64,000 bases of DNA from NCBI GenBank assembly GCA_965368975.1, contig CBDUPA010000002.1:352001-416000 (forward strand). Direction: 5' to 3'. Positions 1 to 64,000 of this stretch are shown one piece after another (the first letter of the stretch is position 1; each line of letters opens with the position of its first letter). This DNA comes from an uncultured bacterium. GTDB lineage: Bacteria > Acidobacteriota > Thermoanaerobaculia > Multivoradales > JAHZIX01. The notes beneath the pieces were generated by a model, which saw only the letters and a list, made by a program, of their open reading frames with translations, ran no database searches and had not been told where the DNA came from. The translations under genes were made by a program, and so were the position numbers.

Positions 1-2
1 TC

Positions 3-323
3 GCCAACCTGACGATCTTCATTCTCGGCTTTTTCCTCGACTTCTTCGAGATCGCTTTCATCATCGTGCCGCTGCTGGCACCGGCCGCGCGCTTGCTGGG
101 TATCGACATGGTGTGGTTCGGCGTGATGATCGGCATGAACCTGCAGACGTCGTTTCTGACACCGCCGTTCGGCTTCGCGCTCTTCTACCTGCGCGGCGTG
201 GCGCCGAAGGAGATCCGTACGACGCAGATCTACCGCGGCGTCTTGCCGTTCATCGGCATTCAGATCTTCGGCCTGCTGATGCTGATTCTCTTCCCCGAGC
301 TGGTCACGGCACTGCTGGACTGA
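3..323 (+). CDS. dctM: TRAP transporter large permease (DctM family), 5'-truncated by window edge
   Basis: Frame open from base 3; C-terminal motifs GFFLDFFEI, WFGVMIGMNLQTSFLTPPFGFALFYL, typical of DctM subunits. Confidence 0.9.
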   Translation, partial: ANLTIFILGFFLDFFEIAFIIVPLLAPAARLLGIDMVWFGVMIGMNLQTSFLTPPFGFALFYLRGVAPKEIRTTQIYRGVLPFIGIQIFGLLMLILFPELVTALLD

Positions 324-357
324 CAGCACTGCTGGACTGGCGGCACTGCTGGAAGGT
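307..357 (+). repeat. 17-bp tandem repeat x3 spanning the dctM stop codon
   Basis: CGGCACTGCTGGACTGA / CAGCACTGCTGGACTGG / CGGCACTGCTGGAAGGT. Confidence 0.85.
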
Positions 358-407
358 GCCTCTCGACGGAGCGGCACGCGGCAGGAACGCCGCTGCGGAA
401 ACAAGCG

Positions 408-1559
408 TCAGGGTAGCGCGTCCGGCGGCACCGGGCCGGGCTCGCGGCCGATGCGGCGGGCGACGTACTCGGGGATGGGCCGCAGCCGTGGCGGCACGTC
501 GAGACCGAAGAGGCCTCGATCCGATCTCTCGGTGACGACCGGCTCGGACGTTACCGGCTCGGACATCGCGGGTTCAGACGTCACGGCACGGAAGACACGT
601 GCCGCGGGGATCTCGCTCAGGCCGAGCACTTGCAGGTAGCGAAAGTGGCGCGGCAAGACGTCACGCCACTGACCGGCACCGTGCACAGCGACCAGCTCGG
701 CGTCGGCGGGACGGTACTCGGCATTGGGCGGTTCTAGACTGAAGTAGAGCAGCGCCCAGGGCAGATCGTCCGTGCGCAGGTCCAGCTCGACGTAGCCGCT
801 GACCGGCTCACCCCAGTCCAGGGTGACGACGTTGCGCAGACGTGGGTGGGGCATGATCTCGACGGGCGCGCGCACGCTGGATGGAGTCGACAGGAAGATC
901 TCCGACGGTGCGGCAGCTGCTGACGGCAAGCCCCAGCGGCCGGTGGGGGGGCGCCCCCAGAGCTGCGGCTTGGGATCGTTCTCGGTCGCCGTTGCGGCGC
1001 CAGCGGACACCAGGGGCAGCGGCAACCAGCCTCGCACCAAACCCAGCTGGTGCTGCTCTGCGACGTGCCAGCTACCGTCGGACACCAGTACCGTTTCGAA
1101 GTCGTCGTCCTCGCTGTAGCGAACCTGCAGACTCACCAGCAGCCCACCCTTGCCCCAGGTGCTGCGCACTTCGGCGTGCAGACGATTGTTGCCCGCACGT
1201 AGCAGGGGTGCCGGATCGTAGACGTCGAGCGGCGCACCAGCGCGGTAGCGGTTGGACCCGAGCCGCTGACCGTTGACGAAGACGACGTACTCTTCATCCC
1301 CGAGCAACCACAGGCGCGCGGCGGACGGCTGCGCCGGCAGTGCGAAGTCGCGCAGGGCGTAGAACGCCGACGGCACGGCTTGCTCCTCCGGCGCCGCGGC
1401 CCAGATCCAGCTGGCGTCGGCCACCGGTGAGTTCCAGGCAAGCAGCACCTGCCAGCCGCGATCGGCCACGGTGAACACCAGCACCGCGACGAAGAGCATC
1501 CATCCCCAGCGCCGAGCGTGACGCGGCAGGTCATCCTGGGCAGCAAGGTCTGGAGGCAC
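408..1559 (-). CDS. Membrane-anchored protein with alpha-L-rhamnosidase N-terminal-like beta-sandwich modules, no catalytic barrel
   Basis: N-terminal TM; ASWIW, YVVFVNG, LRAGNNRL, VSDGSW, LDWGEPVSGY, FRYLQV resemble GH78 accessory domains; only 383 aa. Confidence 0.6.
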   Translation of the reverse strand: MPPDLAAQDDLPRHARRWGWMLFVAVLVFTVADRGWQVLLAWNSPVADASWIWAAAPEEQAVPSAFYALRDFALPAQPSAARLWLLGDEEYVVFVNGQRLGSNRYRAGAPLDVYDPAPLLRAGNNRLHAEVRSTWGKGGLLVSLQVRYSEDDDFETVLVSDGSWHVAEQHQLGLVRGWLPLPLVSAGAATATENDPKPQLWGRPPTGRWGLPSAAAAPSEIFLSTPSSVRAPVEIMPHPRLRNVVTLDWGEPVSGYVELDLRTDDLPWALLYFSLEPPNAEYRPADAELVAVHGAGQWRDVLPRHFRYLQVLGLSEIPAARVFRAVTSEPAMSEPVTSEPVVTERSDRGLFGLDVPPRLRPIPEYVARRIGREPGPVPPDALP

Positions 1560-1701
1560 TTCGGGAGGCTTGGAGTTGGCGTGAACGGGCAGGTGGTTCT
1601 CCTTGGAGGCAGCCGCGTGGGCGACACCGATGCTATCTCACAGCAGCCGTCTCACGGCAACACGATCGCCTGCTGGCGCGTGGAGGGACACTTCGGGGCG
1701 G

Positions 1702-3447
1702 CTACATGCGGCCGTGGCGCAGGATGGAAATCAGCAACCAGAAGCCCATCAAGGCGGCGACGACGAAGCCGACGAGACCGAAGAGCGAGATGTCGTAGAC
1801 CAGCGGCGGCGTCTTGGCCAGCACGACGATCGACGAACCGACGATCAGCGCGGCGAGGACCAGCGCGAAAGCCAGGCGATTGCTGATGCGATCGTAGGTC
1901 AGGGTCAGGCGGTCCAGTCCCAAGAGTTCGATGCCGGCGCGTGCCTTGCCGCTGCGCAACTGTCGCAGTACATCACGGCTGGCCAGCGGTAGTTCACGCG
2001 CGGCCTCCAGCGTCTCGGCACCGGCCTCGAACAGGTCCGCCGCCAGGCGCGCCGGGCGCCAGCGGTTCAGGTGGATACGGCGGATGAAGGGAGCGGCCTG
2101 TGAGACGATCTCGAAATCCGGATCGAGGCTGCGGCACAGGCCTTCGACGTTGGTCAGCGCCTTGATGGTCAGGAAAACGTCCGCCGGGATGGTCAAACGG
2201 TGGCGAGCTGCGACCTCCAGCAACTGCTGCAGCGCCTCGCCGATCTGCATTTCTTTGAGCGGCTGGTAGAAATGACGATCTGTGAGCGCCATGACGTCGC
2301 GTTGCAGCACGGCCTCGTCCGGCACTTCGTCGACCCGGCACAGGCCGAGCAGCGCCGCGGCGACTACCGATTCGTCGCGCTGCACGATGCCGGCGACCAG
2401 CGAGGCGAAGCTCTCGCGGCTGCCGCGGTCGAGCCGCCCCATGAGGCCGAAGTCGAGGTAGCAGACGACACCATCGGCCTGCACCAGCAGGTTACCTGGG
2501 TGTGGATCGCCGTGGAAGAAACCGTGGACGAAGAGCTGTTCCATGGTCAGCTCAGCGACCCGGGCGGCGACCTCGCTCGGTCGTGCGCTCGCCCTCGAGC
2601 CGGACTCCAGACTGGACCTGGAGCTGGAGCTGGAGCCGGAATCGAGTCCGAGTTCTCGCAGGCCCGCGCTATCGGACACTTTGACGCCCTCGACTCGCTC
2701 CATCACGAGCACGCGGTCAGTGGTCAGGCTCCGGTAGACCCGCGGTACCTTGACGCGCGGATCGCCGCGGAACTGCCAGGCGAAGCGCTCCAGGTGTGCC
2801 GCCTCTTGCAGGTAGTCCAGCTCGCGCTCCAGCGACACCGAGAGCTCGTCGACAACGCGCGTCGGCTGGTGAGTCTGCCAGCCCTCGAGGTGACGCTCGG
2901 CCAGCTGTGCCAGCTCGTGCATGATCTCGAGATCAACCTCGACCATCCGGCGCACCTTCGGGCGCTGCACCTTGACCACCACAGCCTCACCGGCAACGGT
3001 CGTGGCCGCATGTACCTGCCCGATCGACGCGGCCGCCAGCGGCTTCGGATCGAAGCTTGCGAAGGCCTCCTCCAGCGGCAGCTCCAACTCCGCCTCGACG
3101 ATGTCGCGCACCTCTTCGAAGGCGAAGGGCGGCACGGCATCCTGCAGCCGGGCCAGCTCGTGCAACAGCGCCACAGGCACCAGGTCGGGACGCGTGGACA
3201 GAAGCTGGCCGGCCTTGATGAACGTGGGGCCGAGGTCTTCCAGCAGCATGCGCAAGCGTTCCGCGGAACTGAGCGCATGCAATTCGCCGTCCCCAGAAGC
3301 CGACAAGCCGCGTCGCAGAATGCGATCCAGGTGCAGCTTGTCGAGCAGGTCCCCGTAGCCGTAGCGCAGCAGCATCCCGAGGATCTGACGGTAGCGCTGG
3401 ACGTGGCGGTAGGTGCGTCCGATGGCGTTGAGGCGGCGGGTTGGCAT
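1702..3447 (-). CDS. ubiB: AarF/ABC1/UbiB family atypical kinase with two C-terminal TM helices
   Basis: LGPTFIKAGQLLSTRPD, AAASIGQVH, VKVQRP, FFHGDPHPGN, LDFG motifs; start placed at ATG 3447, 7 nt after a TATGCT -10 (ORF track starts at 3459). Confidence 0.9.
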   Translation of the reverse strand: MPTRRLNAIGRTYRHVQRYRQILGMLLRYGYGDLLDKLHLDRILRRGLSASGDGELHALSSAERLRMLLEDLGPTFIKAGQLLSTRPDLVPVALLHELARLQDAVPPFAFEEVRDIVEAELELPLEEAFASFDPKPLAAASIGQVHAATTVAGEAVVVKVQRPKVRRMVEVDLEIMHELAQLAERHLEGWQTHQPTRVVDELSVSLERELDYLQEAAHLERFAWQFRGDPRVKVPRVYRSLTTDRVLVMERVEGVKVSDSAGLRELGLDSGSSSSSRSSLESGSRASARPSEVAARVAELTMEQLFVHGFFHGDPHPGNLLVQADGVVCYLDFGLMGRLDRGSRESFASLVAGIVQRDESVVAAALLGLCRVDEVPDEAVLQRDVMALTDRHFYQPLKEMQIGEALQQLLEVAARHRLTIPADVFLTIKALTNVEGLCRSLDPDFEIVSQAAPFIRRIHLNRWRPARLAADLFEAGAETLEAARELPLASRDVLRQLRSGKARAGIELLGLDRLTLTYDRISNRLAFALVLAALIVGSSIVVLAKTPPLVYDISLFGLVGFVVAALMGFWLLISILRHGRM

Positions 3448-3485
3448 CGATTGCAGCATAGCAGCCGCGATACAATCAGCTCACC

Positions 3486-4214
3486 ATGAGCCGCGCTTCG
3501 ACCGACACCGCCGCTCTCACCAGCACGGTGGAGAACTACCTCAAGACGATCCTGGTCGAAGGCCTGCACCGGGACGACGACCTGGTGCCGATGGGGCAGA
3601 TCGCCTCGGCACTCGAGGTCGCGTCGGGCACCGTCACCGCCATGGTCAAGACACTGGCCGATGGCGGGCTGGTCAGCTACGAGCCGTACAGCGGCGTGCG
3701 CCTGACCCACGACGGTCGCCTGCTGGCCACGAGGGTCCTACGCCGCCACCGCCTGGTCGAGCTCTTCCTGGTGGAAGTGATGAAGATGGACTGGACCGAG
3801 GTCCACGACGAGGCCGAGCGACTGGAGCACGCGGTGTCCGACCGCCTGGTCGACCGCATGGACGAGATGCTCGGCCATCCGGACGTCGACCCGCACGGTG
3901 ACCCGATTCCGACCGCCCAGGGCGTGATGCCCGAGCGCGAGTACCAGACGCTGCTGACCTGCGGCAGCGCCCCGCAGCGCGTGGTGCGAGTGCGCGACCA
4001 GCAGGCCGACTTCCTGCGCCTGGTCGAGCGCCGCGGCCTGATGCCCGGCAGCGTCCTACGCTTGCTGCAGCGCGATCCCGCCGCCGAGACGGTCAGCCTG
4101 AGTCTGCCGGCCTCGGGCATGGGAACAAACGAGAAGCCGGCCGACGGTACCGGCGAGCGGACCGTCGACCTGGGTTTCGGGGCCGCCGCCAAGATCCTCG
4201 TCGAGCCGGCTTGA
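3486..4214 (+). CDS. DtxR/MntR family metal-dependent repressor with FeoA-like C-terminal domain
   Basis: ENYLKTI, RRHRLVELFL, EAERLEHAVS, DPHGDPIP motifs. Confidence 0.92.
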   Translation: MSRASTDTAALTSTVENYLKTILVEGLHRDDDLVPMGQIASALEVASGTVTAMVKTLADGGLVSYEPYSGVRLTHDGRLLATRVLRRHRLVELFLVEVMKMDWTEVHDEAERLEHAVSDRLVDRMDEMLGHPDVDPHGDPIPTAQGVMPEREYQTLLTCGSAPQRVVRVRDQQADFLRLVERRGLMPGSVLRLLQRDPAAETVSLSLPASGMGTNEKPADGTGERTVDLGFGAAAKILVEPA

Positions 4215-4263
4215 GGGGCGTGTGGTTCGGACTGTACGGGCTGGAGAGGGCCGCGAGCCGCGT

Positions 4264-5985
4264 CTAGAGCTTCAGCTCCATCACCCGCGACAACATCGTG
4301 CCGCTCAGCGGGTCGTACACCGCGATCACCACGTTGTGCGGACGGTTGCGCATCCGCACCTCCGTCTCGTAGACCGCGTACTGCCCCGGCTCCGGTAGGC
4401 TCGGTCCCTGCAGCTTCATCGGGATGACGGGCATGTCGTTGCGGTTGCCCTGTTCATCGAGTACCGCGACGCGCAGCTCCAGCTCCGAAACATACAGGTT
4501 GCCCTGCGGCAGCATGGTGACCAGATCCATCGGGATGGCAACTTTCAACGGTACTTCGATGCGCCCGAAGTTCCGCTTCTTGGCTTGGCCGAACTGCACC
4601 TGCAATGGCTGCGCTCCCGGCAACTCGCCCACCAGCAGCGCGCTCTCGACCATGAAGCTGGTCTCGTTGGTGCGCGACATGTCGAGGAAGCTCGAACGAT
4701 AGCGGGCCTTGAAGCCGGGGCGCTGGATCTCGACCTCGATCTTGCGCTGCTCGTCATCGCCGCGCCACTGTGGCGTGAAGCCGAGCCAGTAATACGAGCG
4801 GGTGTCCGAGATCACCGTATCGAAGGCATCCAGACGGGCACCATCGATCAGCGGCCGACCACCGGTTTCCTCGGCCAGCATGTGTAGGGTCGAGTGTGTC
4901 TCGCGTTCGCGTAACTCAAGCGTCAGTGTATCGGCACCGCTCAGAGAGCCACCATCCGCAGCATTGACATGCGACGGTGCCTGGCCGGGAGCGTCGATCG
5001 GATAGAGCGTGTAGCCGAGACGGTTGGCAGTGTCGAACAGGGGTCCATACAGCCGCTCGCCGGAGATCTGCTCACCGTAGCCGACCACCGGGCCGGTCGC
5101 GTTGAGAACGAAGTCCGTCGGCGAGTACGGCCAGCCACCGGACACCAGCAACATCACCTTGCGGCCGGGCGGCTTGGCGAAGCTGCGCAGCGTCGCCGTG
5201 GAGGCGGTAACGATCTTCTCGATCTTGCGCTCCAGGCGTCGGATGTAAGGTCGGACCAGCTCCGCCGGCGGCAAGCGGTCGAACTCGGAGACGCGCGGCG
5301 GAGGCGTGGCATCGCCCTGCTGCCCAGGCAGCTGATCGGCCGCTTCGAGCGCGGCGTTCACCGCTGAATCGAGCACTTCATTCTGGCGCAGATCCTCGTC
5401 ATTGAAGCGTACGTCGTTGAGATTGACAGCACCGTAGGCACCGCGGCTCTGAGCGTTCTCCAGAACCTCGCGCAGTTTGTCGCGATCCTGCTCCCAGGAA
5501 GTCAGCATCTCGACGCGTTCGCCAGTGAAGGCGACAACGGCCATGCGATCCTGGGGCCCCATGTCCCCCAGCCGCTCGATCAGGCCCTTGATCACTAGGT
5601 CACGGTCGCGCGCCACGGTGAACATCTCGTCGAGGAACACCAGGTAGCTGGTCCCCACGGACTGTCCACTCTGGATGCCGGGGGCCTCGCGGAGGTCGGC
5701 AGTGGCCTCTCCGGAGGTCACCGCGGTACCCGCCGCCACCTCGGAGAAGAAGTCGATCGGCACTTCTTCGCCTTCCACGAAGAGCTTGAAGTCCTCCGGC
5801 GACAGCCCCGAGACACGGTTGCCGTCCCGGTCCTCGACGACCACTTCCAGGTTCACGACGCGCACCTCGACGATCTCGCCGAAAGTGCCTTCCACGGAAG
5901 TATTGGACTGCGCAGCCAAGGGCACGGCCGCGGCAGCAGCGAGCAGTAGCGCCAAGGTGGCACAGCTCAGTTCTTGTAAGTTCAT
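4264..5985 (-). CDS. Secreted VWA-domain protein, acidobacterial VWFA type
   Basis: Signal peptide; VEVRVVNLEVVVEDRDGNRVSGL..DF, PGRKVMLLVSGG, LAEETGG, YYWLGF; SD GGAAGGAG upstream. Confidence 0.85.
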   Translation of the reverse strand: MNLQELSCATLALLLAAAAAVPLAAQSNTSVEGTFGEIVEVRVVNLEVVVEDRDGNRVSGLSPEDFKLFVEGEEVPIDFFSEVAAGTAVTSGEATADLREAPGIQSGQSVGTSYLVFLDEMFTVARDRDLVIKGLIERLGDMGPQDRMAVVAFTGERVEMLTSWEQDRDKLREVLENAQSRGAYGAVNLNDVRFNDEDLRQNEVLDSAVNAALEAADQLPGQQGDATPPPRVSEFDRLPPAELVRPYIRRLERKIEKIVTASTATLRSFAKPPGRKVMLLVSGGWPYSPTDFVLNATGPVVGYGEQISGERLYGPLFDTANRLGYTLYPIDAPGQAPSHVNAADGGSLSGADTLTLELRERETHSTLHMLAEETGGRPLIDGARLDAFDTVISDTRSYYWLGFTPQWRGDDEQRKIEVEIQRPGFKARYRSSFLDMSRTNETSFMVESALLVGELPGAQPLQVQFGQAKKRNFGRIEVPLKVAIPMDLVTMLPQGNLYVSELELRVAVLDEQGNRNDMPVIPMKLQGPSLPEPGQYAVYETEVRMRNRPHNVVIAVYDPLSGTMLSRVMELKL

Positions 5986-6732
5986 CGGAATCTCCTTCCA
6001 GATCTGGAACGATATCGGGCGGGTAGCAGCGGCAGACTGCCGCGAGAAATCCTAGCAAGCTACGTGCCGACCCCACGGGTGCCCGCGGCCGGTGGGAACG
6101 GCCTTCTACTGTAACTCGTCGGACTCCCAATCTCAGCGCTCCGGGAGAACGAAGTACTCGTCCGCTGAAAAGGAGCTGGCTGAGCACCTAGGTCACGGAG
6201 AGCCAGGGTAGTAGCAGCCCGTGTCAGCACCGGTAGCAGAAGGCAGCAAATGATGGTAGCGGTACGCAGCTCTTCTAGCATCTGGTGATCTCCTCTGACA
6301 GCTAGAGGCAAGGCGAGGGCAGCGAGGCAACCGCTGTACCCAACCACAGATTGGTTCCGCGTGCATTCTGGATCGCGGCGAAGAGAACAGACGGCAAGGC
6401 TGATCACAGCCCTAGAATGCCCTGAGTCCAAGGGATCCCACGACCGAATGTCCCCTCAGGAGGACACTTGAACTACCTCAGCTCTTGCTCGCTGGTCAGC
6501 TCAGCTACCTGTCGACACGCAGGCGCCTCAGAGAGATAGAAATATCTCAGTAGGGTCTTTTCCACCCTCTCTGGCCCTACCCAGATATCTCCAGAGGGCA
6601 CCCAGAGAGAGACGGGGCTAGACACCCCCACAGGCATGGACTAAACTATCTGGCAGGCCTTTAAGGTCTTCCTATGTGATCTGTTGTCGGATTAGGAAAG
6701 AGGGGAGTTCCGGAACGGGCCCCCATGACTCT

Positions 6733-6749
6733 CTGGCAAAGAATTTGCA
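6733..6749 (+). promoter_or_regulatory. Sigma-54 (-24/-12) promoter
   Basis: CTGGCAAAGAATTTGCA: GG-N10-GC with TGGCA and TTGCA boxes, 84 nt upstream of ATG 6833. Confidence 0.75.
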
Positions 6750-6832
6750 TTCAGCATTTGACCGTAGAGTCGGCACGTCGACTCCCGAGAACGGCGACAA
6801 CCGTTGAATGTCAGAACTTGGAGAATGGTGGA

Positions 6833-7273
6833 ATGAGACGGATACTCAGCTTACTTATCTGCGCGCTGGTGCTCGCTGCACTGGTGCCGATGTTTGCCCA
6901 GGGACAGCAAGGATTCAGCATCATCGTCAACGCCAACAACCAGGTGAATGGCATCAGCAAGTCCGACGCGAACAAGATGTTCCTACGCAAGACCAAGAAG
7001 TGGGACAACGGCGAGACGGTAGAGCCCGTCGATCTGCCGGCCGACTCGACTGTCCGTGCTCGATTCTCCGACACGGTCCTGGGTCGTGACGTCAATGCGA
7101 TCAAGAGCTACTGGCAGCGCCAGATTTTCTCCGGTCGCAACACGCCGCCGCCCGAGCGGGACAGCGAAGCCGAGGTCATCGACTTCGTGCGCAGCAACCC
7201 GGGCGCCATCGGCTACGTGTCCTCCGGCGCATCGCTGCCTTCCGGCGTCAAACGGATCACGCTGCTCGACTGA
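6833..7273 (+). CDS. Small secreted periplasmic-binding-protein-like (PstS-like single domain) protein
   Basis: Signal peptide MRRILSLL..; IIVN, KSYWQRQIFSG, EVIDFVRSNPGAIGYV; SD-like GGAG upstream. Confidence 0.8.
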   Translation: MRRILSLLICALVLAALVPMFAQGQQGFSIIVNANNQVNGISKSDANKMFLRKTKKWDNGETVEPVDLPADSTVRARFSDTVLGRDVNAIKSYWQRQIFSGRNTPPPERDSEAEVIDFVRSNPGAIGYVSSGASLPSGVKRITLLD

Positions 7274-7330
7274 CCGGTCCCGCGCCCACGCCGCTGATCA
7301 GCCAACGACTTCGGCAGATCGTCGCAGAAC

Positions 7331-7355
7331 ACGGCCACCTGAATCAGGTGGCCGT
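7331..7355. terminator. Perfect inverted repeat between convergent genes, probable terminator
   Basis: ACGGCCACCTGA-A-TCAGGTGGCCGT. Confidence 0.6.
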
Positions 7356-7403
7356 AACTGTATCTGCCTCGATAGCCGGCAAGCTCGCTCGAGACGGGAA
7401 GCC

Positions 7404-9959
7404 TCAGTACGCGGCCAACAGACGGGCCGCATCCTCGATCTGCGCCTCCTGCAGCAAGAAGGCGTCTTCGAGCGGTGGTGCATAGGGCACCGGCGTGTCG
7501 AGCGACCCCAGAACACGCACCGGTGCGTCCAGGAACTCGAACACCTCTTCCTGAATCTGCGCCGCCAGGCTCTCTCCGATACCGCCGGTACGCGTGTCCT
7601 CATGTGCGATCAAGACCTTGCCGGTATGGCCAGCAACGGCCAGAACGGCGTCGCGGTCCAGCGGCACCAGGCTGCGCAGGTCGAGCACGGCGGCTTCGAT
7701 GCCATCCGCGGCCAACCGATCCGCGACACGCAGGCAGTGGTGGACATAGGCACCGTACGAGATCAGTGCCAGGTCGCTGCCGGCACGGCGCAGCGCGGCC
7801 TTGCCGAGTGGTAGCGGCTCGGGTGCTCCCGGTTCCAGACGCTGCTTGATCCGCGGCTCGCGGTACAGCGCGATGTGTTCGTAGTAGAGCACCGGGTCCG
7901 GATCCGCAACGGCAGCAGCCAACAGCGCGCGCGCATCCTCGGGCGTCGACGGTGCGACGATTTTGAGCCCCGGCGTCCGGTAGAACCAGGCTTCGGTATT
8001 CTGGCTATGGTAGGGCCCGGCGCGGCGCAGACCACCCCAGGGCATGCGCACTACCATCGGCACCTCGCCACCCCAGCGGTAGCGAATTTTGGCCGCGTTG
8101 TTGACCAGCTGGTTGAAGCCGCTGGCGACGAAGTCGTTGAACTGGATCTCGCCAATCGGCCGCAGGCCGGCGAGGGCCGCGCCGATGCAGGCGCCCAAGA
8201 TGCCGCCCTCGGCTAGCGGTGCGTTGACGATGCGATCGCCGAACTCGTCGAGCAGCGGCCGCAGGAGCAGGAAGGCATTGCCGTAGGCACCACCGACGTC
8301 CTCGCCATAGACAAAGGTACGGGCGTCGCCACGCAGCGCATCGCCGACGCCGAGCATGACGGCCTCCAGCAGCGTGCTGCCTTTCGGATCGACCGGCAAA
8401 CCCGGCTCGAGCGGCGGCAACTCCGCGGCCGTGGGTGCTGCCGCTCGACGCTGCTCCAGGATCTCGACGTGCCGGCGGATGGGACCCTCCGCGTCGACGC
8501 CCTGCCCGGCCTCTTGCGCTGCCGGCCAGGGCGCCTCGATCACCGCGCGGGCCTCGCGCTCGACCAGCTCTTCGGCCTCGCGCCGGAGCTGCTCCAGTTC
8601 GCCATCGGCCAGCAACCCCTGTTCCCGCAGGCGCTCAGCGTACTGCGCAATCGGATCGCGCTGGCGCCAGTAGGCGTAGGCGTCCGGGTTGGCGTAGCCA
8701 CCGGGCTGCAGTGGCGGGTAGTCCCAGCCGGACTGCGCGCTCGACTGTGAACTCGATTGCCAGCTCGACGGGGGCTCCTTGCCCAGATAGAGCATGTCGT
8801 CGTGGTGAGCGTGGCCGCACATGCGCATGGCGACCAGTTCCAGGAGCGCCGGCCCTGCTCCCTGACGCGCTCGCTCGGCGGCCCAGGTGAAGGCCGCGAC
8901 GATCGCCTCGGGATCAGTGCCGTCGAGCGTGATGCCGGGAATGCCGTAGCCCGAGGCCTTGTCGGCAAAGACTCGCACCTGGCTCTGCTCGGCCACCGGA
9001 GTCGACAGCGCCGTCTGGTTGTTCTGCACGCAGAAGAGCACGGGCAGGCGGTGAACGGCGCACAGGTTGATCGCCTCGTGCCACTCACCGAGCGAGGTGC
9101 CGCCTTCGCCGATGAACGACACCGCCACCCGACCGTCGCCCTGGCGCGCCATGGCCATGCCGATGCCGGCGATGGTGGTCGTCGAGATGGACAGCGGCGC
9201 GGTGGCCGGCAGGATGCCCCAGCCGAAATCGCCGATGTGCAGATCCTTGCCCGACATGGCGCCGCCAGCCTTTCCCATCTGCGCCTTCAGCACCATGCGC
9301 ACGGTCAACGGCTCGGGGCGCATGCACAAGGCGGCGCCGAGGTCGCGGATCAGCGGTCCGACGACGTCGCCGCGCCAGCTCGCGGCGCCGCTCTCATCTT
9401 CAGAGCGCCCGTCTTCAGAACGCCCGTCTTCAGAACGCCACGCCGCACCTCGACGCAGACGCAGCGCCGCGGCATAGATCGCTTCCTGGCCCAAGGAGCG
9501 AAAGCCCTTGCCCTGGAACGCCGCCTGGCCGTAGCGGACCTCGCCGCCGCTGAAGAAAGCCTTCAGCCGCAGATCGACGGCACGCGTCAGAATCATGCCC
9601 CGGAGCATCTCGCGCTTCTCTTCGAGTGTCAGCGACGCGGTGATCGCCTCGCGGTGCAAGAAGCCATCGACCGCGTCGAGTAGTTCGTCGATCGCCTGGC
9701 GCTGCCGCTGGAGCACCGAAACGCGTGGCGTCGGCTCGGGCAAGTCACGGAAAGACGTGCTCAACGCCTGGCGTAGGGGTTCTTTGAGCCGCGCACGCAG
9801 AGCTTCCGGATCGCCAGCGTCCGTGCTGGCTGCGGCCTGCTGCAGCACGGGCTCGACAGCCCCGAAGGCGAAGGGATGACGCTCGACCACGAAGGAACTC
9901 AGACGCGCGAGAAGATCGGCTTTCATGACGCCGCCAAGCTTAGCGTACGCTCGGGTCAT
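7404..9959 (-). CDS. Fused 2-oxoacid dehydrogenase E1 alpha/beta with N-terminal extension
   Basis: GQEA, FIGEGG..QNN TPP motif, GHAHHD, YGEDVG, EIQFNDF, GPYHSQ, transketolase C-terminal domain; ATG 9959 overlaps xth stop (ATGA). Confidence 0.88.
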   Translation of the reverse strand: MTRAYAKLGGVMKADLLARLSSFVVERHPFAFGAVEPVLQQAAASTDAGDPEALRARLKEPLRQALSTSFRDLPEPTPRVSVLQRQRQAIDELLDAVDGFLHREAITASLTLEEKREMLRGMILTRAVDLRLKAFFSGGEVRYGQAAFQGKGFRSLGQEAIYAAALRLRRGAAWRSEDGRSEDGRSEDESGAASWRGDVVGPLIRDLGAALCMRPEPLTVRMVLKAQMGKAGGAMSGKDLHIGDFGWGILPATAPLSISTTTIAGIGMAMARQGDGRVAVSFIGEGGTSLGEWHEAINLCAVHRLPVLFCVQNNQTALSTPVAEQSQVRVFADKASGYGIPGITLDGTDPEAIVAAFTWAAERARQGAGPALLELVAMRMCGHAHHDDMLYLGKEPPSSWQSSSQSSAQSGWDYPPLQPGGYANPDAYAYWRQRDPIAQYAERLREQGLLADGELEQLRREAEELVEREARAVIEAPWPAAQEAGQGVDAEGPIRRHVEILEQRRAAAPTAAELPPLEPGLPVDPKGSTLLEAVMLGVGDALRGDARTFVYGEDVGGAYGNAFLLLRPLLDEFGDRIVNAPLAEGGILGACIGAALAGLRPIGEIQFNDFVASGFNQLVNNAAKIRYRWGGEVPMVVRMPWGGLRRAGPYHSQNTEAWFYRTPGLKIVAPSTPEDARALLAAAVADPDPVLYYEHIALYREPRIKQRLEPGAPEPLPLGKAALRRAGSDLALISYGAYVHHCLRVADRLAADGIEAAVLDLRSLVPLDRDAVLAVAGHTGKVLIAHEDTRTGGIGESLAAQIQEEVFEFLDAPVRVLGSLDTPVPYAPPLEDAFLLQEAQIEDAARLLAAY
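9396..9440. repeat. 15-bp in-frame tandem repeat x3 (RSEDG units)
   Basis: ATCTTCAGAGCGCCC GTCTTCAGAACGCCC GTCTTCAGAACGCCA. Confidence 0.85.
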
Positions 9960-10762
9960 TGGCCCACGCTCGGGGTGGCAGAGAGCACGGATTCGTCGAG
10001 ATCGACGCTGATCGGACAGTGGTCCGAGCCAAGGACCTCCGGATGAATCCGCGCCTGCCGCAGGTAGGGAAGAGCCCCCGCCGACGCCAGTACGTAGTCG
10101 ATCCGCCAGCCGATGTTGCGCTTGCGCACGCCCTGCCGCTGGCTCCACCAGGTGTAATGCCCCTCGCCAGCTTCGTACTCTCGGAAGGTATCGACCCAAC
10201 CCCGGCGCAGCCAGCGGTCCAGCTCCTCGCGCTCCTCCGGCCGGAAACCGCTGGTCTCGACGTTTTGCTTTGGCCGCGCCAGGTCGATCTCCCGATGCGC
10301 GGTGTTGAAGTCGCCCATCACCAGGATCGGCTCGCCCCGCTGCCGTGCCGGCTCGAGCTGGTCGAACAGCCTGCGGTAGAAGTCCAACTTGTAGGGGACA
10401 CGGCTGTTGTCGCGATTGACGCCGTTACCATTCGGGAAATAGCCGTTGACCAATCGCAGGGCACCGAAGCGCGCCAGCTGCAATCGTCCCTCGACGTCGA
10501 AGCGCTCTTCGCCCAGACGCGTCTCCATCTCGTCGGCTTGGCGGCGAGCCAACAACCCGACGCCACTGTAGCCCTTGCGCTCGGCCGGCGCCCAGTGCGT
10601 CCACCAGTCTTCAGGGGCGCGCACGCTGGCCGGTAGCTGATCGGGCAGCGCACGGATCTCCTGCACCGCGACGATGTCCCCCCCACAGGCCGCTAGCCAG
10701 TCTAAGAATCCCTTGCGCGCGCAGGCGCGCAGTCCATTGACATTCCACGAGTAGATGCGCAT
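9956..10762 (-). CDS. xth: Exodeoxyribonuclease III
   Basis: SWNVNGLRA, QEI, GYSGV, YFPNG, GDFNTAH, GWRIDY, GSDHCP. Confidence 0.95.
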   Translation of the reverse strand: MRIYSWNVNGLRACARKGFLDWLAACGGDIVAVQEIRALPDQLPASVRAPEDWWTHWAPAERKGYSGVGLLARRQADEMETRLGEERFDVEGRLQLARFGALRLVNGYFPNGNGVNRDNSRVPYKLDFYRRLFDQLEPARQRGEPILVMGDFNTAHREIDLARPKQNVETSGFRPEEREELDRWLRRGWVDTFREYEAGEGHYTWWSQRQGVRKRNIGWRIDYVLASAGALPYLRQARIHPEVLGSDHCPISVDLDESVLSATPSVGQ

Positions 10763-10830
10763 GCGCGGAGCATACCGTGAGTTTCGGCGAACACCCGCCG
10801 TGGCGGCAGTATCGACGGTCCCAGAGTCAG

Positions 10831-10860
10831 TTGACAGTCTACTGAGAGCGCAAGTAGCCT
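10831..10860 (+). promoter_or_regulatory. Candidate sigma-70 promoter of the arsA-like operon
   Basis: TTGACA-N18-TAGCCT in an AT-richer divergent intergenic region. Confidence 0.4.
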
Positions 10861-10980
10861 TGTGATACTGTCCGTATTTCCGATGCTTACGTAAAACCAT
10901 AGTTCCATCTGGCAATCTCGGTTTCCTATTGTCATAAGGCTCGGGGCTAATGATCCCCGACTCAGGAGTGAAAGACCCCC

Positions 10981-12210
10981 ATGGCGCGCATTCTGCTGAT
11001 TTCAGGCAAGGGCGGTGTCGGCAAGACGACCGTCGCTGCCGCCACCGCGATGACCGCCGCCAAGCGTGGTCACCGTACGATCGTGATGTCCTTCGACCTG
11101 GCGCACAGCCTGTCGGACTCCTTCGACGTCGATCACGGCCTGTTCAACCAGAACAAGGGGCTGCCGTTCCAGGTGATGGACAACCTGGACATCCAGGAGA
11201 TCGATGTCCAGGGCGAGATCGAACGCCACTGGGGCGACGTCTACCGTTACATCGGCATGCTGCTCACCAGCACCGGTCTCTCCGACATGGTGGCCGAAGA
11301 AGTCGCCATCATCCCAGGCATGGAAGACGTCATTTCGCTGATGTACATCAATGACTACCTGACTCAGGAAAAGTACGACGTCATCGTGGTCGACTGTCCG
11401 CCGACCAGCGATTCGCTGCGCTTCGTCAACATCACGTCGACGCTCGACTGGTACATGCGCAAGCGTTTCAACATCGACCGCAAACTGGTCAAACTGGCAC
11501 GCCCCTTCGCCAACAAGGTGATGGACTACCAGTTGCCCGACGACAGCTACTTCACCGCGATGCAGAAGATCTTCTCCCGCCTCGACGGAGTCGATACCCT
11601 GCTCACCGACCCGCAGGTCACCACGGTGCGCTTGGTCACCAACGCTGAGAAGATGGTGGTGCGCGAGACCCAGCGTGCCTACATGTACTTCTGCATGTAC
11701 GGAGTGATCGCCGACGCGGTGGTGATCAACAAGCTGATCCCCGAGGGCCAGGCCGAGACCGGCTACTTCGCCGACTGGGCGCGCGCGCACGCCGGCTACT
11801 CGGCGGAGATCGAGGAGTACTTCAAGCCGCTGCCGACCTTCAAGGTACCTCTGCAATCCAGCGAGGTGGTGGGCACGAAGCAACTGCAGGAAGTCGCGAC
11901 CGCTCTTTATGGCGACGACGATCCGGCGCAGTTCTACAACCAGGAACCGCCGTACGAGTACGTCAAGGCCGACGACACCTACCAGCTCAGGATCAAGCTG
12001 CCGTTCGTCGACAAACAGGAAGTCGACTTGAGCCGTCACGACCAGGATCTGATCATTCGCATCGGCAGCTTCAAGCGCCACGTCCCGATGCCGCGGTCCG
12101 TACAGAATTTCAAGACCGCCGGTGCAGAGATGAAGGACAATCAACTCACCGTGACCTTCGTCAAGCCCGAACCGGTCCAACCACAACCCAGTCAAGGAGA
12201 AGACTCATGA
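10981..12210 (+). CDS. ArsA/Get3 (TRC40) family ATPase, single ATPase domain plus C-terminal HSP20-like domain
   Basis: GKGGVGKTT P-loop, FDLAHSL switch I, DCPPT switch II, EKMVVRETQR, C-terminal LPFVDK..LIIRIGSFKR beta-sandwich; no ars operon nearby. Confidence 0.92.
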   Translation: MARILLISGKGGVGKTTVAAATAMTAAKRGHRTIVMSFDLAHSLSDSFDVDHGLFNQNKGLPFQVMDNLDIQEIDVQGEIERHWGDVYRYIGMLLTSTGLSDMVAEEVAIIPGMEDVISLMYINDYLTQEKYDVIVVDCPPTSDSLRFVNITSTLDWYMRKRFNIDRKLVKLARPFANKVMDYQLPDDSYFTAMQKIFSRLDGVDTLLTDPQVTTVRLVTNAEKMVVRETQRAYMYFCMYGVIADAVVINKLIPEGQAETGYFADWARAHAGYSAEIEEYFKPLPTFKVPLQSSEVVGTKQLQEVATALYGDDDPAQFYNQEPPYEYVKADDTYQLRIKLPFVDKQEVDLSRHDQDLIIRIGSFKRHVPMPRSVQNFKTAGAEMKDNQLTVTFVKPEPVQPQPSQGEDS

Positions 12211-12437
12211 ATGACATCGTCAATCAGCTAGCGCAACTGCAACAGACCATCAAGGACACCGCCATTCGGTTCTCCGGAGGCGCGATCGTCGACAGTGACG
12301 CCTGTCAGAAGTTGTCCAAGGGCTTCCTGCGCGCGCAGGCCGAAATCCTGAAGGCGGCGCTGGAAGTCACTGAGGACGAACTCAACCGCGAGCCGGCCAG
12401 CACGGACGAGAACAACGGCAAGATTAACGTCAGCTGA
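12207..12437 (+). CDS. Small helical hypothetical protein coupled to the ArsA/Get3 ATPase
   Basis: ATGA overlap with ATPase stop, SD AGGAG, gene-like codons, amphipathic helix FLRAQAEILKAALE. Confidence 0.75.
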   Translation: MNDIVNQLAQLQQTIKDTAIRFSGGAIVDSDACQKLSKGFLRAQAEILKAALEVTEDELNREPASTDENNGKINVS

Positions 12438-12574
12438 ACCGACGTCCTCGGTAGCTCAGCGTCGAGCCAGGTCAGAGGACTGACACCTCAAGCTGGCTCT
12501 TCAAGTTTGGTGTGCACGCCAGACAGAGCGTGATCACAGTTTCATTTCTCCAGCTTCAGGAGCAGGGAGTCGAC

Positions 12575-13711
12575 ATGCGCATTCTGACCATGGATGGAGG
12601 AGGCAATCAGAGCCTCTTCACCCTCGCACTGCTGCGCCGCATCGAAGCGGCCAGACCCGGCTTCCTGGCCAGCATCGACATGTTTGCGGGCACCTCCTCG
12701 GGCGGCATCAACGCCATCCTGATGGCCGCGACGGAACCGAAGGAAGTGCCACGGCGAGAAGCCTTGGCGGATGCCAGGTACTTGTGGGAGAGCGGAAACG
12801 TCTTCGAGACCACCTATGTCAAGATGCTGCAAGGACTCGGTGGCTGCAGGGCCATGATCAGCAACGACAATCTGAAGCAGTTCTTGACCCAGAAACTCGG
12901 CGAACGAACGCTAGGCGATTTGAACGCGAAGATCGCTATCACCGCCTTCGACAACACGGATCGAATCAACAAGAGAAGCTGGTCTCCGAAGGTCTTCCAC
13001 AACTTCCCGAGGAACCACGAAACGGAGCCCGATCTAGCGCTCCAAGCGGTCGAAGTGGCACTCTCCACGAGCGCGGCGCCCGTGTTCTTCCCCATTCACA
13101 ACGGCTATTCCGACGGTGGACTGTTCGCCAATAATCCCGCGGCTTGTGCCCTGGCGCAAGCACACTCGACCAAGGGCGGCCAGGTACCTCTCGAAGACAT
13201 CAAGCTCCTGTCCGTCGGAACCGGCGGCAGTGAGCGGCATCTGGATGTCACCAACGACAGTTGGGGATACTCACAGTGGCTGCTCAATCCTTGCGACCCA
13301 CTGACCCTGATCGAAGCCGTCTTCCGAGGCACCACGATGGCGGCGGATTACCAGTGCCGGGCAATGCTGGAAGATCGCTTCTTCCGACTCAACCCTCTGG
13401 TTCCCAAGAACCTGGACCTGGACTTCGAAGACGAGTTCAAAGACGCTTCGACTCCCGGCGTCAAGCAGCAGCTTCAGGTCCTCATGGAAAAGGTCGACAA
13501 CACTCCGGTCGAGGGACCGGGAGATCCCGTCGACCTGAATGATGCTCTCGGAACGAACAACATCGAACGCAAGGACTGGCTGGCCGCCGTCCTCGCTTGG
13601 CTCGACCGGAACGAGTGGCATACACCAGCCGAAACCGAATCTACATCCGGCCAGACTCCCAAGAAGACCACCAAGCGTCGAACCACGAGAACCAAGAAGC
13701 CACGTGAGTGA
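12575..13711 (+). CDS. Patatin-like phospholipase/acyl hydrolase
   Basis: ILTMDGGG, GTSSG nucleophile elbow, SAAPVFF, DGGLFANNP, LLSVGTG; basic C-terminal tail. Confidence 0.9.
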   Translation: MRILTMDGGGNQSLFTLALLRRIEAARPGFLASIDMFAGTSSGGINAILMAATEPKEVPRREALADARYLWESGNVFETTYVKMLQGLGGCRAMISNDNLKQFLTQKLGERTLGDLNAKIAITAFDNTDRINKRSWSPKVFHNFPRNHETEPDLALQAVEVALSTSAAPVFFPIHNGYSDGGLFANNPAACALAQAHSTKGGQVPLEDIKLLSVGTGGSERHLDVTNDSWGYSQWLLNPCDPLTLIEAVFRGTTMAADYQCRAMLEDRFFRLNPLVPKNLDLDFEDEFKDASTPGVKQQLQVLMEKVDNTPVEGPGDPVDLNDALGTNNIERKDWLAAVLAWLDRNEWHTPAETESTSGQTPKKTTKRRTTRTKKPRE

Positions 13712-16700
13712 AGAATCCCTTCTCGACATCGCCGTCCTGGCCGCCGCGGGACGCTTTCCGGGAGCGGCCGACCTAGACCAGTTCTGGACCAACCTGAAGC
13801 AAGGGGTGGAAAGCGTTCGGAGCTTCTCGCACCAGGAAATGCTGGACGCCGGTGTCGATCCCGAACAGCTGGCAGATCCGAACTTCGTCGCCGCCCATGG
13901 CGTGCTCGACGATGTCGACCGCTTCGACGCCGAGTTTTTCGGCTTCACCCCGCGGGAAGCTGCTCTGCTCGACCCTCAGCAACGCATCCTGCTCGAGCTT
14001 GGCTGGAATGCCCTCGAACAAGCCGGCTACGGTGACGCGGGGGATCGTGGCCGGGTCGGCGTCTTCGCTGGCGCCGGCCGCAGCGGCTACGAGGCCCGGG
14101 CGCGTGCGGCCAGCCATAGCGGCGAGGACGAGGGCGACACCGGCGACGAGCTGAGCGTCTCGCTGGGCAACGCCAGCGACTTTCTGCCACTGTGGCTGAG
14201 CTACAAGCTCGACCTGCGCGGCCCCAGCGTCAACGTCCAGACCTCGTGCTCGACCGGCCTGGCCGCGATCCACCTAGCGTGCCAGAGCCTGCTGCAGCGC
14301 GAGTGTGACCTGGCCCTGGCCGGGGGCATCTCGGTGGCGGTACCGCAGCAGGCGGGCTACCGCTACCAGGAAGGTAGCATCTTGTCGCCCGACGGGCATT
14401 GCCGTCCGTTCGATCAGGACGCGCGCGGTACCGTCGGCGGTTCGGGAGCTGGACTCGTGGTGCTCAAGCGCCTGGGCGAAGCCCTCGAGGACGGCGACCC
14501 GATTCTTGCTCTGATCAAGGGTTCGGCGATGAACAATGACGGCGCCGGCAAGATCGGCTTCACCGCACCCAGCATCGAAGGACAAGCGGAGGTCATCGCG
14601 GAAGCTCTGGCGGTGGCGGGCGTCGACGCGTCGACCATAGACTACATCGAGGCGCATGGAACCGGAACGCCTCTGGGCGACCCGATCGAGATCGCCGCCC
14701 TGCGCCAAGCCTTCGAACAGCAGAGCTCGGAGGGTACAACGCTGCCGTTGGGCTCTTGCGCCCTCGGTTCGGTCAAGTCCAATGTCGGGCATCTCGACCG
14801 AGCTGCTGGTATCGCCGGTTTCCTCAAGGCTTTGCTGGCCCTGCACCACGGCGAACTGCCACCGACCTTGCACTTCACCGAGCCCAACCCACAGCTACGC
14901 CTCGCCGAGACCCCCTTCCACGTGCAGGCGGAAATCACCCCCTGGAACAGTTGCAACGGCACTGCCGATCCAAGGGTGCGACGCGCTGGCATCAGCTCTT
15001 TCGGTATGGGTGGCACCAACGTCCACGTCATCGTCGAAGAAGCCCCGCGCGCCGAGCCAGCGTCGGTCCCCACGCCGGCGGAAAGTCCACAGCTCCTCGT
15101 GCTCTCCGCACGTACAGCCGCGGCGCTCGAGCGTCGCTGCCAGGATCTCGACGCCCACCTGCAGCGGCACCCGGATCTGGCGCTGGCGGACGTCGCACGA
15201 ACGCTGCAGCGTGGACGGCGGCGCTTTGAGCATCGAGCGGTACTCGTGGCGTGCGACGTCGAGCAAGCCCGCCAGGCTCTGACCTCCGAGGCCTCGGAAA
15301 GCTGGATGCTGCACGGTCCCTCGGGCAGCCACCTCCTGCACACTCGCCGCGACGAGCAGCAGCACCGCGAGGTTGCCTTCCTCTTCCCCGGTCAAGGTGC
15401 GCAGCACCCGGGCTTGGGCAAAGACTTGCTCGGCCATTCCGAGTACAAAGAGCAGCTCCGTGTCTGCGCCGAGCACCTGCGCGAGGACCTGCGCCCCCTC
15501 TTGCCTGCCTACGACGGTGATCTGCTGCGCTTGCTCGAAGACGGTGAGACCGACTCTGACCTGCTGGCCCGCACCGAGATCACCCAGCCGCTGCTGTTCA
15601 GCGTCGAGTACGCGCTGGCCAGGCAGTGGATGGCCTGGGGCGTCCAGCCGGTCGCGATGCTCGGACACAGCGTCGGCGAGTATGTCGCGGCCTGCCTGGC
15701 CGGCGTTTTTAGCCTCGAGACGGCACTACACCTTGTCACCCTGCGCGGACGGTTGATGGCAGCACTGCCGACCGGCGCGATGCTGACGGTACCCCTGCCG
15801 GAGGAAGAGCTGGCGCCGTATCTGGCACAGACGGAGGGCCGGGTGGAGCTAGCCGCGGTCAACAGTCCCGGAGCCTGCGTCGCCAGCGGTACCTCCGAGG
15901 GTGTCGACGCACTGCAGCGGCAGCTCGAAGCCGATGGCCTCGAATGCCGCCGCCTGCAGACCTCGCACGCCTTCCACAGCGCCATGATGGAACCGATCCT
16001 CGACAGCTTCCGTGACACCGTTGCCCAGGTCGAGCTGCAGGCTCCCCAGAAGCGTTTCCTGTCCAACCTCAGTGGCACCTGGATCCGTGACGAGGAAGCC
16101 GTCGATCCCGATTACTGGACCCGTCACCTGCGGTCGACGGTGCGCTTCGCGGATGGCCTGAGTGAGCTACTCCGGGACCCCGAGTTGCTACTGCTGGAAG
16201 TCGGCCCCGGGCGCACGCTGGCTACCCTGGCACGGCAGGTTCCCCTCGGTGCCGAGGCTCCCGAGCGGCTGCTGGTGACGTCCATGCCGACGCCCAAGGA
16301 GGCACCCGAGCGCGACGGCCGCGATGTCCTGCTCCATGCGCTTGGCGAGCTCTGGCTAGCAGGGGTCGACGTCAACTGGCGGGCCTTCCGCCAGAACGAC
16401 TCCGGAGGCCAAGGAAGCCATCGTCGAGTGACCCTGCCCGGCTATCCCTTCGCCGATCAACGTCACTGGATCGACATTCAGCCCACCGACGGCAAGCTGC
16501 AGGTCACGTCCACCGCCAGCGCGCAGGTGGTACCCGAGAAGCAAGCGGACCCGGCCCATTGGTTCTATCTGCCCGTGCTGCAGGAGACGCCACCACGCAT
16601 CCCCGGCACCGTGGATACAAGTGAGGTGGACAGCTGGTTGCTACTCGCCGACCCGGCACGGGCCCAGGAGGTAGCTCAGCTACGCACAACCTTGCAGGAA

Positions 16701-18560
16701 CAGGACACGGCTTGGGTCCATGTCGAGTTCGCGACCGAGGCCCAGGATCTGAATGTCACTGGCTCGCTTGCCGGGGATGCCAAGGTTGGTCCTGTACGGC
16801 GCAGCGACTTTAGCTCCCTGGTGCAGCAGTTGCACGCGGCCGACCGGCTTCCCAAGCACATCTTGTACTTGCCGGCGGTACCCGTCGAGGCTCACGAAGC
16901 CGGCTCCCACGAAGCCCTCGGCAGCAGCAGAGCGGCAGATGCGATTCGTCTCTACTACCCCCTGGTCTATCTGGCACAGGCGCTGAGCGAGACCGGCGAG
17001 CTCGACGGTGTCCGCATCGGCGTGCTAGTCGACGGTGTCCTCCGCCTGCACGAGGCGGAGCCTGTTTCCCCTCTCCTGGCGACCCTGATGGCACCTTGCC
17101 TGGTCCTTCCCCAAGAGCTGGCGGGGCTGCGCTGCCTGCTGCTCGACGCTCCCACCGAGACGGCAACCTCCAAAGCGTGGGCGGGGAAGATCCTGGACGA
17201 GGTGCGAGCCCCCGTGGCCGACGATGGCATTCTGGCCGCCGTCGCCCTCCGAGGGCATCGGCGCTGGCAGGCGGATTTCAGCGCCATCCCTCTTCCAGCT
17301 TCACCAGGTCTCTCGGCAACGAACCTGCGGCCCGGCGGCACCTACATGATCACCGATGGCGTCGGCAGCCTGGGCTCGATGCTCGCACGGGCCCTGGTCG
17401 ACACCGTGACGGCCGAGGGTGGCGAAGCACCACGGCTAGCCCTGCTGACACCCGGTGAGTTCCCGCCGCCCGCGGAATGGGAGCGCATTCTGGGAGCCAG
17501 CGAGGAGACCCCTCTGCGCACCGCTGTCGAGCAGCTGCAGGCGCTGGTCGATCGAGGCGTCCAGCTACTCGTGCTGCGCGCCAGCAGTAGCGACGCGGCC
17601 GCGTTGCAGGGTGCTCTCGACCAGGTACATGAACGTTTCGGTCCCATTCACGGCGCCTTCCACACCGAGCACAGCCCCGGCGCCGGCCTGGTCGCTCTGC
17701 GCAGTGCCGACACGGCCATCGAAGTGCTGCGAGCACGAACCACGGGCATGGACAATCTTGCCGACGCTCTGGAGGCTCTGCAGAGCGGCACGCAGGGGGA
17801 GGATTCCGTCGAGCTGATCGTGCTGTGCTCGTCGATCGCTGGCATCATGGGCGGCTTCGGGCTGCTCGATCACGCTGCCTCGGCCTGCTACCTGGACGCC
17901 AGCAGCGCCACCCTGTCCGGCCGGTTCCCGCAAGCCCGGGTCCTGACACTCGATTGGGGACCCTCGCACTGGGAAGACTGGCAAGAAGCCCTGATCACCG
18001 CCGCACCCGAGCTGCGTGAACAGCTGCGACAGTCGCGTCTCAGCTACGGCCTGAGCGTCGAGGAAGGCGCCGAGGTGCTACGCCGTGGCCTCGCTAGCGG
18101 CCTGCCTCACTTGATCGTCTCGACGCAGGACCTACGAGCCGCGATCCGTAACCAGCTATCGCTCGGTCAGATGCAGAACCAGACCAACGCCGCTGGCCAA
18201 CTCGGCACCGGCTCGAGCCGTGAACACGTGGCGCCGCGCGACGAGGTCGAGGAGCAGGTGGCGGACGTCTGGCTGGAGCTGTTCGGCGTTCCACGCATCG
18301 GCATCCACGACGACTTCTTCGAGATCGGTGGTCACTCTCTGCTGGCCATCCAGGTCGTCTCCCGCTTGCGCAAGCGGCTGCAGGTCGAGCTCCCGATGCC
18401 CATTCTGTTCGAAGCTCCGACGGTCGCACAGCTCGCCGATCACGTACGTCAGCAGCAGGGCCAGCAAGAGAGCCTGGCTGAGGTCGAGGCCATGCTGGCC
18501 GAGATCGAAGGACTGAGTCTGGACGAGGTGCGGGCCGAACTGGATACTCCGGAACCCTGA
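13704..18560 (+). CDS. Type I PKS single module: KS-AT-KR(degenerate)-carrier protein
   Basis: KS: DPQQR, VQTSCST, HGTGT, KSNVGH; AT: GQGAQ, GHSVG, HAFH; KR-like ITDGVGSLG; carrier DFFEIGGHSL; GTG 13704 overlaps patatin stop. Confidence 0.93.
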   Translation: MSEESLLDIAVLAAAGRFPGAADLDQFWTNLKQGVESVRSFSHQEMLDAGVDPEQLADPNFVAAHGVLDDVDRFDAEFFGFTPREAALLDPQQRILLELGWNALEQAGYGDAGDRGRVGVFAGAGRSGYEARARAASHSGEDEGDTGDELSVSLGNASDFLPLWLSYKLDLRGPSVNVQTSCSTGLAAIHLACQSLLQRECDLALAGGISVAVPQQAGYRYQEGSILSPDGHCRPFDQDARGTVGGSGAGLVVLKRLGEALEDGDPILALIKGSAMNNDGAGKIGFTAPSIEGQAEVIAEALAVAGVDASTIDYIEAHGTGTPLGDPIEIAALRQAFEQQSSEGTTLPLGSCALGSVKSNVGHLDRAAGIAGFLKALLALHHGELPPTLHFTEPNPQLRLAETPFHVQAEITPWNSCNGTADPRVRRAGISSFGMGGTNVHVIVEEAPRAEPASVPTPAESPQLLVLSARTAAALERRCQDLDAHLQRHPDLALADVARTLQRGRRRFEHRAVLVACDVEQARQALTSEASESWMLHGPSGSHLLHTRRDEQQHREVAFLFPGQGAQHPGLGKDLLGHSEYKEQLRVCAEHLREDLRPLLPAYDGDLLRLLEDGETDSDLLARTEITQPLLFSVEYALARQWMAWGVQPVAMLGHSVGEYVAACLAGVFSLETALHLVTLRGRLMAALPTGAMLTVPLPEEELAPYLAQTEGRVELAAVNSPGACVASGTSEGVDALQRQLEADGLECRRLQTSHAFHSAMMEPILDSFRDTVAQVELQAPQKRFLSNLSGTWIRDEEAVDPDYWTRHLRSTVRFADGLSELLRDPELLLLEVGPGRTLATLARQVPLGAEAPERLLVTSMPTPKEAPERDGRDVLLHALGELWLAGVDVNWRAFRQNDSGGQGSHRRVTLPGYPFADQRHWIDIQPTDGKLQVTSTASAQVVPEKQADPAHWFYLPVLQETPPRIPGTVDTSEVDSWLLLADPARAQEVAQLRTTLQEQDTAWVHVEFATEAQDLNVTGSLAGDAKVGPVRRSDFSSLVQQLHAADRLPKHILYLPAVPVEAHEAGSHEALGSSRAADAIRLYYPLVYLAQALSETGELDGVRIGVLVDGVLRLHEAEPVSPLLATLMAPCLVLPQELAGLRCLLLDAPTETATSKAWAGKILDEVRAPVADDGILAAVALRGHRRWQADFSAIPLPASPGLSATNLRPGGTYMITDGVGSLGSMLARALVDTVTAEGGEAPRLALLTPGEFPPPAEWERILGASEETPLRTAVEQLQALVDRGVQLLVLRASSSDAAALQGALDQVHERFGPIHGAFHTEHSPGAGLVALRSADTAIEVLRARTTGMDNLADALEALQSGTQGEDSVELIVLCSSIAGIMGGFGLLDHAASACYLDASSATLSGRFPQARVLTLDWGPSHWEDWQEALITAAPELREQLRQSRLSYGLSVEEGAEVLRRGLASGLPHLIVSTQDLRAAIRNQLSLGQMQNQTNAAGQLGTGSSREHVAPRDEVEEQVADVWLELFGVPRIGIHDDFFEIGGHSLLAIQVVSRLRKRLQVELPMPILFEAPTVAQLADHVRQQQGQQESLAEVEAMLAEIEGLSLDEVRAELDTPEP

Positions 18561-18587
18561 ACTGCGCTGGACGAAGCTACACGCGTC

Positions 18588-19808
18588 ATGGACGACCTGC
18601 AACAGCGACTGGCCTCGCTGGCCCCGGAGCAACGGCGACTGCTGGAGAAACGCCTGAAGCAAAAGGGTCTCGACCAGGCCTTACAAACTCCCACTCAGCC
18701 GCCCGCACATCACGTGGTCATCGAGGCTCCGGGCGAGGCCCCGGATCCTGCCGTGATCGCGGACCGGACGATGGCCTTCAGCCTCTTCTTCTTCTCCGGT
18801 GATGGCTCTTCGAACCGCGATGACAAGTACGACCTGCTGCTCGAAGCAGCTCGCTTCGGCGACCAGCACGGCTACACCGCGGTGTGGACGCCGGAACGCC
18901 ATTTCCAGGACTTCGGTGGCCTCTATCCCAACCCTGCCGTCGTCGGTGCTGCTCTCGCCGCGGTAACCGAGAACATCCAGATCCGCGCCGGCAGTGTCGC
19001 GGTCCCTCTGCATGACCCGATCCGCATCGCGGAAGAGTGGTCGGTGGTCGACAATTTGTCCAAGGGCCGCGTCGCGCTGTCCGTGGCGTCCGGTTGGTAT
19101 CCGCGAGATTTCGCCCTGGCGCCCGACAAGTTCGAGAATCGCAAGGCGATCCTGTACGAGACTCTGGACGTGCTCCAGCATCTCTGGTCCGGCGGCACTG
19201 TCCGCCGGGCGATCCCCGGCGGCGAAGAACTCGACCTCGGTATCCTGCCGCGCCCGCTGCAAGCGGAACTCAAGTTCTGGATCGCGATCTCCGGCAACCC
19301 GGAATCCTGGGCCCAAGCCGGCGAGATCGGCGCCAACGTGCTGACCGGCCTGCTCAATCAGCCCTTCGATGAGCTCGCCGAGAAAATCGAAATCTACCAC
19401 CGCAGTCTCGAAGCCCACGGCCACGATCCCGCCGACAAGGTCATCTCGGTGATGCTGCACACCTGCGTGGGCACTGACACCGAGGAGGTCAAGGAACTCG
19501 TGCGCGAACCCCTGACCGAGTACTTCAGCACCTACTTGACGCAGCACGAGAGCTTGAGCCTGGCCGGGGAGTCCGTGAGCCCCGAGGAGAAGCGTGCGCT
19601 GATGGAAGTCTCCTTCGAGCGCTACTTCTACTCACGCACCCTCTGCGGCTCCGTCGACACCTGCTCCCAGCTCGTCGAGCGCCTGCTCGCCATCGGTGTC
19701 AACGAGGTCGCCTGCCTACTCGACTACGGCCTCGACGTCGAAGCAACACTGGCGAGCCTCGAGCACCTGAATGTGCTCAAAGAGCGCTTCGCGGTACCGC
19801 GCAAGTGA
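18588..19808 (+). CDS. MupA-type luciferase-like flavin monooxygenase with N-terminal docking helix
   Basis: FSLFFFS, AVWTPERHF, FGGLYPNP, RIAEEWSVVDNLSKGRV, GVNEVACLLDYG; N-terminus LASLAPEQRRLLEKRL. Confidence 0.9.
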   Translation: MDDLQQRLASLAPEQRRLLEKRLKQKGLDQALQTPTQPPAHHVVIEAPGEAPDPAVIADRTMAFSLFFFSGDGSSNRDDKYDLLLEAARFGDQHGYTAVWTPERHFQDFGGLYPNPAVVGAALAAVTENIQIRAGSVAVPLHDPIRIAEEWSVVDNLSKGRVALSVASGWYPRDFALAPDKFENRKAILYETLDVLQHLWSGGTVRRAIPGGEELDLGILPRPLQAELKFWIAISGNPESWAQAGEIGANVLTGLLNQPFDELAEKIEIYHRSLEAHGHDPADKVISVMLHTCVGTDTEEVKELVREPLTEYFSTYLTQHESLSLAGESVSPEEKRALMEVSFERYFYSRTLCGSVDTCSQLVERLLAIGVNEVACLLDYGLDVEATLASLEHLNVLKERFAVPRK

Positions 19809-19863
19809 CCCCAAGAACCCTCAGCAGGAATGACTACCGAGTACTGAGCACGGGTAGGTCTGC

Positions 19864-20331
19864 TCAAGGATTGGCACCGGAATTCACCTCCAGTAACTGC
19901 TCCAAGTCCACTCGATCTTGCCCGCGATTCGCCGATCGCTTGGCGGCAATCAGATCTTCGAGCGAGAGGTACTGCCCTGCGGCAGCGCCATACTGCCCTT
20001 CCACCCGCCGATCCCAAGCAGCCTGAAAGTCGGCGACACCCTGAAGACCTGAGATCAGGTCGATTCTGGTTGGCGCTACGCCTAGCTGGACTACCGAATC
20101 CAGATTGCACAGATCCTCGATCGTCAAGCCGAGGTCGTAACCACCAAAGAACTCGCGGATCACCTCTAGTACGAGCACTGCATTCTGCTCTGACGATTCG
20201 ATGTAGAGGTCCAAGTCCTTGGTCGCTCGCGGCTGTGCATAGAAGGCCACCGCGTGCGCGCCGACGATCAGATACTTAGCCCCACGGGCGTTCAATAACG
20301 CGACAAACTCTTCGTAGTCGGGGGAGTTCAT
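19864..20331 (-). CDS. Nucleotidyltransferase-fold protein (toxin-antitoxin-like)
   Basis: YLIVGAHAVAFYAQPRATKDLD and LIAAKRSANRGQDRVD motifs. Confidence 0.8.
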   Translation of the reverse strand: MNSPDYEEFVALLNARGAKYLIVGAHAVAFYAQPRATKDLDLYIESSEQNAVLVLEVIREFFGGYDLGLTIEDLCNLDSVVQLGVAPTRIDLISGLQGVADFQAAWDRRVEGQYGAAAGQYLSLEDLIAAKRSANRGQDRVDLEQLLEVNSGANP

Positions 20332-20515
20332 GGATCCCTTGGGTCTTGAGCGTGCTGAGTAAGCAGGCTCCCACAGCATTGACACGCTGAGCCGGCGTCA
20401 TGGACTGCCAGAACCGGAAGTCCTCCTCGGCCTCTAGCTCCCGCGGAACGACTTTCGCCGTCCAAAGACGGCCGCGCTTGTCTGTCGCTTGGCCGCGAAT
20501 CTCAACTTTCGCCAT
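20276..20515 (-). CDS. Small partner protein of the nucleotidyltransferase
   Basis: Strong SD TAAGGAGGT; DFRFWQSMTPAQRV motif; overlaps the NTase start by 56 nt. Confidence 0.7.
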   Translation of the reverse strand: MAKVEIRGQATDKRGRLWTAKVVPRELEAEEDFRFWQSMTPAQRVNAVGACLLSTLKTQGIHELPRLRRVCRVIERPWG

Positions 20516-20568
20516 CAGCTTACCTCCTTACCAAGCCCGATTTCTGCAGGATACCAAGCGAGGAGAGT

Positions 20569-21987
20569 TTACTGCCAGTCGATCAAGTACGGCGGCACCA
20601 TGAGCAGCACCGCAAGCAGGAAGAAGATGGCTTGTAGAGGCAGGATCCAGCGTGCCCACTTCGCCCAGTCGACCTCGGCCAGCGTCAGCACGCCCATGGT
20701 GACGGCGGAGGTCGGGATGATCAGGTTGCTGAAGCCATCCCCGAACTCGAAGGCGAGCACGGCGGTCTGACGGGTGACACCGGCGAGATCGGCGAGTGGG
20801 GCCATGATCGGCATGGTCAGCGCCGCCTGGCCGCTGCCCGAGGGCATGACGAAGTTGATGACGGTCTGGACGACCACCATCAGCTGACTGGTGACGATTG
20901 GGTGGAACTGCCCGATGATGCCGGCCAGGCTGTGCAGAATCGTGTCGATGATGCGACCCTCGGTCGCGAGGACCAGGATGCTCTGCGCCAAGGCGATCAC
21001 CAGCGCGGTCGCGACGAGATCCTTGGCACCGGTGACAAAGGAGTCACTGATCTCACTTAGACGCAAGCCTCCGAGGAGACCAGCGGCGAGTGCGATCGAC
21101 AGGAAGATGCCGGCGATTTCTTCGATGTACCAGCCTTCGACGGCGACTCCGTAGACCAAGACGAGCATGCCAGCAGCAAAGCTGAGTAAGACCGCGATAT
21201 GGCGGTGATCCATGGCGGTGCTTTCCGCGACGCTCGTAGGCTCGTCCGGGCTCAGCATGTGCAGAGTGGCTCGGCGTTTCTCGTCCTGCTCGTAGGTGGG
21301 ACTGGTTTCAGGCCTCTTGGCGATGCGCGCGGCGTAGGCCATGACGAAGACGATGGCGGCGGTCGTGACCACCGACCATACGATCAGGCGGTAGCCAAAG
21401 CCGGAAGCGGGCGGCAGTTCGGCGATGGTCTGCGCGATCTGGACAGTGAAGGGATTGAAGAAGGCTCCCGCGAAGCCGGCCCCGGCGCCGATGAAGGGAA
21501 TCGCGACGCCGACGATCGAGTCATAACCGAGGGCCAGCGCCAGCGGGACGAAGATCAGGACGAAAGGGATGACTTCTTCACTCATTCCGAAGACGGCGCC
21601 AGCAAGCGAGAAAAGCAGCATGAAGATGGGAATCGCGCCCCGACGGACGGCCGCGGAGCGGTGACTGGCACGCACGACGGCTCGAATCGCGGCGTCGATG
21701 GCACGGGTGCGATGCAGCACACCGAAGGCACCCCCGACCAGCAGGACGAACCCGATGACGTCCGCCTTGCCTTGGAAGCCGCGTATCGGTGCCAGCAGAA
21801 CCGCGTCGAGCCCCTGCGGGTGGCGGGGAACCGATGCGAAGCTCTCCGGATCGACCACGGAACGGCCAGCCTTCTCGACACGCTGGTACTCGCCCCCGGG
21901 CAGTACCCAGGTCAGCAACGCCACCAGGACCAGGAAGCCACTCAGCAAGACGAAGGTATTGGGTGCACGCAGCCGTCGTAGATCCAT
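20569..21987 (-). CDS. yfcC: YfcC family (ion transporter superfamily) antiporter/permease
   Basis: LTWVLPGGEY, FGMSEE, NPFTVQIAQ, PSGSGQAALTMPIMAPL, FGDG; multi-TM. Confidence 0.88.
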   Translation of the reverse strand: MDLRRLRAPNTFVLLSGFLVLVALLTWVLPGGEYQRVEKAGRSVVDPESFASVPRHPQGLDAVLLAPIRGFQGKADVIGFVLLVGGAFGVLHRTRAIDAAIRAVVRASHRSAAVRRGAIPIFMLLFSLAGAVFGMSEEVIPFVLIFVPLALALGYDSIVGVAIPFIGAGAGFAGAFFNPFTVQIAQTIAELPPASGFGYRLIVWSVVTTAAIVFVMAYAARIAKRPETSPTYEQDEKRRATLHMLSPDEPTSVAESTAMDHRHIAVLLSFAAGMLVLVYGVAVEGWYIEEIAGIFLSIALAAGLLGGLRLSEISDSFVTGAKDLVATALVIALAQSILVLATEGRIIDTILHSLAGIIGQFHPIVTSQLMVVVQTVINFVMPSGSGQAALTMPIMAPLADLAGVTRQTAVLAFEFGDGFSNLIIPTSAVTMGVLTLAEVDWAKWARWILPLQAIFFLLAVLLMVPPYLIDWQ

Positions 21988-22037
21988 CGGCTCAAGATAT
22001 CAGCTCGACGAAGGTCCAGCTGCCGCTGGATAGCTCG

Positions 22038-24242
22038 TCAGGAGGGTGCCGGCAACTCGAGCGTGAAAACCGTGCCGCTCGGCTTGTTGTCTTCGACGCG
22101 GATGCGGCCGTAGTGGTCGCTGACGGTCCGGTGGACAATCGCCAGCCCGAGGCCGGTGCCACGCCCCTTGGTGGAGAAGTAAGGCAGGAAGAGCTTCTTC
22201 TTGTCCTCCGGCGAGATCCCGCAACCCGTGTCGGCCACGTGGATCTGCAGCACACCGTCGCGCTGTTCGGCACTGACCTCGACGGACCCCGGTGCCTCGG
22301 TGGCTTCCAGGGCGTTGTCCAGCAGGTTGATCAGTGCACCCTTGAGCTGCTCAGGATCGGCCACCGCTTCGCGTGCTTCCGGTTCGAGGCGGCAGCGAAT
22401 CTCGACACCCTCCTTGAGTCCCTCGTACAGGCGCAGGGTCTCTTCCAGCAACTTGGCTAGATCCAGCTTGGTCGGCTGCGGCTGTGGCATGCGGGCAAAG
22501 CGGGAGAATTCATCGACCAACGACTGCATGGTGTCGACTTCGCGTCCGATGATCGCCACCGAGTCTTCGAGCGCTTGGCCGAGATCCTCGTGCCCCTGGC
22601 GGTGCTTGCGGAGCAGACGCTCGGCCGACAGCTTGATCGGCGTGAGCGGATTCTTGATCTCGTGCGCGATGCGTCGCGCAGCCTCACTCCAGGCTGCCAA
22701 CTTCTGCGCCTTGATCAGCTCGGTGAGATCTTCGAGCACGATCACTTGGCCGTTGAAGCGACCGTCGCCATCGAGCATGGGGGTGACGGTCACCTCGAAG
22801 GTCTTCCACTCCCCCTGCAATAGCATCTGGAGCTGACGACTCGTGCCGCGTTCCTGTGGCGTCTCTTCGAGCAATGCCGCCAACTTGCCGCGCTCGGGAT
22901 CAGCCCAGGCCTCAGCGGCCGTGGCACCGCGGATGTCCTTGCGCTGGCGGAGCATGGCGCGGGCGGCACCATTGCTACTGAACACCCGGCCGTCGCGGTC
23001 CAGGGACACGACACCCGCCGGCACGTTCTGCAGTACGGCAGCGATCAGCGCCCGTTCTTCGGCCTGGCGCTGGTTGATCGCGACCAGCTCGCGGTTGCCA
23101 CGTTCCAGCAACTCACGGTTGCGTTCCAGCTCGGCCGCCATACGGTTGAAGGCGTCGACCAGCACTCCCAGCTCGTCATCGGCATCGACCTCGACGCGGT
23201 GCTGTAGATCACCGCTGATGATGCGACGCATCCCGGCGGCCAGCGCCTGAATCGGCACCGTGACGCGGCGCGCCAGGTACAGCCCCACCCACGAGGAGGC
23301 GAAGAGAATGAGCAAGGTCGCCATCAGGAAGAGGAGCAGATGACTGGCCTTGATCTCTTCCTTCTGCACCACGAGCTGTTGGTGGGACTGGTAGGCCGTG
23401 ATCAGTTCCGCGAGTTGGTTGGAGAGGGGGGTGCCGAGAACCGAGGCGACCACCACGATCAACTGCGGTCGCTCGGGGTCGACCTGGCGCGCCTGAGCCG
23501 CCACCATCAAGCGACCCTCGACACCGGTCAGCGCCTGCACGCGGGTCGCTTGACCCTCGCGCATGGTGCGGCGCAGGAAGTTCCACTCCGGCTCGGGCAA
23601 GTCGGCGATGCCGGTCTGCGGACTGACGACGGCGACCAAGAAGTCGGTCCCCTCGTACACCGAGATCATGTCCAAGCCGGCGGTTTCCAGCTGCTGCTGC
23701 AGGCGCTGGTTCACTTCCGAGGAGTTGCGTGCCAGGTCGTCCGTCCCCAGACGCAGCAGGTCGTCCATGACTTGCGACGCCGCACGCAGGTTGTCTGCCT
23801 CGATGCGCCGCAGATAGGTCTCCGCCACGGTGTGTGCCGTCTGCACGACTTGCTGCAGCGGCACGTTGAACCAGCGCTCGATCGAGCCTTCGAGCAGCTG
23901 GTACGCGAAGAAGAACATCAGTACCACGGGCCCCAGCGACAGTCCGATGTAGGTGGCCATCAACTTGGTCTTGAGCTTCGAGCCGAGGATGCGGTGCTTG
24001 CGTTCGACCAGCAACTTAAAAAGATTGCGCAATAGCACAAAGAGAAGCGCCAAGATGAGCACCACGTTGGCGTACCAGAGCGCGAACAACAGCACGCGGT
24101 TCTCGCTCAGGCGCGCTTCTAGCCCGCGACTGCGCAGCAAGAAGACGAAGAGGCCGCTGAAGACGACCAGCAGCAGCGCCAGGGCGCCGACGACCCAGCG
24201 GGCGTCGTTGCTGCGGCGGCGGAATGCCTGTCTCAGTCCCAT
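22038..24242 (-). CDS. NtrY-like sensor histidine kinase (TM-HAMP-PAS-HisKA-HATPase)
   Basis: AAWSEAARRIAHEIKNPLTPI H-box, NLLDNA, DTGCG, FLPYFSTKGRGTGLGL; HAMP DELGVL. Confidence 0.92.
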   Translation of the reverse strand: MGLRQAFRRRSNDARWVVGALALLLVVFSGLFVFLLRSRGLEARLSENRVLLFALWYANVVLILALLFVLLRNLFKLLVERKHRILGSKLKTKLMATYIGLSLGPVVLMFFFAYQLLEGSIERWFNVPLQQVVQTAHTVAETYLRRIEADNLRAASQVMDDLLRLGTDDLARNSSEVNQRLQQQLETAGLDMISVYEGTDFLVAVVSPQTGIADLPEPEWNFLRRTMREGQATRVQALTGVEGRLMVAAQARQVDPERPQLIVVVASVLGTPLSNQLAELITAYQSHQQLVVQKEEIKASHLLLFLMATLLILFASSWVGLYLARRVTVPIQALAAGMRRIISGDLQHRVEVDADDELGVLVDAFNRMAAELERNRELLERGNRELVAINQRQAEERALIAAVLQNVPAGVVSLDRDGRVFSSNGAARAMLRQRKDIRGATAAEAWADPERGKLAALLEETPQERGTSRQLQMLLQGEWKTFEVTVTPMLDGDGRFNGQVIVLEDLTELIKAQKLAAWSEAARRIAHEIKNPLTPIKLSAERLLRKHRQGHEDLGQALEDSVAIIGREVDTMQSLVDEFSRFARMPQPQPTKLDLAKLLEETLRLYEGLKEGVEIRCRLEPEAREAVADPEQLKGALINLLDNALEATEAPGSVEVSAEQRDGVLQIHVADTGCGISPEDKKKLFLPYFSTKGRGTGLGLAIVHRTVSDHYGRIRVEDNKPSGTVFTLELPAPS

Positions 24243-24253
24243 AGCGGTTCGGC

Positions 24254-24907
24254 TCAGAAGTTGCGCGCCGTGTTGCCGGATGCAACGTTGCCGGATTCCG
24301 GGCTTCGAGCTGGCGCGGCGACTGAAGTGCTTTCCCAATTCGTGGTCACTCGCACCGGGATCATGGACATCATGGTGCGCGAGCCGACCTCCGCGCGCAC
24401 GCGTACCCTCAGATCATCGTCAGCGGTGGGCAGCTCTTCCTCGGTCAGCTCGAAAGCGGCGAGTTCTTCCACGCGTGTCATCGCCGTACGCAGCTCGTCC
24501 AGGCCCTGGACGACGCGGGTGGCGACCAGCTTTCGATTCAACTTGTAGTGCACGGTGTATTCGAAGGTCAGCGGGTTGTATTGCGCGCTGGTCTCGACCG
24601 TCGTGCTGCGGACACCTCGATCCCAATACCAGCGATTGCGCACTAGCCGTAGCTCGAAGGTGAACCCGGTTGACAGGCCACTCTCGACCCGCTCGCGTAC
24701 CTGCTCGTCGAAGGCGTGTTCGAGACGGAAAGACACGAGAATCCTCGGCCCCTCGAAGGTCGCACGCAGGCCAGCGATGTATGCCTCTGGCTCTTCCTCG
24801 GCCCGCAGGACCGACGGTGCGCACAGCAAAGCCAGGACCAGACTCAGCAGGCCGAACAGACGGTAACGCCTGCTTCCGAAACTTCCGGTGGCAGAACTGC
24901 GGATCAC
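24254..24907 (-). CDS. DUF4390-like secreted protein (start uncertain)
   Basis: Signal peptide, ERVESGL..F, YNPLTFEY; sits directly upstream of an NtrY-like kinase, the usual DUF4390 position. Confidence 0.7.
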   Translation of the reverse strand: MIRSSATGSFGSRRYRLFGLLSLVLALLCAPSVLRAEEEPEAYIAGLRATFEGPRILVSFRLEHAFDEQVRERVESGLSTGFTFELRLVRNRWYWDRGVRSTTVETSAQYNPLTFEYTVHYKLNRKLVATRVVQGLDELRTAMTRVEELAAFELTEEELPTADDDLRVRVRAEVGSRTMMSMIPVRVTTNWESTSVAAPARSPESGNVASGNTARNF

Positions 24908-25154
24908 AAGTTGTTTGGCCTCTGAATGGCCGCTGGATCGACCCGGTGTTGGGTCGGGGCAAGAACGGACATGAGTTCGACGTGACACCCGATCTCGACT
25001 GGACATCCGAATTCACCGCTTTGTGTCGTGTAGACTACAGTTTCCAACCGCCGGGCGCTACTCGACTTCCGGCTGTTCTCTGATCTGGCTTGCCAGCACG
25101 CTTCCGTTCCCGATCCAAGCCGTTCCGTTCACCGCCTCACTCTCAGTAGAACCC

Positions 25155-25628
25155 ATGGCCAAGGCAAAGTCTTCCGAACCGCGGATACTGGCGCGCAACC
25201 GCAAGGCGCTGCACGACTACGAGGTGCTGGAGTCGGTCGAGGCCGGTATCCAACTGACCGGCGCGGAGGTCAAGTCCGCGCGGCAGGGACGCGTGCAGCT
25301 CAAAGAGAGCCATGTCGAGATCATCGACGGCCAAGCCTACCTGATCGGGGCTCACATCAGTCCGTACAGCCACAGTACCCACGACCTGCCGCAGGCGGAG
25401 CGACGCCGGAAGCTACTACTGCACCGCCGTCAAATCGACAAGTTCTTCGGTCGCTCGCTGCAGAAGGGCCTGACCGTCGTGCCGCTGTCCATGTACCTCA
25501 AGGGTCCCTGGATCAAGCTCGATATCGCCCTGGTGCAGGGCAAGAAGCTGTACGACAAACGGCAGGCCGAGAGACGCAAGACCCTCGACGCTGAGGCGCG
25601 CGAGGCGATCAAGCAACAGCGCTGGTGA
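25155..25628 (+). CDS. smpB: SsrA-binding protein
   Basis: NRKALHDYEV, EAGIQLTGAEVKS, RKLLLH, GKKLYDKR. Confidence 0.96.
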   Translation: MAKAKSSEPRILARNRKALHDYEVLESVEAGIQLTGAEVKSARQGRVQLKESHVEIIDGQAYLIGAHISPYSHSTHDLPQAERRRKLLLHRRQIDKFFGRSLQKGLTVVPLSMYLKGPWIKLDIALVQGKKLYDKRQAERRKTLDAEAREAIKQQRW

Positions 25629-25638
25629 GCGCTGCCGG

Positions 25639-25965
25639 TCAGGCGCGTGCCGGGACCCGAATCCGCTGCTGTTCGGGCTCCGCGTGCGGACGGTAGAAGA
25701 TGGCGTTGTGACCAACGACGCCGACCAGCGCACTACTGGAACGCTCCGCGATCTCGGCCGCCAACTGTTTGCGCTCGTCCTTGAACTCGACGAAGCGCAC
25801 CTTGATCAGCTCGTGGCTCTCCAGCGCCTCGACCACGTTGCGCAGTAGGGAATCGGTGATTCCGCTCTTGCCCAAGTGCACCACCGGCTTGACGGCATGA
25901 GCGATGCCGCGCAGGTACTTGCGCTGGAAGCCCTGCAACTCGGGCGCGGTGATCCCGGCTGTCAT
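25639..25965 (-). CDS. yhbY: YhbY/CRM-domain RNA-binding protein
   Basis: RKYLRGIAHAVKPVVHLGKSG, HELIKV, VGHNAIFYR. Confidence 0.92.
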   Translation of the reverse strand: MTAGITAPELQGFQRKYLRGIAHAVKPVVHLGKSGITDSLLRNVVEALESHELIKVRFVEFKDERKQLAAEIAERSSSALVGVVGHNAIFYRPHAEPEQQRIRVPARA

Positions 25966-28418
25966 CAGGCTTGCCCCTGCGGGCGGAAGAACAGTGGGAA
26001 ACGGCCAGGGGCAGTCTCGTGCATCATTTCGTAGACCACCTCGAAGATTGTCTGAACGTTGGGTTTGGCGTAGTAGTCGCCGTCGGAACCGTAGGGCGGA
26101 CGGTGCTGTGCCGCTGGTAGGGTGCGCGGCTCCGAGTCGAGCCAGTGGAAGCCCCCCTGCGTCTCGACGACATGGCGCATCATGTAGGCGGTGGCGCCAC
26201 CCGGTACGTCCTCGTCGACGAAGAGGACGCGGTTGGTCTTCTTGACCGAGTCGAGGATGCTGGCGTGGCGGTCGAAGGGCAGCAGCGTCTGGATATCGAT
26301 GATTTCGACCTCGATACCGAGTTCGCTGAGCGTGTCGGCAGCAGCCAGGGCGATGCGGCAGCAGGCACCGTAGGTGACGAGAGTGACGTCCGTGCCTGTC
26401 CGCAGGACCTCCGGAATGCCCAGTGGTACGGTGAAGTCTGCGACGTTCTCAGGCAGCGCTTCTTTCAGACGGTAGCCGTTGAGCACCTCGACGACCAGCG
26501 CGGGATCATCACCGCGCAGCAGCGTGTTGTACATGCCAGCCGCCTGCGTCATGTCGCGCGGCACACAGATCCACATGCCCCGCAGTAAGTTGACCACCGC
26601 GCCCATCGGCGAGCCGGAGTGCCAGACTCCCTCGAGCCGGTGGCCTCGAGTGCGCACGATCATCGGCGCCTTTTGACCGCCGCGCGTCCGGAACTGCACG
26701 GTGGCGGTGTCGTCCGACAGAATCTGGAGGCCGTAGAGCAGGTAGTCGAGGTATTGGATCTCTGCGAGCGGGCGCAAGCCGCGCATAGCCATGCCGATCG
26801 CCTGCCCCATGATCGTCGCTTCACGGATGCCGGTGTCGGTCACCCGCAGCTCGCCGAACATGTCCTGCAGGCCGGTCATACCCTTGTTGACGTCACCCAG
26901 CTTGCCGACGTCCTCACCGAAGGCAATCAACTCCGGCATGCGTTCCATGTTGGCCTTGAAACAGGCATTGACCACGTCGGACCCCGGCACCATTTTCGGC
27001 TTCTCTGGATACGTCGCCGGGATCGCCTCTACGTGCAGCGGGCTATGCCGTGATTCACTGTAGAGGAGCGTGCCGTAGTGGTCGCGGGTCTGACGGTCGT
27101 GAGCGTCCAACCAGCTCACCAACGCACTACGTTCCGGCGTCGGCTCCTCGCGAACGGCCAACAGGAGTTCGTGGCCGGCGATCGCCATGTCGCGACGTAG
27201 CGGCGTCTTGAGACGAGACAGCTTCTGGACCACCTTGTCGACTTCGTCGCTACGCTGCGGCGATGTCCCGACGATCGCGTCCACATGGTGCTGGAACTGC
27301 GCCAACTCTTCCAGGATCGGCGCCTGATAGGCGGCCCATGCACCGTCACGAGCCTGCTGGACACGCAGCTTGGCCGCTTTCTCGATGCGCTGCAGCTCGG
27401 ACTCGTCCGCATAGCCGCTATCGAGCAGCCACTGGCGCATGTGAAGCAGGCAGTCGTTCTCTTTCTCCCACTTCAGACGCTCCGGCGTCTTGTACCGCTC
27501 GTGGCTGCCGGACGTCGAGTGGCCGAGCGGCTGCGTCAGTTCGATAGCGTGGACGACCACGGGCACGTGGTCGCGGCGGGCGATTTGCTCCGCGCGCGCA
27601 TAGGTCCGGCGCAGCTCCGGGTAGTTCCAGCCTGGCACCGTCATCAGCTCGATGCCCGTGTCGCCAGGGCCACTGCGCTGGAAACCGGACAGCAGCTTGC
27701 TGAGATCGTCGCGGGCGATCTGGACGTGGTTGGGCACCGAGATGCCGTAGGCGTCGTCCCAGATCGACATCAGCATCGGCGCCTGCAGGACACCGATTGC
27801 GTTCATGGCTTCCCAGAACATTCCTTCCGCGCAGCTGGCATTACCAATCGTGCCCCAGGCTACCTCGTCACCGTTGTGCGAGAAGGTTGTCAGGCCCTGC
27901 AGTCCGTCGAGCTGACGGTACAGCTTCGACGCATAGGCCAGTCCCACCAGGCGCGGCATCTGCGAGCCCGTGGGAGAGACGTCGGCGGAGCAGTTCGGCT
28001 GCGCAAGCATCGGGATCCAGTCGCCGTTCTCATCGAGGGTGCGCGTGGCAAAGTGACCGTTCATACAGCGACCGCCGGACGCGGGCTCGTGCTCGATGCT
28101 GGTATGCGCGTACAGCTGTGCCATGTAGTGCTCAATGGTCAGCATGCCGGAGGCGAGCATGAAGGTTTGATCCCGGTAGTATCCCGAACGGAAGTCTCCG
28201 TTACGGAAGTAGCGCGCCATCGCCACCTGCGGGACCTCCTTACCGTCGCCGAAGATGCCGAACTTGGCCTTGCCGGAAAAGACCTCGTTCCAACTCAGCT
28301 GACTCAGCTCACGGCTCTCTACGGCGACGCGATAGTCGTCCAGAACCTCTTCGCGCTCGAATTCGATTGCTCGGTTCTCGGGTTCAACCTTCGGGGTCTC
28401 GACAATAGCCAGATCCAT
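25965..28418 (-). CDS. Fused 2-oxoacid dehydrogenase E1 alpha/beta (probable branched-chain type)
   Basis: GKAKFGIFGDGKE, GYYRDQT, GHSTSGSHERYK, FGEDVG, DTGIRE, EIQYLDY, WHSGSP. Confidence 0.9.
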   Translation of the reverse strand: MDLAIVETPKVEPENRAIEFEREEVLDDYRVAVESRELSQLSWNEVFSGKAKFGIFGDGKEVPQVAMARYFRNGDFRSGYYRDQTFMLASGMLTIEHYMAQLYAHTSIEHEPASGGRCMNGHFATRTLDENGDWIPMLAQPNCSADVSPTGSQMPRLVGLAYASKLYRQLDGLQGLTTFSHNGDEVAWGTIGNASCAEGMFWEAMNAIGVLQAPMLMSIWDDAYGISVPNHVQIARDDLSKLLSGFQRSGPGDTGIELMTVPGWNYPELRRTYARAEQIARRDHVPVVVHAIELTQPLGHSTSGSHERYKTPERLKWEKENDCLLHMRQWLLDSGYADESELQRIEKAAKLRVQQARDGAWAAYQAPILEELAQFQHHVDAIVGTSPQRSDEVDKVVQKLSRLKTPLRRDMAIAGHELLLAVREEPTPERSALVSWLDAHDRQTRDHYGTLLYSESRHSPLHVEAIPATYPEKPKMVPGSDVVNACFKANMERMPELIAFGEDVGKLGDVNKGMTGLQDMFGELRVTDTGIREATIMGQAIGMAMRGLRPLAEIQYLDYLLYGLQILSDDTATVQFRTRGGQKAPMIVRTRGHRLEGVWHSGSPMGAVVNLLRGMWICVPRDMTQAAGMYNTLLRGDDPALVVEVLNGYRLKEALPENVADFTVPLGIPEVLRTGTDVTLVTYGACCRIALAAADTLSELGIEVEIIDIQTLLPFDRHASILDSVKKTNRVLFVDEDVPGGATAYMMRHVVETQGGFHWLDSEPRTLPAAQHRPPYGSDGDYYAKPNVQTIFEVVYEMMHETAPGRFPLFFRPQGQA

Positions 28419-28527
28419 CAGTAGTTCCTCAGTTTGGTGGCGTTGGGAGTCAGGCGGTGCAGGAGGGTAGCGAGCGCACCAAGTCCTGAATGGTAGCACA
28501 GCCTCCTGCAGTGATACCTTCGACGAT

Positions 28528-31500
28528 ATGGGTGAAGTGGAGCCGACTGGTCCAGTAGATCAGCAGGCGGATGGAGAGCTGCGGGAACGAGATCGGGAAG
28601 CACGCCGGCTGGCACAGGTGCAATTTGACCGTCCGCTTGCGCTCGAGGCTGGAGCCGGCACCGGCAAGACGACCACGCTCGTCGCACGCATCCTGGCCTG
28701 GAGTCTGCACCAAGGCTGGGCGCGCGCGCAGGCGCGGGTGCAGACCCGTTTGGCAGGAGTGTCGGGCAAGTCCGGTGGGATCGTCGACCTGGACGAGCGA
28801 GTCGCCGCCGATGTGCTGTCGCGCGTTGTTGCCATCACCTTCACGGAAGCTGCCGCGGCGGAAATGGCAAGCCGCGTCGCCGGGGCATTGGCACTCCTGG
28901 CCAAAGGCGAGATGCCCGGCTGGCTGCTGCCCGAGGCTGTGCCGGAATCCCACCTGGTACAACGCCGTGCACGCGCCCTGGCAGCAACGCTCGACCACTT
29001 CTCCGCCCGGACGATCCATGCCTACTGTCGCAGCTTGCTCAACCAGCATGCCCTGGCGGCCGGACTGCATCCACGGCTGGTGGTCGATGCCGAAGGCGAG
29101 CTTACCGATGAGATCGTTCGCGAGATCGTCGAGGAAGAACTGCAAGAAGCCTACGGTGGCCTCGGCGACGAGGTCTATCTACCATTGGCTGCCGATGGCG
29201 TGGGCCCGCGAGAGATAGCCGAATCCCTGTGCCAGCTGGTGCAGGCAGGAGCAGCTGCCACTTTGCTGGCGGAGCCGATCCACCGGTCCACGGGTTGGGC
29301 GACCCTCGCGCAGCGGCTGCACAGCAAATTGGAGGCCCTGGGCAGCTTGGGCGCCGCGTTGGAGGGTTTGCCGGTACACCACCGGCGTGGCCGTGCGGTT
29401 CTGGCCGCAACCTGGCGTAGCCTGTCAACGTTGCAACCGCTTCTCGTCCGTGCCGTCAGTGCGGCTGGTGTTGGCCAGGTGAAGCCCCTTCAGGCCGTCG
29501 CGAATGAGGCAGTCGGGGATGAGGCAATCGGGGCGGATATCTTGGGGCCTGTTCTGAGCGACCTGCGTGCTCTGTGGTCGGCACCGCTGGAGCGGCTGGC
29601 AGCCTGGGCCCGCGGTGACTTCACCAAGACGGAAGGGCACCTGCTGGGACCGCGTCGGGCTCCGCGCGTTCGAGCGCTGTGCAGCCAGCTGTACCCACTA
29701 CTGCAACATACGCTCGAGCTGAGGCCGCGACGACTGGAGCTTCGGCGTAGGGCCCTGGCACCGCTGTATCGCCAGGTGCGCGAGGAGCTTCGGCGGCGGG
29801 GGGTGTTGACGTTCGAGGATCTTCTGAGCGAGACCCGCAGCTTGCTGACCGCGCGGCCCGAGGTCGTCGAGGAGGTTCGTTCACAGGTGGAGCAGCTGCT
29901 GGTCGACGAGTTCCAGGACACCGACCACTTGCAGTGCGAGATCGTCGAGCAGCTGGCCCTCAGCACCTCCCACGCAGGACCAAGGCCGGGCTTGTTCGTG
30001 GTCGGGGATCCCAAGCAGTCGATCTTCGGCTGGCGCAGCGCGGACCTGCGGGCGTACCACGGCTTCCTGGGGCGTCTAGAGACACGGGAGGGCTCGGTGC
30101 ACACACTGAGCGAGAACTACCGCTCGATTCCCGCGATTCTGGACCACGTACAGCGGCTGGTAGCTCCAGTCATGCACGAGGAGCAGGGTCTGCAGCCGCG
30201 CTTCGTTCCACTCCTGCCGTCACCAGAGCGGGTCGCCGCCGCAGAAGTTGCAGCTCCCGACCTCGACGGACCGGCGCTCGAACACTGGATCTCGTGGTCG
30301 GCCGAGGGACCGGCCACGCGCGTGCGGGACGCTGCGGAACTGGAAGCTGGCGCACTGGCGCGCGACCTGCGGCGACTGCACCGCGCTGGCATCGCCTGGA
30401 AACGGATCGGAGTGCTCTTTCGCAGCGCCAACGACATCGGGCCATACCTGGAGGCGCTGCGCGCTGCGGACATTCCCTTCCTCGTTGCCCGGGATCCGCA
30501 GTATTACCGGCGACGCGAGATCATCGAGCTCGCTGCCTTGATTCGCACGATCCTCGATCCCACGGACCACCTGGCACTGCTCACCTCGTTGCGGTCGATC
30601 TACATCGGAGTGCCCGACGCCGCACTCCTGCCCCTGTGGCGTGCCGGGCTGCCTCTTCGCTTCGCGACCTTGGGCTACACCTCCCAGGATCTCGATTCCT
30701 GGCTGGCTGACGTGTTGCCGCGGGTACCGAGCGATGTGCCTGGTCTCGAGCGGTTGCCATCATGGCCTGGAGGGCTGCGGGCAGCGGCGCGGCACGTCGC
30801 GGAGCTACGGCGCTGCTACCGGGCCGAGTCCGCCGAGCTGTTCGTGGAACGTCTGCGTCACCGCTTCGCTCAGGAGGTTCTCGAGAGCGGGCGCTATCTC
30901 GGTAGCTTCCGGCTGGCCAACCTTGATCGCCTCTTGCGGCGCCTGCGCGGATGGTTCGAGGACGGAGCCGATGCCTCTGTGCTCTTGCGGCGGCTGCGGC
31001 GCAACCTGGCAGAGGCGGGCGACGCTCACAGCGAGCGACCCCCGGATGGTGACGAAGACGCCGTTCGCCTGCTGACCATCCACCGCGCCAAGGGTCTGGA
31101 CTTTCGCCATGTCTACGTCCTGCAGCTGCACAAGCGGACCTCAGACCAGCCTCGCCAGGCCACCGAGGTTGCAACGGTGCGGGCAACCGACGGCTCGCCG
31201 GCCAGAGATGAGTTCCGCCTGCTGGGACTCGCGTCTCCCGGCTTTGACTTGGTACGGAGCGAACGGCAGGCTGTAGCCGGGGCGGAACGCGTGCGGCTGC
31301 TGTACGTCGCCGTGACGCGTGCACGGAGACGGTTGGTGCTCGCTGGTATCTGGCCACCGCGAGCGCGGGACGCTACACCAGCTGACAGTCTGGCCGCGTT
31401 GGTCGCGCGAGGCGTCCGTGCCTACCGCATTGGAGGACCAGGTGCGAAAGCCCCTAGCGACAGCCCGAGACCGGGCCTGGCTAGCGTCAGTCGCTACCTT

Positions 31501-32418
31501 GCCGCCTGTGAGGAGAGCGGGCTCCCCTTCCTGGACCGCTCCGGCGCCCGCTGGTTCTTCCCGGCTCTGGCAACCACGGGCGACCGGCCGCCGGTCGCGG
31601 CGCCGGTAGGTCCGCAGCTCGACCGCCTCCTGGACCAAGCTGCACAACTACGAGAGCTTCGCCACGGCGCGACAAGCCGCATGCAACAGCCGCGACGCAG
31701 GGCTGCCTCAGAAGAGGCGCATTCCGAGTTACTGGAGGAGTTACTTGCGGGACGTAACAGCGAGGCCTGGGACGAGTGGGAGGGAAAGGCCCCACCAAAG
31801 GCGCACATCCCGCGGCTTGAACGGCGGCTGGCGCAGGCTGTGGGTACGGCCGTGCACCGTGCCCTGGAGATGATCGACTTTCAGCTGGAGCCCGCAGTCG
31901 CCATCGCTCAGCAGGTCGCTCTCCTGCCCGGCCGGCTGCGCGACGTGCTACCCGGCGCTCACCTGGCTCGCGCACTGTCGGAGAGTCAGCGGCTGTTGGA
32001 GCGGATCGCCCACGGACGTTTGCTGGCTGAGCTTTGGCAGCTGCGCGATCACATTATCGGTCGCGAAGTCCCTGTCTGGCTGCCACCGCAGGGAGACGAG
32101 GAAGGACAGGACAACGTGCGGAATCCACTGGAGGTCGTCGCGGGCACGATCGACCTGCTGTACGTGGAACCCGGAAGTGGACGCCTCGTGATCGTGGACT
32201 ACAAGACGGACCAGATTCACGACGACCAGGAACTACAGCAACGGACCGGAGCCTACCGGCGTCAAGGACGTGTCTACCAGCGCGCCCTGGTGGACGCCCT
32301 GGGTCTGCCGCAAACACCCTGGTTCGAACTCTGGTTCCTCACACTCGATCTGCGCATTCGAGTGGAGGAGCCGGCACGGTACAATCGCGATCATGTTTCT
32401 CGCCCTGAACAGTCCTGA
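28528..32418 (+). CDS. addA: AddA/RecB-like UvrD helicase with C-terminal PD-(D/E)XK nuclease
   Basis: AGAGTGKT, ITFTEAAA, VDEFQDT, VGDPKQSI, NYRS, TIHRAKGL, YVAVTRA, GTIDLL..IVDYKT. Confidence 0.88.
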   Translation: MGEVEPTGPVDQQADGELRERDREARRLAQVQFDRPLALEAGAGTGKTTTLVARILAWSLHQGWARAQARVQTRLAGVSGKSGGIVDLDERVAADVLSRVVAITFTEAAAAEMASRVAGALALLAKGEMPGWLLPEAVPESHLVQRRARALAATLDHFSARTIHAYCRSLLNQHALAAGLHPRLVVDAEGELTDEIVREIVEEELQEAYGGLGDEVYLPLAADGVGPREIAESLCQLVQAGAAATLLAEPIHRSTGWATLAQRLHSKLEALGSLGAALEGLPVHHRRGRAVLAATWRSLSTLQPLLVRAVSAAGVGQVKPLQAVANEAVGDEAIGADILGPVLSDLRALWSAPLERLAAWARGDFTKTEGHLLGPRRAPRVRALCSQLYPLLQHTLELRPRRLELRRRALAPLYRQVREELRRRGVLTFEDLLSETRSLLTARPEVVEEVRSQVEQLLVDEFQDTDHLQCEIVEQLALSTSHAGPRPGLFVVGDPKQSIFGWRSADLRAYHGFLGRLETREGSVHTLSENYRSIPAILDHVQRLVAPVMHEEQGLQPRFVPLLPSPERVAAAEVAAPDLDGPALEHWISWSAEGPATRVRDAAELEAGALARDLRRLHRAGIAWKRIGVLFRSANDIGPYLEALRAADIPFLVARDPQYYRRREIIELAALIRTILDPTDHLALLTSLRSIYIGVPDAALLPLWRAGLPLRFATLGYTSQDLDSWLADVLPRVPSDVPGLERLPSWPGGLRAAARHVAELRRCYRAESAELFVERLRHRFAQEVLESGRYLGSFRLANLDRLLRRLRGWFEDGADASVLLRRLRRNLAEAGDAHSERPPDGDEDAVRLLTIHRAKGLDFRHVYVLQLHKRTSDQPRQATEVATVRATDGSPARDEFRLLGLASPGFDLVRSERQAVAGAERVRLLYVAVTRARRRLVLAGIWPPRARDATPADSLAALVARGVRAYRIGGPGAKAPSDSPRPGLASVSRYLAACEESGLPFLDRSGARWFFPALATTGDRPPVAAPVGPQLDRLLDQAAQLRELRHGATSRMQQPRRRAASEEAHSELLEELLAGRNSEAWDEWEGKAPPKAHIPRLERRLAQAVGTAVHRALEMIDFQLEPAVAIAQQVALLPGRLRDVLPGAHLARALSESQRLLERIAHGRLLAELWQLRDHIIGREVPVWLPPQGDEEGQDNVRNPLEVVAGTIDLLYVEPGSGRLVIVDYKTDQIHDDQELQQRTGAYRRQGRVYQRALVDALGLPQTPWFELWFLTLDLRIRVEEPARYNRDHVSRPEQS

Positions 32419-32443
32419 TGACTATGACCGACGGAGACCCGCT

Positions 32444-33022
32444 GTGAACCAAGCCAAGTCCTTCCTGTTGTCCCTCGCGGCCGCGGGCATTCTGCTCGTG
32501 GCTTGCCAGCCGTCCAACTCCAGCGCGCCTGAGCAAGACGCACCAGCCACGTCCGAGCGGGCTGAGAGTCCGCAGCTCGGTCTGGCTCTGGCCAATGTGC
32601 CCGAGGGCTTCCAGGTCGTCGAGGAGAACGAGCTGCGGTTGCAGCGGACCGACGATCAGACCGGTGAAGTGTGGATCGAGGTCGGCCCAGTGGTCGAGAG
32701 CATCAACTTGGTGCAGGAAGTTCGCAACTGGGAGAAGCGCTTCGATGAGATGCCCGGCGGTGACTTCAAGGGACAGATGGAACTAGGTACCCAGTTTGGT
32801 TCCGCCTACTCGGTCCGCGGGCGCTATCTGGAGGGCGACTTGGAGGTCGAGCAGTTCCGACTAATGAGCCTGCATCCGAACGAGTACCGACTGCTCAGTC
32901 TCATCTACACCTACCCCGCCGGCGAGGACTCGACGATGCGGAGCAACCAGGTCATGGAAGTCTTCGGTGAACTCGAAGGTCTCACCCCGGCGCCCAGCGC
33001 TACAGAAAACGCAGCTGAGTGA
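32444..33022 (+). CDS. Hypothetical lipoprotein
   Basis: GTG start with GGAG SD; signal peptide ending in lipobox LVAC. Confidence 0.7.
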   Translation: MNQAKSFLLSLAAAGILLVACQPSNSSAPEQDAPATSERAESPQLGLALANVPEGFQVVEENELRLQRTDDQTGEVWIEVGPVVESINLVQEVRNWEKRFDEMPGGDFKGQMELGTQFGSAYSVRGRYLEGDLEVEQFRLMSLHPNEYRLLSLIYTYPAGEDSTMRSNQVMEVFGELEGLTPAPSATENAAE

Positions 33023-33067
33023 GTGGAGCGAGTCGCTCGCTCTGGTAGACACGCTAGCGGGAACTAC

Positions 33068-33100
33068 AAAAGGGGGAGGAGCAGAGTGCCCCTCCCCCTT
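33068..33100 (-). terminator. Rho-independent terminator
   Basis: AAGGGGGAGG..CCTCCCCCTT stem with A-run on the left (U-tract on minus strand), between convergent genes. Confidence 0.7.
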
Positions 33101-33190
33101 GAGGTTAAACCAGACTTCAGTAATGCGTTACCGCCTACTGCCGTCACTGCACTGTGACCACGAAGCGTAAGACGGCCCCGTGAGTTTTCT

Positions 33191-33868
33191 TCAGTCGCGG
33201 CTCATTCCCAAGACGATGAATGCATAGTAGAGCAGCGTCATGATGCTGGAAACTGCGGCGGCGACGTAAGTCATGGCGGCAGCGTTCAGCACCTTCGACA
33301 TTCCGCGCTGCTCCTCCTGAGTCACCAAGCCGAATTGCATCGCCAGTTTCTTCGCGCGACTCGAGGCGTCGAACTCAACCGGCAAGGTCACCAGCTGGAA
33401 CAGCACGACCGCCGAAAATAGAAAGACACCCAACATCGCCAGACCGGCCATGTTGAGGAAGAGACCGGCGAAGATGACGATGATGCCGAGGTTGGAACCG
33501 ATGCCGGCACTCGGCACCAGGATAGAGCGGATCCAGAGCGGCTTGTAGGCTTTGGCATGCTGGATCGCGTGTCCTGCTTCGTGACAGGCGACCCCGACGG
33601 CGGCAACGCTGTGCGAGCGATACACATCCGGTGACAGCGCGAGCGTCTTGTTCATCGGATTGTAGTGATCGCTCAGGAAACCCTGGGTCTCACGGATCTG
33701 CACGTCGTGAATACCCGCCCGCTCGAGCAGGACCTGGGCCGCTTGCGCGCCGGTAAAGCCGCGGGCGGCCGGCACGCGAGAGTACTTCTTGAAGGCCGAG
33801 CGGGTCTTCCAGCTCGCCCAGCCGGAGAGCAGGAGCGCCGGCAGCATGACGAATAGGATGTAGGACAT
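33191..33868 (-). CDS. Membrane zinc metallopeptidase (Zn_peptidase_2/YugP family)
   Basis: LSDHYNP, HEAGHAIQH, TLPVEFDASSRA, VLNAAAMTYVAA; SD GAGGAGG. Confidence 0.92.
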   Translation of the reverse strand: MSYILFVMLPALLLSGWASWKTRSAFKKYSRVPAARGFTGAQAAQVLLERAGIHDVQIRETQGFLSDHYNPMNKTLALSPDVYRSHSVAAVGVACHEAGHAIQHAKAYKPLWIRSILVPSAGIGSNLGIIVIFAGLFLNMAGLAMLGVFLFSAVVLFQLVTLPVEFDASSRAKKLAMQFGLVTQEEQRGMSKVLNAAAMTYVAAAVSSIMTLLYYAFIVLGMSRD

Positions 33869-34096
33869 GTAGCCTCCTCGTGATGTAGGTTCTCTTGAGA
33901 GTGGAGACAGCGGGGAATCTCTCCCGCACGTTAGACCTGAGTCTTCCGGACTTACATTCCGGAGCCGCCCTATCTTAGCAGGTACTATGGCCTGTGCGTA
34001 GAGACGCGATTGGGCGTGATTTGGCGAGGGAAGAGGGGCAGGCGGGTCGTACAGCTGTGCAGGGGGGGGATCAGCAAGCTGGATTAGCTCGGACGA

Positions 34097-34258
34097 TCAG
34101 TGGGGATCCACGGGGGCACCGGGGCTCGGACTGTGACGGCCGTCACGGCGCAGAAAGCGCGTCAACTCTCGCCCAACATACAGAACCAGGACCACGACCA
34201 CCACGTAGGCAGCGGTCCAGGCCAGCTCTGAAGTAGGGTTGTAGCTGAGAATTTCCAT
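34097..34258 (-). CDS. Small single-TM hypothetical protein (53 aa)
   Basis: GGAG SD before ATG 34258; hydrophobic AAYVVVVVLVLYVG followed by basic residues. Confidence 0.5.
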   Translation of the reverse strand: MEILSYNPTSELAWTAAYVVVVVLVLYVGRELTRFLRRDGRHSPSPGAPVDPH

Positions 34259-34406
34259 CGTCGTCTCCGATCTCGCGCTCATCTTGGCCCGGGCACCTTG
34301 CGTCCCGCCCTCGTTCTGTTGAAACAAGGCTCGAGGTGCTACCTATTCCAGCATCACGAGCCCCGAGACCCGTCGCCCGGGGCTCCACCTGGGGTAGCAT
34401 CCGCCC

Positions 34407-34850
34407 ATGAGCGACACCCGCAAGCAGAGTCCATCGCCCGACTACTATCCACCTCTGACTGCTCAGGGCCGGGATCCGGCCATCCGCGTGATGCTCCTGC
34501 CGCGTGACACCAATGCCGTCGGCACCATCTTCGGTGGCATCATCCTGTCCTACATCGATCAGGCGGGCGCCGTGGAGGCACACCGCTGGGTCAGCGGACC
34601 GGTGGTTACCGTCGCTATGCGCGAGGTCGAGTTTCACGAACCGGTGTTCGTGGGCGATCTCGTCAGCCTCTATACCCGCACACTACGACTGGGTCGGACC
34701 TCGATCACCGTCAAGGTCGAAGTCGAGTCGGAGCGACGTTGCCAGGATGGTGAGGTGGTCAAGGTCACCGAAGCCGAAGTGGTCTACGTCCATGTGGACG
34801 ACCAGCGCCACCCGATCCCGCTCGATCTGGCCCCGGAAGGGTCTGGCTAG
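34407..34850 (+). CDS. Hotdog-fold acyl-CoA thioesterase (YciA-like)
   Basis: [34 protein letters not shown]. Confidence 0.92.
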
Positions 34851-34854
34851 CCCT

Positions 34855-35499
34855 TCAGCTGAAGCCCTTGTCAACGACCGCATCGATATCCTCGGTGCTT
34901 CTCGAGGAACCCGCTCGGTCTCCGGCGCCTCGTGCCTGGGTCGCGGGAGAGTAATCCTCGAAGCAGCGCCGGCAGCGAGCCTCGTACGCATCCAGGTCGC
35001 CAACCTGTACCTGCTCGGCACCGCCCGCGATCCGCTGACTGTAGTGAGCCGGTTGGCCACAGCGAACGCACACCGCGTGCATCTTGTCAACGTACTCTGC
35101 CATCGCCAGTAGGTGCGGCATCGGGCCGAATGGCTGGCGCTGGAAGTCTTGATCCAGACCGGCGATGATCACACGAACGCCCGCGTCCGCCAGTTCGGTG
35201 ACCAGCGCCACCAGCCCATCGTCGAAGAACTGCGCTTCGTCGATACCCACCACCTGTACACCGAAATGCAGCTGTGCTCGCAGGGCTTGGCTGTTGATCA
35301 CTGAGCGGGCCTCCTGCTCACGATTGTCCCGTGTCACGACACCATCTGGATGGTGGCGCGTGTCGGCGCGCGGCTTGAAGACCTGCACTCTCTGCCGAGC
35401 AATTTCAGCCCGGCGGATGCGCCGGACCAGTTCCTCGCTCTTGCCGGAGAACATGCCTCCAGCGATCACCTCGATGTGTCCCGTCGTACGTTCGTTCAT
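34855..35499 (-). CDS. tdk: Thymidine kinase
   Basis: GGMFSGKSEEL, IDEAQFF, AGLDQDF, CxxC..YEARCRRC zinc motif. Confidence 0.95.
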   Translation of the reverse strand: MNERTTGHIEVIAGGMFSGKSEELVRRIRRAEIARQRVQVFKPRADTRHHPDGVVTRDNREQEARSVINSQALRAQLHFGVQVVGIDEAQFFDDGLVALVTELADAGVRVIIAGLDQDFQRQPFGPMPHLLAMAEYVDKMHAVCVRCGQPAHYSQRIAGGAEQVQVGDLDAYEARCRRCFEDYSPATQARGAGDRAGSSRSTEDIDAVVDKGFS

Positions 35500-35954
35500 T
35501 CCTGTCCACGATAGAGAGTTTCCACCGCCTCTGCCGTCAGGCCGGCAATCTCGCCCGCCACGATCCGCGCAACCGCCAGGCCAGCCTCGGCGGCGGCGGC
35601 GGTCCCCGCTTCCGAGGCCTCGAGTGCGAGAACCTCATGCGGATGCACCAGCCGGTCCGGGAGCGGTGGCAATGAGTTGAAATCTTCCAAGGCTCTTACG
35701 TAGGCGCGCGCCCCGTGCGCACCGCCGCCGGGACTTTCGCTGCTGACCACCACCTTGACGATGTCCGACAGTCGGCTCTGCTGCAGTGCGGAGTGCATCT
35801 CCTGCAAACGGGCCGCACCCACGGCACCCACCATCCAACCGCGTGCCACGAAGCTGGCCAAGAGTTCCTCAGCGCCTGCGACAACCATTGCCCGTCGGGA
35901 ATCGACGCGTCTCACGAGAACACCATCGTAGGCGAGCAACACAGCACGCAGCAT
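35496..35954 (-). CDS. HAD-superfamily-like protein, capless, catalytic Asp residues substituted
   Basis: VLLAYDGVLV (motif I), GAEELL, PHEVLALEASEAG..AAAEAGL (motif IV); ATGA overlap with tdk. Confidence 0.65.
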   Translation of the reverse strand: MLRAVLLAYDGVLVRRVDSRRAMVVAGAEELLASFVARGWMVGAVGAARLQEMHSALQQSRLSDIVKVVVSSESPGGGAHGARAYVRALEDFNSLPPLPDRLVHPHEVLALEASEAGTAAAAEAGLAVARIVAGEIAGLTAEAVETLYRGQE

Positions 35955-36061
35955 GCGGACCATCCTATCCGGCCGGGCGCCCAATCGCGACCGTATTTGA
36001 CTTGCTGTTGCAGCGGGGGCTATTCTGGGATTTCCTGAAACGGAAGGAGACACTCATAGCT

Positions 36062-36448
36062 ATGGAACAAACGCAGCAATTGCAAGAGAGCCCCGAAGCT
36101 CAGCCGCCACAGGAATTCATCCCGGTCCACCTGACCCCGAAGGCGGTCAACATGGTGAAAATCACCCGTGAGCAGGAAGGAATCGACCCTACCTTTGGCT
36201 TGCGGATCGCGGTGCGCGGTGGCGGCTGCAGTGGCTTCGAGTACGCTCTCGACTTCGAGGAGGCCAGCCGTGACAACGACTGGGTCTATGAGCAAGAGGA
36301 TCTGAGAGTCATGGTCGACCCCGTGAGCGCGCGCTACCTCGATGGCACCGAGATCGACTACGTGCTCGGCGCCACCGGAGCCGGTTTCAAATTCAACAAT
36401 CCGAAGGCCGTAGGCACCTGCGGCTGCGGTTCGTCATTCAGCATCTGA
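36062..36448 (+). CDS. iscA: A-type Fe-S carrier (HesB/IscA/ErpA)
   Basis: GGGCSGFEY, FKFNNP, CGCGSSF. Confidence 0.93.
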   Translation: MEQTQQLQESPEAQPPQEFIPVHLTPKAVNMVKITREQEGIDPTFGLRIAVRGGGCSGFEYALDFEEASRDNDWVYEQEDLRVMVDPVSARYLDGTEIDYVLGATGAGFKFNNPKAVGTCGCGSSFSI

Positions 36449-36485
36449 TACGTCTCGGCTGACGCCGAGTCACGCAAGCAAAGAA

Positions 36486-36509
36486 AAGGGGACTCCACGG
36501 AGTCCCCTT
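36486..36509. terminator. Bidirectional rho-independent terminator
   Basis: AAGGGGACTCC-AC-GGAGTCCCCTT flanked by A-rich and T-rich tracts. Confidence 0.8.
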
Positions 36510-36550
36510 CTCTGTTTCGTTGGCCAACACCCGACCTGCAGACAACGAGA

Positions 36551-37714
36551 TCAGCGCGGCGGGCCGCTCTCCAACTGCTCGAGCTGGCGCTTCAGTTCTT
36601 CTTCTTCCCGCTTCAGGCGCTCGTACTCGGCCTCTTCCTGCGCGACCTCTGCGTTGTGCTCCGCCACCTCGGCGTTCGTGCGCACACGCTCGGCCGCCGC
36701 TGGATCGCCGGCCCTGATATAGGCCTGCTCCGCATCGCTGTACTTCTTCAGCTTCTCGTAGACGAAAGCGAGCTGCTTCAACACGCGAGTCTGGTTAGCC
36801 TGACTCGGGTTGTTGGCCAGGGAACGCTGCAGTGCGGCTTCAGCTTCAGCGTAGTTGCGGGTCGCAGTGTGTGCCTGGCCGATGTAGAAATGAGGTAGCC
36901 AGTCACTGCCGCGCTTGGCAGCTGCCTGGTCGAAGCTTGAGACGGCACCAGCATAGTCCGTGGAGCCGAGCTGCGCTTCACCGAGCAGCAAGAAATTCTC
37001 ATAGGTGCCGGACAGCTGCGTCAGGCGGGTCGCATTCTCGACCGCCTTCCGGTACGTTGCGACCTTGCTGTCGCCTCGGCTCTGGCGCCCGATGCGCAAC
37101 AGCGCGTCAACATAGGCCTTCCGCTTGGCTGCATCGTTCGGATCGAGCTGCACAGCACGCCCCAGGGCCCGCTCCGCTTCGTTCATCTGGCCCGCGTTGA
37201 AGGCTGCGGCACCGTAGTTGAAGTGCGCCGCTGCACTGCTTGGATTGGCAGCCGCAGCTTGCTTGAGCGATACCAACGCACGATCGCCCTGGCCACTCTT
37301 GTCCAGCGCCACCGCCATCAGTTGGTGGTAGGTACCCTGCAAGCTGGCTGGCAGGCTCGATGGATTGATGCTCCCCAGGACCTCCGCAGCCTCCCGATAC
37401 TTGCGAGCTTTAACGTAAGCCTCACCAAGCTTGAACTTGGTATTTGTGTCGTCCGGATTCAGCTCGTAGGCTTGGCGGAACGCGGCGACAGCGTCACTGT
37501 CCCGCTTGAGCTTCTGCAGCGCCTGACCGAGCATCATGTAGCCACCCGGAAAATCGGGGCTCTGCTCCGTAACCGCTTGAAACTGGCGTGCCGCTTCCGC
37601 CCAGTTTTCACTTTTGAAAGCTGCAACACCTTGCTGCCAATCGGCCTGCGCCGGAATGGTCAGGGTCGCCAGCAGAACTGCCGCGGCGATCGCGGCGCTC
37701 CAATTGCTTCGCAT
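36551..37714 (-). CDS. Secreted tetratricopeptide repeat protein with C-terminal coiled coil
   Basis: Signal peptide; repeated LG..Y..A..A/LNP TPR units; SD AGGAG. Confidence 0.85.
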   Translation of the reverse strand: MRSNWSAAIAAAVLLATLTIPAQADWQQGVAAFKSENWAEAARQFQAVTEQSPDFPGGYMMLGQALQKLKRDSDAVAAFRQAYELNPDDTNTKFKLGEAYVKARKYREAAEVLGSINPSSLPASLQGTYHQLMAVALDKSGQGDRALVSLKQAAAANPSSAAAHFNYGAAAFNAGQMNEAERALGRAVQLDPNDAAKRKAYVDALLRIGRQSRGDSKVATYRKAVENATRLTQLSGTYENFLLLGEAQLGSTDYAGAVSSFDQAAAKRGSDWLPHFYIGQAHTATRNYAEAEAALQRSLANNPSQANQTRVLKQLAFVYEKLKKYSDAEQAYIRAGDPAAAERVRTNAEVAEHNAEVAQEEAEYERLKREEEELKRQLEQLESGPPR

Positions 37715-37787
37715 CACTTGGCTCCTTTGAGAGAAGTCGAGAGGCAACAGATAAGAGAGACTCGGGTCAGCATGGACTGACAACAGA

Positions 37788-38609
37788 TCAGAAGGAGGAC
37801 AGGTACTCGTTGATACCCTCAAGGAACGTCTGAGCCTGATTCGGCCCCAGAGCTCCTGACACCACCTTCTCCGCCGACCGCACCAAATCGAGTAGCGCGT
37901 CCAGCTGACGCCCAGCCTCGACCTCGGCGAGACTCAAGCGGTACTGCTGGTCCAACTCTTCTCGGTCACCCGGACTGGAGAGCAAGGCTTGTGCTTGATC
38001 GCGGATCTTCTCGGCGATCTGCGGCAGCAGCTCGGCCGGTATCCTCTGCAGCTGTTCCCCCGACAAGCCGCTCAAGCTGTCCTTGAGCCCCACGAGTTGT
38101 GAGGTGATCAGACCGAAGAGCAACTTGCAGATCTCGAACGGGCTCTTACCCAGGCCGATGGCGATCTCTTCGATCGACCGCCGCTCGTCCACCTTGCTAA
38201 TCAGGCTCCACTCCTGCGGCGACAACGAGACCGACGTCGTTGCGGAGTGGTTTGTGAACACCGGCACCATGCGAGTGGAAGGTATGCGCTTGGACAGCAC
38301 CTTCCACTCGTCGATGCGGCGTGCCGCTTCCATGAGCAGGTTCGTATTGGAACGCTTCACCGATTTCTCGGTGTTCTCCTCACCCGGCTGGAAGACAAAG
38401 TCACCTTCCTGCCAGATAGCCATTTCGTAGACGGCTTCTTCCCCGGACAGCTTGCCGGTTTCGCCATGCACGATCTGCCCCTGAAGGAGGTAGATCTTCC
38501 CCTCCGAGTCACCATTCTTCAACAGGAACATCCCCGTCTTCCCTGAGACGGAGACGAGTTGAATGATGTCCGGTAGTGGGAGCTCGCTGAGCGACCCCTG
38601 AAACGCCAT
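37788..38609 (-). CDS. DUF4388 (PATAN-like) domain protein
   Basis: FQGSLSELPLPDIIQL..KTG, GDFVF, LLMEAARRIDEW, followed by HTH-like segment. Confidence 0.85.
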   Translation of the reverse strand: MAFQGSLSELPLPDIIQLVSVSGKTGMFLLKNGDSEGKIYLLQGQIVHGETGKLSGEEAVYEMAIWQEGDFVFQPGEENTEKSVKRSNTNLLMEAARRIDEWKVLSKRIPSTRMVPVFTNHSATTSVSLSPQEWSLISKVDERRSIEEIAIGLGKSPFEICKLLFGLITSQLVGLKDSLSGLSGEQLQRIPAELLPQIAEKIRDQAQALLSSPGDREELDQQYRLSLAEVEAGRQLDALLDLVRSAEKVVSGALGPNQAQTFLEGINEYLSSF

Positions 38610-38629
38610 GGATGGACGGTTGACCTAGT

Positions 38630-39355
38630 CTATTGCAACGTGAAGTTGACAGTCAGGTTGTAGTAGACGGAAACAGGCTTGCCATTGAGCGTCGCCGGGC
38701 GGAACTTCCACCCTTTGATCGCGTCGATGGCTGCCTGATCGAGTCCCATCGGGAGACCCTTGAGCACCTTGACGTTCGTGACGTTACCGTCCTTGTCGAT
38801 AATCGCTTCCACGATCACGACACCAGTGATGCGCGCCTTGCGGGCGATCTCTGTGTACTGCGGCGGCGGAGCGTGCAGCTTCTCCGGCGCCTTGACGTCG
38901 CCACCGACGCGAATCGGACCGGAGGGCTCTACTGGTGGCGGACCGTCCGGGATGTCGAACACGATGTCGGTGTCCGGCATATCGATTTCCGGCTCGATCT
39001 CGTCTTCCAGACGAATGGGCTCTGGCTCGTCCGGCGTCGGGTCCGGAATCGGCACCTTCTTGGTACGCGGCTTCGGCAACTCCTGCTGCTGCGGAGGTGG
39101 CGGCGGACGGAAACGTACCTGCTGCACCACGAAAACCTTCGGCTTCTCCTTCTCGAAGTCGTCAGCCTCGGTTTTCTCCGGGAAGTACATGAAGAGCAGC
39201 ACGGCGTGGAAGACAGCCGCGAAGGCAACGCCGATCCAGAAGTTCCGGCGGTCCTGACTTTCCTCTTCGAGGAAGTGTACGAACTCGTTACCTACCTGCT
39301 CTTCCAGGGAGCCCTGGGGGGCCTCACCCGGCTTCGTCTTGTTGTCTTTCGCCAT
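38630..39355 (-). CDS. tonB: Energy transducer TonB
   Basis: Single TM with His, Pro-rich linker, PQYTEIARKARITGVV..WKFRPA TonB_C. Confidence 0.92.
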   Translation of the reverse strand: MAKDNKTKPGEAPQGSLEEQVGNEFVHFLEEESQDRRNFWIGVAFAAVFHAVLLFMYFPEKTEADDFEKEKPKVFVVQQVRFRPPPPPQQQELPKPRTKKVPIPDPTPDEPEPIRLEDEIEPEIDMPDTDIVFDIPDGPPPVEPSGPIRVGGDVKAPEKLHAPPPQYTEIARKARITGVVIVEAIIDKDGNVTNVKVLKGLPMGLDQAAIDAIKGWKFRPATLNGKPVSVYYNLTVNFTLQ

Positions 39356-39415
39356 CTTGACCTCCTGCTCGTCAGACGAGCTTAACCGAAATCCGCGCCA
39401 GCGTCACGGGCGACA

Positions 39416-39850
39416 CTAGAACCAGAAGCGTTCGATTTCGCGCTGGGTGGGAATCGAGACGTTGATCTTGATTTCGTGCTCTTCCTCACCTTGGCGTAAT
39501 GTGTCGAACACCTTGACCATGGCGCCGTACGGAGCATTGCCGTCCGGACGGATGATCACAGGCTTCTTGGGATTGTTCTCGAGCTTCGGCAAGAGGTAAC
39601 CCACGATGTCGCCAGCCTGCATCGGCTTGCCATCAACCAGGATGTTCTCGTAGCCGCGAATCTCGATCAGAACCGCCTCTTCCTTCTCGATCTCGGGCGG
39701 ATTGTCCTCTTCTTCCGGCAGTGCGAAGTCGAGGCCACGGGTCGCCGCGAAGGTCGTGGTGACCATGAAGTAGATGATCAGCAGGAAGGCGATGTCCGCC
39801 ATCGAAGATGTTGGAATCTCGTCGCTGACGTTGCGTTTTGTCACTTTCAT
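39416..39850 (-). CDS. exbD: ExbD/TolR family protein
   Basis: IPTSSMADIAFLLIIYFMV with conserved TM Asp. Confidence 0.9.
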   Translation of the reverse strand: MKVTKRNVSDEIPTSSMADIAFLLIIYFMVTTTFAATRGLDFALPEEEDNPPEIEKEEAVLIEIRGYENILVDGKPMQAGDIVGYLLPKLENNPKKPVIIRPDGNAPYGAMVKVFDTLRQGEEEHEIKINVSIPTQREIERFWF

Positions 39851-39874
39851 TGGGTTCCTCCCGCTGGTTCCGGC

Positions 39875-40303
39875 TCAGCGTGCCTGGATGGTGTCCTGCT
39901 GCGACAGCAGGTAAACCACCCTGACGCGCGCCTGCTTGAGGCTGTCGATCACTTCGTCAACGACCCTGTAGGGTACGCCCTCGTCCGCCTTCAGCACCAC
40001 GGCTCGGTCCGGATAGGTCTGCACCAATCCGCGGCCGAAAGAGAGCACGTCTTCTGACGATGGCACCACGTAGCTCATTTCTTCACCGTCGCTGACTCGG
40101 ATCTGGCCCGCCTCGGTCACCGACACGTAGGCCGACTCACGAGGAATCTCATAGCGCAAATGAGTCTGCGGCAAGGTCACCTGGGTGCGGTCGACCTCGA
40201 CCACGAAGGTGATCATGAAGAAGATGATGAGCAGGAACGCGATGTCTGCCATCGAAGCGGTCGGAATGACCGCCGGCGCTGCCTTTGTGGCATGTAGTTT
40301 CAT
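39875..40303 (-). CDS. exbD: ExbD/TolR family protein
   Basis: IPTASMADIAFLLIIFFMI; LKADEGVPY. Confidence 0.9.
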   Translation of the reverse strand: MKLHATKAAPAVIPTASMADIAFLLIIFFMITFVVEVDRTQVTLPQTHLRYEIPRESAYVSVTEAGQIRVSDGEEMSYVVPSSEDVLSFGRGLVQTYPDRAVVLKADEGVPYRVVDEVIDSLKQARVRVVYLLSQQDTIQAR

Positions 40304-40385
40304 AGCGTGCTATCCCGCCTTCCTTGATTCGTGAAGGGAGTCGGCAACCGGACCGCCCGCAAGCGGCCCGGTGACCTCGCCCCGA

Positions 40386-41081
40386 TCAGCTCTTCTTCCC
40401 AGCATCCGCGGCGCCGGACGTGCTAACAGCCTCGGCAGAGATACCGCTACGCTCCATCTCGGAGAAGGTCTCGAGCAGCATGTTCGTCGCCGTCTCGATT
40501 TCACGCACGAAGCGGTTGATGCGGCTCATGAAGAAGTTGTAGGCAATCTGCACCGGAATCGCCACCGCCAAACCACCAGCGGTGGTGGTCAACGCCTCTT
40601 TGATACCGCTGGCCACCAGACCCGGGTTCGACAGACCGGCCTTCGCCAGGGCGTCGAACGAGCGAATCATGCCGGTAACGGTACCGAGGAAGCCGAGCAA
40701 CGGCGCTACGTTGGCTGTCGTGGCGAGCACGACCAGACCCCGCTCGAGGCGGCCCATCTCGTACAGCGCTGCATTTTCGATGGTCTTCTCTACTTCATCC
40801 TTGGGCTGGCCGTACTTCAGCAGACCAGCCTTCATGATCGAAGCGACCGGGCCCCGGTAGTTCTCGCATACCTTGATGGCTTCCCGCACGGAGCGGTTCA
40901 CGATCAGAGCCTTGCGAATCTTGGCCAGGAACTCGTTGACGTTGATCCGTGCCCGCCAGAGAGCGATGAACCGCTCGATGATGATGGCCAGGGCGATGAT
41001 CGAGAACGCCAGCAGCAGCCACATAATGAAGCCGCCTTGATCCATCAAATCCCAAAACCTGAAGGCCTCTTGGCTGTTCAC
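40386..41081 (-). CDS. exbB: MotA/TolQ/ExbB proton channel
   Basis: APLLGFLGTVTGMI, GIKEALTTTAGGLAVAIP; GTG start with AGGAGGAG SD. Confidence 0.93.
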   Translation of the reverse strand: MNSQEAFRFWDLMDQGGFIMWLLLAFSIIALAIIIERFIALWRARINVNEFLAKIRKALIVNRSVREAIKVCENYRGPVASIMKAGLLKYGQPKDEVEKTIENAALYEMGRLERGLVVLATTANVAPLLGFLGTVTGMIRSFDALAKAGLSNPGLVASGIKEALTTTAGGLAVAIPVQIAYNFFMSRINRFVREIETATNMLLETFSEMERSGISAEAVSTSGAADAGKKS

Positions 41082-41499
41082 GCTACTCCTCCTACGTTGT
41101 GGTTAGATCCACCACGGGTCGTCTGTTTCCTTAGACCAGGGCAAGGCGGATCGAGTTCCCATTCGAGCCTCACAAGATCATCCTTGTCGGCACAGGGTGA
41201 CCGACGCTGAACGCGGCCGCACTCCTATAGATGCTGCAAGACGGTGATCTCGGGACACTGTTTTTTCTGAACGACGCGTTTTTCTGGACGACGTGTCTCT
41301 CGGAACAAGCGAATCCAGATGATTTCACACTCCCCAGAGAGACGCCTCTCGGAAGCGTGGCTGCCCTCTCGGTGACGGCGGTTCGCGGACAAGCTACTGC
41401 TGGCCTGCTACTCCATACTGAGCTAGCGGATGCTAGCACAGGCTGAAAAAACCGGTCAAGGACCAGCCGACAGAGCTTAAACTCCGAACGTTCAGTCAC

Positions 41500-42027
41500 T
41501 TAGAGGACCTTTCGAGATGATCGCCCAGCTTCGCCGAGGCGATCCAGGCGGAGTCTTTGAGCACAGCAGATGGCGACGGCCAAGGCATCGGTGACATCGT
41601 TGCTCGCCTTGGCGGCGAGCGCCGGATCGTGCAGCCCGAGCAGCATGCGAACCATGCGCCCGACCTGCTCCTTGGGGGCGCGGCCGTTGCCGGTCAACGC
41701 CGACTTGATCTCCGCCGGACTGTGCTCGCGAATTTCGATCCCCCGCCCTGCCAGAGTCGCCAACAAAGCGCCGCGTGCCTGCGCCAGAACGATCAGGGAG
41801 CGGCTGCTGCGACCGTGAAAGGCGGTCTCCAGTACCGCAAGCTGCGGGGGGTAGCGCTCTAGCAAGCCCTGCAACTGCTCGACCAGGAGAGCTAGACGTC
41901 CCGGCACTGGCTGCGCCGGAGGACAGGCAAAGCAGCCGTAGTGGACGGCACGCAGGCGCGAGCCCCGCTTCTCGATAACGCCGAAACCCGTGCGTATGCT
42001 GCCGGGATCGAGGCCGAGTATCCACAT
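41500..42027 (-). CDS. ruvC: Holliday junction resolvase RuvC
   Basis: ILGLDPG, LAQARG, TGNGRAPKEQV, DVTDALAVA. Confidence 0.95.
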   Translation of the reverse strand: MWILGLDPGSIRTGFGVIEKRGSRLRAVHYGCFACPPAQPVPGRLALLVEQLQGLLERYPPQLAVLETAFHGRSSRSLIVLAQARGALLATLAGRGIEIREHSPAEIKSALTGNGRAPKEQVGRMVRMLLGLHDPALAAKASNDVTDALAVAICCAQRLRLDRLGEAGRSSRKVL

Positions 42028-42045
42028 GACGGTTGCTAGATCGAA

Positions 42046-42798
42046 TCATTCAGTAGTGCTGGCCAGGACTTCGTCGCTGAACGACTCGCTTGACCACGCG
42101 TGTTGCACGTCATCGTGATCGTCGAGGGCGTCCAGGAAGCGCATCAGCTTGCTGGCCTGATCAGGATCGGTGATTTCGGTGGAGTTCTGGGGCAGCATCG
42201 CTAGCCGCTGCGTCTGTAGTGGAATCTCGCGCTGCTCCAGCTCGTCGCGAATACGGCTGAAGTCTTCCGGGGCGGTGAAGATGGTGTGCTCACCATCTTC
42301 CGACGTGATGTCGTCGGCCTCCAACTCCAGAGCCAGCTCCATGAAGGCCTCTTCATCCATCACGTCGGCGCTGATCACGAAGTAGCCCCTGCGGTCGAAC
42401 ATCCAGGCCACACAACCGCTCTCACCCAAGTTTCCACCGGAACGGGAGAACAGGTTGCGAATCTCGGACACCGTACGATTACGATTGTCGGTCACGGCCT
42501 CCACGAGCACGGCGACCCCTCCGGGACCGTAGCCCTCGAGGATGCACTCCTCGTAGCTTTGGCCTTCCAGTTCGCCGGTACCCTTCTTGATGGCGCGGTC
42601 GATATTGTCGTTCGGCACATTGCTGTTACGCGCATCTTGGATCGCCGCCCGCAAGCGCGGATTGCCTGTCGGATCGCCGCCACCCAGCCGTGCCGCAACC
42701 GTGATCTCCTTCACCAGTTTGGTGAACAATTTGCCGCGCTTGGCGTCTACCGCAGCTTTGCGGTGCTGGATGTTGGCCCATTTACTGTGACCTGCCAT
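42046..42798 (-). CDS. yebC: YebC/PmpR family protein
   Basis: MAGHSKWANIQHRK, EGYGPGG, TDNRNRT. Confidence 0.96.
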   Translation of the reverse strand: MAGHSKWANIQHRKAAVDAKRGKLFTKLVKEITVAARLGGGDPTGNPRLRAAIQDARNSNVPNDNIDRAIKKGTGELEGQSYEECILEGYGPGGVAVLVEAVTDNRNRTVSEIRNLFSRSGGNLGESGCVAWMFDRRGYFVISADVMDEEAFMELALELEADDITSEDGEHTIFTAPEDFSRIRDELEQREIPLQTQRLAMLPQNSTEITDPDQASKLMRFLDALDDHDDVQHAWSSESFSDEVLASTTE

Positions 42799-43110
42799 GG
42801 TCCTTTCTTGCTCCTCGAGTCGGCGAAAATTCGCGTGGCTGCGGGTGGGACCCGGCAACGACGCTGCCGCTGATGCCGAATGCGAGCTGCCCGTATGACA
42901 ACCGCAGTCACTCTGCCTGTATTCCGTATTCGCTTGTCGAATTTTGTCGGGCCTCCTCCGGCCGGCTATCACCACAGTCGCCCGGCAGCGCCCAGAAGGC
43001 GCACCTTACAGTAAGAAGCCAGAAAGTGCCAGGGGTAGTCACGTCCGAGAGGGGGGGCACGCTCCCAGTGGCAGCAAGGCGACTCGAAGCGCCGGCTCTC
43101 GGTTTGACGG

Positions 43111-43127
43111 ATGGCATAGGGAGTGCT
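43111..43127 (+). promoter_or_regulatory. Candidate sigma-54 promoter
   Basis: ATGGCATAGGGAGTGCT, GG-N10-GC spacing, about 40 nt upstream of the kinase ATG. Confidence 0.45.
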
Positions 43128-43165
43128 AGAAAGCTTTTCGCTATAGTAACTATGGAGTCCCGACC

Positions 43166-46100
43166 ATGCCCGCTTTCTTGATTGTCGACCAGGATCCTCG
43201 CTTCGCCAGCGGCCTGCGTAGCGCGCTGGAAGCAGAGGGCTGGCCGGGCAAGACCACGACAGACGCACGAGAGGCGGCGCAGCTCGCCGTAACCGACCGG
43301 CCGCAGCTGCTGCTGGCCAGCGTCGAAGTGGACGGCGCGCGGGTCTTGCTGGAACGTTTTTCGCAGCGCGCCGGCACGGGCTGCTCCTCGATTGCCTTCG
43401 TTCCAGCAGCCCGGGCGGCCGAGGTCAAGGCGGAGCAACTGGGTGCCGACGGCTTGCTGCCGCGCCCCTGTACCCGCGACCAATTCTGGAGCATGATTCG
43501 GCGCGTCCTGTCGGAAGCCCAGCGCAAGGCATCGCAGCAACCGGCTCACACGGACAGCACGAAGTTGACATCTGCCGAGATCTTCGGTGATCTGCTCGAG
43601 GAAGTCGACAGCCAGGATAGCTCCCAGGAGCCCCCACCTCGGGCGTTGCCACGTTCCGCCCCGGTCAAAATACAACTCGGCCAGCAAGGGACCGCGTCAA
43701 CACCAGCCGATGCACCGACAGGAGCAACACCGGCAGCACCCGAACAAGCGAGACCTGCCAGCCCCAACCTCGGCGATGATCTCGAAAGGAAGCTAGAGCA
43801 GACACTGTCGGGCGTGCTGGATCTCGGCGCTCAGAAATCGAGAAGCGCCAAGGCGGCTGCCGCCAGACCGATCGCGGCTCCGACGACACAGGTGCCAGCG
43901 GCACCGGCTCCAGCTCCAAGGGCCCCAGTTCCAAGGGCCCCAGTTCCAAGGGCCCCAGCCGCGCAGGCCCCGCCAGCGCAGGCCGCGGAGGCACCCGTCG
44001 CAACACCCGCAGCCACCCCGACGGCTGCTGAAGAGCCGGCACCGGCGAAGACGGGAACTGCGGCCAAGCCCAGGCGGCGTGACGCCAATGTTGATGACCT
44101 GCTGAACCAGACCCTGTCTGGACTGGTTGACCTCGAGGCCCTCGGACGGTCACGTAAGACTACTGTACATACTGAAGCGAGACCCGCCACGCCCACGGCC
44201 CAGCCGGAACCGCCAGCGGAACCACCGATCCGCACGCAACCGAAGGCGCAGATCGAGCCAATCGTAAGTGTCGAGCCCGAGTTCACCACCATGAAACTGC
44301 CCACGGGACTGGGAGCCCTCGCGGCAGCCGCGGAATCTGAAGCCGAGGCGGCCGCGGCCAGCGCGGTCGAGGTTGGGGCGGGCCAAATCGAGGCGGACCA
44401 AGTCGAGGCGGACCGAGTCGAGGCGGACCGAGTCGAGGCGGGCCAAGTCGAGGCGGACCAAGTCGAGGCGATGGAGGCTGCGCCAACAGAGGCGCCCCCC
44501 GAGGCAGAACCCCCGGGAAGATCCTCGGCACCTATCGAGTCAGCCACCGAGGCCCCCTCCACCAGCGCAGAGCACCCGATGGCCACGGGTCTGGCGAAGG
44601 TGTCAGGCTTGGCGGAAGCGTCGACCGAGAGCAAGGCCGAAGGAGGCGACCTCGAACCCGACCGAAGCGGCGAACCCGACACGGACAGCGCCGCAGGCAC
44701 AGCGCTGCCACACCCGATGTCCCTGGAGCCGCCGGGCTTCGGCTCGGTGCGGCAGGATCGAACCGCCGACACCGAGAGTGCTCTAGAGGCCGCTCTGAAG
44801 GAACAGGCAGAATCCAGAGCTGCCCGGAGCGCTGCTTCGCCCGAGGAAGCCGGATGGTTCGACGAACTGGTCGGTGATGAGTCAGCTATCCCTCGAACCA
44901 CCAAGTCCGACTCACCGCTGGCGGCGGCTGGACGCCGCTTCGGTTCCTATACCCTCGTCGAACGCATCGCCATCGGTGGCATGGCCGAGGTCTGGAAGGC
45001 GCGCATGAGCGGCGCGGCCGGCTTCCAAAAAATCGTCGCAATCAAGAAGATTCTCTCGCACCTGACGGCCAACCTCGAGTTCGAGAAGATGTTCGTCGAC
45101 GAGGCAAAGCTGGCTGCCCAGCTGAACCATCCGAATATCACTCAAATCTACGACCTGGGCCAGGTGCGCGGCGAGTACTACATCGCCATGGAGTACGTCG
45201 ACGGCAAGGATCTGCGCACCATCCTCGACCTGGCGCAGCGTTATGAGTACCCACTCGGCGAAGGCTTGGCGCTGCTCATCGCCTCCCGCCTGGCCAGCGG
45301 CCTCGACCACGCGCATCGACGGCGTGACGAAAATCACCAGGAACTCGGCTTGGTGCACCGGGATGTGTCACCGCAGAACGTGCTCATCGGATACGAGGGC
45401 GACGTCAAGCTCTGCGACTTCGGCATCGTCAAGGCAGTCGCCAAGGCGAGCCAGACTCAGATGGGCGCCCTCAAGGGCAAGCTGCAGTACATGTCCCCCG
45501 AACAGGCCTGGGGCAAGACGGTCGACGCGCGTACAGACCTCTTCTCGGTCGGCGCGCTACTTTTCGAGATGCTGACCGGTCGACGCCTGTTCGCTGGTGA
45601 CAGTGAACTGTCCGTTCTCGAAGCCGTGCGCGAATGCCGCATCGAAGAGCCACGCGCCCTGGTGCCGGAGATCTCACAGGAGGTCAATGGCGTTGTGCTG
45701 CGAGCCTTGGCCAAGGAGCCCGAGGATCGCTTCCAGACGGCAGCAGCGCTGCGACTCGAGCTAGATGAACTGCTCCTGCAGGTCAGCAAGCGACCTGGGC
45801 CTCACGAGCTGTCCTATTACCTCAAGCATCTAACGGCTGTGGCCGAGGGGCGCCAACCACCACCGCTGCTGGCCCACCACGCGGAGATCTCGGTGACCGC
45901 AGCCGGGACCGACTCGGCGTCCGCCGAAGATCCCGTCATCGAACAGCCGCTCGCGGAGGAGGCACCGGCCGAAGCGTCAGCGCCCGAAGCGTCGTCGCCT
46001 CTCGCCGAGACCGATGGATCGGAACCTGAAACCGCCGAAGAGCCCGCCTTCGATCTGCCCTCGTGGGAAGGCGTGGAGGCGCCGGAATTCGACCTGAGCA

Positions 46101-47254
46101 CCGACGAAGAACCGCCGCTCGGAGCCGCTGCCGTGTTGTCAGCGCTGGAGAAAGGGCCGGCGCCGGAGGTCGAGGCCCAACCGGAACCACCGTCCGAATT
46201 CGAACTTGCGGAGGAGGACACCGGCACCGGCAGTCACAGCTTCGACCTACACCCGATGGCAACCGGTGCGTTCCAGCTCGACGAGGTGCACGAGGAAGAG
46301 GCTCTGCAGGACATCCTCGACCTGAACCCGAGTACCGATGACCTGCCCGAAGACCTGGCCTTCGACGCCGCAGCACAGGAATACTCGGACATCGACCTCC
46401 CAGCAACCGGAGCAGTGCCAGAAGAACCTGGGCCACTCGAGGAAGCTAGGCTCAGGATTGGGCCTGACCTGCAAGAAGACGTCGCCGCGACCACACACTT
46501 CCAAGAGAGCAATGAATCGACACCCAGCTCGGACTTCTCTGAGCCAGCCGGGACCGCGACGATGCCGGCGGACAACGGCAGCTCGCCCGCGGCGGGAATC
46601 GCCATCGCCGAGCCCGCGGCCGAGAACACGAACTTGCGGCCCGTGGCCCAGATGTCGGTTCGCCAGGCGCGTGAATCCAACTGGCGACGCTGGCTCGGCG
46701 TGCTGCTGCTGCTGCTGATCCTCGCGGCAGCGGCCGCGATCTATCTCTTCGTCGAGGGCACTTTGACCCTGCCGGGCGAACCGACTCCGGCAACAGCTCC
46801 TCCGGAAGCCGTCCCGGACACGGATCCAGCGCTGCCCCCCTCGGAGAGCAGCGACGACACAGACGCCGGGGACTTGGGAGCCGTGAGCAGCAGCAGCGGA
46901 GGCGAAGTACGGGCTGCCGTTCTCGCCGGACTCCAGGATGTCGACGGACAACCCGGGGGCCCGCTGCGCGGCATCGAGGTACAGCCGCCCAAGCTTGTCA
47001 ACATCGGGAAAGCACAGTATCCTCGCGCAGGTCGCCAGCATGATCTTGACGGACACGTTGTTCTCGCATTGCTGGTCGACCCCGAGGGCAAGGTCGAACA
47101 GGTTCGCGTGCTGGAAGAGCTGGAAGCCTCGCCTTCCCTGGTCCAGCTAGCTCTGGACTTGGCCGCCGAGGCAGACTTTCTACCCGCGCGGAGTTCCACC
47201 AGCGGTAACCGTATCCGTATGTGGACGCAGTTGCGGATCGCGTTCGAATCCTGA
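43166..47254 (+). CDS. Pseudo-receiver / Ser-Thr protein kinase / TM / TonB C-terminal domain fusion
   Basis: N-terminal REC-like FLIVDQD; IAIGGMAEV, AIKK, HRDVSPQN, DFG, YMSPEQ; TM WLGVLLLLLILAAAAAIYLF; QYPRAG..GHVVLALLVDPEGKV..FLPA. Confidence 0.88.
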   Translation: MPAFLIVDQDPRFASGLRSALEAEGWPGKTTTDAREAAQLAVTDRPQLLLASVEVDGARVLLERFSQRAGTGCSSIAFVPAARAAEVKAEQLGADGLLPRPCTRDQFWSMIRRVLSEAQRKASQQPAHTDSTKLTSAEIFGDLLEEVDSQDSSQEPPPRALPRSAPVKIQLGQQGTASTPADAPTGATPAAPEQARPASPNLGDDLERKLEQTLSGVLDLGAQKSRSAKAAAARPIAAPTTQVPAAPAPAPRAPVPRAPVPRAPAAQAPPAQAAEAPVATPAATPTAAEEPAPAKTGTAAKPRRRDANVDDLLNQTLSGLVDLEALGRSRKTTVHTEARPATPTAQPEPPAEPPIRTQPKAQIEPIVSVEPEFTTMKLPTGLGALAAAAESEAEAAAASAVEVGAGQIEADQVEADRVEADRVEAGQVEADQVEAMEAAPTEAPPEAEPPGRSSAPIESATEAPSTSAEHPMATGLAKVSGLAEASTESKAEGGDLEPDRSGEPDTDSAAGTALPHPMSLEPPGFGSVRQDRTADTESALEAALKEQAESRAARSAASPEEAGWFDELVGDESAIPRTTKSDSPLAAAGRRFGSYTLVERIAIGGMAEVWKARMSGAAGFQKIVAIKKILSHLTANLEFEKMFVDEAKLAAQLNHPNITQIYDLGQVRGEYYIAMEYVDGKDLRTILDLAQRYEYPLGEGLALLIASRLASGLDHAHRRRDENHQELGLVHRDVSPQNVLIGYEGDVKLCDFGIVKAVAKASQTQMGALKGKLQYMSPEQAWGKTVDARTDLFSVGALLFEMLTGRRLFAGDSELSVLEAVRECRIEEPRALVPEISQEVNGVVLRALAKEPEDRFQTAAALRLELDELLLQVSKRPGPHELSYYLKHLTAVAEGRQPPPLLAHHAEISVTAAGTDSASAEDPVIEQPLAEEAPAEASAPEASSPLAETDGSEPETAEEPAFDLPSWEGVEAPEFDLSTDEEPPLGAAAVLSALEKGPAPEVEAQPEPPSEFELAEEDTGTGSHSFDLHPMATGAFQLDEVHEEEALQDILDLNPSTDDLPEDLAFDAAAQEYSDIDLPATGAVPEEPGPLEEARLRIGPDLQEDVAATTHFQESNESTPSSDFSEPAGTATMPADNGSSPAAGIAIAEPAAENTNLRPVAQMSVRQARESNWRRWLGVLLLLLILAAAAAIYLFVEGTLTLPGEPTPATAPPEAVPDTDPALPPSESSDDTDAGDLGAVSSSSGGEVRAAVLAGLQDVDGQPGGPLRGIEVQPPKLVNIGKAQYPRAGRQHDLDGHVVLALLVDPEGKVEQVRVLEELEASPSLVQLALDLAAEADFLPARSSTSGNRIRMWTQLRIAFES
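43910..43954. repeat. 15-bp in-frame tandem repeat x3 (PVPRA)
   Basis: CCAGCTCCAAGGGCC CCAGTTCCAAGGGCC CCAGTTCCAAGGGCC. Confidence 0.85.
44381..44470. repeat. 15-bp in-frame tandem repeat x6 ([D/G][Q/R]VEA)
   Basis: Six units of GRCCRARTCGAGGCG. Confidence 0.9.
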
Positions 47255-47269
47255 CATGCGGAGGAACTG

Positions 47270-47512
47270 ATGAGTCTTTCCGAACAACAAAAGAGCTTCT
47301 ACGAGAATACCCTTGGCGTGGTTCGCGGCGAGATCGAGGAACTGGACCGCCAGATCGAGGAAGAACTGGCCAAGGTCAAGGACCGCCTCGCTGAACTGCA
47401 GTCCGCCAAGAAGGCCGCGCTCGCCATGTACGACGCCGCTTGCTTGCGCCTGGGCGTTGCCAACGAACTCAACGAAGATGACGGTGAGGAGGACGACGGC
47501 GGCAGCTTCTGA
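47270..47512 (+). CDS. Small acidic coiled-coil hypothetical protein
   Basis: SD GGAGG, gene-like codons, heptad pattern IEELDRQIEEELAKVKDRLAEL. Confidence 0.8.
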   Translation: MSLSEQQKSFYENTLGVVRGEIEELDRQIEEELAKVKDRLAELQSAKKAALAMYDAACLRLGVANELNEDDGEEDDGGSF

Positions 47513-47540
47513 GGCTTCGTCGGCGCTTTATCGTCCCACC

Positions 47541-48374
47541 ATGGCCTGGTTCAAGAAAAACAAGAAACCGAAGCCCGTTCGGCAGCACCGCAGCGCGGTG
47601 CCCGAAGGCTTGTGGATCAAGTGCAGCGGTTGCCGCGAGGTCGTGTACTCGAAGGAACTCGAGAACAACATCTGCCCGCGTTGCGGTTACCACTTTCGCA
47701 TCGATCCGCCGCAGCGAATTCGGCTCCTGCTCGACGATGAAGCACCGCGCGAGCTGTTCACCGACATTCGCCCCACGGACCCGTTGCAGTTCGAGGACAC
47801 CAAGCCCTACGCGCAGCGACTGAAGGCATACCAGCGCAAAGTCGACGTGCTCGACGCCCTGATGGTGGTGAGCGGCCACCTCGAGAAGCAGCCCGTGATC
47901 CTGGCGGTCATGGACTATCGCTTCATGGGTGGCTCGATGGGCTCGGTGGTTGGCGAGAAGGTCACGCTCGCGGCCGAGGAAGCCTTGCGGCGCAAGCAGC
48001 CGCTGATCGTGGTCTCGGCCTCCGGCGGTGCGCGCATGCAAGAAGGCGTGCTGTCGTTGATGCAGATGGCCAAGATCTCCGCCTCCCTGGCACGCTTGCG
48101 GGAAGCGCATCTACCCTACATCTCGATCCTCACGGATCCGACGACCGGCGGTGTGACGGCTTCGTTCGCCATGCTCGGTGACGTCAACATCGCGGAGCCG
48201 GGTGCCTTGATCGGCTTCGCCGGGCCACGCGTGATCCAGCAAACGATCCGCCAGAATCTGCCCGAGGGCTTCCAGCGCTCGGAGTTCTTGATGGAGCACG
48301 GCTTCCTGGACCTGGTCGTGCCACGCCCCGAGCTGAAGGCGACGGTCGCCCGCTGCTTGCGGCACTTCTCCTGA
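47541..48374 (+). CDS. accD: Acetyl-CoA carboxylase carboxyltransferase beta subunit
   Basis: PEGLWIKC zinc finger, FMGGSMGSVVGEK, SGGARMQEG, PTTGGVTASFA. Confidence 0.96.
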   Translation: MAWFKKNKKPKPVRQHRSAVPEGLWIKCSGCREVVYSKELENNICPRCGYHFRIDPPQRIRLLLDDEAPRELFTDIRPTDPLQFEDTKPYAQRLKAYQRKVDVLDALMVVSGHLEKQPVILAVMDYRFMGGSMGSVVGEKVTLAAEEALRRKQPLIVVSASGGARMQEGVLSLMQMAKISASLARLREAHLPYISILTDPTTGGVTASFAMLGDVNIAEPGALIGFAGPRVIQQTIRQNLPEGFQRSEFLMEHGFLDLVVPRPELKATVARCLRHFS

Positions 48375-48416
48375 GCCGCGGCCAGCTGCTCCACGTCCTC
48401 CTGTTGCCGTCCACCC

Positions 48417-49787
48417 ATGAGCCACGCACGTGAGCCCCGGGTAAGCGTCGAAGACCGAGTCGGCGTCGAGGACGTCGAAGCCCTGCTCGGCCATCTCGAG
48501 CACTTCGGGCTCAAGCTCGGCCTGGAGCGCATTCGCGCCCTGCTCGCCGAGTTGGGCGACCCGCAGCTCCAGGTGCCGACGGTGCTGGTCGCGGGCACCA
48601 ACGGCAAGGGCTCCACCGCTTCCCTGCTGGCATCGATAGCGACGCACGCCGGCTATCGCACCGGACTCTTCACCTCTCCGCACCTGGAGTCGCCCACCGA
48701 ACGCCTGCGCGTCGATGGCCGAGCCCTGGGTCTCGACACGCTCTACCACCTCCTGCGCCGTGTCGTCGACACTGGAGAACGACTCCACGGCGACGCTCCC
48801 ACCTACTTCGAGAGCTTCACCGCCGCAGGCTACCTGCACTTCGCCGAGACCAAGCTCGACCTTGCGGTCATGGAAGTCGGCCTCGGTGGCCGCCTCGACG
48901 CGACCAACGCTGGCGACCCGAGGCTGTCGCTGATCACCGAGATCGACCTCGACCACCGCAAGCAGCTCGGCGACACGCACGCTGCGGTGGCTCGCGAGAA
49001 GGCCGGCATCCTGCGCCCGGGACGGCCAGCGCTGGCATGGAGCCAGCATCCGGAAGCGGTAGCCGAGTTGCAGCGCTGTGCCGACGCCGTCGGCACCGAC
49101 TTCGAGCTGGTTTCCAACCGGGTCGAGATCCTGCGAGCGACCGACGACGGCAACTTCCGGATACGCACCGACCTCGACACCTACGATGTCCAGCTCCGGC
49201 TCTCCGGCAGGCACCAGGCCGGTAACATGTCACTGGCGATCCGAGCAGCCGAAACCCTGCGCCAGCTCGGCTGGAAGAACTTCGACAGCGCGGCAATCCT
49301 GAGGGGCGCTGCCGCCTGCCGCTGGCCGGGACGCCTGGAGTGGATCGACTTGCCGCACGGCGCATCGCCTGGGCAGCCACAGAAGCAGCGCGTCCTGCTC
49401 GACGCCGCCCACAACGCCCATGCCGCAGAGCATCTGGGACGATTCTTGCGCGACCTGCAGCAGCCCTACGACCTACTCTTCGGGGCCGTACGCGACAAGC
49501 CGGCCGAGTCGATGCTGCCCCTCTTGGCCCAGGGTGCGACGCGCGTCGTGCTCACCAATCCGGACTCCGTGCGCGCGCGGCCGGCGGCCGAGCTGCTGCC
49601 GCTACTGGCTACCTCCGAGCACGAGTTGGTGGTCGAAGAGAACCTCTCGCGCGCGCTCGACGTGGCCCTACAATCGGAGCGTCCGCTGGTCGCCTGCGGT
49701 TCCATCTACCTGATCGGAACGGTGCGCCGCCTGCTACGGGAACGTTTCGGCGTGCCGGCGGCAGCGGATCAGACACCGCTCTGCTGA
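48417..49787 (+). CDS. folC: Folylpolyglutamate/dihydrofolate synthase
   Basis: VAGTNGKGST, TSPHL, EVGLGGRLDATN, WPGRLE, LDAAHN. Confidence 0.95.
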   Translation: MSHAREPRVSVEDRVGVEDVEALLGHLEHFGLKLGLERIRALLAELGDPQLQVPTVLVAGTNGKGSTASLLASIATHAGYRTGLFTSPHLESPTERLRVDGRALGLDTLYHLLRRVVDTGERLHGDAPTYFESFTAAGYLHFAETKLDLAVMEVGLGGRLDATNAGDPRLSLITEIDLDHRKQLGDTHAAVAREKAGILRPGRPALAWSQHPEAVAELQRCADAVGTDFELVSNRVEILRATDDGNFRIRTDLDTYDVQLRLSGRHQAGNMSLAIRAAETLRQLGWKNFDSAAILRGAAACRWPGRLEWIDLPHGASPGQPQKQRVLLDAAHNAHAAEHLGRFLRDLQQPYDLLFGAVRDKPAESMLPLLAQGATRVVLTNPDSVRARPAAELLPLLATSEHELVVEENLSRALDVALQSERPLVACGSIYLIGTVRRLLRERFGVPAAADQTPLC

Positions 49788-49823
49788 CCCGACCGAGACA
49801 GGTCGACGGTTCCCGCTCCGCTT

Positions 49824-49859
49824 CCTGGCCCGGCTCAGCCACCTGGCCCGCCTCAGCCA
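49824..49859. repeat. 18-bp tandem duplication containing the sulfatase stop codon
   Basis: CCTGGCCCGGCTCAGCCA CCTGGCCCGCCTCAGCCA. Confidence 0.8.
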
Positions 49860-51679
49860 CCATAGCCCAGCGACTCCAGGCGCTCGCGCTCTTCCTCGGT
49901 CAACGAAGCATCTCCGGCTGCGTCGATCTGCAGCAGCTTGTCACGCAGGCGCAGGCTCTGCGCCTGGTGGGCATCCAAGACCCCGCGCAGCCGGGCGAGG
50001 ATCTCGGGCCGCTCAGCACTGAGGTCATAGGCCTCTTGCGGATCCACCCGCAGGTTGAAGAGACTCGGCGCAGCGGACGAAAGGCGCGGGAAAATCGCCT
50101 TGTACGGACCGTCCCAGACGATCTGAAAGCTTGTCATAGCACTGAACATCGGCCGGTCCCGGCGGCGCGATAGCAGCGGCACACCCTGCAGGTCCGGATC
50201 GAGCCGCTGGCCGACCGCCTGCAGCAACGTAGGAACCAGATCGACTGCCGCCGAGGGTACCTGGCGGCGCTCCCCAGCGAAGCGCCCTCCCGGCCACTTG
50301 ATCAACAGCGGCACCTGGGTCACCGGCTGCCATGGCAGACCGTGGAGGGTCATGCCGCGTTCGAGCAGCATTTCGCCGTGATCGCTGGTCACCACGATCA
50401 GCATCCGATCGTAGAGTCCAAGGTCTTTCAAGTGCCGGAACAGGCGCCCCAACTGACGATCTGTGTGCTCAACGCTTCGCCGGTAGAGCTCGCGCAGGAT
50501 TTGCGGTTCGATTGGCAGCGCCGGAAACTGCCCTTCGCGAATACGCTTCAAGCGCAGCGAAGCACACGGCTCCCCGGGGCTGCACGGATAGGGCCGACGA
50601 AGCGCGAACAACTGGCGGATCTCCTCAGAGGTGGTCCCAGGTGCCTCATACGGCAGGCGGTGGAAGTCGGAGTGCGGCTCGAAAGTGTGGAAGAAGGCAA
50701 AGAACGATCGATTGCGATGCGCTCCAAGCCAGTTGGTGAGCTCACGGACCATGGGCTCCACATGCCACGGCACCGAGCGATAGGATTCGAAGCCACGGTC
50801 GAAGTCGAACTTGGGGTCGAGCCAGACGCAGTCGTGCACCAGTCCCCAGGTGAGCAGCCCGGTATCGCGCATGCGCTCGGCTAGGGTCGGCAAGCCGGCG
50901 GGGAGCGCACTTTCATCGACGCCGTGAACGGCGAAGTCGAAACCCGTGAACAGGGTCGCATGCGACGGTTGGGTCCAGCTGGAACCTGCATAGTGCGGCT
51001 GCCACGCCTGGGCATCACCCAGGAAGGCGTCCAGGTGCGGCGTCCGGCCGTCACCACCCAGCGCTCCGATGCTGTCCGCACGCAATGTATCAACGGAGAT
51101 AAGGAGGATCTGGTGTGCCTCCAGGGGCGCCGGCGGCGGTGCAGTGACACGCTGCTGGACCACCACATCCTTGAGGTGAAGCTGCTGCCCGCTGCGCAGG
51201 GCGAGGCTCAGTCGCACCTTCGCCCGGGTTCCGGCGAGCTGGTTCAGATCGGTGGTCCACTGCCACCACCCGGGACGTCCCAGTACCTGGACCGAGTCCC
51301 GGACCAACCGCCCGTCTCCGGTTTCGACCTCGACTCGCAGCGTTCCTTCCGCTGAAAAATCACCCCAGCGGCGTGTACAGCCGGACAGCTGCAAGCGTGG
51401 CAAGCTGCCCAGGTCGACTTCCGCCTGCAGCACGTCGCCTCCTTCGAGCGACAGGGCGTACGCGGTCTCGTCGTTGCAGGTCAGCTGTCGTGGTGGCTGC
51501 GCCAATTGCGCATCGAAGCGACCCTCGGTCAGCAGATCGGCGTAGACCCAGCGGCTGCCTTCGACTGCAGTGGACGCCGTACCAGCCGGACCCGGTCGAT
51601 CCATGCAGCCTGCCGCCAGCCACAACAACAGGAGCAGGATCGTTCCTCGACCGCCTTCGACAGCGGTGTCTCGCTTCAA
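49853..51679 (-). CDS. Sulfatase-like (alkaline phosphatase superfamily) lipoprotein, Thr at nucleophile position
   Basis: LLISVDTLRAD, WTQPSHATLFTG, EPH, TSDHGE, RLESLGY; lipobox LAAGC; putative TTG start overlapping upstream stop. Confidence 0.82.
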   Translation of the reverse strand: MKRDTAVEGGRGTILLLLLWLAAGCMDRPGPAGTASTAVEGSRWVYADLLTEGRFDAQLAQPPRQLTCNDETAYALSLEGGDVLQAEVDLGSLPRLQLSGCTRRWGDFSAEGTLRVEVETGDGRLVRDSVQVLGRPGWWQWTTDLNQLAGTRAKVRLSLALRSGQQLHLKDVVVQQRVTAPPPAPLEAHQILLISVDTLRADSIGALGGDGRTPHLDAFLGDAQAWQPHYAGSSWTQPSHATLFTGFDFAVHGVDESALPAGLPTLAERMRDTGLLTWGLVHDCVWLDPKFDFDRGFESYRSVPWHVEPMVRELTNWLGAHRNRSFFAFFHTFEPHSDFHRLPYEAPGTTSEEIRQLFALRRPYPCSPGEPCASLRLKRIREGQFPALPIEPQILRELYRRSVEHTDRQLGRLFRHLKDLGLYDRMLIVVTSDHGEMLLERGMTLHGLPWQPVTQVPLLIKWPGGRFAGERRQVPSAAVDLVPTLLQAVGQRLDPDLQGVPLLSRRRDRPMFSAMTSFQIVWDGPYKAIFPRLSSAAPSLFNLRVDPQEAYDLSAERPEILARLRGVLDAHQAQSLRLRDKLLQIDAAGDASLTEEERERLESLGYGG

Positions 51680-53133
51680 GAAGCTCCTCGGCCGCTGAGC
51701 ACTACCGGGATGGTCTTGAACAGGATCTTGATGTCGAGCAGCGGCGACCAGCTGTCGATGTATTCGAGGTCGAGACGGATCCAGCGCTCGAAGTCGATCT
51801 GGTTGCGACCGCTGATCTGCCACAAGCAAGTGAGACCCGGCTTCATCGACAGCCTGCGGCGCTGCCACGGCTGATACTGCGCAACTTCTTCCGGAATCGG
51901 TGGCCGCGGCCCGACCAGGCTCATGTCCCCGCGGAGCACGTTCCACAACTGCGGCAGCTCGTCGAGACTGAACTTGCGTAGGAACTGCGCCACCTTGCCG
52001 TTGATCCGTGGATCGTTGGACAGCTTGAAGGCCGGTCCGTCCATCTCGTTGAGGTGCAGCAGCTCCTGGCGCCGGGCCTCGGCCCCCTCGATCATGGTGC
52101 GGAACTTGTAGAGCGTGAAGCGTCGGCCGTTGAGCCCACAGCGCGTCTGGGTGAACAGTACCCGGCCACCAGACGTCGCCTTGATCGCCAGCGCCACCAG
52201 TCCTACAACCGGCATGCCGAGCAACAAGAGCAGACCCGAGACGGACACATCGATAGCTCGCTTGACCAGCAGCAGTAGGTGGTTGGTCGGCGTCGAGGAA
52301 AAGGCCAGCATCGGGATGCCGTCGAGGTCTTCCAGCTGCGGCGTTTCGCGGGTGTGCGGAAAGAAGTTGAGCGCGAAGCGGGTGTTGACACCGCGCTCCT
52401 GCAGGCTCAGGAAGACGTTCTCGAGCCGATCGAGATCCTGGCGGCTGACCGAGAAGATGACGTCGTCGACCGGCTGCGTCTCGACGATGCGGATCAGGTC
52501 CGGCACGCTGCCCAGGACTTCGGCGCCAGCCGGCAACTTGGACGGTGGCGCCTTCTCATTGATCACGAAGCCGAGTAGCTTCAAGCCCCAGTAGCGGTGG
52601 CTCTCGATCGAGCGCGCAATCTCCAGCGCCGTCGGGTTGGTGCCGACGATCAGCACAGTCCGATAGTTGAAGCCCTTGGTACGCACGTAGCGAGACGTGA
52701 CACGTAGCGCCAGCTTCTCGAACAGCAAGAAGAGACAGGACAACACGCCGAAGAGCACGATCCAGACACGGCTGGCCTGGTCCTGATCGAGCAACTCTTC
52801 ATCCAGGCGCAGCGCGTAGAGCACTAGCGAGAACAACACCACGCCCCAGACACAGATGCGGATGATCGCCCAGGCTTCTTCCAGAATGGGCATAGTCCGG
52901 TGCGACCGGTAGCGGCCAGAGGTGTAGAGCAGCAGCCCCCAGAGCATCAACGCGACGGGCAGAAAGAGCAAGTAGTCGGCGAGCGGGTAGAGCTCGTTGG
53001 GAAACAGCTCGGGCGCGATCATCGGCAGAACCCAGCTGCGCAGCCAATAGGCCGCGACGAAGGCGGCCGTCACCAGGCCGAGATCCAGCAGAAAGACGAA
53101 GGTGTGGAGGATCCTTGCTCGCTCTTTTAGCAT
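51676..53133 (-). CDS. Polyprenyl glycosylphosphotransferase (WcaJ/WbaP family priming sugar transferase)
   Basis: N-terminal TMs, CoA-binding-like domain, KRAID, YKFRTM, SLDELPQLWNVLRGDMSLVGPRP, KPGLT. Confidence 0.94.
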   Translation of the reverse strand: MLKERARILHTFVFLLDLGLVTAAFVAAYWLRSWVLPMIAPELFPNELYPLADYLLFLPVALMLWGLLLYTSGRYRSHRTMPILEEAWAIIRICVWGVVLFSLVLYALRLDEELLDQDQASRVWIVLFGVLSCLFLLFEKLALRVTSRYVRTKGFNYRTVLIVGTNPTALEIARSIESHRYWGLKLLGFVINEKAPPSKLPAGAEVLGSVPDLIRIVETQPVDDVIFSVSRQDLDRLENVFLSLQERGVNTRFALNFFPHTRETPQLEDLDGIPMLAFSSTPTNHLLLLVKRAIDVSVSGLLLLLGMPVVGLVALAIKATSGGRVLFTQTRCGLNGRRFTLYKFRTMIEGAEARRQELLHLNEMDGPAFKLSNDPRINGKVAQFLRKFSLDELPQLWNVLRGDMSLVGPRPPIPEEVAQYQPWQRRRLSMKPGLTCLWQISGRNQIDFERWIRLDLEYIDSWSPLLDIKILFKTIPVVLSGRGAS

Positions 53134-53242
53134 GCCTCGATCCAGGTCCCCTCTAGTTGTCCAATCGGTGTGGCGTCAAAGCTTCGGACCACCGCACTGG
53201 CAGTTGTCCGGAGTCTTAGACCCCGCTGAATGTCATAGCACC

Positions 53243-53261
53243 ATATCTTACGCAAAGATAT
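53243..53261. promoter_or_regulatory. AT-rich inverted repeat, candidate operator upstream of the priming transferase
   Basis: ATATCTT-ACGCA-AAGATAT in a 180-bp intergenic gap. Confidence 0.35.
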
Positions 53262-53312
53262 CCGCCTCCGTCTACGGATGTCAATGTTGCGCTCAGGACT
53301 GTTCTTTAGAAT

Positions 53313-55589
53313 TCAGGACTCAGGTCGCGCCAGACGGGTCAGCAGCTGGACGTACTGGTCGCAGACCCGAGGCCAAGAATACACCGTTTGCGCACGTTTG
53401 GCAGCTGCGGCCCCGTGGCGCCGCGCCTGCTCCGGCTGCAACCGCAGATCGTCGAGCACGGCGGCCAGCGAAGCCAGATCACTGGCCTGGAAGTAGAGCC
53501 CGCTGTCGGCCGCGACTTCACGATTCTCGGGCGTGTCATTGACCACCGGGCAGCAGCCGTAGCCCATGGCCTCGACCAGTGCCGGATGTGTACCGCCAAC
53601 GTCAGTGGCGTGAATGTAGGCGAAGGCGCCGCTCAGCAGCTCGCGGTAGCCGCTGCCGTAGATCGGCCCGGGCACCAGGATGCGGGGATCTCGATCCTCG
53701 GACCAGGAACGGTTGAAGCTGGCAGCGTATGGAGCGCCACCGACCATCACCAACGGCAGGTCACCGCCGACCTGGCGATAGGCATTCGCGACCTGGTGCG
53801 GGTTGTTCTCCGGCTCGAAGCGACTGACGTATAGGAAGTAGCGGCCGGGTTCGAGGCCCAAGCGCGGTAGCACGTCCGGCGTCTGCGGCGGATCGGGATC
53901 GACACCGTAGGCGATATCGACCGACTCGGCACCATAGCGCCGCAAGTAGTGCTGGCGGATCACCTCGGCGTCGGTCACCAGGGCGTTGGGCAGACGGCAG
54001 GCCAGGCGCTCGGAAAGAGCGTAGACCATGCGGCCGAACCAGCCCCACTTGGCGCGCCGCTTCTCGATGCCGTCGACGTGCAGTGCCGTCGGCACGCCGG
54101 CCAGACGCAGCAGCGGCACGAAGAGAGCGTTGGCCGAGTTGACCAGCAAGGCCGCGTCGTAGCCACTGGCGGCGTTGCGACTCAGCCGGGCCCGTAGCTG
54201 GTGCCAGAGCACGTGCAGTCCACTGAGCAAGGTGTGCACCGGGGTGTCGAAGTACTTGCCGCGTAGCGTCGGCAGCACGACGAGACGCACCCCCTTGAAT
54301 TCACGCAGCTCGGGCGGCGTGACGTGACTCCGGCAGTAGACCGTGACTTGGTAGCCACGCCCCACCAAGCGCGTTGACAGCTCCTCCATCAACGTCTCGT
54401 AGCCGCCGTAGCGATTGGGGATACCGCGGCTGCCCAGGAGTGCGAAGTGCAGAGGCGAACCGGTAGCGGCCCCGGGAGAGTCAGTCGTCTGGGTCATGTC
54501 GAGCGAGGTTGGCGAGGCCGTCGGAAGAGGCAGGGATGTGTACTCGAACCAGCGGTCGATGTCGGCTTCGGGCACGGTACGGCGAGCTTGTAGCCACCGC
54601 CGTCGACGCAGGATACTCTGCCGCTGGCGCCAGAGCCAGCCATAGGCGGGCAGCGACGCGCGCTCGACCAGCAGCACGTAAGCCAGCGCCAGGATGTCGC
54701 GCACCAGAGTCGGCAGCAGGGTGCGCAGGAAGTTGCGCGGCGTCTGGTGGTAGGCGCGCAGCAGGTAGCGATTCTTGAGCGAGTGCAGGTTGACATAGGC
54801 TGGCATCTGACGCCGTCGCTCGGGCAGGTTGCAACGTCGGTGTACGGCCCGAGCTTTGGGTTCGTAGATCACCGCCCAGCCACGCTCGGCGAGCCGGAAA
54901 CACAGCTCGGCATCCTCGCGGAAAGAGTGAAACCAGGAGTCGAAGATTTCCCCCTTTGGCGCGACGTCTTCAAGGGCGGCATCCTCGAGAGCTACATCCT
55001 CGAGAGCAGTACGCAGCCACAGCGTGGCGGCACCAGTGCCGCCGAAGACCTGCTCGGCATGCGCGTAAAACCCACCGTCCGCCTCCCCCGAGCCACGGTC
55101 CAGGTGCCGCCACGTAGGCAGCAGGTACATACCGCAGGCGTCGAGGGTCGGCCGGGCCGCTTCATCGCAGCGTGTTCGCTCGCGCGTGAGACGTCCAGTG
55201 ACGGCACCGACCTGCAACTTGGGATTCGTAGCTCCGGGGGAACTGTAGACCAACGCCGTTTCGACCAGCCGCTCGACATAATCCGGGGCCGGACGTGCGT
55301 CGGCGTTGAGGGTGAGTAGCAGCGGCGCGTCGGTGGCGGCAAAGGCTTGATTCATCCCTGCCGCGAAGCCGAGATTGTCGTCGTTGGCCAGACAACGACC
55401 CACCAGCCACGAGGGCAGCGACCGCACAAGTTCGCGCGCCACTCGAGCGGAACCATCGGCACTGGCATTGTCGACCACGACCAGCTCCAGCGGCCGGAAG
55501 CTCTGCGCACACACCGCCTCGACGCAGGCGGGGAGGTCCTCGGCGTCGTTGTAGGTGACGATGCAGACGGCAACCTTCTGCGACTTCAT
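53313..55589 (-). CDS. Fused GT2 + GT4 glycosyltransferase
   Basis: GT2: VVVDNAS, NLGFAAG, LNAD, EDAELC; GT4: GSRGIPNRYGGYET, RFEPEN, ALVEAMGYG; ATGA-coupled. Confidence 0.9.
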   Translation of the reverse strand: MKSQKVAVCIVTYNDAEDLPACVEAVCAQSFRPLELVVVDNASADGSARVARELVRSLPSWLVGRCLANDDNLGFAAGMNQAFAATDAPLLLTLNADARPAPDYVERLVETALVYSSPGATNPKLQVGAVTGRLTRERTRCDEAARPTLDACGMYLLPTWRHLDRGSGEADGGFYAHAEQVFGGTGAATLWLRTALEDVALEDAALEDVAPKGEIFDSWFHSFREDAELCFRLAERGWAVIYEPKARAVHRRCNLPERRRQMPAYVNLHSLKNRYLLRAYHQTPRNFLRTLLPTLVRDILALAYVLLVERASLPAYGWLWRQRQSILRRRRWLQARRTVPEADIDRWFEYTSLPLPTASPTSLDMTQTTDSPGAATGSPLHFALLGSRGIPNRYGGYETLMEELSTRLVGRGYQVTVYCRSHVTPPELREFKGVRLVVLPTLRGKYFDTPVHTLLSGLHVLWHQLRARLSRNAASGYDAALLVNSANALFVPLLRLAGVPTALHVDGIEKRRAKWGWFGRMVYALSERLACRLPNALVTDAEVIRQHYLRRYGAESVDIAYGVDPDPPQTPDVLPRLGLEPGRYFLYVSRFEPENNPHQVANAYRQVGGDLPLVMVGGAPYAASFNRSWSEDRDPRILVPGPIYGSGYRELLSGAFAYIHATDVGGTHPALVEAMGYGCCPVVNDTPENREVAADSGLYFQASDLASLAAVLDDLRLQPEQARRHGAAAAKRAQTVYSWPRVCDQYVQLLTRLARPES

Positions 55590-56554
55590 GACGGCTCCCG
55601 AGGTCCCTGCATCCGCCCTGGATAGCGCCAGCCGGTCAACGCACCCGCGATCACCTGCAACAAGCCCTGTGCCGCCTGCCTTCGTGAAGCAGCACGGCGC
55701 GGACACCGTAGCGGCAGCAAGCACAGACGCAGCAGCATGCCTGCCGTGGTGGTGAAGGGCACCAGCAGGTGCCAGGGTCGATGGTGCTTGGCGAGGTAGC
55801 GCTGCAGATTCCGGTAGTAGATCCACAGGAAGCGACCGTAGCCGAGACGCGGCACGGTGCCACCCAGCTCATGCCGGAACACGGCGAGTGGATGGTAGCG
55901 CAGCTCCAGACCGGCATCCCACAGCCGCCGAGCCAGGTCGACATCCTCGAACCAGGCCGGCTGGAAACCCTCGTCCATGCCACCGACGGCTCGCAGGGCC
56001 TCCTTGCGTAGCAGCAGCACCGCCGCGGCAGGCTGCTCGACGCGCGCACCGGCTACCGGCTCGACGCGCGCACCGCCGCCCGCCGGCAGCAACAACGTCT
56101 GCAAGAGCAACGTCCAAGGCCGCGGCAAGGGGCGCAGCTGCCAGGCGTGCTGCGGCACGCCGTCCACTCCGAGCAGGCGCGGCGCCAGGCCGGCGGCGTC
56201 CGGATAGCGTTCCAGGCCGGCGAGTAGGGCCTCCAGCGCTGCCGGCTGTTGCGCGCTGGCGGCGACAGGTTCGGCATCTGGATTGAGCAGCAACACCACC
56301 GGCGCCCGGGCCACCTCGACGCCCGCGTTGACCGCGCCAGCAAAACCCAGGTTGCGCCCCGCGTCCAAGAAGTGAACGCCCGCAGCGCTGGGCTGGGCAT
56401 CGAGCAAGTCCCGCAACGGACTCGACGAACCGTTGTCGACCACCACCAGCTCGAAGCGCGGGTCCGCCGGCCAGGCGGCGAGCAGGCGTGCTAGCTGCTC
56501 CTCGTTGTGCCAGTGCACGACGATGCCGGTCAGTCGCGGCACCGTCGGGCTCAT
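55586..56554 (-). CDS. Glycosyltransferase family 2
   Basis: VVVDNGS, NLGFAGAVN, LLNPD, WFEDVDL. Confidence 0.9.
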   Translation of the reverse strand: MSPTVPRLTGIVVHWHNEEQLARLLAAWPADPRFELVVVDNGSSSPLRDLLDAQPSAAGVHFLDAGRNLGFAGAVNAGVEVARAPVVLLLNPDAEPVAASAQQPAALEALLAGLERYPDAAGLAPRLLGVDGVPQHAWQLRPLPRPWTLLLQTLLLPAGGGARVEPVAGARVEQPAAAVLLLRKEALRAVGGMDEGFQPAWFEDVDLARRLWDAGLELRYHPLAVFRHELGGTVPRLGYGRFLWIYYRNLQRYLAKHHRPWHLLVPFTTTAGMLLRLCLLPLRCPRRAASRRQAAQGLLQVIAGALTGWRYPGRMQGPREPS

Positions 56555-57579
56555 GCATCCCTCCGGAAACGAGAGTCGAAGAGGTCGTCGAGGCGCTGCC
56601 CGAAGTGGATATAGGACGGTAGATGCCGGAGTGCACGCATCCAGCCGCTCAGAATTCCGGTCACGTCGTCGACAGTACCGCGGAGGTCGGCTCGCACAGG
56701 GGAGCCCACCAGATCACCCACGTCACGCAGCAACAGACGGGGCAGGCAGAGCCCGTACGAGCGCCCTAGCGCGCGTGCCAGTACCAGGTGTCGGTTGCCG
56801 TAGAGCTGACGCAGCCGCCGGCGCGGACGCGTCTTGCCGGTGGTCGAAGCGGCATGCCAGGCCCGCGCCGCGGGCACCGTCCACGCCGTGCCGCACTGAC
56901 GCAGTCGACACGCCAGGTCGACATCCTCGTAGTAGGACTCCAGTTGGCCATCGAACACGCCTTTCGAAGCCCCACCCGTCAGGCGTACCGTCTCCAACGC
57001 CGACCGCCGGTAGAGCGCCGCGGTCGCCGAAACACCGAAGACAGGGTGCGGCGGTGCGGTAGGACTTTCTGGCACCTCACCGTGGTCGATCTGCAGCGCC
57101 TGTAGCCAACGATTCCAGGCAATACCCGCACCGTCTGCCCGGGTTCCTGGGGCCTCCTCCAGCGGCAGAATCAACTTGTCCTTCGGCTCCGACGCCGGCT
57201 CCGACGGGGGTTGCCAGCGCAAGTTGATGCCTTGAACGGCGACCACGTCCGGGCGCACCGCGATCGCTTCGAGCAGCGCCGGCAGCCAATCCGGCATGAC
57301 GAGTACATCGTCGTTGACGGTCGCGATCCAGTCCCCCTGTGCTGCCTCTATACCGGCATTCGTGCCCCCGGCGAAGCCGAGATTGACGTCGAGACGGATC
57401 ACCTGATCCGCTTCGACGACATGCTCCCTCGGCACCGGCTCGGTACCCTGGTCGACGACGATCAGCTCCAGTTGCGCGTCGCCGGCACTGCGGCGTAGTG
57501 AGGCCAGGGTCGATGCCAGCCACGGACTGGCCCCGAGCGTCGGAATCACGGCGCTGACGCTCGGCGTCACGGTAGCCAC
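56551..57579 (-). CDS. Glycosyltransferase family 2
   Basis: IVVDQG, NLGFAGGTN, VNDD, YYEDVDL. Confidence 0.9.
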   Translation of the reverse strand: MATVTPSVSAVIPTLGASPWLASTLASLRRSAGDAQLELIVVDQGTEPVPREHVVEADQVIRLDVNLGFAGGTNAGIEAAQGDWIATVNDDVLVMPDWLPALLEAIAVRPDVVAVQGINLRWQPPSEPASEPKDKLILPLEEAPGTRADGAGIAWNRWLQALQIDHGEVPESPTAPPHPVFGVSATAALYRRSALETVRLTGGASKGVFDGQLESYYEDVDLACRLRQCGTAWTVPAARAWHAASTTGKTRPRRRLRQLYGNRHLVLARALGRSYGLCLPRLLLRDVGDLVGSPVRADLRGTVDDVTGILSGWMRALRHLPSYIHFGQRLDDLFDSRFRRDA

Positions 57580-59900
57580 TGCAGCTCCACGCGGTCGACG
57601 ACCACCGCCTCTTGGGGGATCCCATGGTCACCCGGGCGTCGCCACAGACGCGCGTGAACGACCAGCGGTTGCCCGTCGTCCGGCCACTCGACGGCTTCGC
57701 TTTCGAGCTCGATCCAGCCGGCGGCTGCCTGCTCCGGTGTCGGGTACCAGCGCGTGAGCACCTGGCGGCCGGCGCGGGCTTCCAGAAACACCCGCGGACT
57801 CGATGGCTCCTTGCACACGAAGTGCACCGCGACCCGGAGCCGCAGGCGTTGACCCGCCGGCCGCACCGGGGCTGACAGCCAGTTGCGGATGCGTAGTGCC
57901 CAACCGCCACGGAAGGACGGCCGCAGTAGAGCCCAGCGTTCCGGATACAGACGGCCACCCTCGTGATGCACGTAGGCGTCCTCGGCTTCGACCACGTGCG
58001 TTGGCCAGCGAGCCGCCGCTACCGGTAGCAGCGAAGCGACGAGCAACAGGAGCGTGGCAGCCGAGAGTAGCGAGGAGCCTGTCCCTCGTCTTCGTTTCGG
58101 CTCCTCGCCACGGCGGCCGGGCCAGGCCCACAGAAGCCCTGCCAGGGCAAGCGCCACCAGCGGCCAGAACCAAGAGGCCAGGCGCGGCCGCACAGCACTG
58201 GGGAAGAAGCGGATGGCGTCCTGGCCCCAGGCGAGACTCAGGTGGTCCAGCAGATGATGGCTGCCGGCCGCCAGGTTGTAGGTCCAGCCCGGTACTGCCA
58301 CCCACAGCGCCGTCGCGGTCAAGGTCGTGATTCCGAGCAGCGACACGAGCAAGCTGCGACCCGCAGAGCACTTCCGGCACTCAGAACGGTAGTGAAAACG
58401 GGCGAGCATGGGCACCAAGCACAGGGCCAGCAACGGCAAGGTAACCAGCGCATAGCGGAAAGGCGGCGCCCAACCCCCGTACCATTCGCCGCGCGGCAAC
58501 ACGGTAACCAGGTACGGCAAGAAGAGCAAAGCCGTGTGCACGGCCAGCCGACGGTGATGCCGCAGCACGGCCGGCGTCGCGGGTGCCAGCAGCAGCCAGA
58601 GCGGAGCGCAGAAGAAGAGACCAAAGGCGACATCGAAGAGCAGGCCCGAAGCACCCTTGAGATAGTCCTCCAGGGGATAGCGGTACAGTTCCAATTCTTC
58701 AGCGCTATGGACCTTGAGCGCGTTGCCAAAGACGAGATGATTGAACAGCAGCACACCACCTGCCAACAAGACCAGAATCGCTGTCAGGCCGAACCAACGA
58801 CGACGTTGCACTTGCGGTAGCCGACGGCCGCGCAGCAGCGCTAGCACCACCAGCGGCACCACCAGCAGCAGGAAGCGTAGCTTGAGCAGCGGCAGCGCGA
58901 GCAGCCACAACAAAGCCAGCAGCCAGCGTACCAGCGGGCGACCCGGTGCCGAGCGGCGCGTGAGATCGAGCACGGCGGTCAGCGCCAGCACCACCAGCAG
59001 CGCAGCCGGCACTTCGACCCACACCTGGTACGAGTAGCACAGTAGCGGCGGCGTGAAGGCGAGCAGGGCCCACGCCAGCAACAACGGTCCGCGACGCCGG
59101 CTCACTTCGGGATAGTGCCGTGCCAGGCGCAGTGTGGCCCACGAGAGCAAGGCACTGAGCAGGGCCATGGTGAGTAGGGCTCCATGCTTCGACGCGACTA
59201 GATACCCCGGCACCAGCAGGAGTGGCAGCAGCCAGTTGTGCCGCGAATATTGCTGCCCCTGCGCGCCGAGGGGATCGCCAAGCTGCGGTTCGAGCTGCCT
59301 GTTACTGAAGCTCAGGGCCGCCGATTCCGCGTACTCGTCGGCCAGGTCGACATCCAGATCGCTGATCAGGCTGTGCGTGACCAGCAGGTAGTAGGGCTCA
59401 TCGCCATCCGGCGGCCGCTCCTGCGTCGACCACGGCAAGAACGCCAGGTAGACGGCGAACGGCAACGCCACGAACGCCAGCGACGGCCGCCGGCAGTTGG
59501 CAGCCAGCAACGGCACCAGACGCGGCACCTGCCAGGCCAGGCGCACCGCCAGCAACACCACCAGGCCCGCGATCCAAACCGGCGCTGCATCGGGCAACGA
59601 GAGCATCGGTAGGCAGACGCCCAGCAGCGCCCAGAGCGAGAACAGAAACCAGAAAGGAGCAGTGCCGCCCCAGCCACCCGAGGTCGACAGTAGAATCGCG
59701 TGGCGCCCACCGGCGGCCCGGCGCTCGACCCAGAGCAAGAGGAGTGCGACGCAGGGTAGAACAGCGAGCGTCGAGGCCAACTCGGACGTGCCCTGCAGAA
59801 CCACACCGAGGAAGGCGCTGAGCGCCAGAGCCGCCGCAGCCTCGCTGACGACACGCTTGCCCCCACCCCAGCTGGCCAGCACCACCTGAGCCCGGTTCAC
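57567..59900 (-). CDS. Polytopic membrane protein, probable GT-C fold glycosyltransferase
   Basis: Many TM segments; PDGDEPYYL acidic loop; WYGGWAPPFRY; C-terminal soluble beta domain. Confidence 0.7.
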   Translation of the reverse strand: MNRAQVVLASWGGGKRVVSEAAAALALSAFLGVVLQGTSELASTLAVLPCVALLLLWVERRAAGGRHAILLSTSGGWGGTAPFWFLFSLWALLGVCLPMLSLPDAAPVWIAGLVVLLAVRLAWQVPRLVPLLAANCRRPSLAFVALPFAVYLAFLPWSTQERPPDGDEPYYLLVTHSLISDLDVDLADEYAESAALSFSNRQLEPQLGDPLGAQGQQYSRHNWLLPLLLVPGYLVASKHGALLTMALLSALLSWATLRLARHYPEVSRRRGPLLLAWALLAFTPPLLCYSYQVWVEVPAALLVVLALTAVLDLTRRSAPGRPLVRWLLALLWLLALPLLKLRFLLLVVPLVVLALLRGRRLPQVQRRRWFGLTAILVLLAGGVLLFNHLVFGNALKVHSAEELELYRYPLEDYLKGASGLLFDVAFGLFFCAPLWLLLAPATPAVLRHHRRLAVHTALLFLPYLVTVLPRGEWYGGWAPPFRYALVTLPLLALCLVPMLARFHYRSECRKCSAGRSLLVSLLGITTLTATALWVAVPGWTYNLAAGSHHLLDHLSLAWGQDAIRFFPSAVRPRLASWFWPLVALALAGLLWAWPGRRGEEPKRRRGTGSSLLSAATLLLLVASLLPVAAARWPTHVVEAEDAYVHHEGGRLYPERWALLRPSFRGGWALRIRNWLSAPVRPAGQRLRLRVAVHFVCKEPSSPRVFLEARAGRQVLTRWYPTPEQAAAGWIELESEAVEWPDDGQPLVVHARLWRRPGDHGIPQEAVVVDRVELQWLP

Positions 59901-59913
59901 GGTCGCGCCCCAT

Positions 59914-61614
59914 TCACGGCCACAGCTCCACGCGCATCAAGGTCACCACGACTTCCGGCGGCAGCGCAGGATGTCGACGAACTTCGAGGCGCCGGACCGG
60001 ACCCGGCTCGAGACGCGCCAAGCGGGCCCGGTAGCATTGGGCGAAGAAGGTGCCGCTGGCGGTGACGCGCGCCTGCCACAACACCGGCACGACCGGCTGC
60101 TGGCGGGCAACGTCCGGGCGCCGGGCAGCCCATTCACCAGTGTCCCGACCGGCATGCAGCTCTCCGACACGTTCGGCCCCCAGATAGATCTCGGCTACCG
60201 GCGTTCCCGCGGTCAACCCCAAGCTGTTGGCCAGATGGGTATCCAAGGTCACCGATCCGACAGACATCGCCGTCTCCAGCGAGATCTTCCAGACAGGCTG
60301 CTCCGCGCTCAGCTGCACGTCATCCTGCAGCACAACACTCGGTCCATGAACACCGCCCGCCAACCAGTGCGGCACGCTCGGCACTGCGCTGGTGATCGGC
60401 GGTCGCAGCCACGGATAGCCCGCGAGCAGCGCTACGGCCAGCAGGGTCGAGAGTGTCCAGGCGAGCTGCAGACGGTGCGGTCGATCGTGGCGAGAGGATC
60501 CGTCGCAATCTTCGGGACGATCCACCAACGACGGCGTTTCGGCGGGAGTCGACTCGGCGAGCGACAGAGCGAGCACCGCGAAGGCCAACGCTGCCGGATC
60601 CGAGACCCAGCGCAAGGCCAGTAGTGCGAGCAGCCAGGCGGTGAGCATTGGATAGATCCAGCCGCTCGAACGGCGCAACCAAAGGCACAGAAAAGGCAAC
60701 AGGATCAGCAGCCAGAGAGAGCTGGCCCCGGCGGCATCCCAGGCACGCACCGGTAGCCAAGAAGTGACGATGCCCGCGGCCACGACGCCCTCCGCCACCC
60801 ACACGAGGGCCAACAACGCGACGACCGGGACCAGCGGCCTTGCTACGATCGCCCGCACTCCGCGCAGCGCCGCCACTGCTCCGAGTAGGAGTAGCACAGC
60901 GAACGCGAATGCGGCTAGCCGCAAAGAACCTGCCAGGAGCAGGGCTCCGAGCAGCAGCACCAGTGGGCCCAGCATCCGACGCGCGGCAGCAAACGGTTGC
61001 CTGATGCCATCACGACCAGCCTCGACCGTCGCACTGACCGCCAGCGCGGCCGCAACCGCCGGGGTCCATCCCTGAGCCAAGCTCAGCACGGCACCCACAG
61101 GTATCAGGAGCCGGCACAGCGGCCAGCGGCCGGTGAACTGCAGCAGCGCCGAGACGCCCAGAATGGGGGGACCGACGAACTGGATCCCGCGGGGTAACGA
61201 GAGCGCTGCCGGCAGCAGAAGGTCAGCGCGCAACAGTGCCTGGGTGGCGAGCGCCAGCAACAGTAGGGTCGTCCAGCGTGGCGCCCGGCGCCAGGTCGGC
61301 CAACCGGCCACGGCGACAAGGCCGACGGCCAGCACCAGCACCAGACCGGTAGCGGCGCCCCGCGTCGGCCCCGCCGGCAGCGTCCAGGCCAGCACACCCA
61401 CCGCGGTGGCGGCCAGGGCCAGCACCGCCGTCGAACCAGCTCTGAAGCCCGAGCTTCCCGCTGTGAGCAAGGCCAGGGGGGCCAGGACGGCGAATGCCCA
61501 GATCGCGAGAAAACGCGTCTCGGCCGCGGCCGCCGGTTGCGGCGTTGCGGCGGCATACCCAGCGAGGGCAAAGACAACAGCGATGGGTAGAGCGCAGCGC
61601 GCGGCGTAATTCAC
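59914..61614 (-). CDS. Polytopic membrane hypothetical protein (start uncertain)
   Basis: Long ORF with many hydrophobic segments and C-terminal soluble domain; first gene of the glycosylation run; TACAAT upstream. Confidence 0.65.
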   Translation of the reverse strand: MNYAARCALPIAVVFALAGYAAATPQPAAAAETRFLAIWAFAVLAPLALLTAGSSGFRAGSTAVLALAATAVGVLAWTLPAGPTRGAATGLVLVLAVGLVAVAGWPTWRRAPRWTTLLLLALATQALLRADLLLPAALSLPRGIQFVGPPILGVSALLQFTGRWPLCRLLIPVGAVLSLAQGWTPAVAAALAVSATVEAGRDGIRQPFAAARRMLGPLVLLLGALLLAGSLRLAAFAFAVLLLLGAVAALRGVRAIVARPLVPVVALLALVWVAEGVVAAGIVTSWLPVRAWDAAGASSLWLLILLPFLCLWLRRSSGWIYPMLTAWLLALLALRWVSDPAALAFAVLALSLAESTPAETPSLVDRPEDCDGSSRHDRPHRLQLAWTLSTLLAVALLAGYPWLRPPITSAVPSVPHWLAGGVHGPSVVLQDDVQLSAEQPVWKISLETAMSVGSVTLDTHLANSLGLTAGTPVAEIYLGAERVGELHAGRDTGEWAARRPDVARQQPVVPVLWQARVTASGTFFAQCYRARLARLEPGPVRRLEVRRHPALPPEVVVTLMRVELWP

Positions 61615-61709
61615 AGCAGAGTCACTTCTGGAAACGGACCAGCATGGCGCGAGACCTCGAGAATTGTACCGTCCCGGCACCCTTCCGCGTTGACCGGGAG
61701 CACAGCTGA

Positions 61710-63053
<1,344 letters not shown>

Positions 63054-63130
63054 TCCACCGTAGCCGGCAGCGCCGGCGACCGGATGATCAGATCAGATAA
63101 ACTCCGGAGCACGGCGCAAGCCCACCTCGC

Positions 63131-63220
63131 GGAGGGGTGGCAGAGTGGTCGAATGCAGCGGTCTTGAAAACCGCCGTCGGTTCACGCCGACCGTGGGTTC
63201 GAATCCCACCCCCTCCGCCA
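63131..63220 (+). tRNA. tRNA-Ser (anticodon TGA), long variable arm, encoded CCA
   Basis: GGAGGGG acceptor pairs with CCCCTCC-G-CCA; anticodon arm GCGGT-CTTGAAA-ACCGC; GGTTCGAATCC T-arm. Confidence 0.96.
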
Positions 63221-63247
63221 ATCTTGCCGTTTCAGTGCCTCCCTGGT

Positions 63248-63910
63248 TCAGCGCGACGTCCGACGCAGGTACGCATCGAGCCGGATACGGTCTTCGGCGG
63301 TGAGGAGGCCATCGGGTAGCAGGAAGGTGTCACCTTCCCGTGGCAGTGGCACAGTGGTCGTGGAGAGGCCGCCTTCGATGCCGTCGCAAGCGCCGGTGCC
63401 AAGCGTGAGGAGAGAAAACTGGCGACAGGTAGCGACGATGCCCTTGGCCAGATCGCTGCGGATGCGCACCTCGACTTCCTCCTGCTGCATCTCGACGAGT
63501 TCGATCAGATAGCCCTCGTCGCCGCGCCGCATCCGGATCCGGCCGTTCAACTCGAGATTCTGAGCCGGCAGCACCACGCGGTCGTTGAGCTTCTGCACCA
63601 TGCCGCCGATTTCCAACTCGGCGATGAGATCCCCGTCACCTTCGAAGCGTGTCCACAGGCGGGCGTCGTGACTGCCGTCGGACCGTGGGGCGAGGGTCAG
63701 CTGGTGGCCGAGCAAGTGCAGGGAGTTGCGCGGCGAGCTGAGGCGTACGGTCATCGGCCCCTGCGACACCGGCACCATGTCCGAGGTGGGACGTGTGTAG
63801 CGGCCATTGACGCGCGCGAACTCGAAGTCGTCGGCAGCAGCCGGCAGGGGTACGAGCAGCGTCAGGCACAGTGTGAGGCACGAGCTGAGACGGGCGAACA
63901 AGTGGCGCAT
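63248..63910 (-). CDS. Secreted hypothetical protein
   Basis: SD GGAGG, signal peptide ending AAA, beta-rich body, C-terminal Cys pair. Confidence 0.7.
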   Translation of the reverse strand: MRHLFARLSSCLTLCLTLLVPLPAAADDFEFARVNGRYTRPTSDMVPVSQGPMTVRLSSPRNSLHLLGHQLTLAPRSDGSHDARLWTRFEGDGDLIAELEIGGMVQKLNDRVVLPAQNLELNGRIRMRRGDEGYLIELVEMQQEEVEVRIRSDLAKGIVATCRQFSLLTLGTGACDGIEGGLSTTTVPLPREGDTFLLPDGLLTAEDRIRLDAYLRRTSR

Positions 63911-64000
63911 GGGTGATCCTCCACCCAGAGAATACTCCATCCGTTGCAAGAGAGTTTCGGCCGCTAGTTGTAATAGCCCCGTGCCGTCCTCGCCTTCAGG

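Follow-up and report, generated by a model that had tools for sequence, protein, structure and literature searches.

The segment between positions 10981 and 19808 of the window (the whole stretch of 64,000 nucleotides analysed here, from an uncultured member of the Acidobacteriota) is a bounded five-gene thiotemplate operon, in which an accessory cassette (Get3d-type ATPase, small partner protein and patatin) precedes a polyketide synthase (PKS) module without loader or thioesterase (TE) and a docking luciferase-like monooxygenase (LLM). In other genomes, ATPase-partner pairs of the same subclade recur immediately 5' of megasynthases that begin with a condensing domain (KS or C), usually with the patatin in between. 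This recurrence across related soil bacteria points to a previously undescribed helper system for natural-product synthesis.

Layout and enzymes of the operon

Gene calls and Pfam/NCBIfam scans of the window yielded five co-oriented genes (Table 1). The ATG of the small ORF and the TGA of the ATPase gene share the tetranucleotide ATGA, the GTG start of the PKS gene overlaps the patatin stop as GTGAGTGA, and 27 nt separate the PKS stop from the LLM start; the gene calls, overlaps and spacing reported in the first-pass annotation are thus all present in the sequence. The patatin start is consistent with the N-termini of its homologs. Because the flanking genes are unrelated and lie on the opposite strand, the cluster is bounded.

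Table 1. Positions of the operon genes and their neighbours in the window.
Feature	Position	Strand	Evidence or remark
Exonuclease III-like flanking gene	9956-10915	-	
Get3d-type ArsA/Get3 ATPase, 409 aa	10981-12210	+	PF02374 1e-88; PF17886 ArsA_HSP20 3.3e-22
Small partner ORF, 76 aa	12207-12437	+	ATGA overlap with ATPase gene
Intergenic gap, small ORF to patatin, 137 nt	12438-12574	+	GGAG-rich just 5' of patatin ATG
CapV-like long-form patatin-like phospholipase, 378 aa	12575-13711	+	PF01734 2e-20
Single-module type I PKS, KS-AT-KR-ACP, 1618 aa	13704-18560	+	Pfam domains (aa): KS 8-391, AT 559-840, KR 1212-1420, ACP 1517-1581
MupA/Atu3671-family FMN-dependent LLM, 406 aa	18588-19808	+	TIGR04020
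DUF2204 flanking gene	19864-20385	-	
DcuC flanking gene	20569-21987	-	

The gap that precedes the patatin gene contains neither a sigma-70-like promoter nor a terminator-like site in a scan of 10700-20600, which returned no promoter-like site and five terminator-like sites over its whole length (5.0 of the latter expected by chance). Equivalent gaps measure about 115 nt in genome G018 and 75 nt in G680/L013. The Pfam and NCBIfam scans found no AMP-binding, condensation, thioesterase or loading domain in the five proteins, and neither NRPS nor FAAL; in this respect the composition described previously is borne out.

Motifs of the PKS are intact in translation for the KS (TSCSTG, EAHGTGT, KSNVGH), the AT (GHSVGE, HAFH) and the carrier (GGHSL), and the protein ends in a docking-like tail. 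We take HAFH to indicate malonyl specificity. Activity of a KR requires the catalytic Tyr and Asn together with a glycine-rich NADPH motif. The KR of the window keeps GVGSLG (GSSDID in the L239 counterpart) and reads LLDHAASA where the L239 homolog has QVDYCAANA, so that the expected Tyr and Asn are missing; judged from its residues, the domain is probably inactive, and a single extension would probably yield a beta-keto product. The proposal that the PKS extends once and the LLM then oxidises is amended to this extent, the chain offered for oxidation being probably a beta-keto one.

The LLM matches TIGR04020 with 454 bits (cutoff 244) over residues 64-398 and carries an N-terminal docking-type motif, MDDLQQRLASLAPEQRRLLEKRLKQKGL. 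In L239, L240 and L242 its first 28 residues reappear ahead of the C domain of the following NRPS, and the motif is found at six other places in G000, which agrees with the earlier description of this protein as a docking monooxygenase. The idea that the PKS-LLM pair is a unique design did not survive comparison, as KS-AT-KR-ACP plus docking LLM units are internal to NRPS-PKS-LLM-NRPS lines in four Acidobacteriota genomes (G340, G352, G211 and G229). The KS domains of those lines are 56-61% identical to that of the window and the LLMs 46-49%; the domain order is alike, the KR-like domain included, and the docking motif heads the next NRPS in three of the four. There, however, NRPS modules flank the unit, whereas the window has it on its own, preceded by the ATPase-partner-patatin cassette. 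A search for PKS orthologs in 40 relatives found none, the best match (61%) being in the paralog range. The PCP-like GGHSL carrier and the existence of homologous units inside NRPS lines fit a peptidyl-handling ancestry.

Recurrence of the cassette before megasynthases

The ATPase subclade was defined by at least 53% identity and comprises eight distinct loci; 20 ArsA-partner loci with more distant ATPases (37-51%) served as control. Thiotemplate genes lie downstream in all six subclade loci with a usable downstream flank, separated from the cassette by -8 to +21 nt (stop to start), and a patatin is found in between in six of the eight loci, being absent from two. None of the 20 control loci has a patatin, an NRPS or a PKS, with the sole exception of a weak KS-like match (108 bits) in L207, at 6 kb from the ATPase gene. 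Other genomes therefore do link the cassette to megasynthases, and the possibility, contemplated in the first-pass annotation, that the association is confined to a single genome can be set aside.

The genes behind the cassette differ between loci. In G018, an ATPase 59% identical to that of the window is followed by an 80-aa partner, a patatin and an NRPS-PKS of 14,225 aa that has a C domain at its start and its own TE at its end. In G680, whose DNA is identical to that of L013 and L094, the ATPase (61-62%), partner and patatin precede a PKS that starts with KS-AT. Two further loci, L095 and L097, hold ATPase, partner and patatin and are cut by contig ends. At L104 the trio is followed by genes for an acyl-CoA-dehydrogenase-like protein, a free-standing adenylation enzyme and a carrier-like protein of 108 aa, a set that presumably resembles prolyl-to-pyrrolyl cassettes; the three look like an amino-acid-derived starter set rather than a fatty-acid one. 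The remaining two loci, G668 and L105, have the ATPase-partner pair directly 5' of a C-first NRPS with no patatin between, and in L105 the pair comes after an MbtH-like gene.

For the G018 synthetase, the initial C domain was compared with solved structures. Its match to the elongation-type domain of Txo2 (1.2e-51) is stronger than those to lipo-initiation domains (RzmA-type 7c1h, 3.7e-23; CDA-C1, 2.5e-20; surfactin, 2.4e-11), so that, by sequence, it leans toward the elongation type.

The cassette is present in a single copy in a genome that holds 42 groups of NRPS/PKS matches and hence is not a general megasynthase requirement. Full-text literature searches found no described cluster of this composition, in agreement with the initial assessment, and no relevant paper on biosynthetic clusters that combine patatin and PKS in Acidobacteria.

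The proteins of the cassette

The ATPase has an intact P-loop (GKGGVGKT) and lacks the CxxC motif. It scores 229 bits with TIGR00345 (cutoff 135), and a PF17886 alpha-crystallin/HSP20-like domain occupies residues 331-393 (3.3e-22), in accordance with a beta-sandwich at 325-394 in the AlphaFold2 model (pLDDT 81). The best whole-length fold match of that model in Foldseek is NosGet3d (8egk; 405 columns, E 4.6e-22, TM 0.63/0.71), and AtGet3d (8elf), the next one, aligns over 414 columns. At the sequence level the relationship is looser: the score with the NosAFP equivalog NF050088 is 137 bits, under the cutoff of 325, and phmmer aligns the protein with All4481 over residues 1-230 only (1.5e-22), the archaeal Get3 3zq6 being nearer (1.6e-38).

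Identification as an ArsA arsenite pump was considered and rejected, since the protein has a single ATPase domain and scores 78 bits with TIGR04291 (cutoff 650) and 95 with NF041417 (cutoff 800). It belongs to the same P-loop ATPase superfamily (PF02374) as ArsA of the E. coli R773 type, but its ATPase domain is not duplicated, and it bears an alpha-crystallin domain and has no ars genes nearby.

Get3d proteins combine the Get3/ArsA fold with an alpha-crystallin domain and lack CxxC, as described for AtGet3d of Arabidopsis and All4481/NosGet3d of Nostoc (Barlow et al. 2023, PMC10248533). The ATPase of the window shares the C-terminal alpha-crystallin domain, the absence of CxxC and the intact Walker A motif, besides being closest to Get3d in fold. 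The same source describes a ligand resembling a phospholipid (about 750 Da) inside the closed hydrophobic chamber of a Get3d crystal, binding of tail-anchored proteins in vitro, an association with photosynthetic lineages, and partners that are not known. Our ATPase comes instead from the Acidobacteriota; proteins of its type are always followed by the small partner and, within their own subclade, by megasynthase genes, neither of which appears in the available text of PMC10248533. Get3d-type architecture was detected in 39 of 401 Acidobacteriota genomes (E<=1e-60), the published association being with photosynthetic lineages. Within the order the ATPase itself is rare, with matches at E<=1e-80 in 4 of 300 genomes. 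A full-text search found no relevant paper on bacterial Get3/ArsA-HSP20 proteins, and the literature listed for Get3d was structural or concerned plant GET3B.

The small partner contains a conserved helix, FLRAQAEILKAAL, and ends in KINVS, an [ILV]x[ILV] motif which we assume to resemble the motif by which sHSPs dock on alpha-crystallin domains. In 23 loci the ATPase gene is immediately followed by an equivalent ORF, which has the [ILV]x[ILV] ending in 19 of them. Pfam and NCBIfam scans gave nothing significant for this partner or for four others. A profile search returned 824 proteins, with precomputed PF27253 annotation on most of the 120 matches listed, and hhalign aligned the cassette-type and widespread-type partners with a probability of 88% (E 3e-6, 42 columns). 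On these profile comparisons, the partner putatively belongs to a widespread family of small proteins encoded after the ATPase. Prediction of a complex of two ATPase copies and one partner, with alignment input, scored 0.29 against a mark of 0.32, which speaks neither for nor against the complex. The partner was also considered as an acyl carrier protein on account of a VDSD stretch, and this was discarded: partners do not share the serine and there is no PP-binding match. Structures have been solved for Get3d and no partner or client is known, so that a translationally coupled small protein conserved across 23 loci is of interest in itself. Phospholipid head-group enzymes stand beside ATPase-partner pairs in 4 of 16 other loci.

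The patatin displays the DGGG oxyanion, GTSSG serine and DGG aspartate motifs. In an alignment of 31 sequences, S41, D180, G181 and G182 are invariant, and D7, G8, G9 and G10 are conserved in at least 90%. Near the C-terminus a helix, WLAAVLAWLDRNEW, leads into a tail of 30 aa that contains nine K/R; helix 335-345 and a disordered tail are predicted, and the hydrophobic stretch spans some 11-14 residues. The Trp-rich helix and K/R-rich tail are common to long-form patatins, and they make the patatin a second candidate for contact with the ATPase. Acyltransferase domains have a fold related to that of patatins (the FabD/lysophospholipase-like superfamily of SCOP).

CBASS phospholipases are the nearest solved chains (1.4e-21), and the protein scores 153 bits with the PADLOC model for CBASS effector phospholipases and 142 bits with the CapV-type NF041079 (cutoff 200). 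A defence role was rejected, as no cyclase/CD-NTase occurs among the neighbours and the NF041079 score falls below cutoff. CapV, the cGAMP-activated CBASS phospholipase, shares the fold and the Ser-Asp dyad; the patatin of the window differs in having the extra helix and polybasic tail and in being translationally coupled to a PKS. In L112, L062, L009 and L099 a related patatin gene directly follows the final synthetase gene, and the synthetases of L112, L009 and L099 carry TE domains.

Proposed function and alternative readings

How loader-less assembly lines are supplied with a starter is a recurring problem in natural-product biosynthesis. The reading we favour, tentatively and at less than even confidence, is that a lipid-directed cassette mobilises a membrane-derived acyl chain for the loader-less synthase, the PKS adding one malonate and the LLM oxidising the product; the mechanism is read from synteny only. 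By means of its Trp-rich helix and the polybasic tail at its C-terminus, the patatin would attach to the inner side of the membrane and remove a fatty acyl chain from a phospholipid. The ATPase, with the closed hydrophobic chamber expected from its family, and its partner might either chaperone the hydrophobic tail of the patatin to the membrane or shield the freed chain. The latter would prime the KS, directly or after activation: since the cluster encodes no acyl-activating enzyme or free ACP, a fatty acid once released would have to be activated by housekeeping enzymes or passed on by a direct transfer for which there is no precedent. The KS and the malonyl-specific AT would then add one C2 unit, the KR, probably inactive, would leave a beta-ketoacyl-ACP, and the docked LLM would oxidise it, most simply by C2 hydroxylation. 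For release, the patatin or some other hydrolase might cleave the product off, or it might be handed over to another line via the generic docking tail. If true, patatin and Get3-like chaperone would form an undescribed route from membrane lipid to assembly line.

A broader version, which we find rather doubtful, makes the Get3d-type ATPase of the subclade and its partner a dedicated priming factor of thiotemplate megasynthases: an ATP-driven chaperone with a hydrophobic chamber that, usually together with a membrane-bound patatin, would extract an acyl chain from a membrane phospholipid and bring it to the first KS or C domain, in place of FAAL/ACP or CoA-ligase loading. Should it hold, the Get3d family would have its first genetically linked partner and client.

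Two sets of observations bear on a lipid-derived starter. The link with lipids comes from the Get3d ligand, from a patatin nearest to phospholipases with invariant catalytic motifs, from the C-terminal helix and basic tail that its long forms have in common, and from the head-group enzymes at 4 of 16 loci. Against acyl priming stand the lack of an acyl-activating enzyme and a free ACP in the cluster, the leaning of the G018 C domain toward the elongation type, the L104 starter set, the two patatin-less loci, the PCP-like GGHSL carrier and the single-copy state of the cassette.

The same genes admit other explanations. The patatin might act at the end of synthesis, hydrolysing the ACP-bound product or transferring it to a (lyso)lipid, with ATPase and partner carrying product or conjugate to the membrane. 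The lack of a TE in the PKS, the position of related patatins after the last synthetase gene at four loci and the kinship of patatin and acyltransferase folds all agree with off-loading, as does the lipid-like ligand in the Get3d chamber (PMC10248533). However, the patatin of the trio loci lies upstream of the synthase, two loci keep the ATPase pair without a patatin, and TEs are present in the G018 line and in three of the synthetases followed by a related patatin; we consider this explanation unlikely. The first-pass annotation had suggested that the patatin might replace a TE, an idea weakened because the synthetase of a relative (G018) has its own. It had also made ATPase and partner the carriers of the product: their association with megasynthases stands, but G668 and L105, where the pair directly precedes an NRPS without patatin, indicate that they are not just carriers of what the patatin makes. 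Those two loci suit a role restricted to chaperoning or targeting, in which ATPase and partner would hold or target the C-terminal helix of the patatin, or the megasynthase, and contribute no chemistry. The location after an MbtH-like gene in L105 is typical of accessory proteins, the helix and basic tail at the extreme C-terminus recall a tail anchor, and the [ILV]x[ILV] motif of the partner is presumably sHSP-like. Binding of tail-anchored proteins in vitro, the alpha-crystallin domain and the lack of known partners, all reported for Get3d (PMC10248533), point the same way. Nevertheless, 11-14 hydrophobic residues are too short for a transmembrane anchor, and chaperoning explains neither why a phospholipase is kept beside synthases nor why the cassette is single-copy despite dozens of megasynthases; we give this role a low probability.

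Less probable still is that the PKS-LLM pair was left over, or transplanted, from inside a hybrid NRPS-PKS line, that it is inactive or acts in trans with one of the many other lines of the genome, and that its adjacency to the cassette was inherited from a larger ancestral cluster. Similar units inside the four NRPS-PKS-LLM-NRPS lines, the KR without Tyr and Asn, the PCP-like carrier, the six further copies of the docking motif and the absence of a PKS closer than 61% among 40 relatives all fit a remnant. Yet none of the five frames is broken and the KS, AT and carrier motifs are likewise intact; successive genes are tightly coupled at their starts, housekeeping genes without NRPS debris make up the flanks, and other trio loci have complete lines. 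If the pair were only an orphan unit, the finding would shrink to an unusual accessory cassette. Finally, ATPase, partner and patatin might be an independent lipid-remodelling or defence-type unit with a CapV-like effector, placed by chance in genomes crowded with NRPS and PKS genes. The matches to CBASS effector models and the wider ATPase-partner family, which is unlinked to biosynthetic clusters and sometimes lies by lipid genes, leave some room for such a unit. It is nonetheless very improbable, given that the cyclase and all other CBASS parts are missing, that the score is below the CapV cutoff and, above all, that different synthases adjoin the cassette within -8 to +21 nt in six of six informative loci, far above chance even in NRPS-rich genomes.

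Returning to the lipid-directed reading, a partial parallel is offered by the puwainaphycin cluster. FAAL, ACP, aminotransferase, NRPS modules and TE belong to that cluster and are all absent from the window, and no Get3-like ATPase is mentioned in the part of the report available (PMC4219810). The same text credits a flavin monooxygenase domain, that of the PKS module PuwE, with the 2-hydroxyl of the acyl chain, so that minimal PKS extension of an acyl chain and C2 hydroxylation would be common to both systems, the comparison being made at the level of flavin monooxygenases. A patatin-like gene without assigned role, orf2, also lies inside that lipopeptide cluster (PMC4219810), as the patatin gene does in the window.

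Gene content and borders of the operon

The window corresponds to C2:352001-416000 of a 7.1 Mb genome. The first-pass annotation had called five co-oriented genes at 10981-19808, and all of them were confirmed in the sequence. The starts of these genes are tightly coupled: the stop codon of the patatin gene and the GTG start of the polyketide synthase (PKS) gene overlap (GTGAGTGA), and 27 nt separate the PKS stop from the start of the luciferase-like monooxygenase (LLM) gene. A domain search of the five proteins detected no adenylation, condensation, thioesterase (TE) or loading domain. Both flanks are occupied by unrelated genes on the opposite strand (exonuclease III-like, DUF2204, DcuC).

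Features of the operon and its surroundings (window positions)
Feature	Position	Remarks
ArsA/Get3 ATPase with ArsA_HSP20 domain	10981-12210	PF02374 1e-88, PF17886 3.3e-22
Small partner ORF, 76 aa	12207-12437	ATG overlaps ATPase stop as ATGA; no family match
Patatin	12575-13711	PF01734 2e-20
PKS, 1618 aa	13704-18560	only KS, AT, KR, PP-binding
LLM	18588-19808	TIGR04020 (MupA/Atu3671 family), 454 bits vs cutoff 244
DUF2204 gene	19864-20385 (-)	nucleotidyltransferase fold
Fused E1-type 2-oxoacid dehydrogenase	7404-10199 (-)	E1_dh + transketolase domains
Fused E1-type 2-oxoacid dehydrogenase	25965-28559 (-)	E1_dh + transketolase domains
SmpB	24975-25628 (+)	

The DUF2204 gene is convergent to the LLM gene, 55 nt from its stop, and gave no PADLOC match. 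The two long dehydrogenase genes, each fused in one frame, lie less than 20 kb apart. About 70 residues of open frame precede the SmpB domain, and the true start of that gene is therefore probably further downstream.

Recurrence of the cassette ahead of megasynthases

A patatin-anchored scan with one genome per species kept 80 loci of 504 relatives, and a similar scan of metagenome contigs yielded 79 loci; the proteins of the window were searched against each locus. An ATPase-anchored search, with retrieval of the flanks, covered 401 genomes of the phylum and 300 of the order. After merging duplicates (L012 = G018; L013 = L094 = G680; L101 looks like the L104 lineage with its end cut off), eight distinct loci carried an ATPase of at least 53% identity.

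Loci with an ATPase of at least 53% identity (G, genomes; L, compared loci; trio, ATPase-partner-patatin)
Locus	Cassette	What follows
Window	trio	PKS
G018	trio	14,225-aa NRPS-PKS, condensation (C) domain first, KS-AT-ACP-TE at the end
G680	trio	PKS with KS-AT at start; contig ends within
L104	trio	acyl-CoA-dehydrogenase-like gene, stand-alone adenylation enzyme, carrier-like ORF
L095	trio	contig ends inside patatin
L097	trio	contig ends inside patatin
G668	ATPase-partner	C-first NRPS directly
L105	MbtH-like gene, ATPase-partner	C-first NRPS; patatin-STAS pair 3 kb upstream

Thiotemplate genes lie downstream in all six loci with a usable downstream flank. The ATPase-partner(-patatin) cassette recurs ahead of synthases that have a condensing domain first. 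As controls served the phylum's top 20 loci whose ATPases are 37-51% identical; they contain no patatin, NRPS or PKS except for one weak KS-like match (108 bits, L207). The partner is present in most of these loci and the neighbours vary; enzymes of phospholipid head groups, namely CDP-alcohol phosphatidyltransferase, PAP2 and inositol-phosphate synthase (inositol-1-phosphate synthase), stand by the pair, which is of the widespread type, in 4/16 (L201, L203, L204, L216).

In the literature searched, which comprised few subscription journals and no supplements, no description was found of a biosynthetic cluster that contains a Get3-like ATPase, of a partner for Get3d, or of the combination ATPase/partner/patatin/PKS/LLM. 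All parts are of known kinds; the cassette and its linkage to synthases are, as far as can be told, new.

The ATPase and its small partner

The architecture of the window ATPase is that of Get3d, a homolog of Get3/ArsA that carries an alpha-crystallin domain at its C-terminus. The best whole-length fold match of its AlphaFold2 model (pLDDT 81) is NosGet3d (8egk), over 405 columns, and 414 columns of the model align with AtGet3d (8elf); Get3 structures from archaea and eukaryotes match only its ATPase part. In sequence comparisons, this part is closer to archaeal Get3 (3zq6, 1.6e-38) than to All4481 (1.5e-22). The protein scores under the equivalog cutoff of NosAFP and far under the arsenite-pump models. 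In the translation the P-loop is intact and a CxxC motif is absent. The gene is single-copy in the window's genome and rare in the order, with matches at E<=1e-80 in 4/300 genomes. In a published study of Get3d, the protein is presented as linked to photosynthetic lineages, with a closed hydrophobic chamber and a co-purified phospholipid-like ligand of ~750 Da; it bound a tail-anchored protein in vitro, the role of its alpha-crystallin domain is described as unclear, and it is said to have no known partners (PMC10248533).

The region directly 3' of the ATPase gene was inspected in 27 loci. An ORF of 64-115 aa directly follows the ATPase in 23/23 sequences searched (the window and 22 loci). These partners have in common one helix, with consensus H.xxAxxE.LxAxRSxxDxxI, and a C-terminal end of the form basic-[ILV]x[ILV]. 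The [ILV]x[ILV] element occupies positions -4 to -2 in 19 of the 23, and is found with a preceding K/R/H inside the last 20 residues in 21. A profile comparison of six partners of the cassette type with 16 of the widespread type gave Prob 88% and E 3e-6. The partner profile retrieved 824 proteins at E<=0.001, and PF27253 is the precomputed label on most of the 120 matches listed.

In small heat-shock proteins, a C-terminal IxI motif docks on alpha-crystallin domains. The C-terminal motif of the partner resembles it, and by analogy one might hypothesize docking on the alpha-crystallin domain of the ATPase.

Variants of the partner were also detected. Those of L214, L216, L217, L218 and L220 carry a second, N-terminal 'EIKIxIPEEL' motif besides a KIKVE-type C-terminal end, and several others have a CxC motif instead (e.g., CLCMGLGP). 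At L219:7343-10865, three tandem ArsA-family genes (317, 391 and 391 aa) precede one small partner, an arrangement that resembles a paralog array like BagA/BagB.

The synthase, the patatin and possible functions

The PKS-LLM unit was found inside NRPS-PKS-LLM-NRPS lines of four other Acidobacteriota (G340, G352, G211, G229), with a KS 56-61% identical, an AT, a KR-like domain, a carrier and then an LLM 46-49% identical. The first 28 residues of the LLM reappear just ahead of the next NRPS C domain in three of these four lines, and 6 more occurrences of this motif were detected elsewhere in the window's own genome. Hence, the earlier label of docking monooxygenase is right, but it concerns a generic class of docking motif. 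Members of the LLM family were found in 12/401 phylum genomes (G189 included), mostly built into large synthetases as one of their domains. A search of 40 relatives gave no closer PKS, the best reaching 61%; KS matches inside the window's own genome number 28.

In an alignment of the window KR with its G340 homolog, His and Ala occupy the positions of Tyr and Asn in the homolog's 'DYCAAN', and the G340 KR lacks the glycine-rich motif. Ketoreduction by the KR of this PKS family is therefore doubtful. The AT carries GHSVG and HAFH, which we take to indicate malonyl specificity, and the carrier motif, GGHSL, is PCP-like.

In the patatin, G39, S41, D180, G181 and G182 are invariant across 31 sequences, with near-invariance (>=90%) of the oxyanion motif D7-G10. 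Its nearest relatives are CBASS CapV-type phospholipases. Its score falls short of the cutoff for CapV, and no cyclase gene adjoins it. The nearest homologs are 'long forms' with a common C-terminal Trp-rich helix (WL..VLAWLDRVGW) and a K/R-rich tail; in the model, helix 335-345 is followed by a disordered tail. The helix is too short for a transmembrane segment, and together with the tail it looks like a peripheral membrane anchor.

The function of the operon admits more than one explanation. We infer a route in which the patatin and the hydrophobic-chamber ATPase would mobilise an acyl chain from the membrane to prime the synthase, the PKS would extend it by one malonate, and the LLM would oxidise the beta-ketoacyl-ACP. 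The nearest precedents come from the puwainaphycin cluster, where a 2-hydroxyl is ascribed to the monooxygenase domain of PuwE and the patatin-like orf2 is left unassigned (PMC4219810). Several observations speak against this reading: the window cluster has no acyl-activating enzyme, the first C domain of G018 looks like an elongation type, the genes downstream of the L104 trio look amino-acid-derived, and the patatin is missing between the ATPase pair and the NRPS in two loci.

Off-loading to lipid is a rival reading. The earlier idea that the patatin substitutes for a TE has lost ground, as the line behind the G018 trio ends in its own TE and TE-containing synthetases stand in front of related patatins. 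A role in chaperoning or targeting only, or an independent lipid or defence module, are further rivals to acyl priming. It is also conceivable that the PKS-LLM pair is an orphan remnant or acts in trans, since tblastn hits to NRPS/PKS domains in the window's genome form 42 groups, spread over 29 contigs.

That genome, made up of contigs C1-C47, is extremely rich in megasynthases, with open frames of up to 14,804 aa (on C25), and two more LLM domains lie inside synthetases (C2:503868, C16:68623). Patatins were also seen in other settings. A conserved cluster in L112, L062 and L009 (G003, of the same family as the window's genome) combines a PKS (DH-KR-ACP), two flavin halogenase-like genes, an NRPS (C-A-T-TE), a patatin ~36% identical and without ATPase, a glycosyltransferase and an ABC1 kinase. 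L104 (9908-11559) and L105 (9803-11432) each encode a second patatin that forms a pair with a STAS-domain protein, and in L104 this pair adjoins a B12-binding radical SAM enzyme and a methyltransferase.
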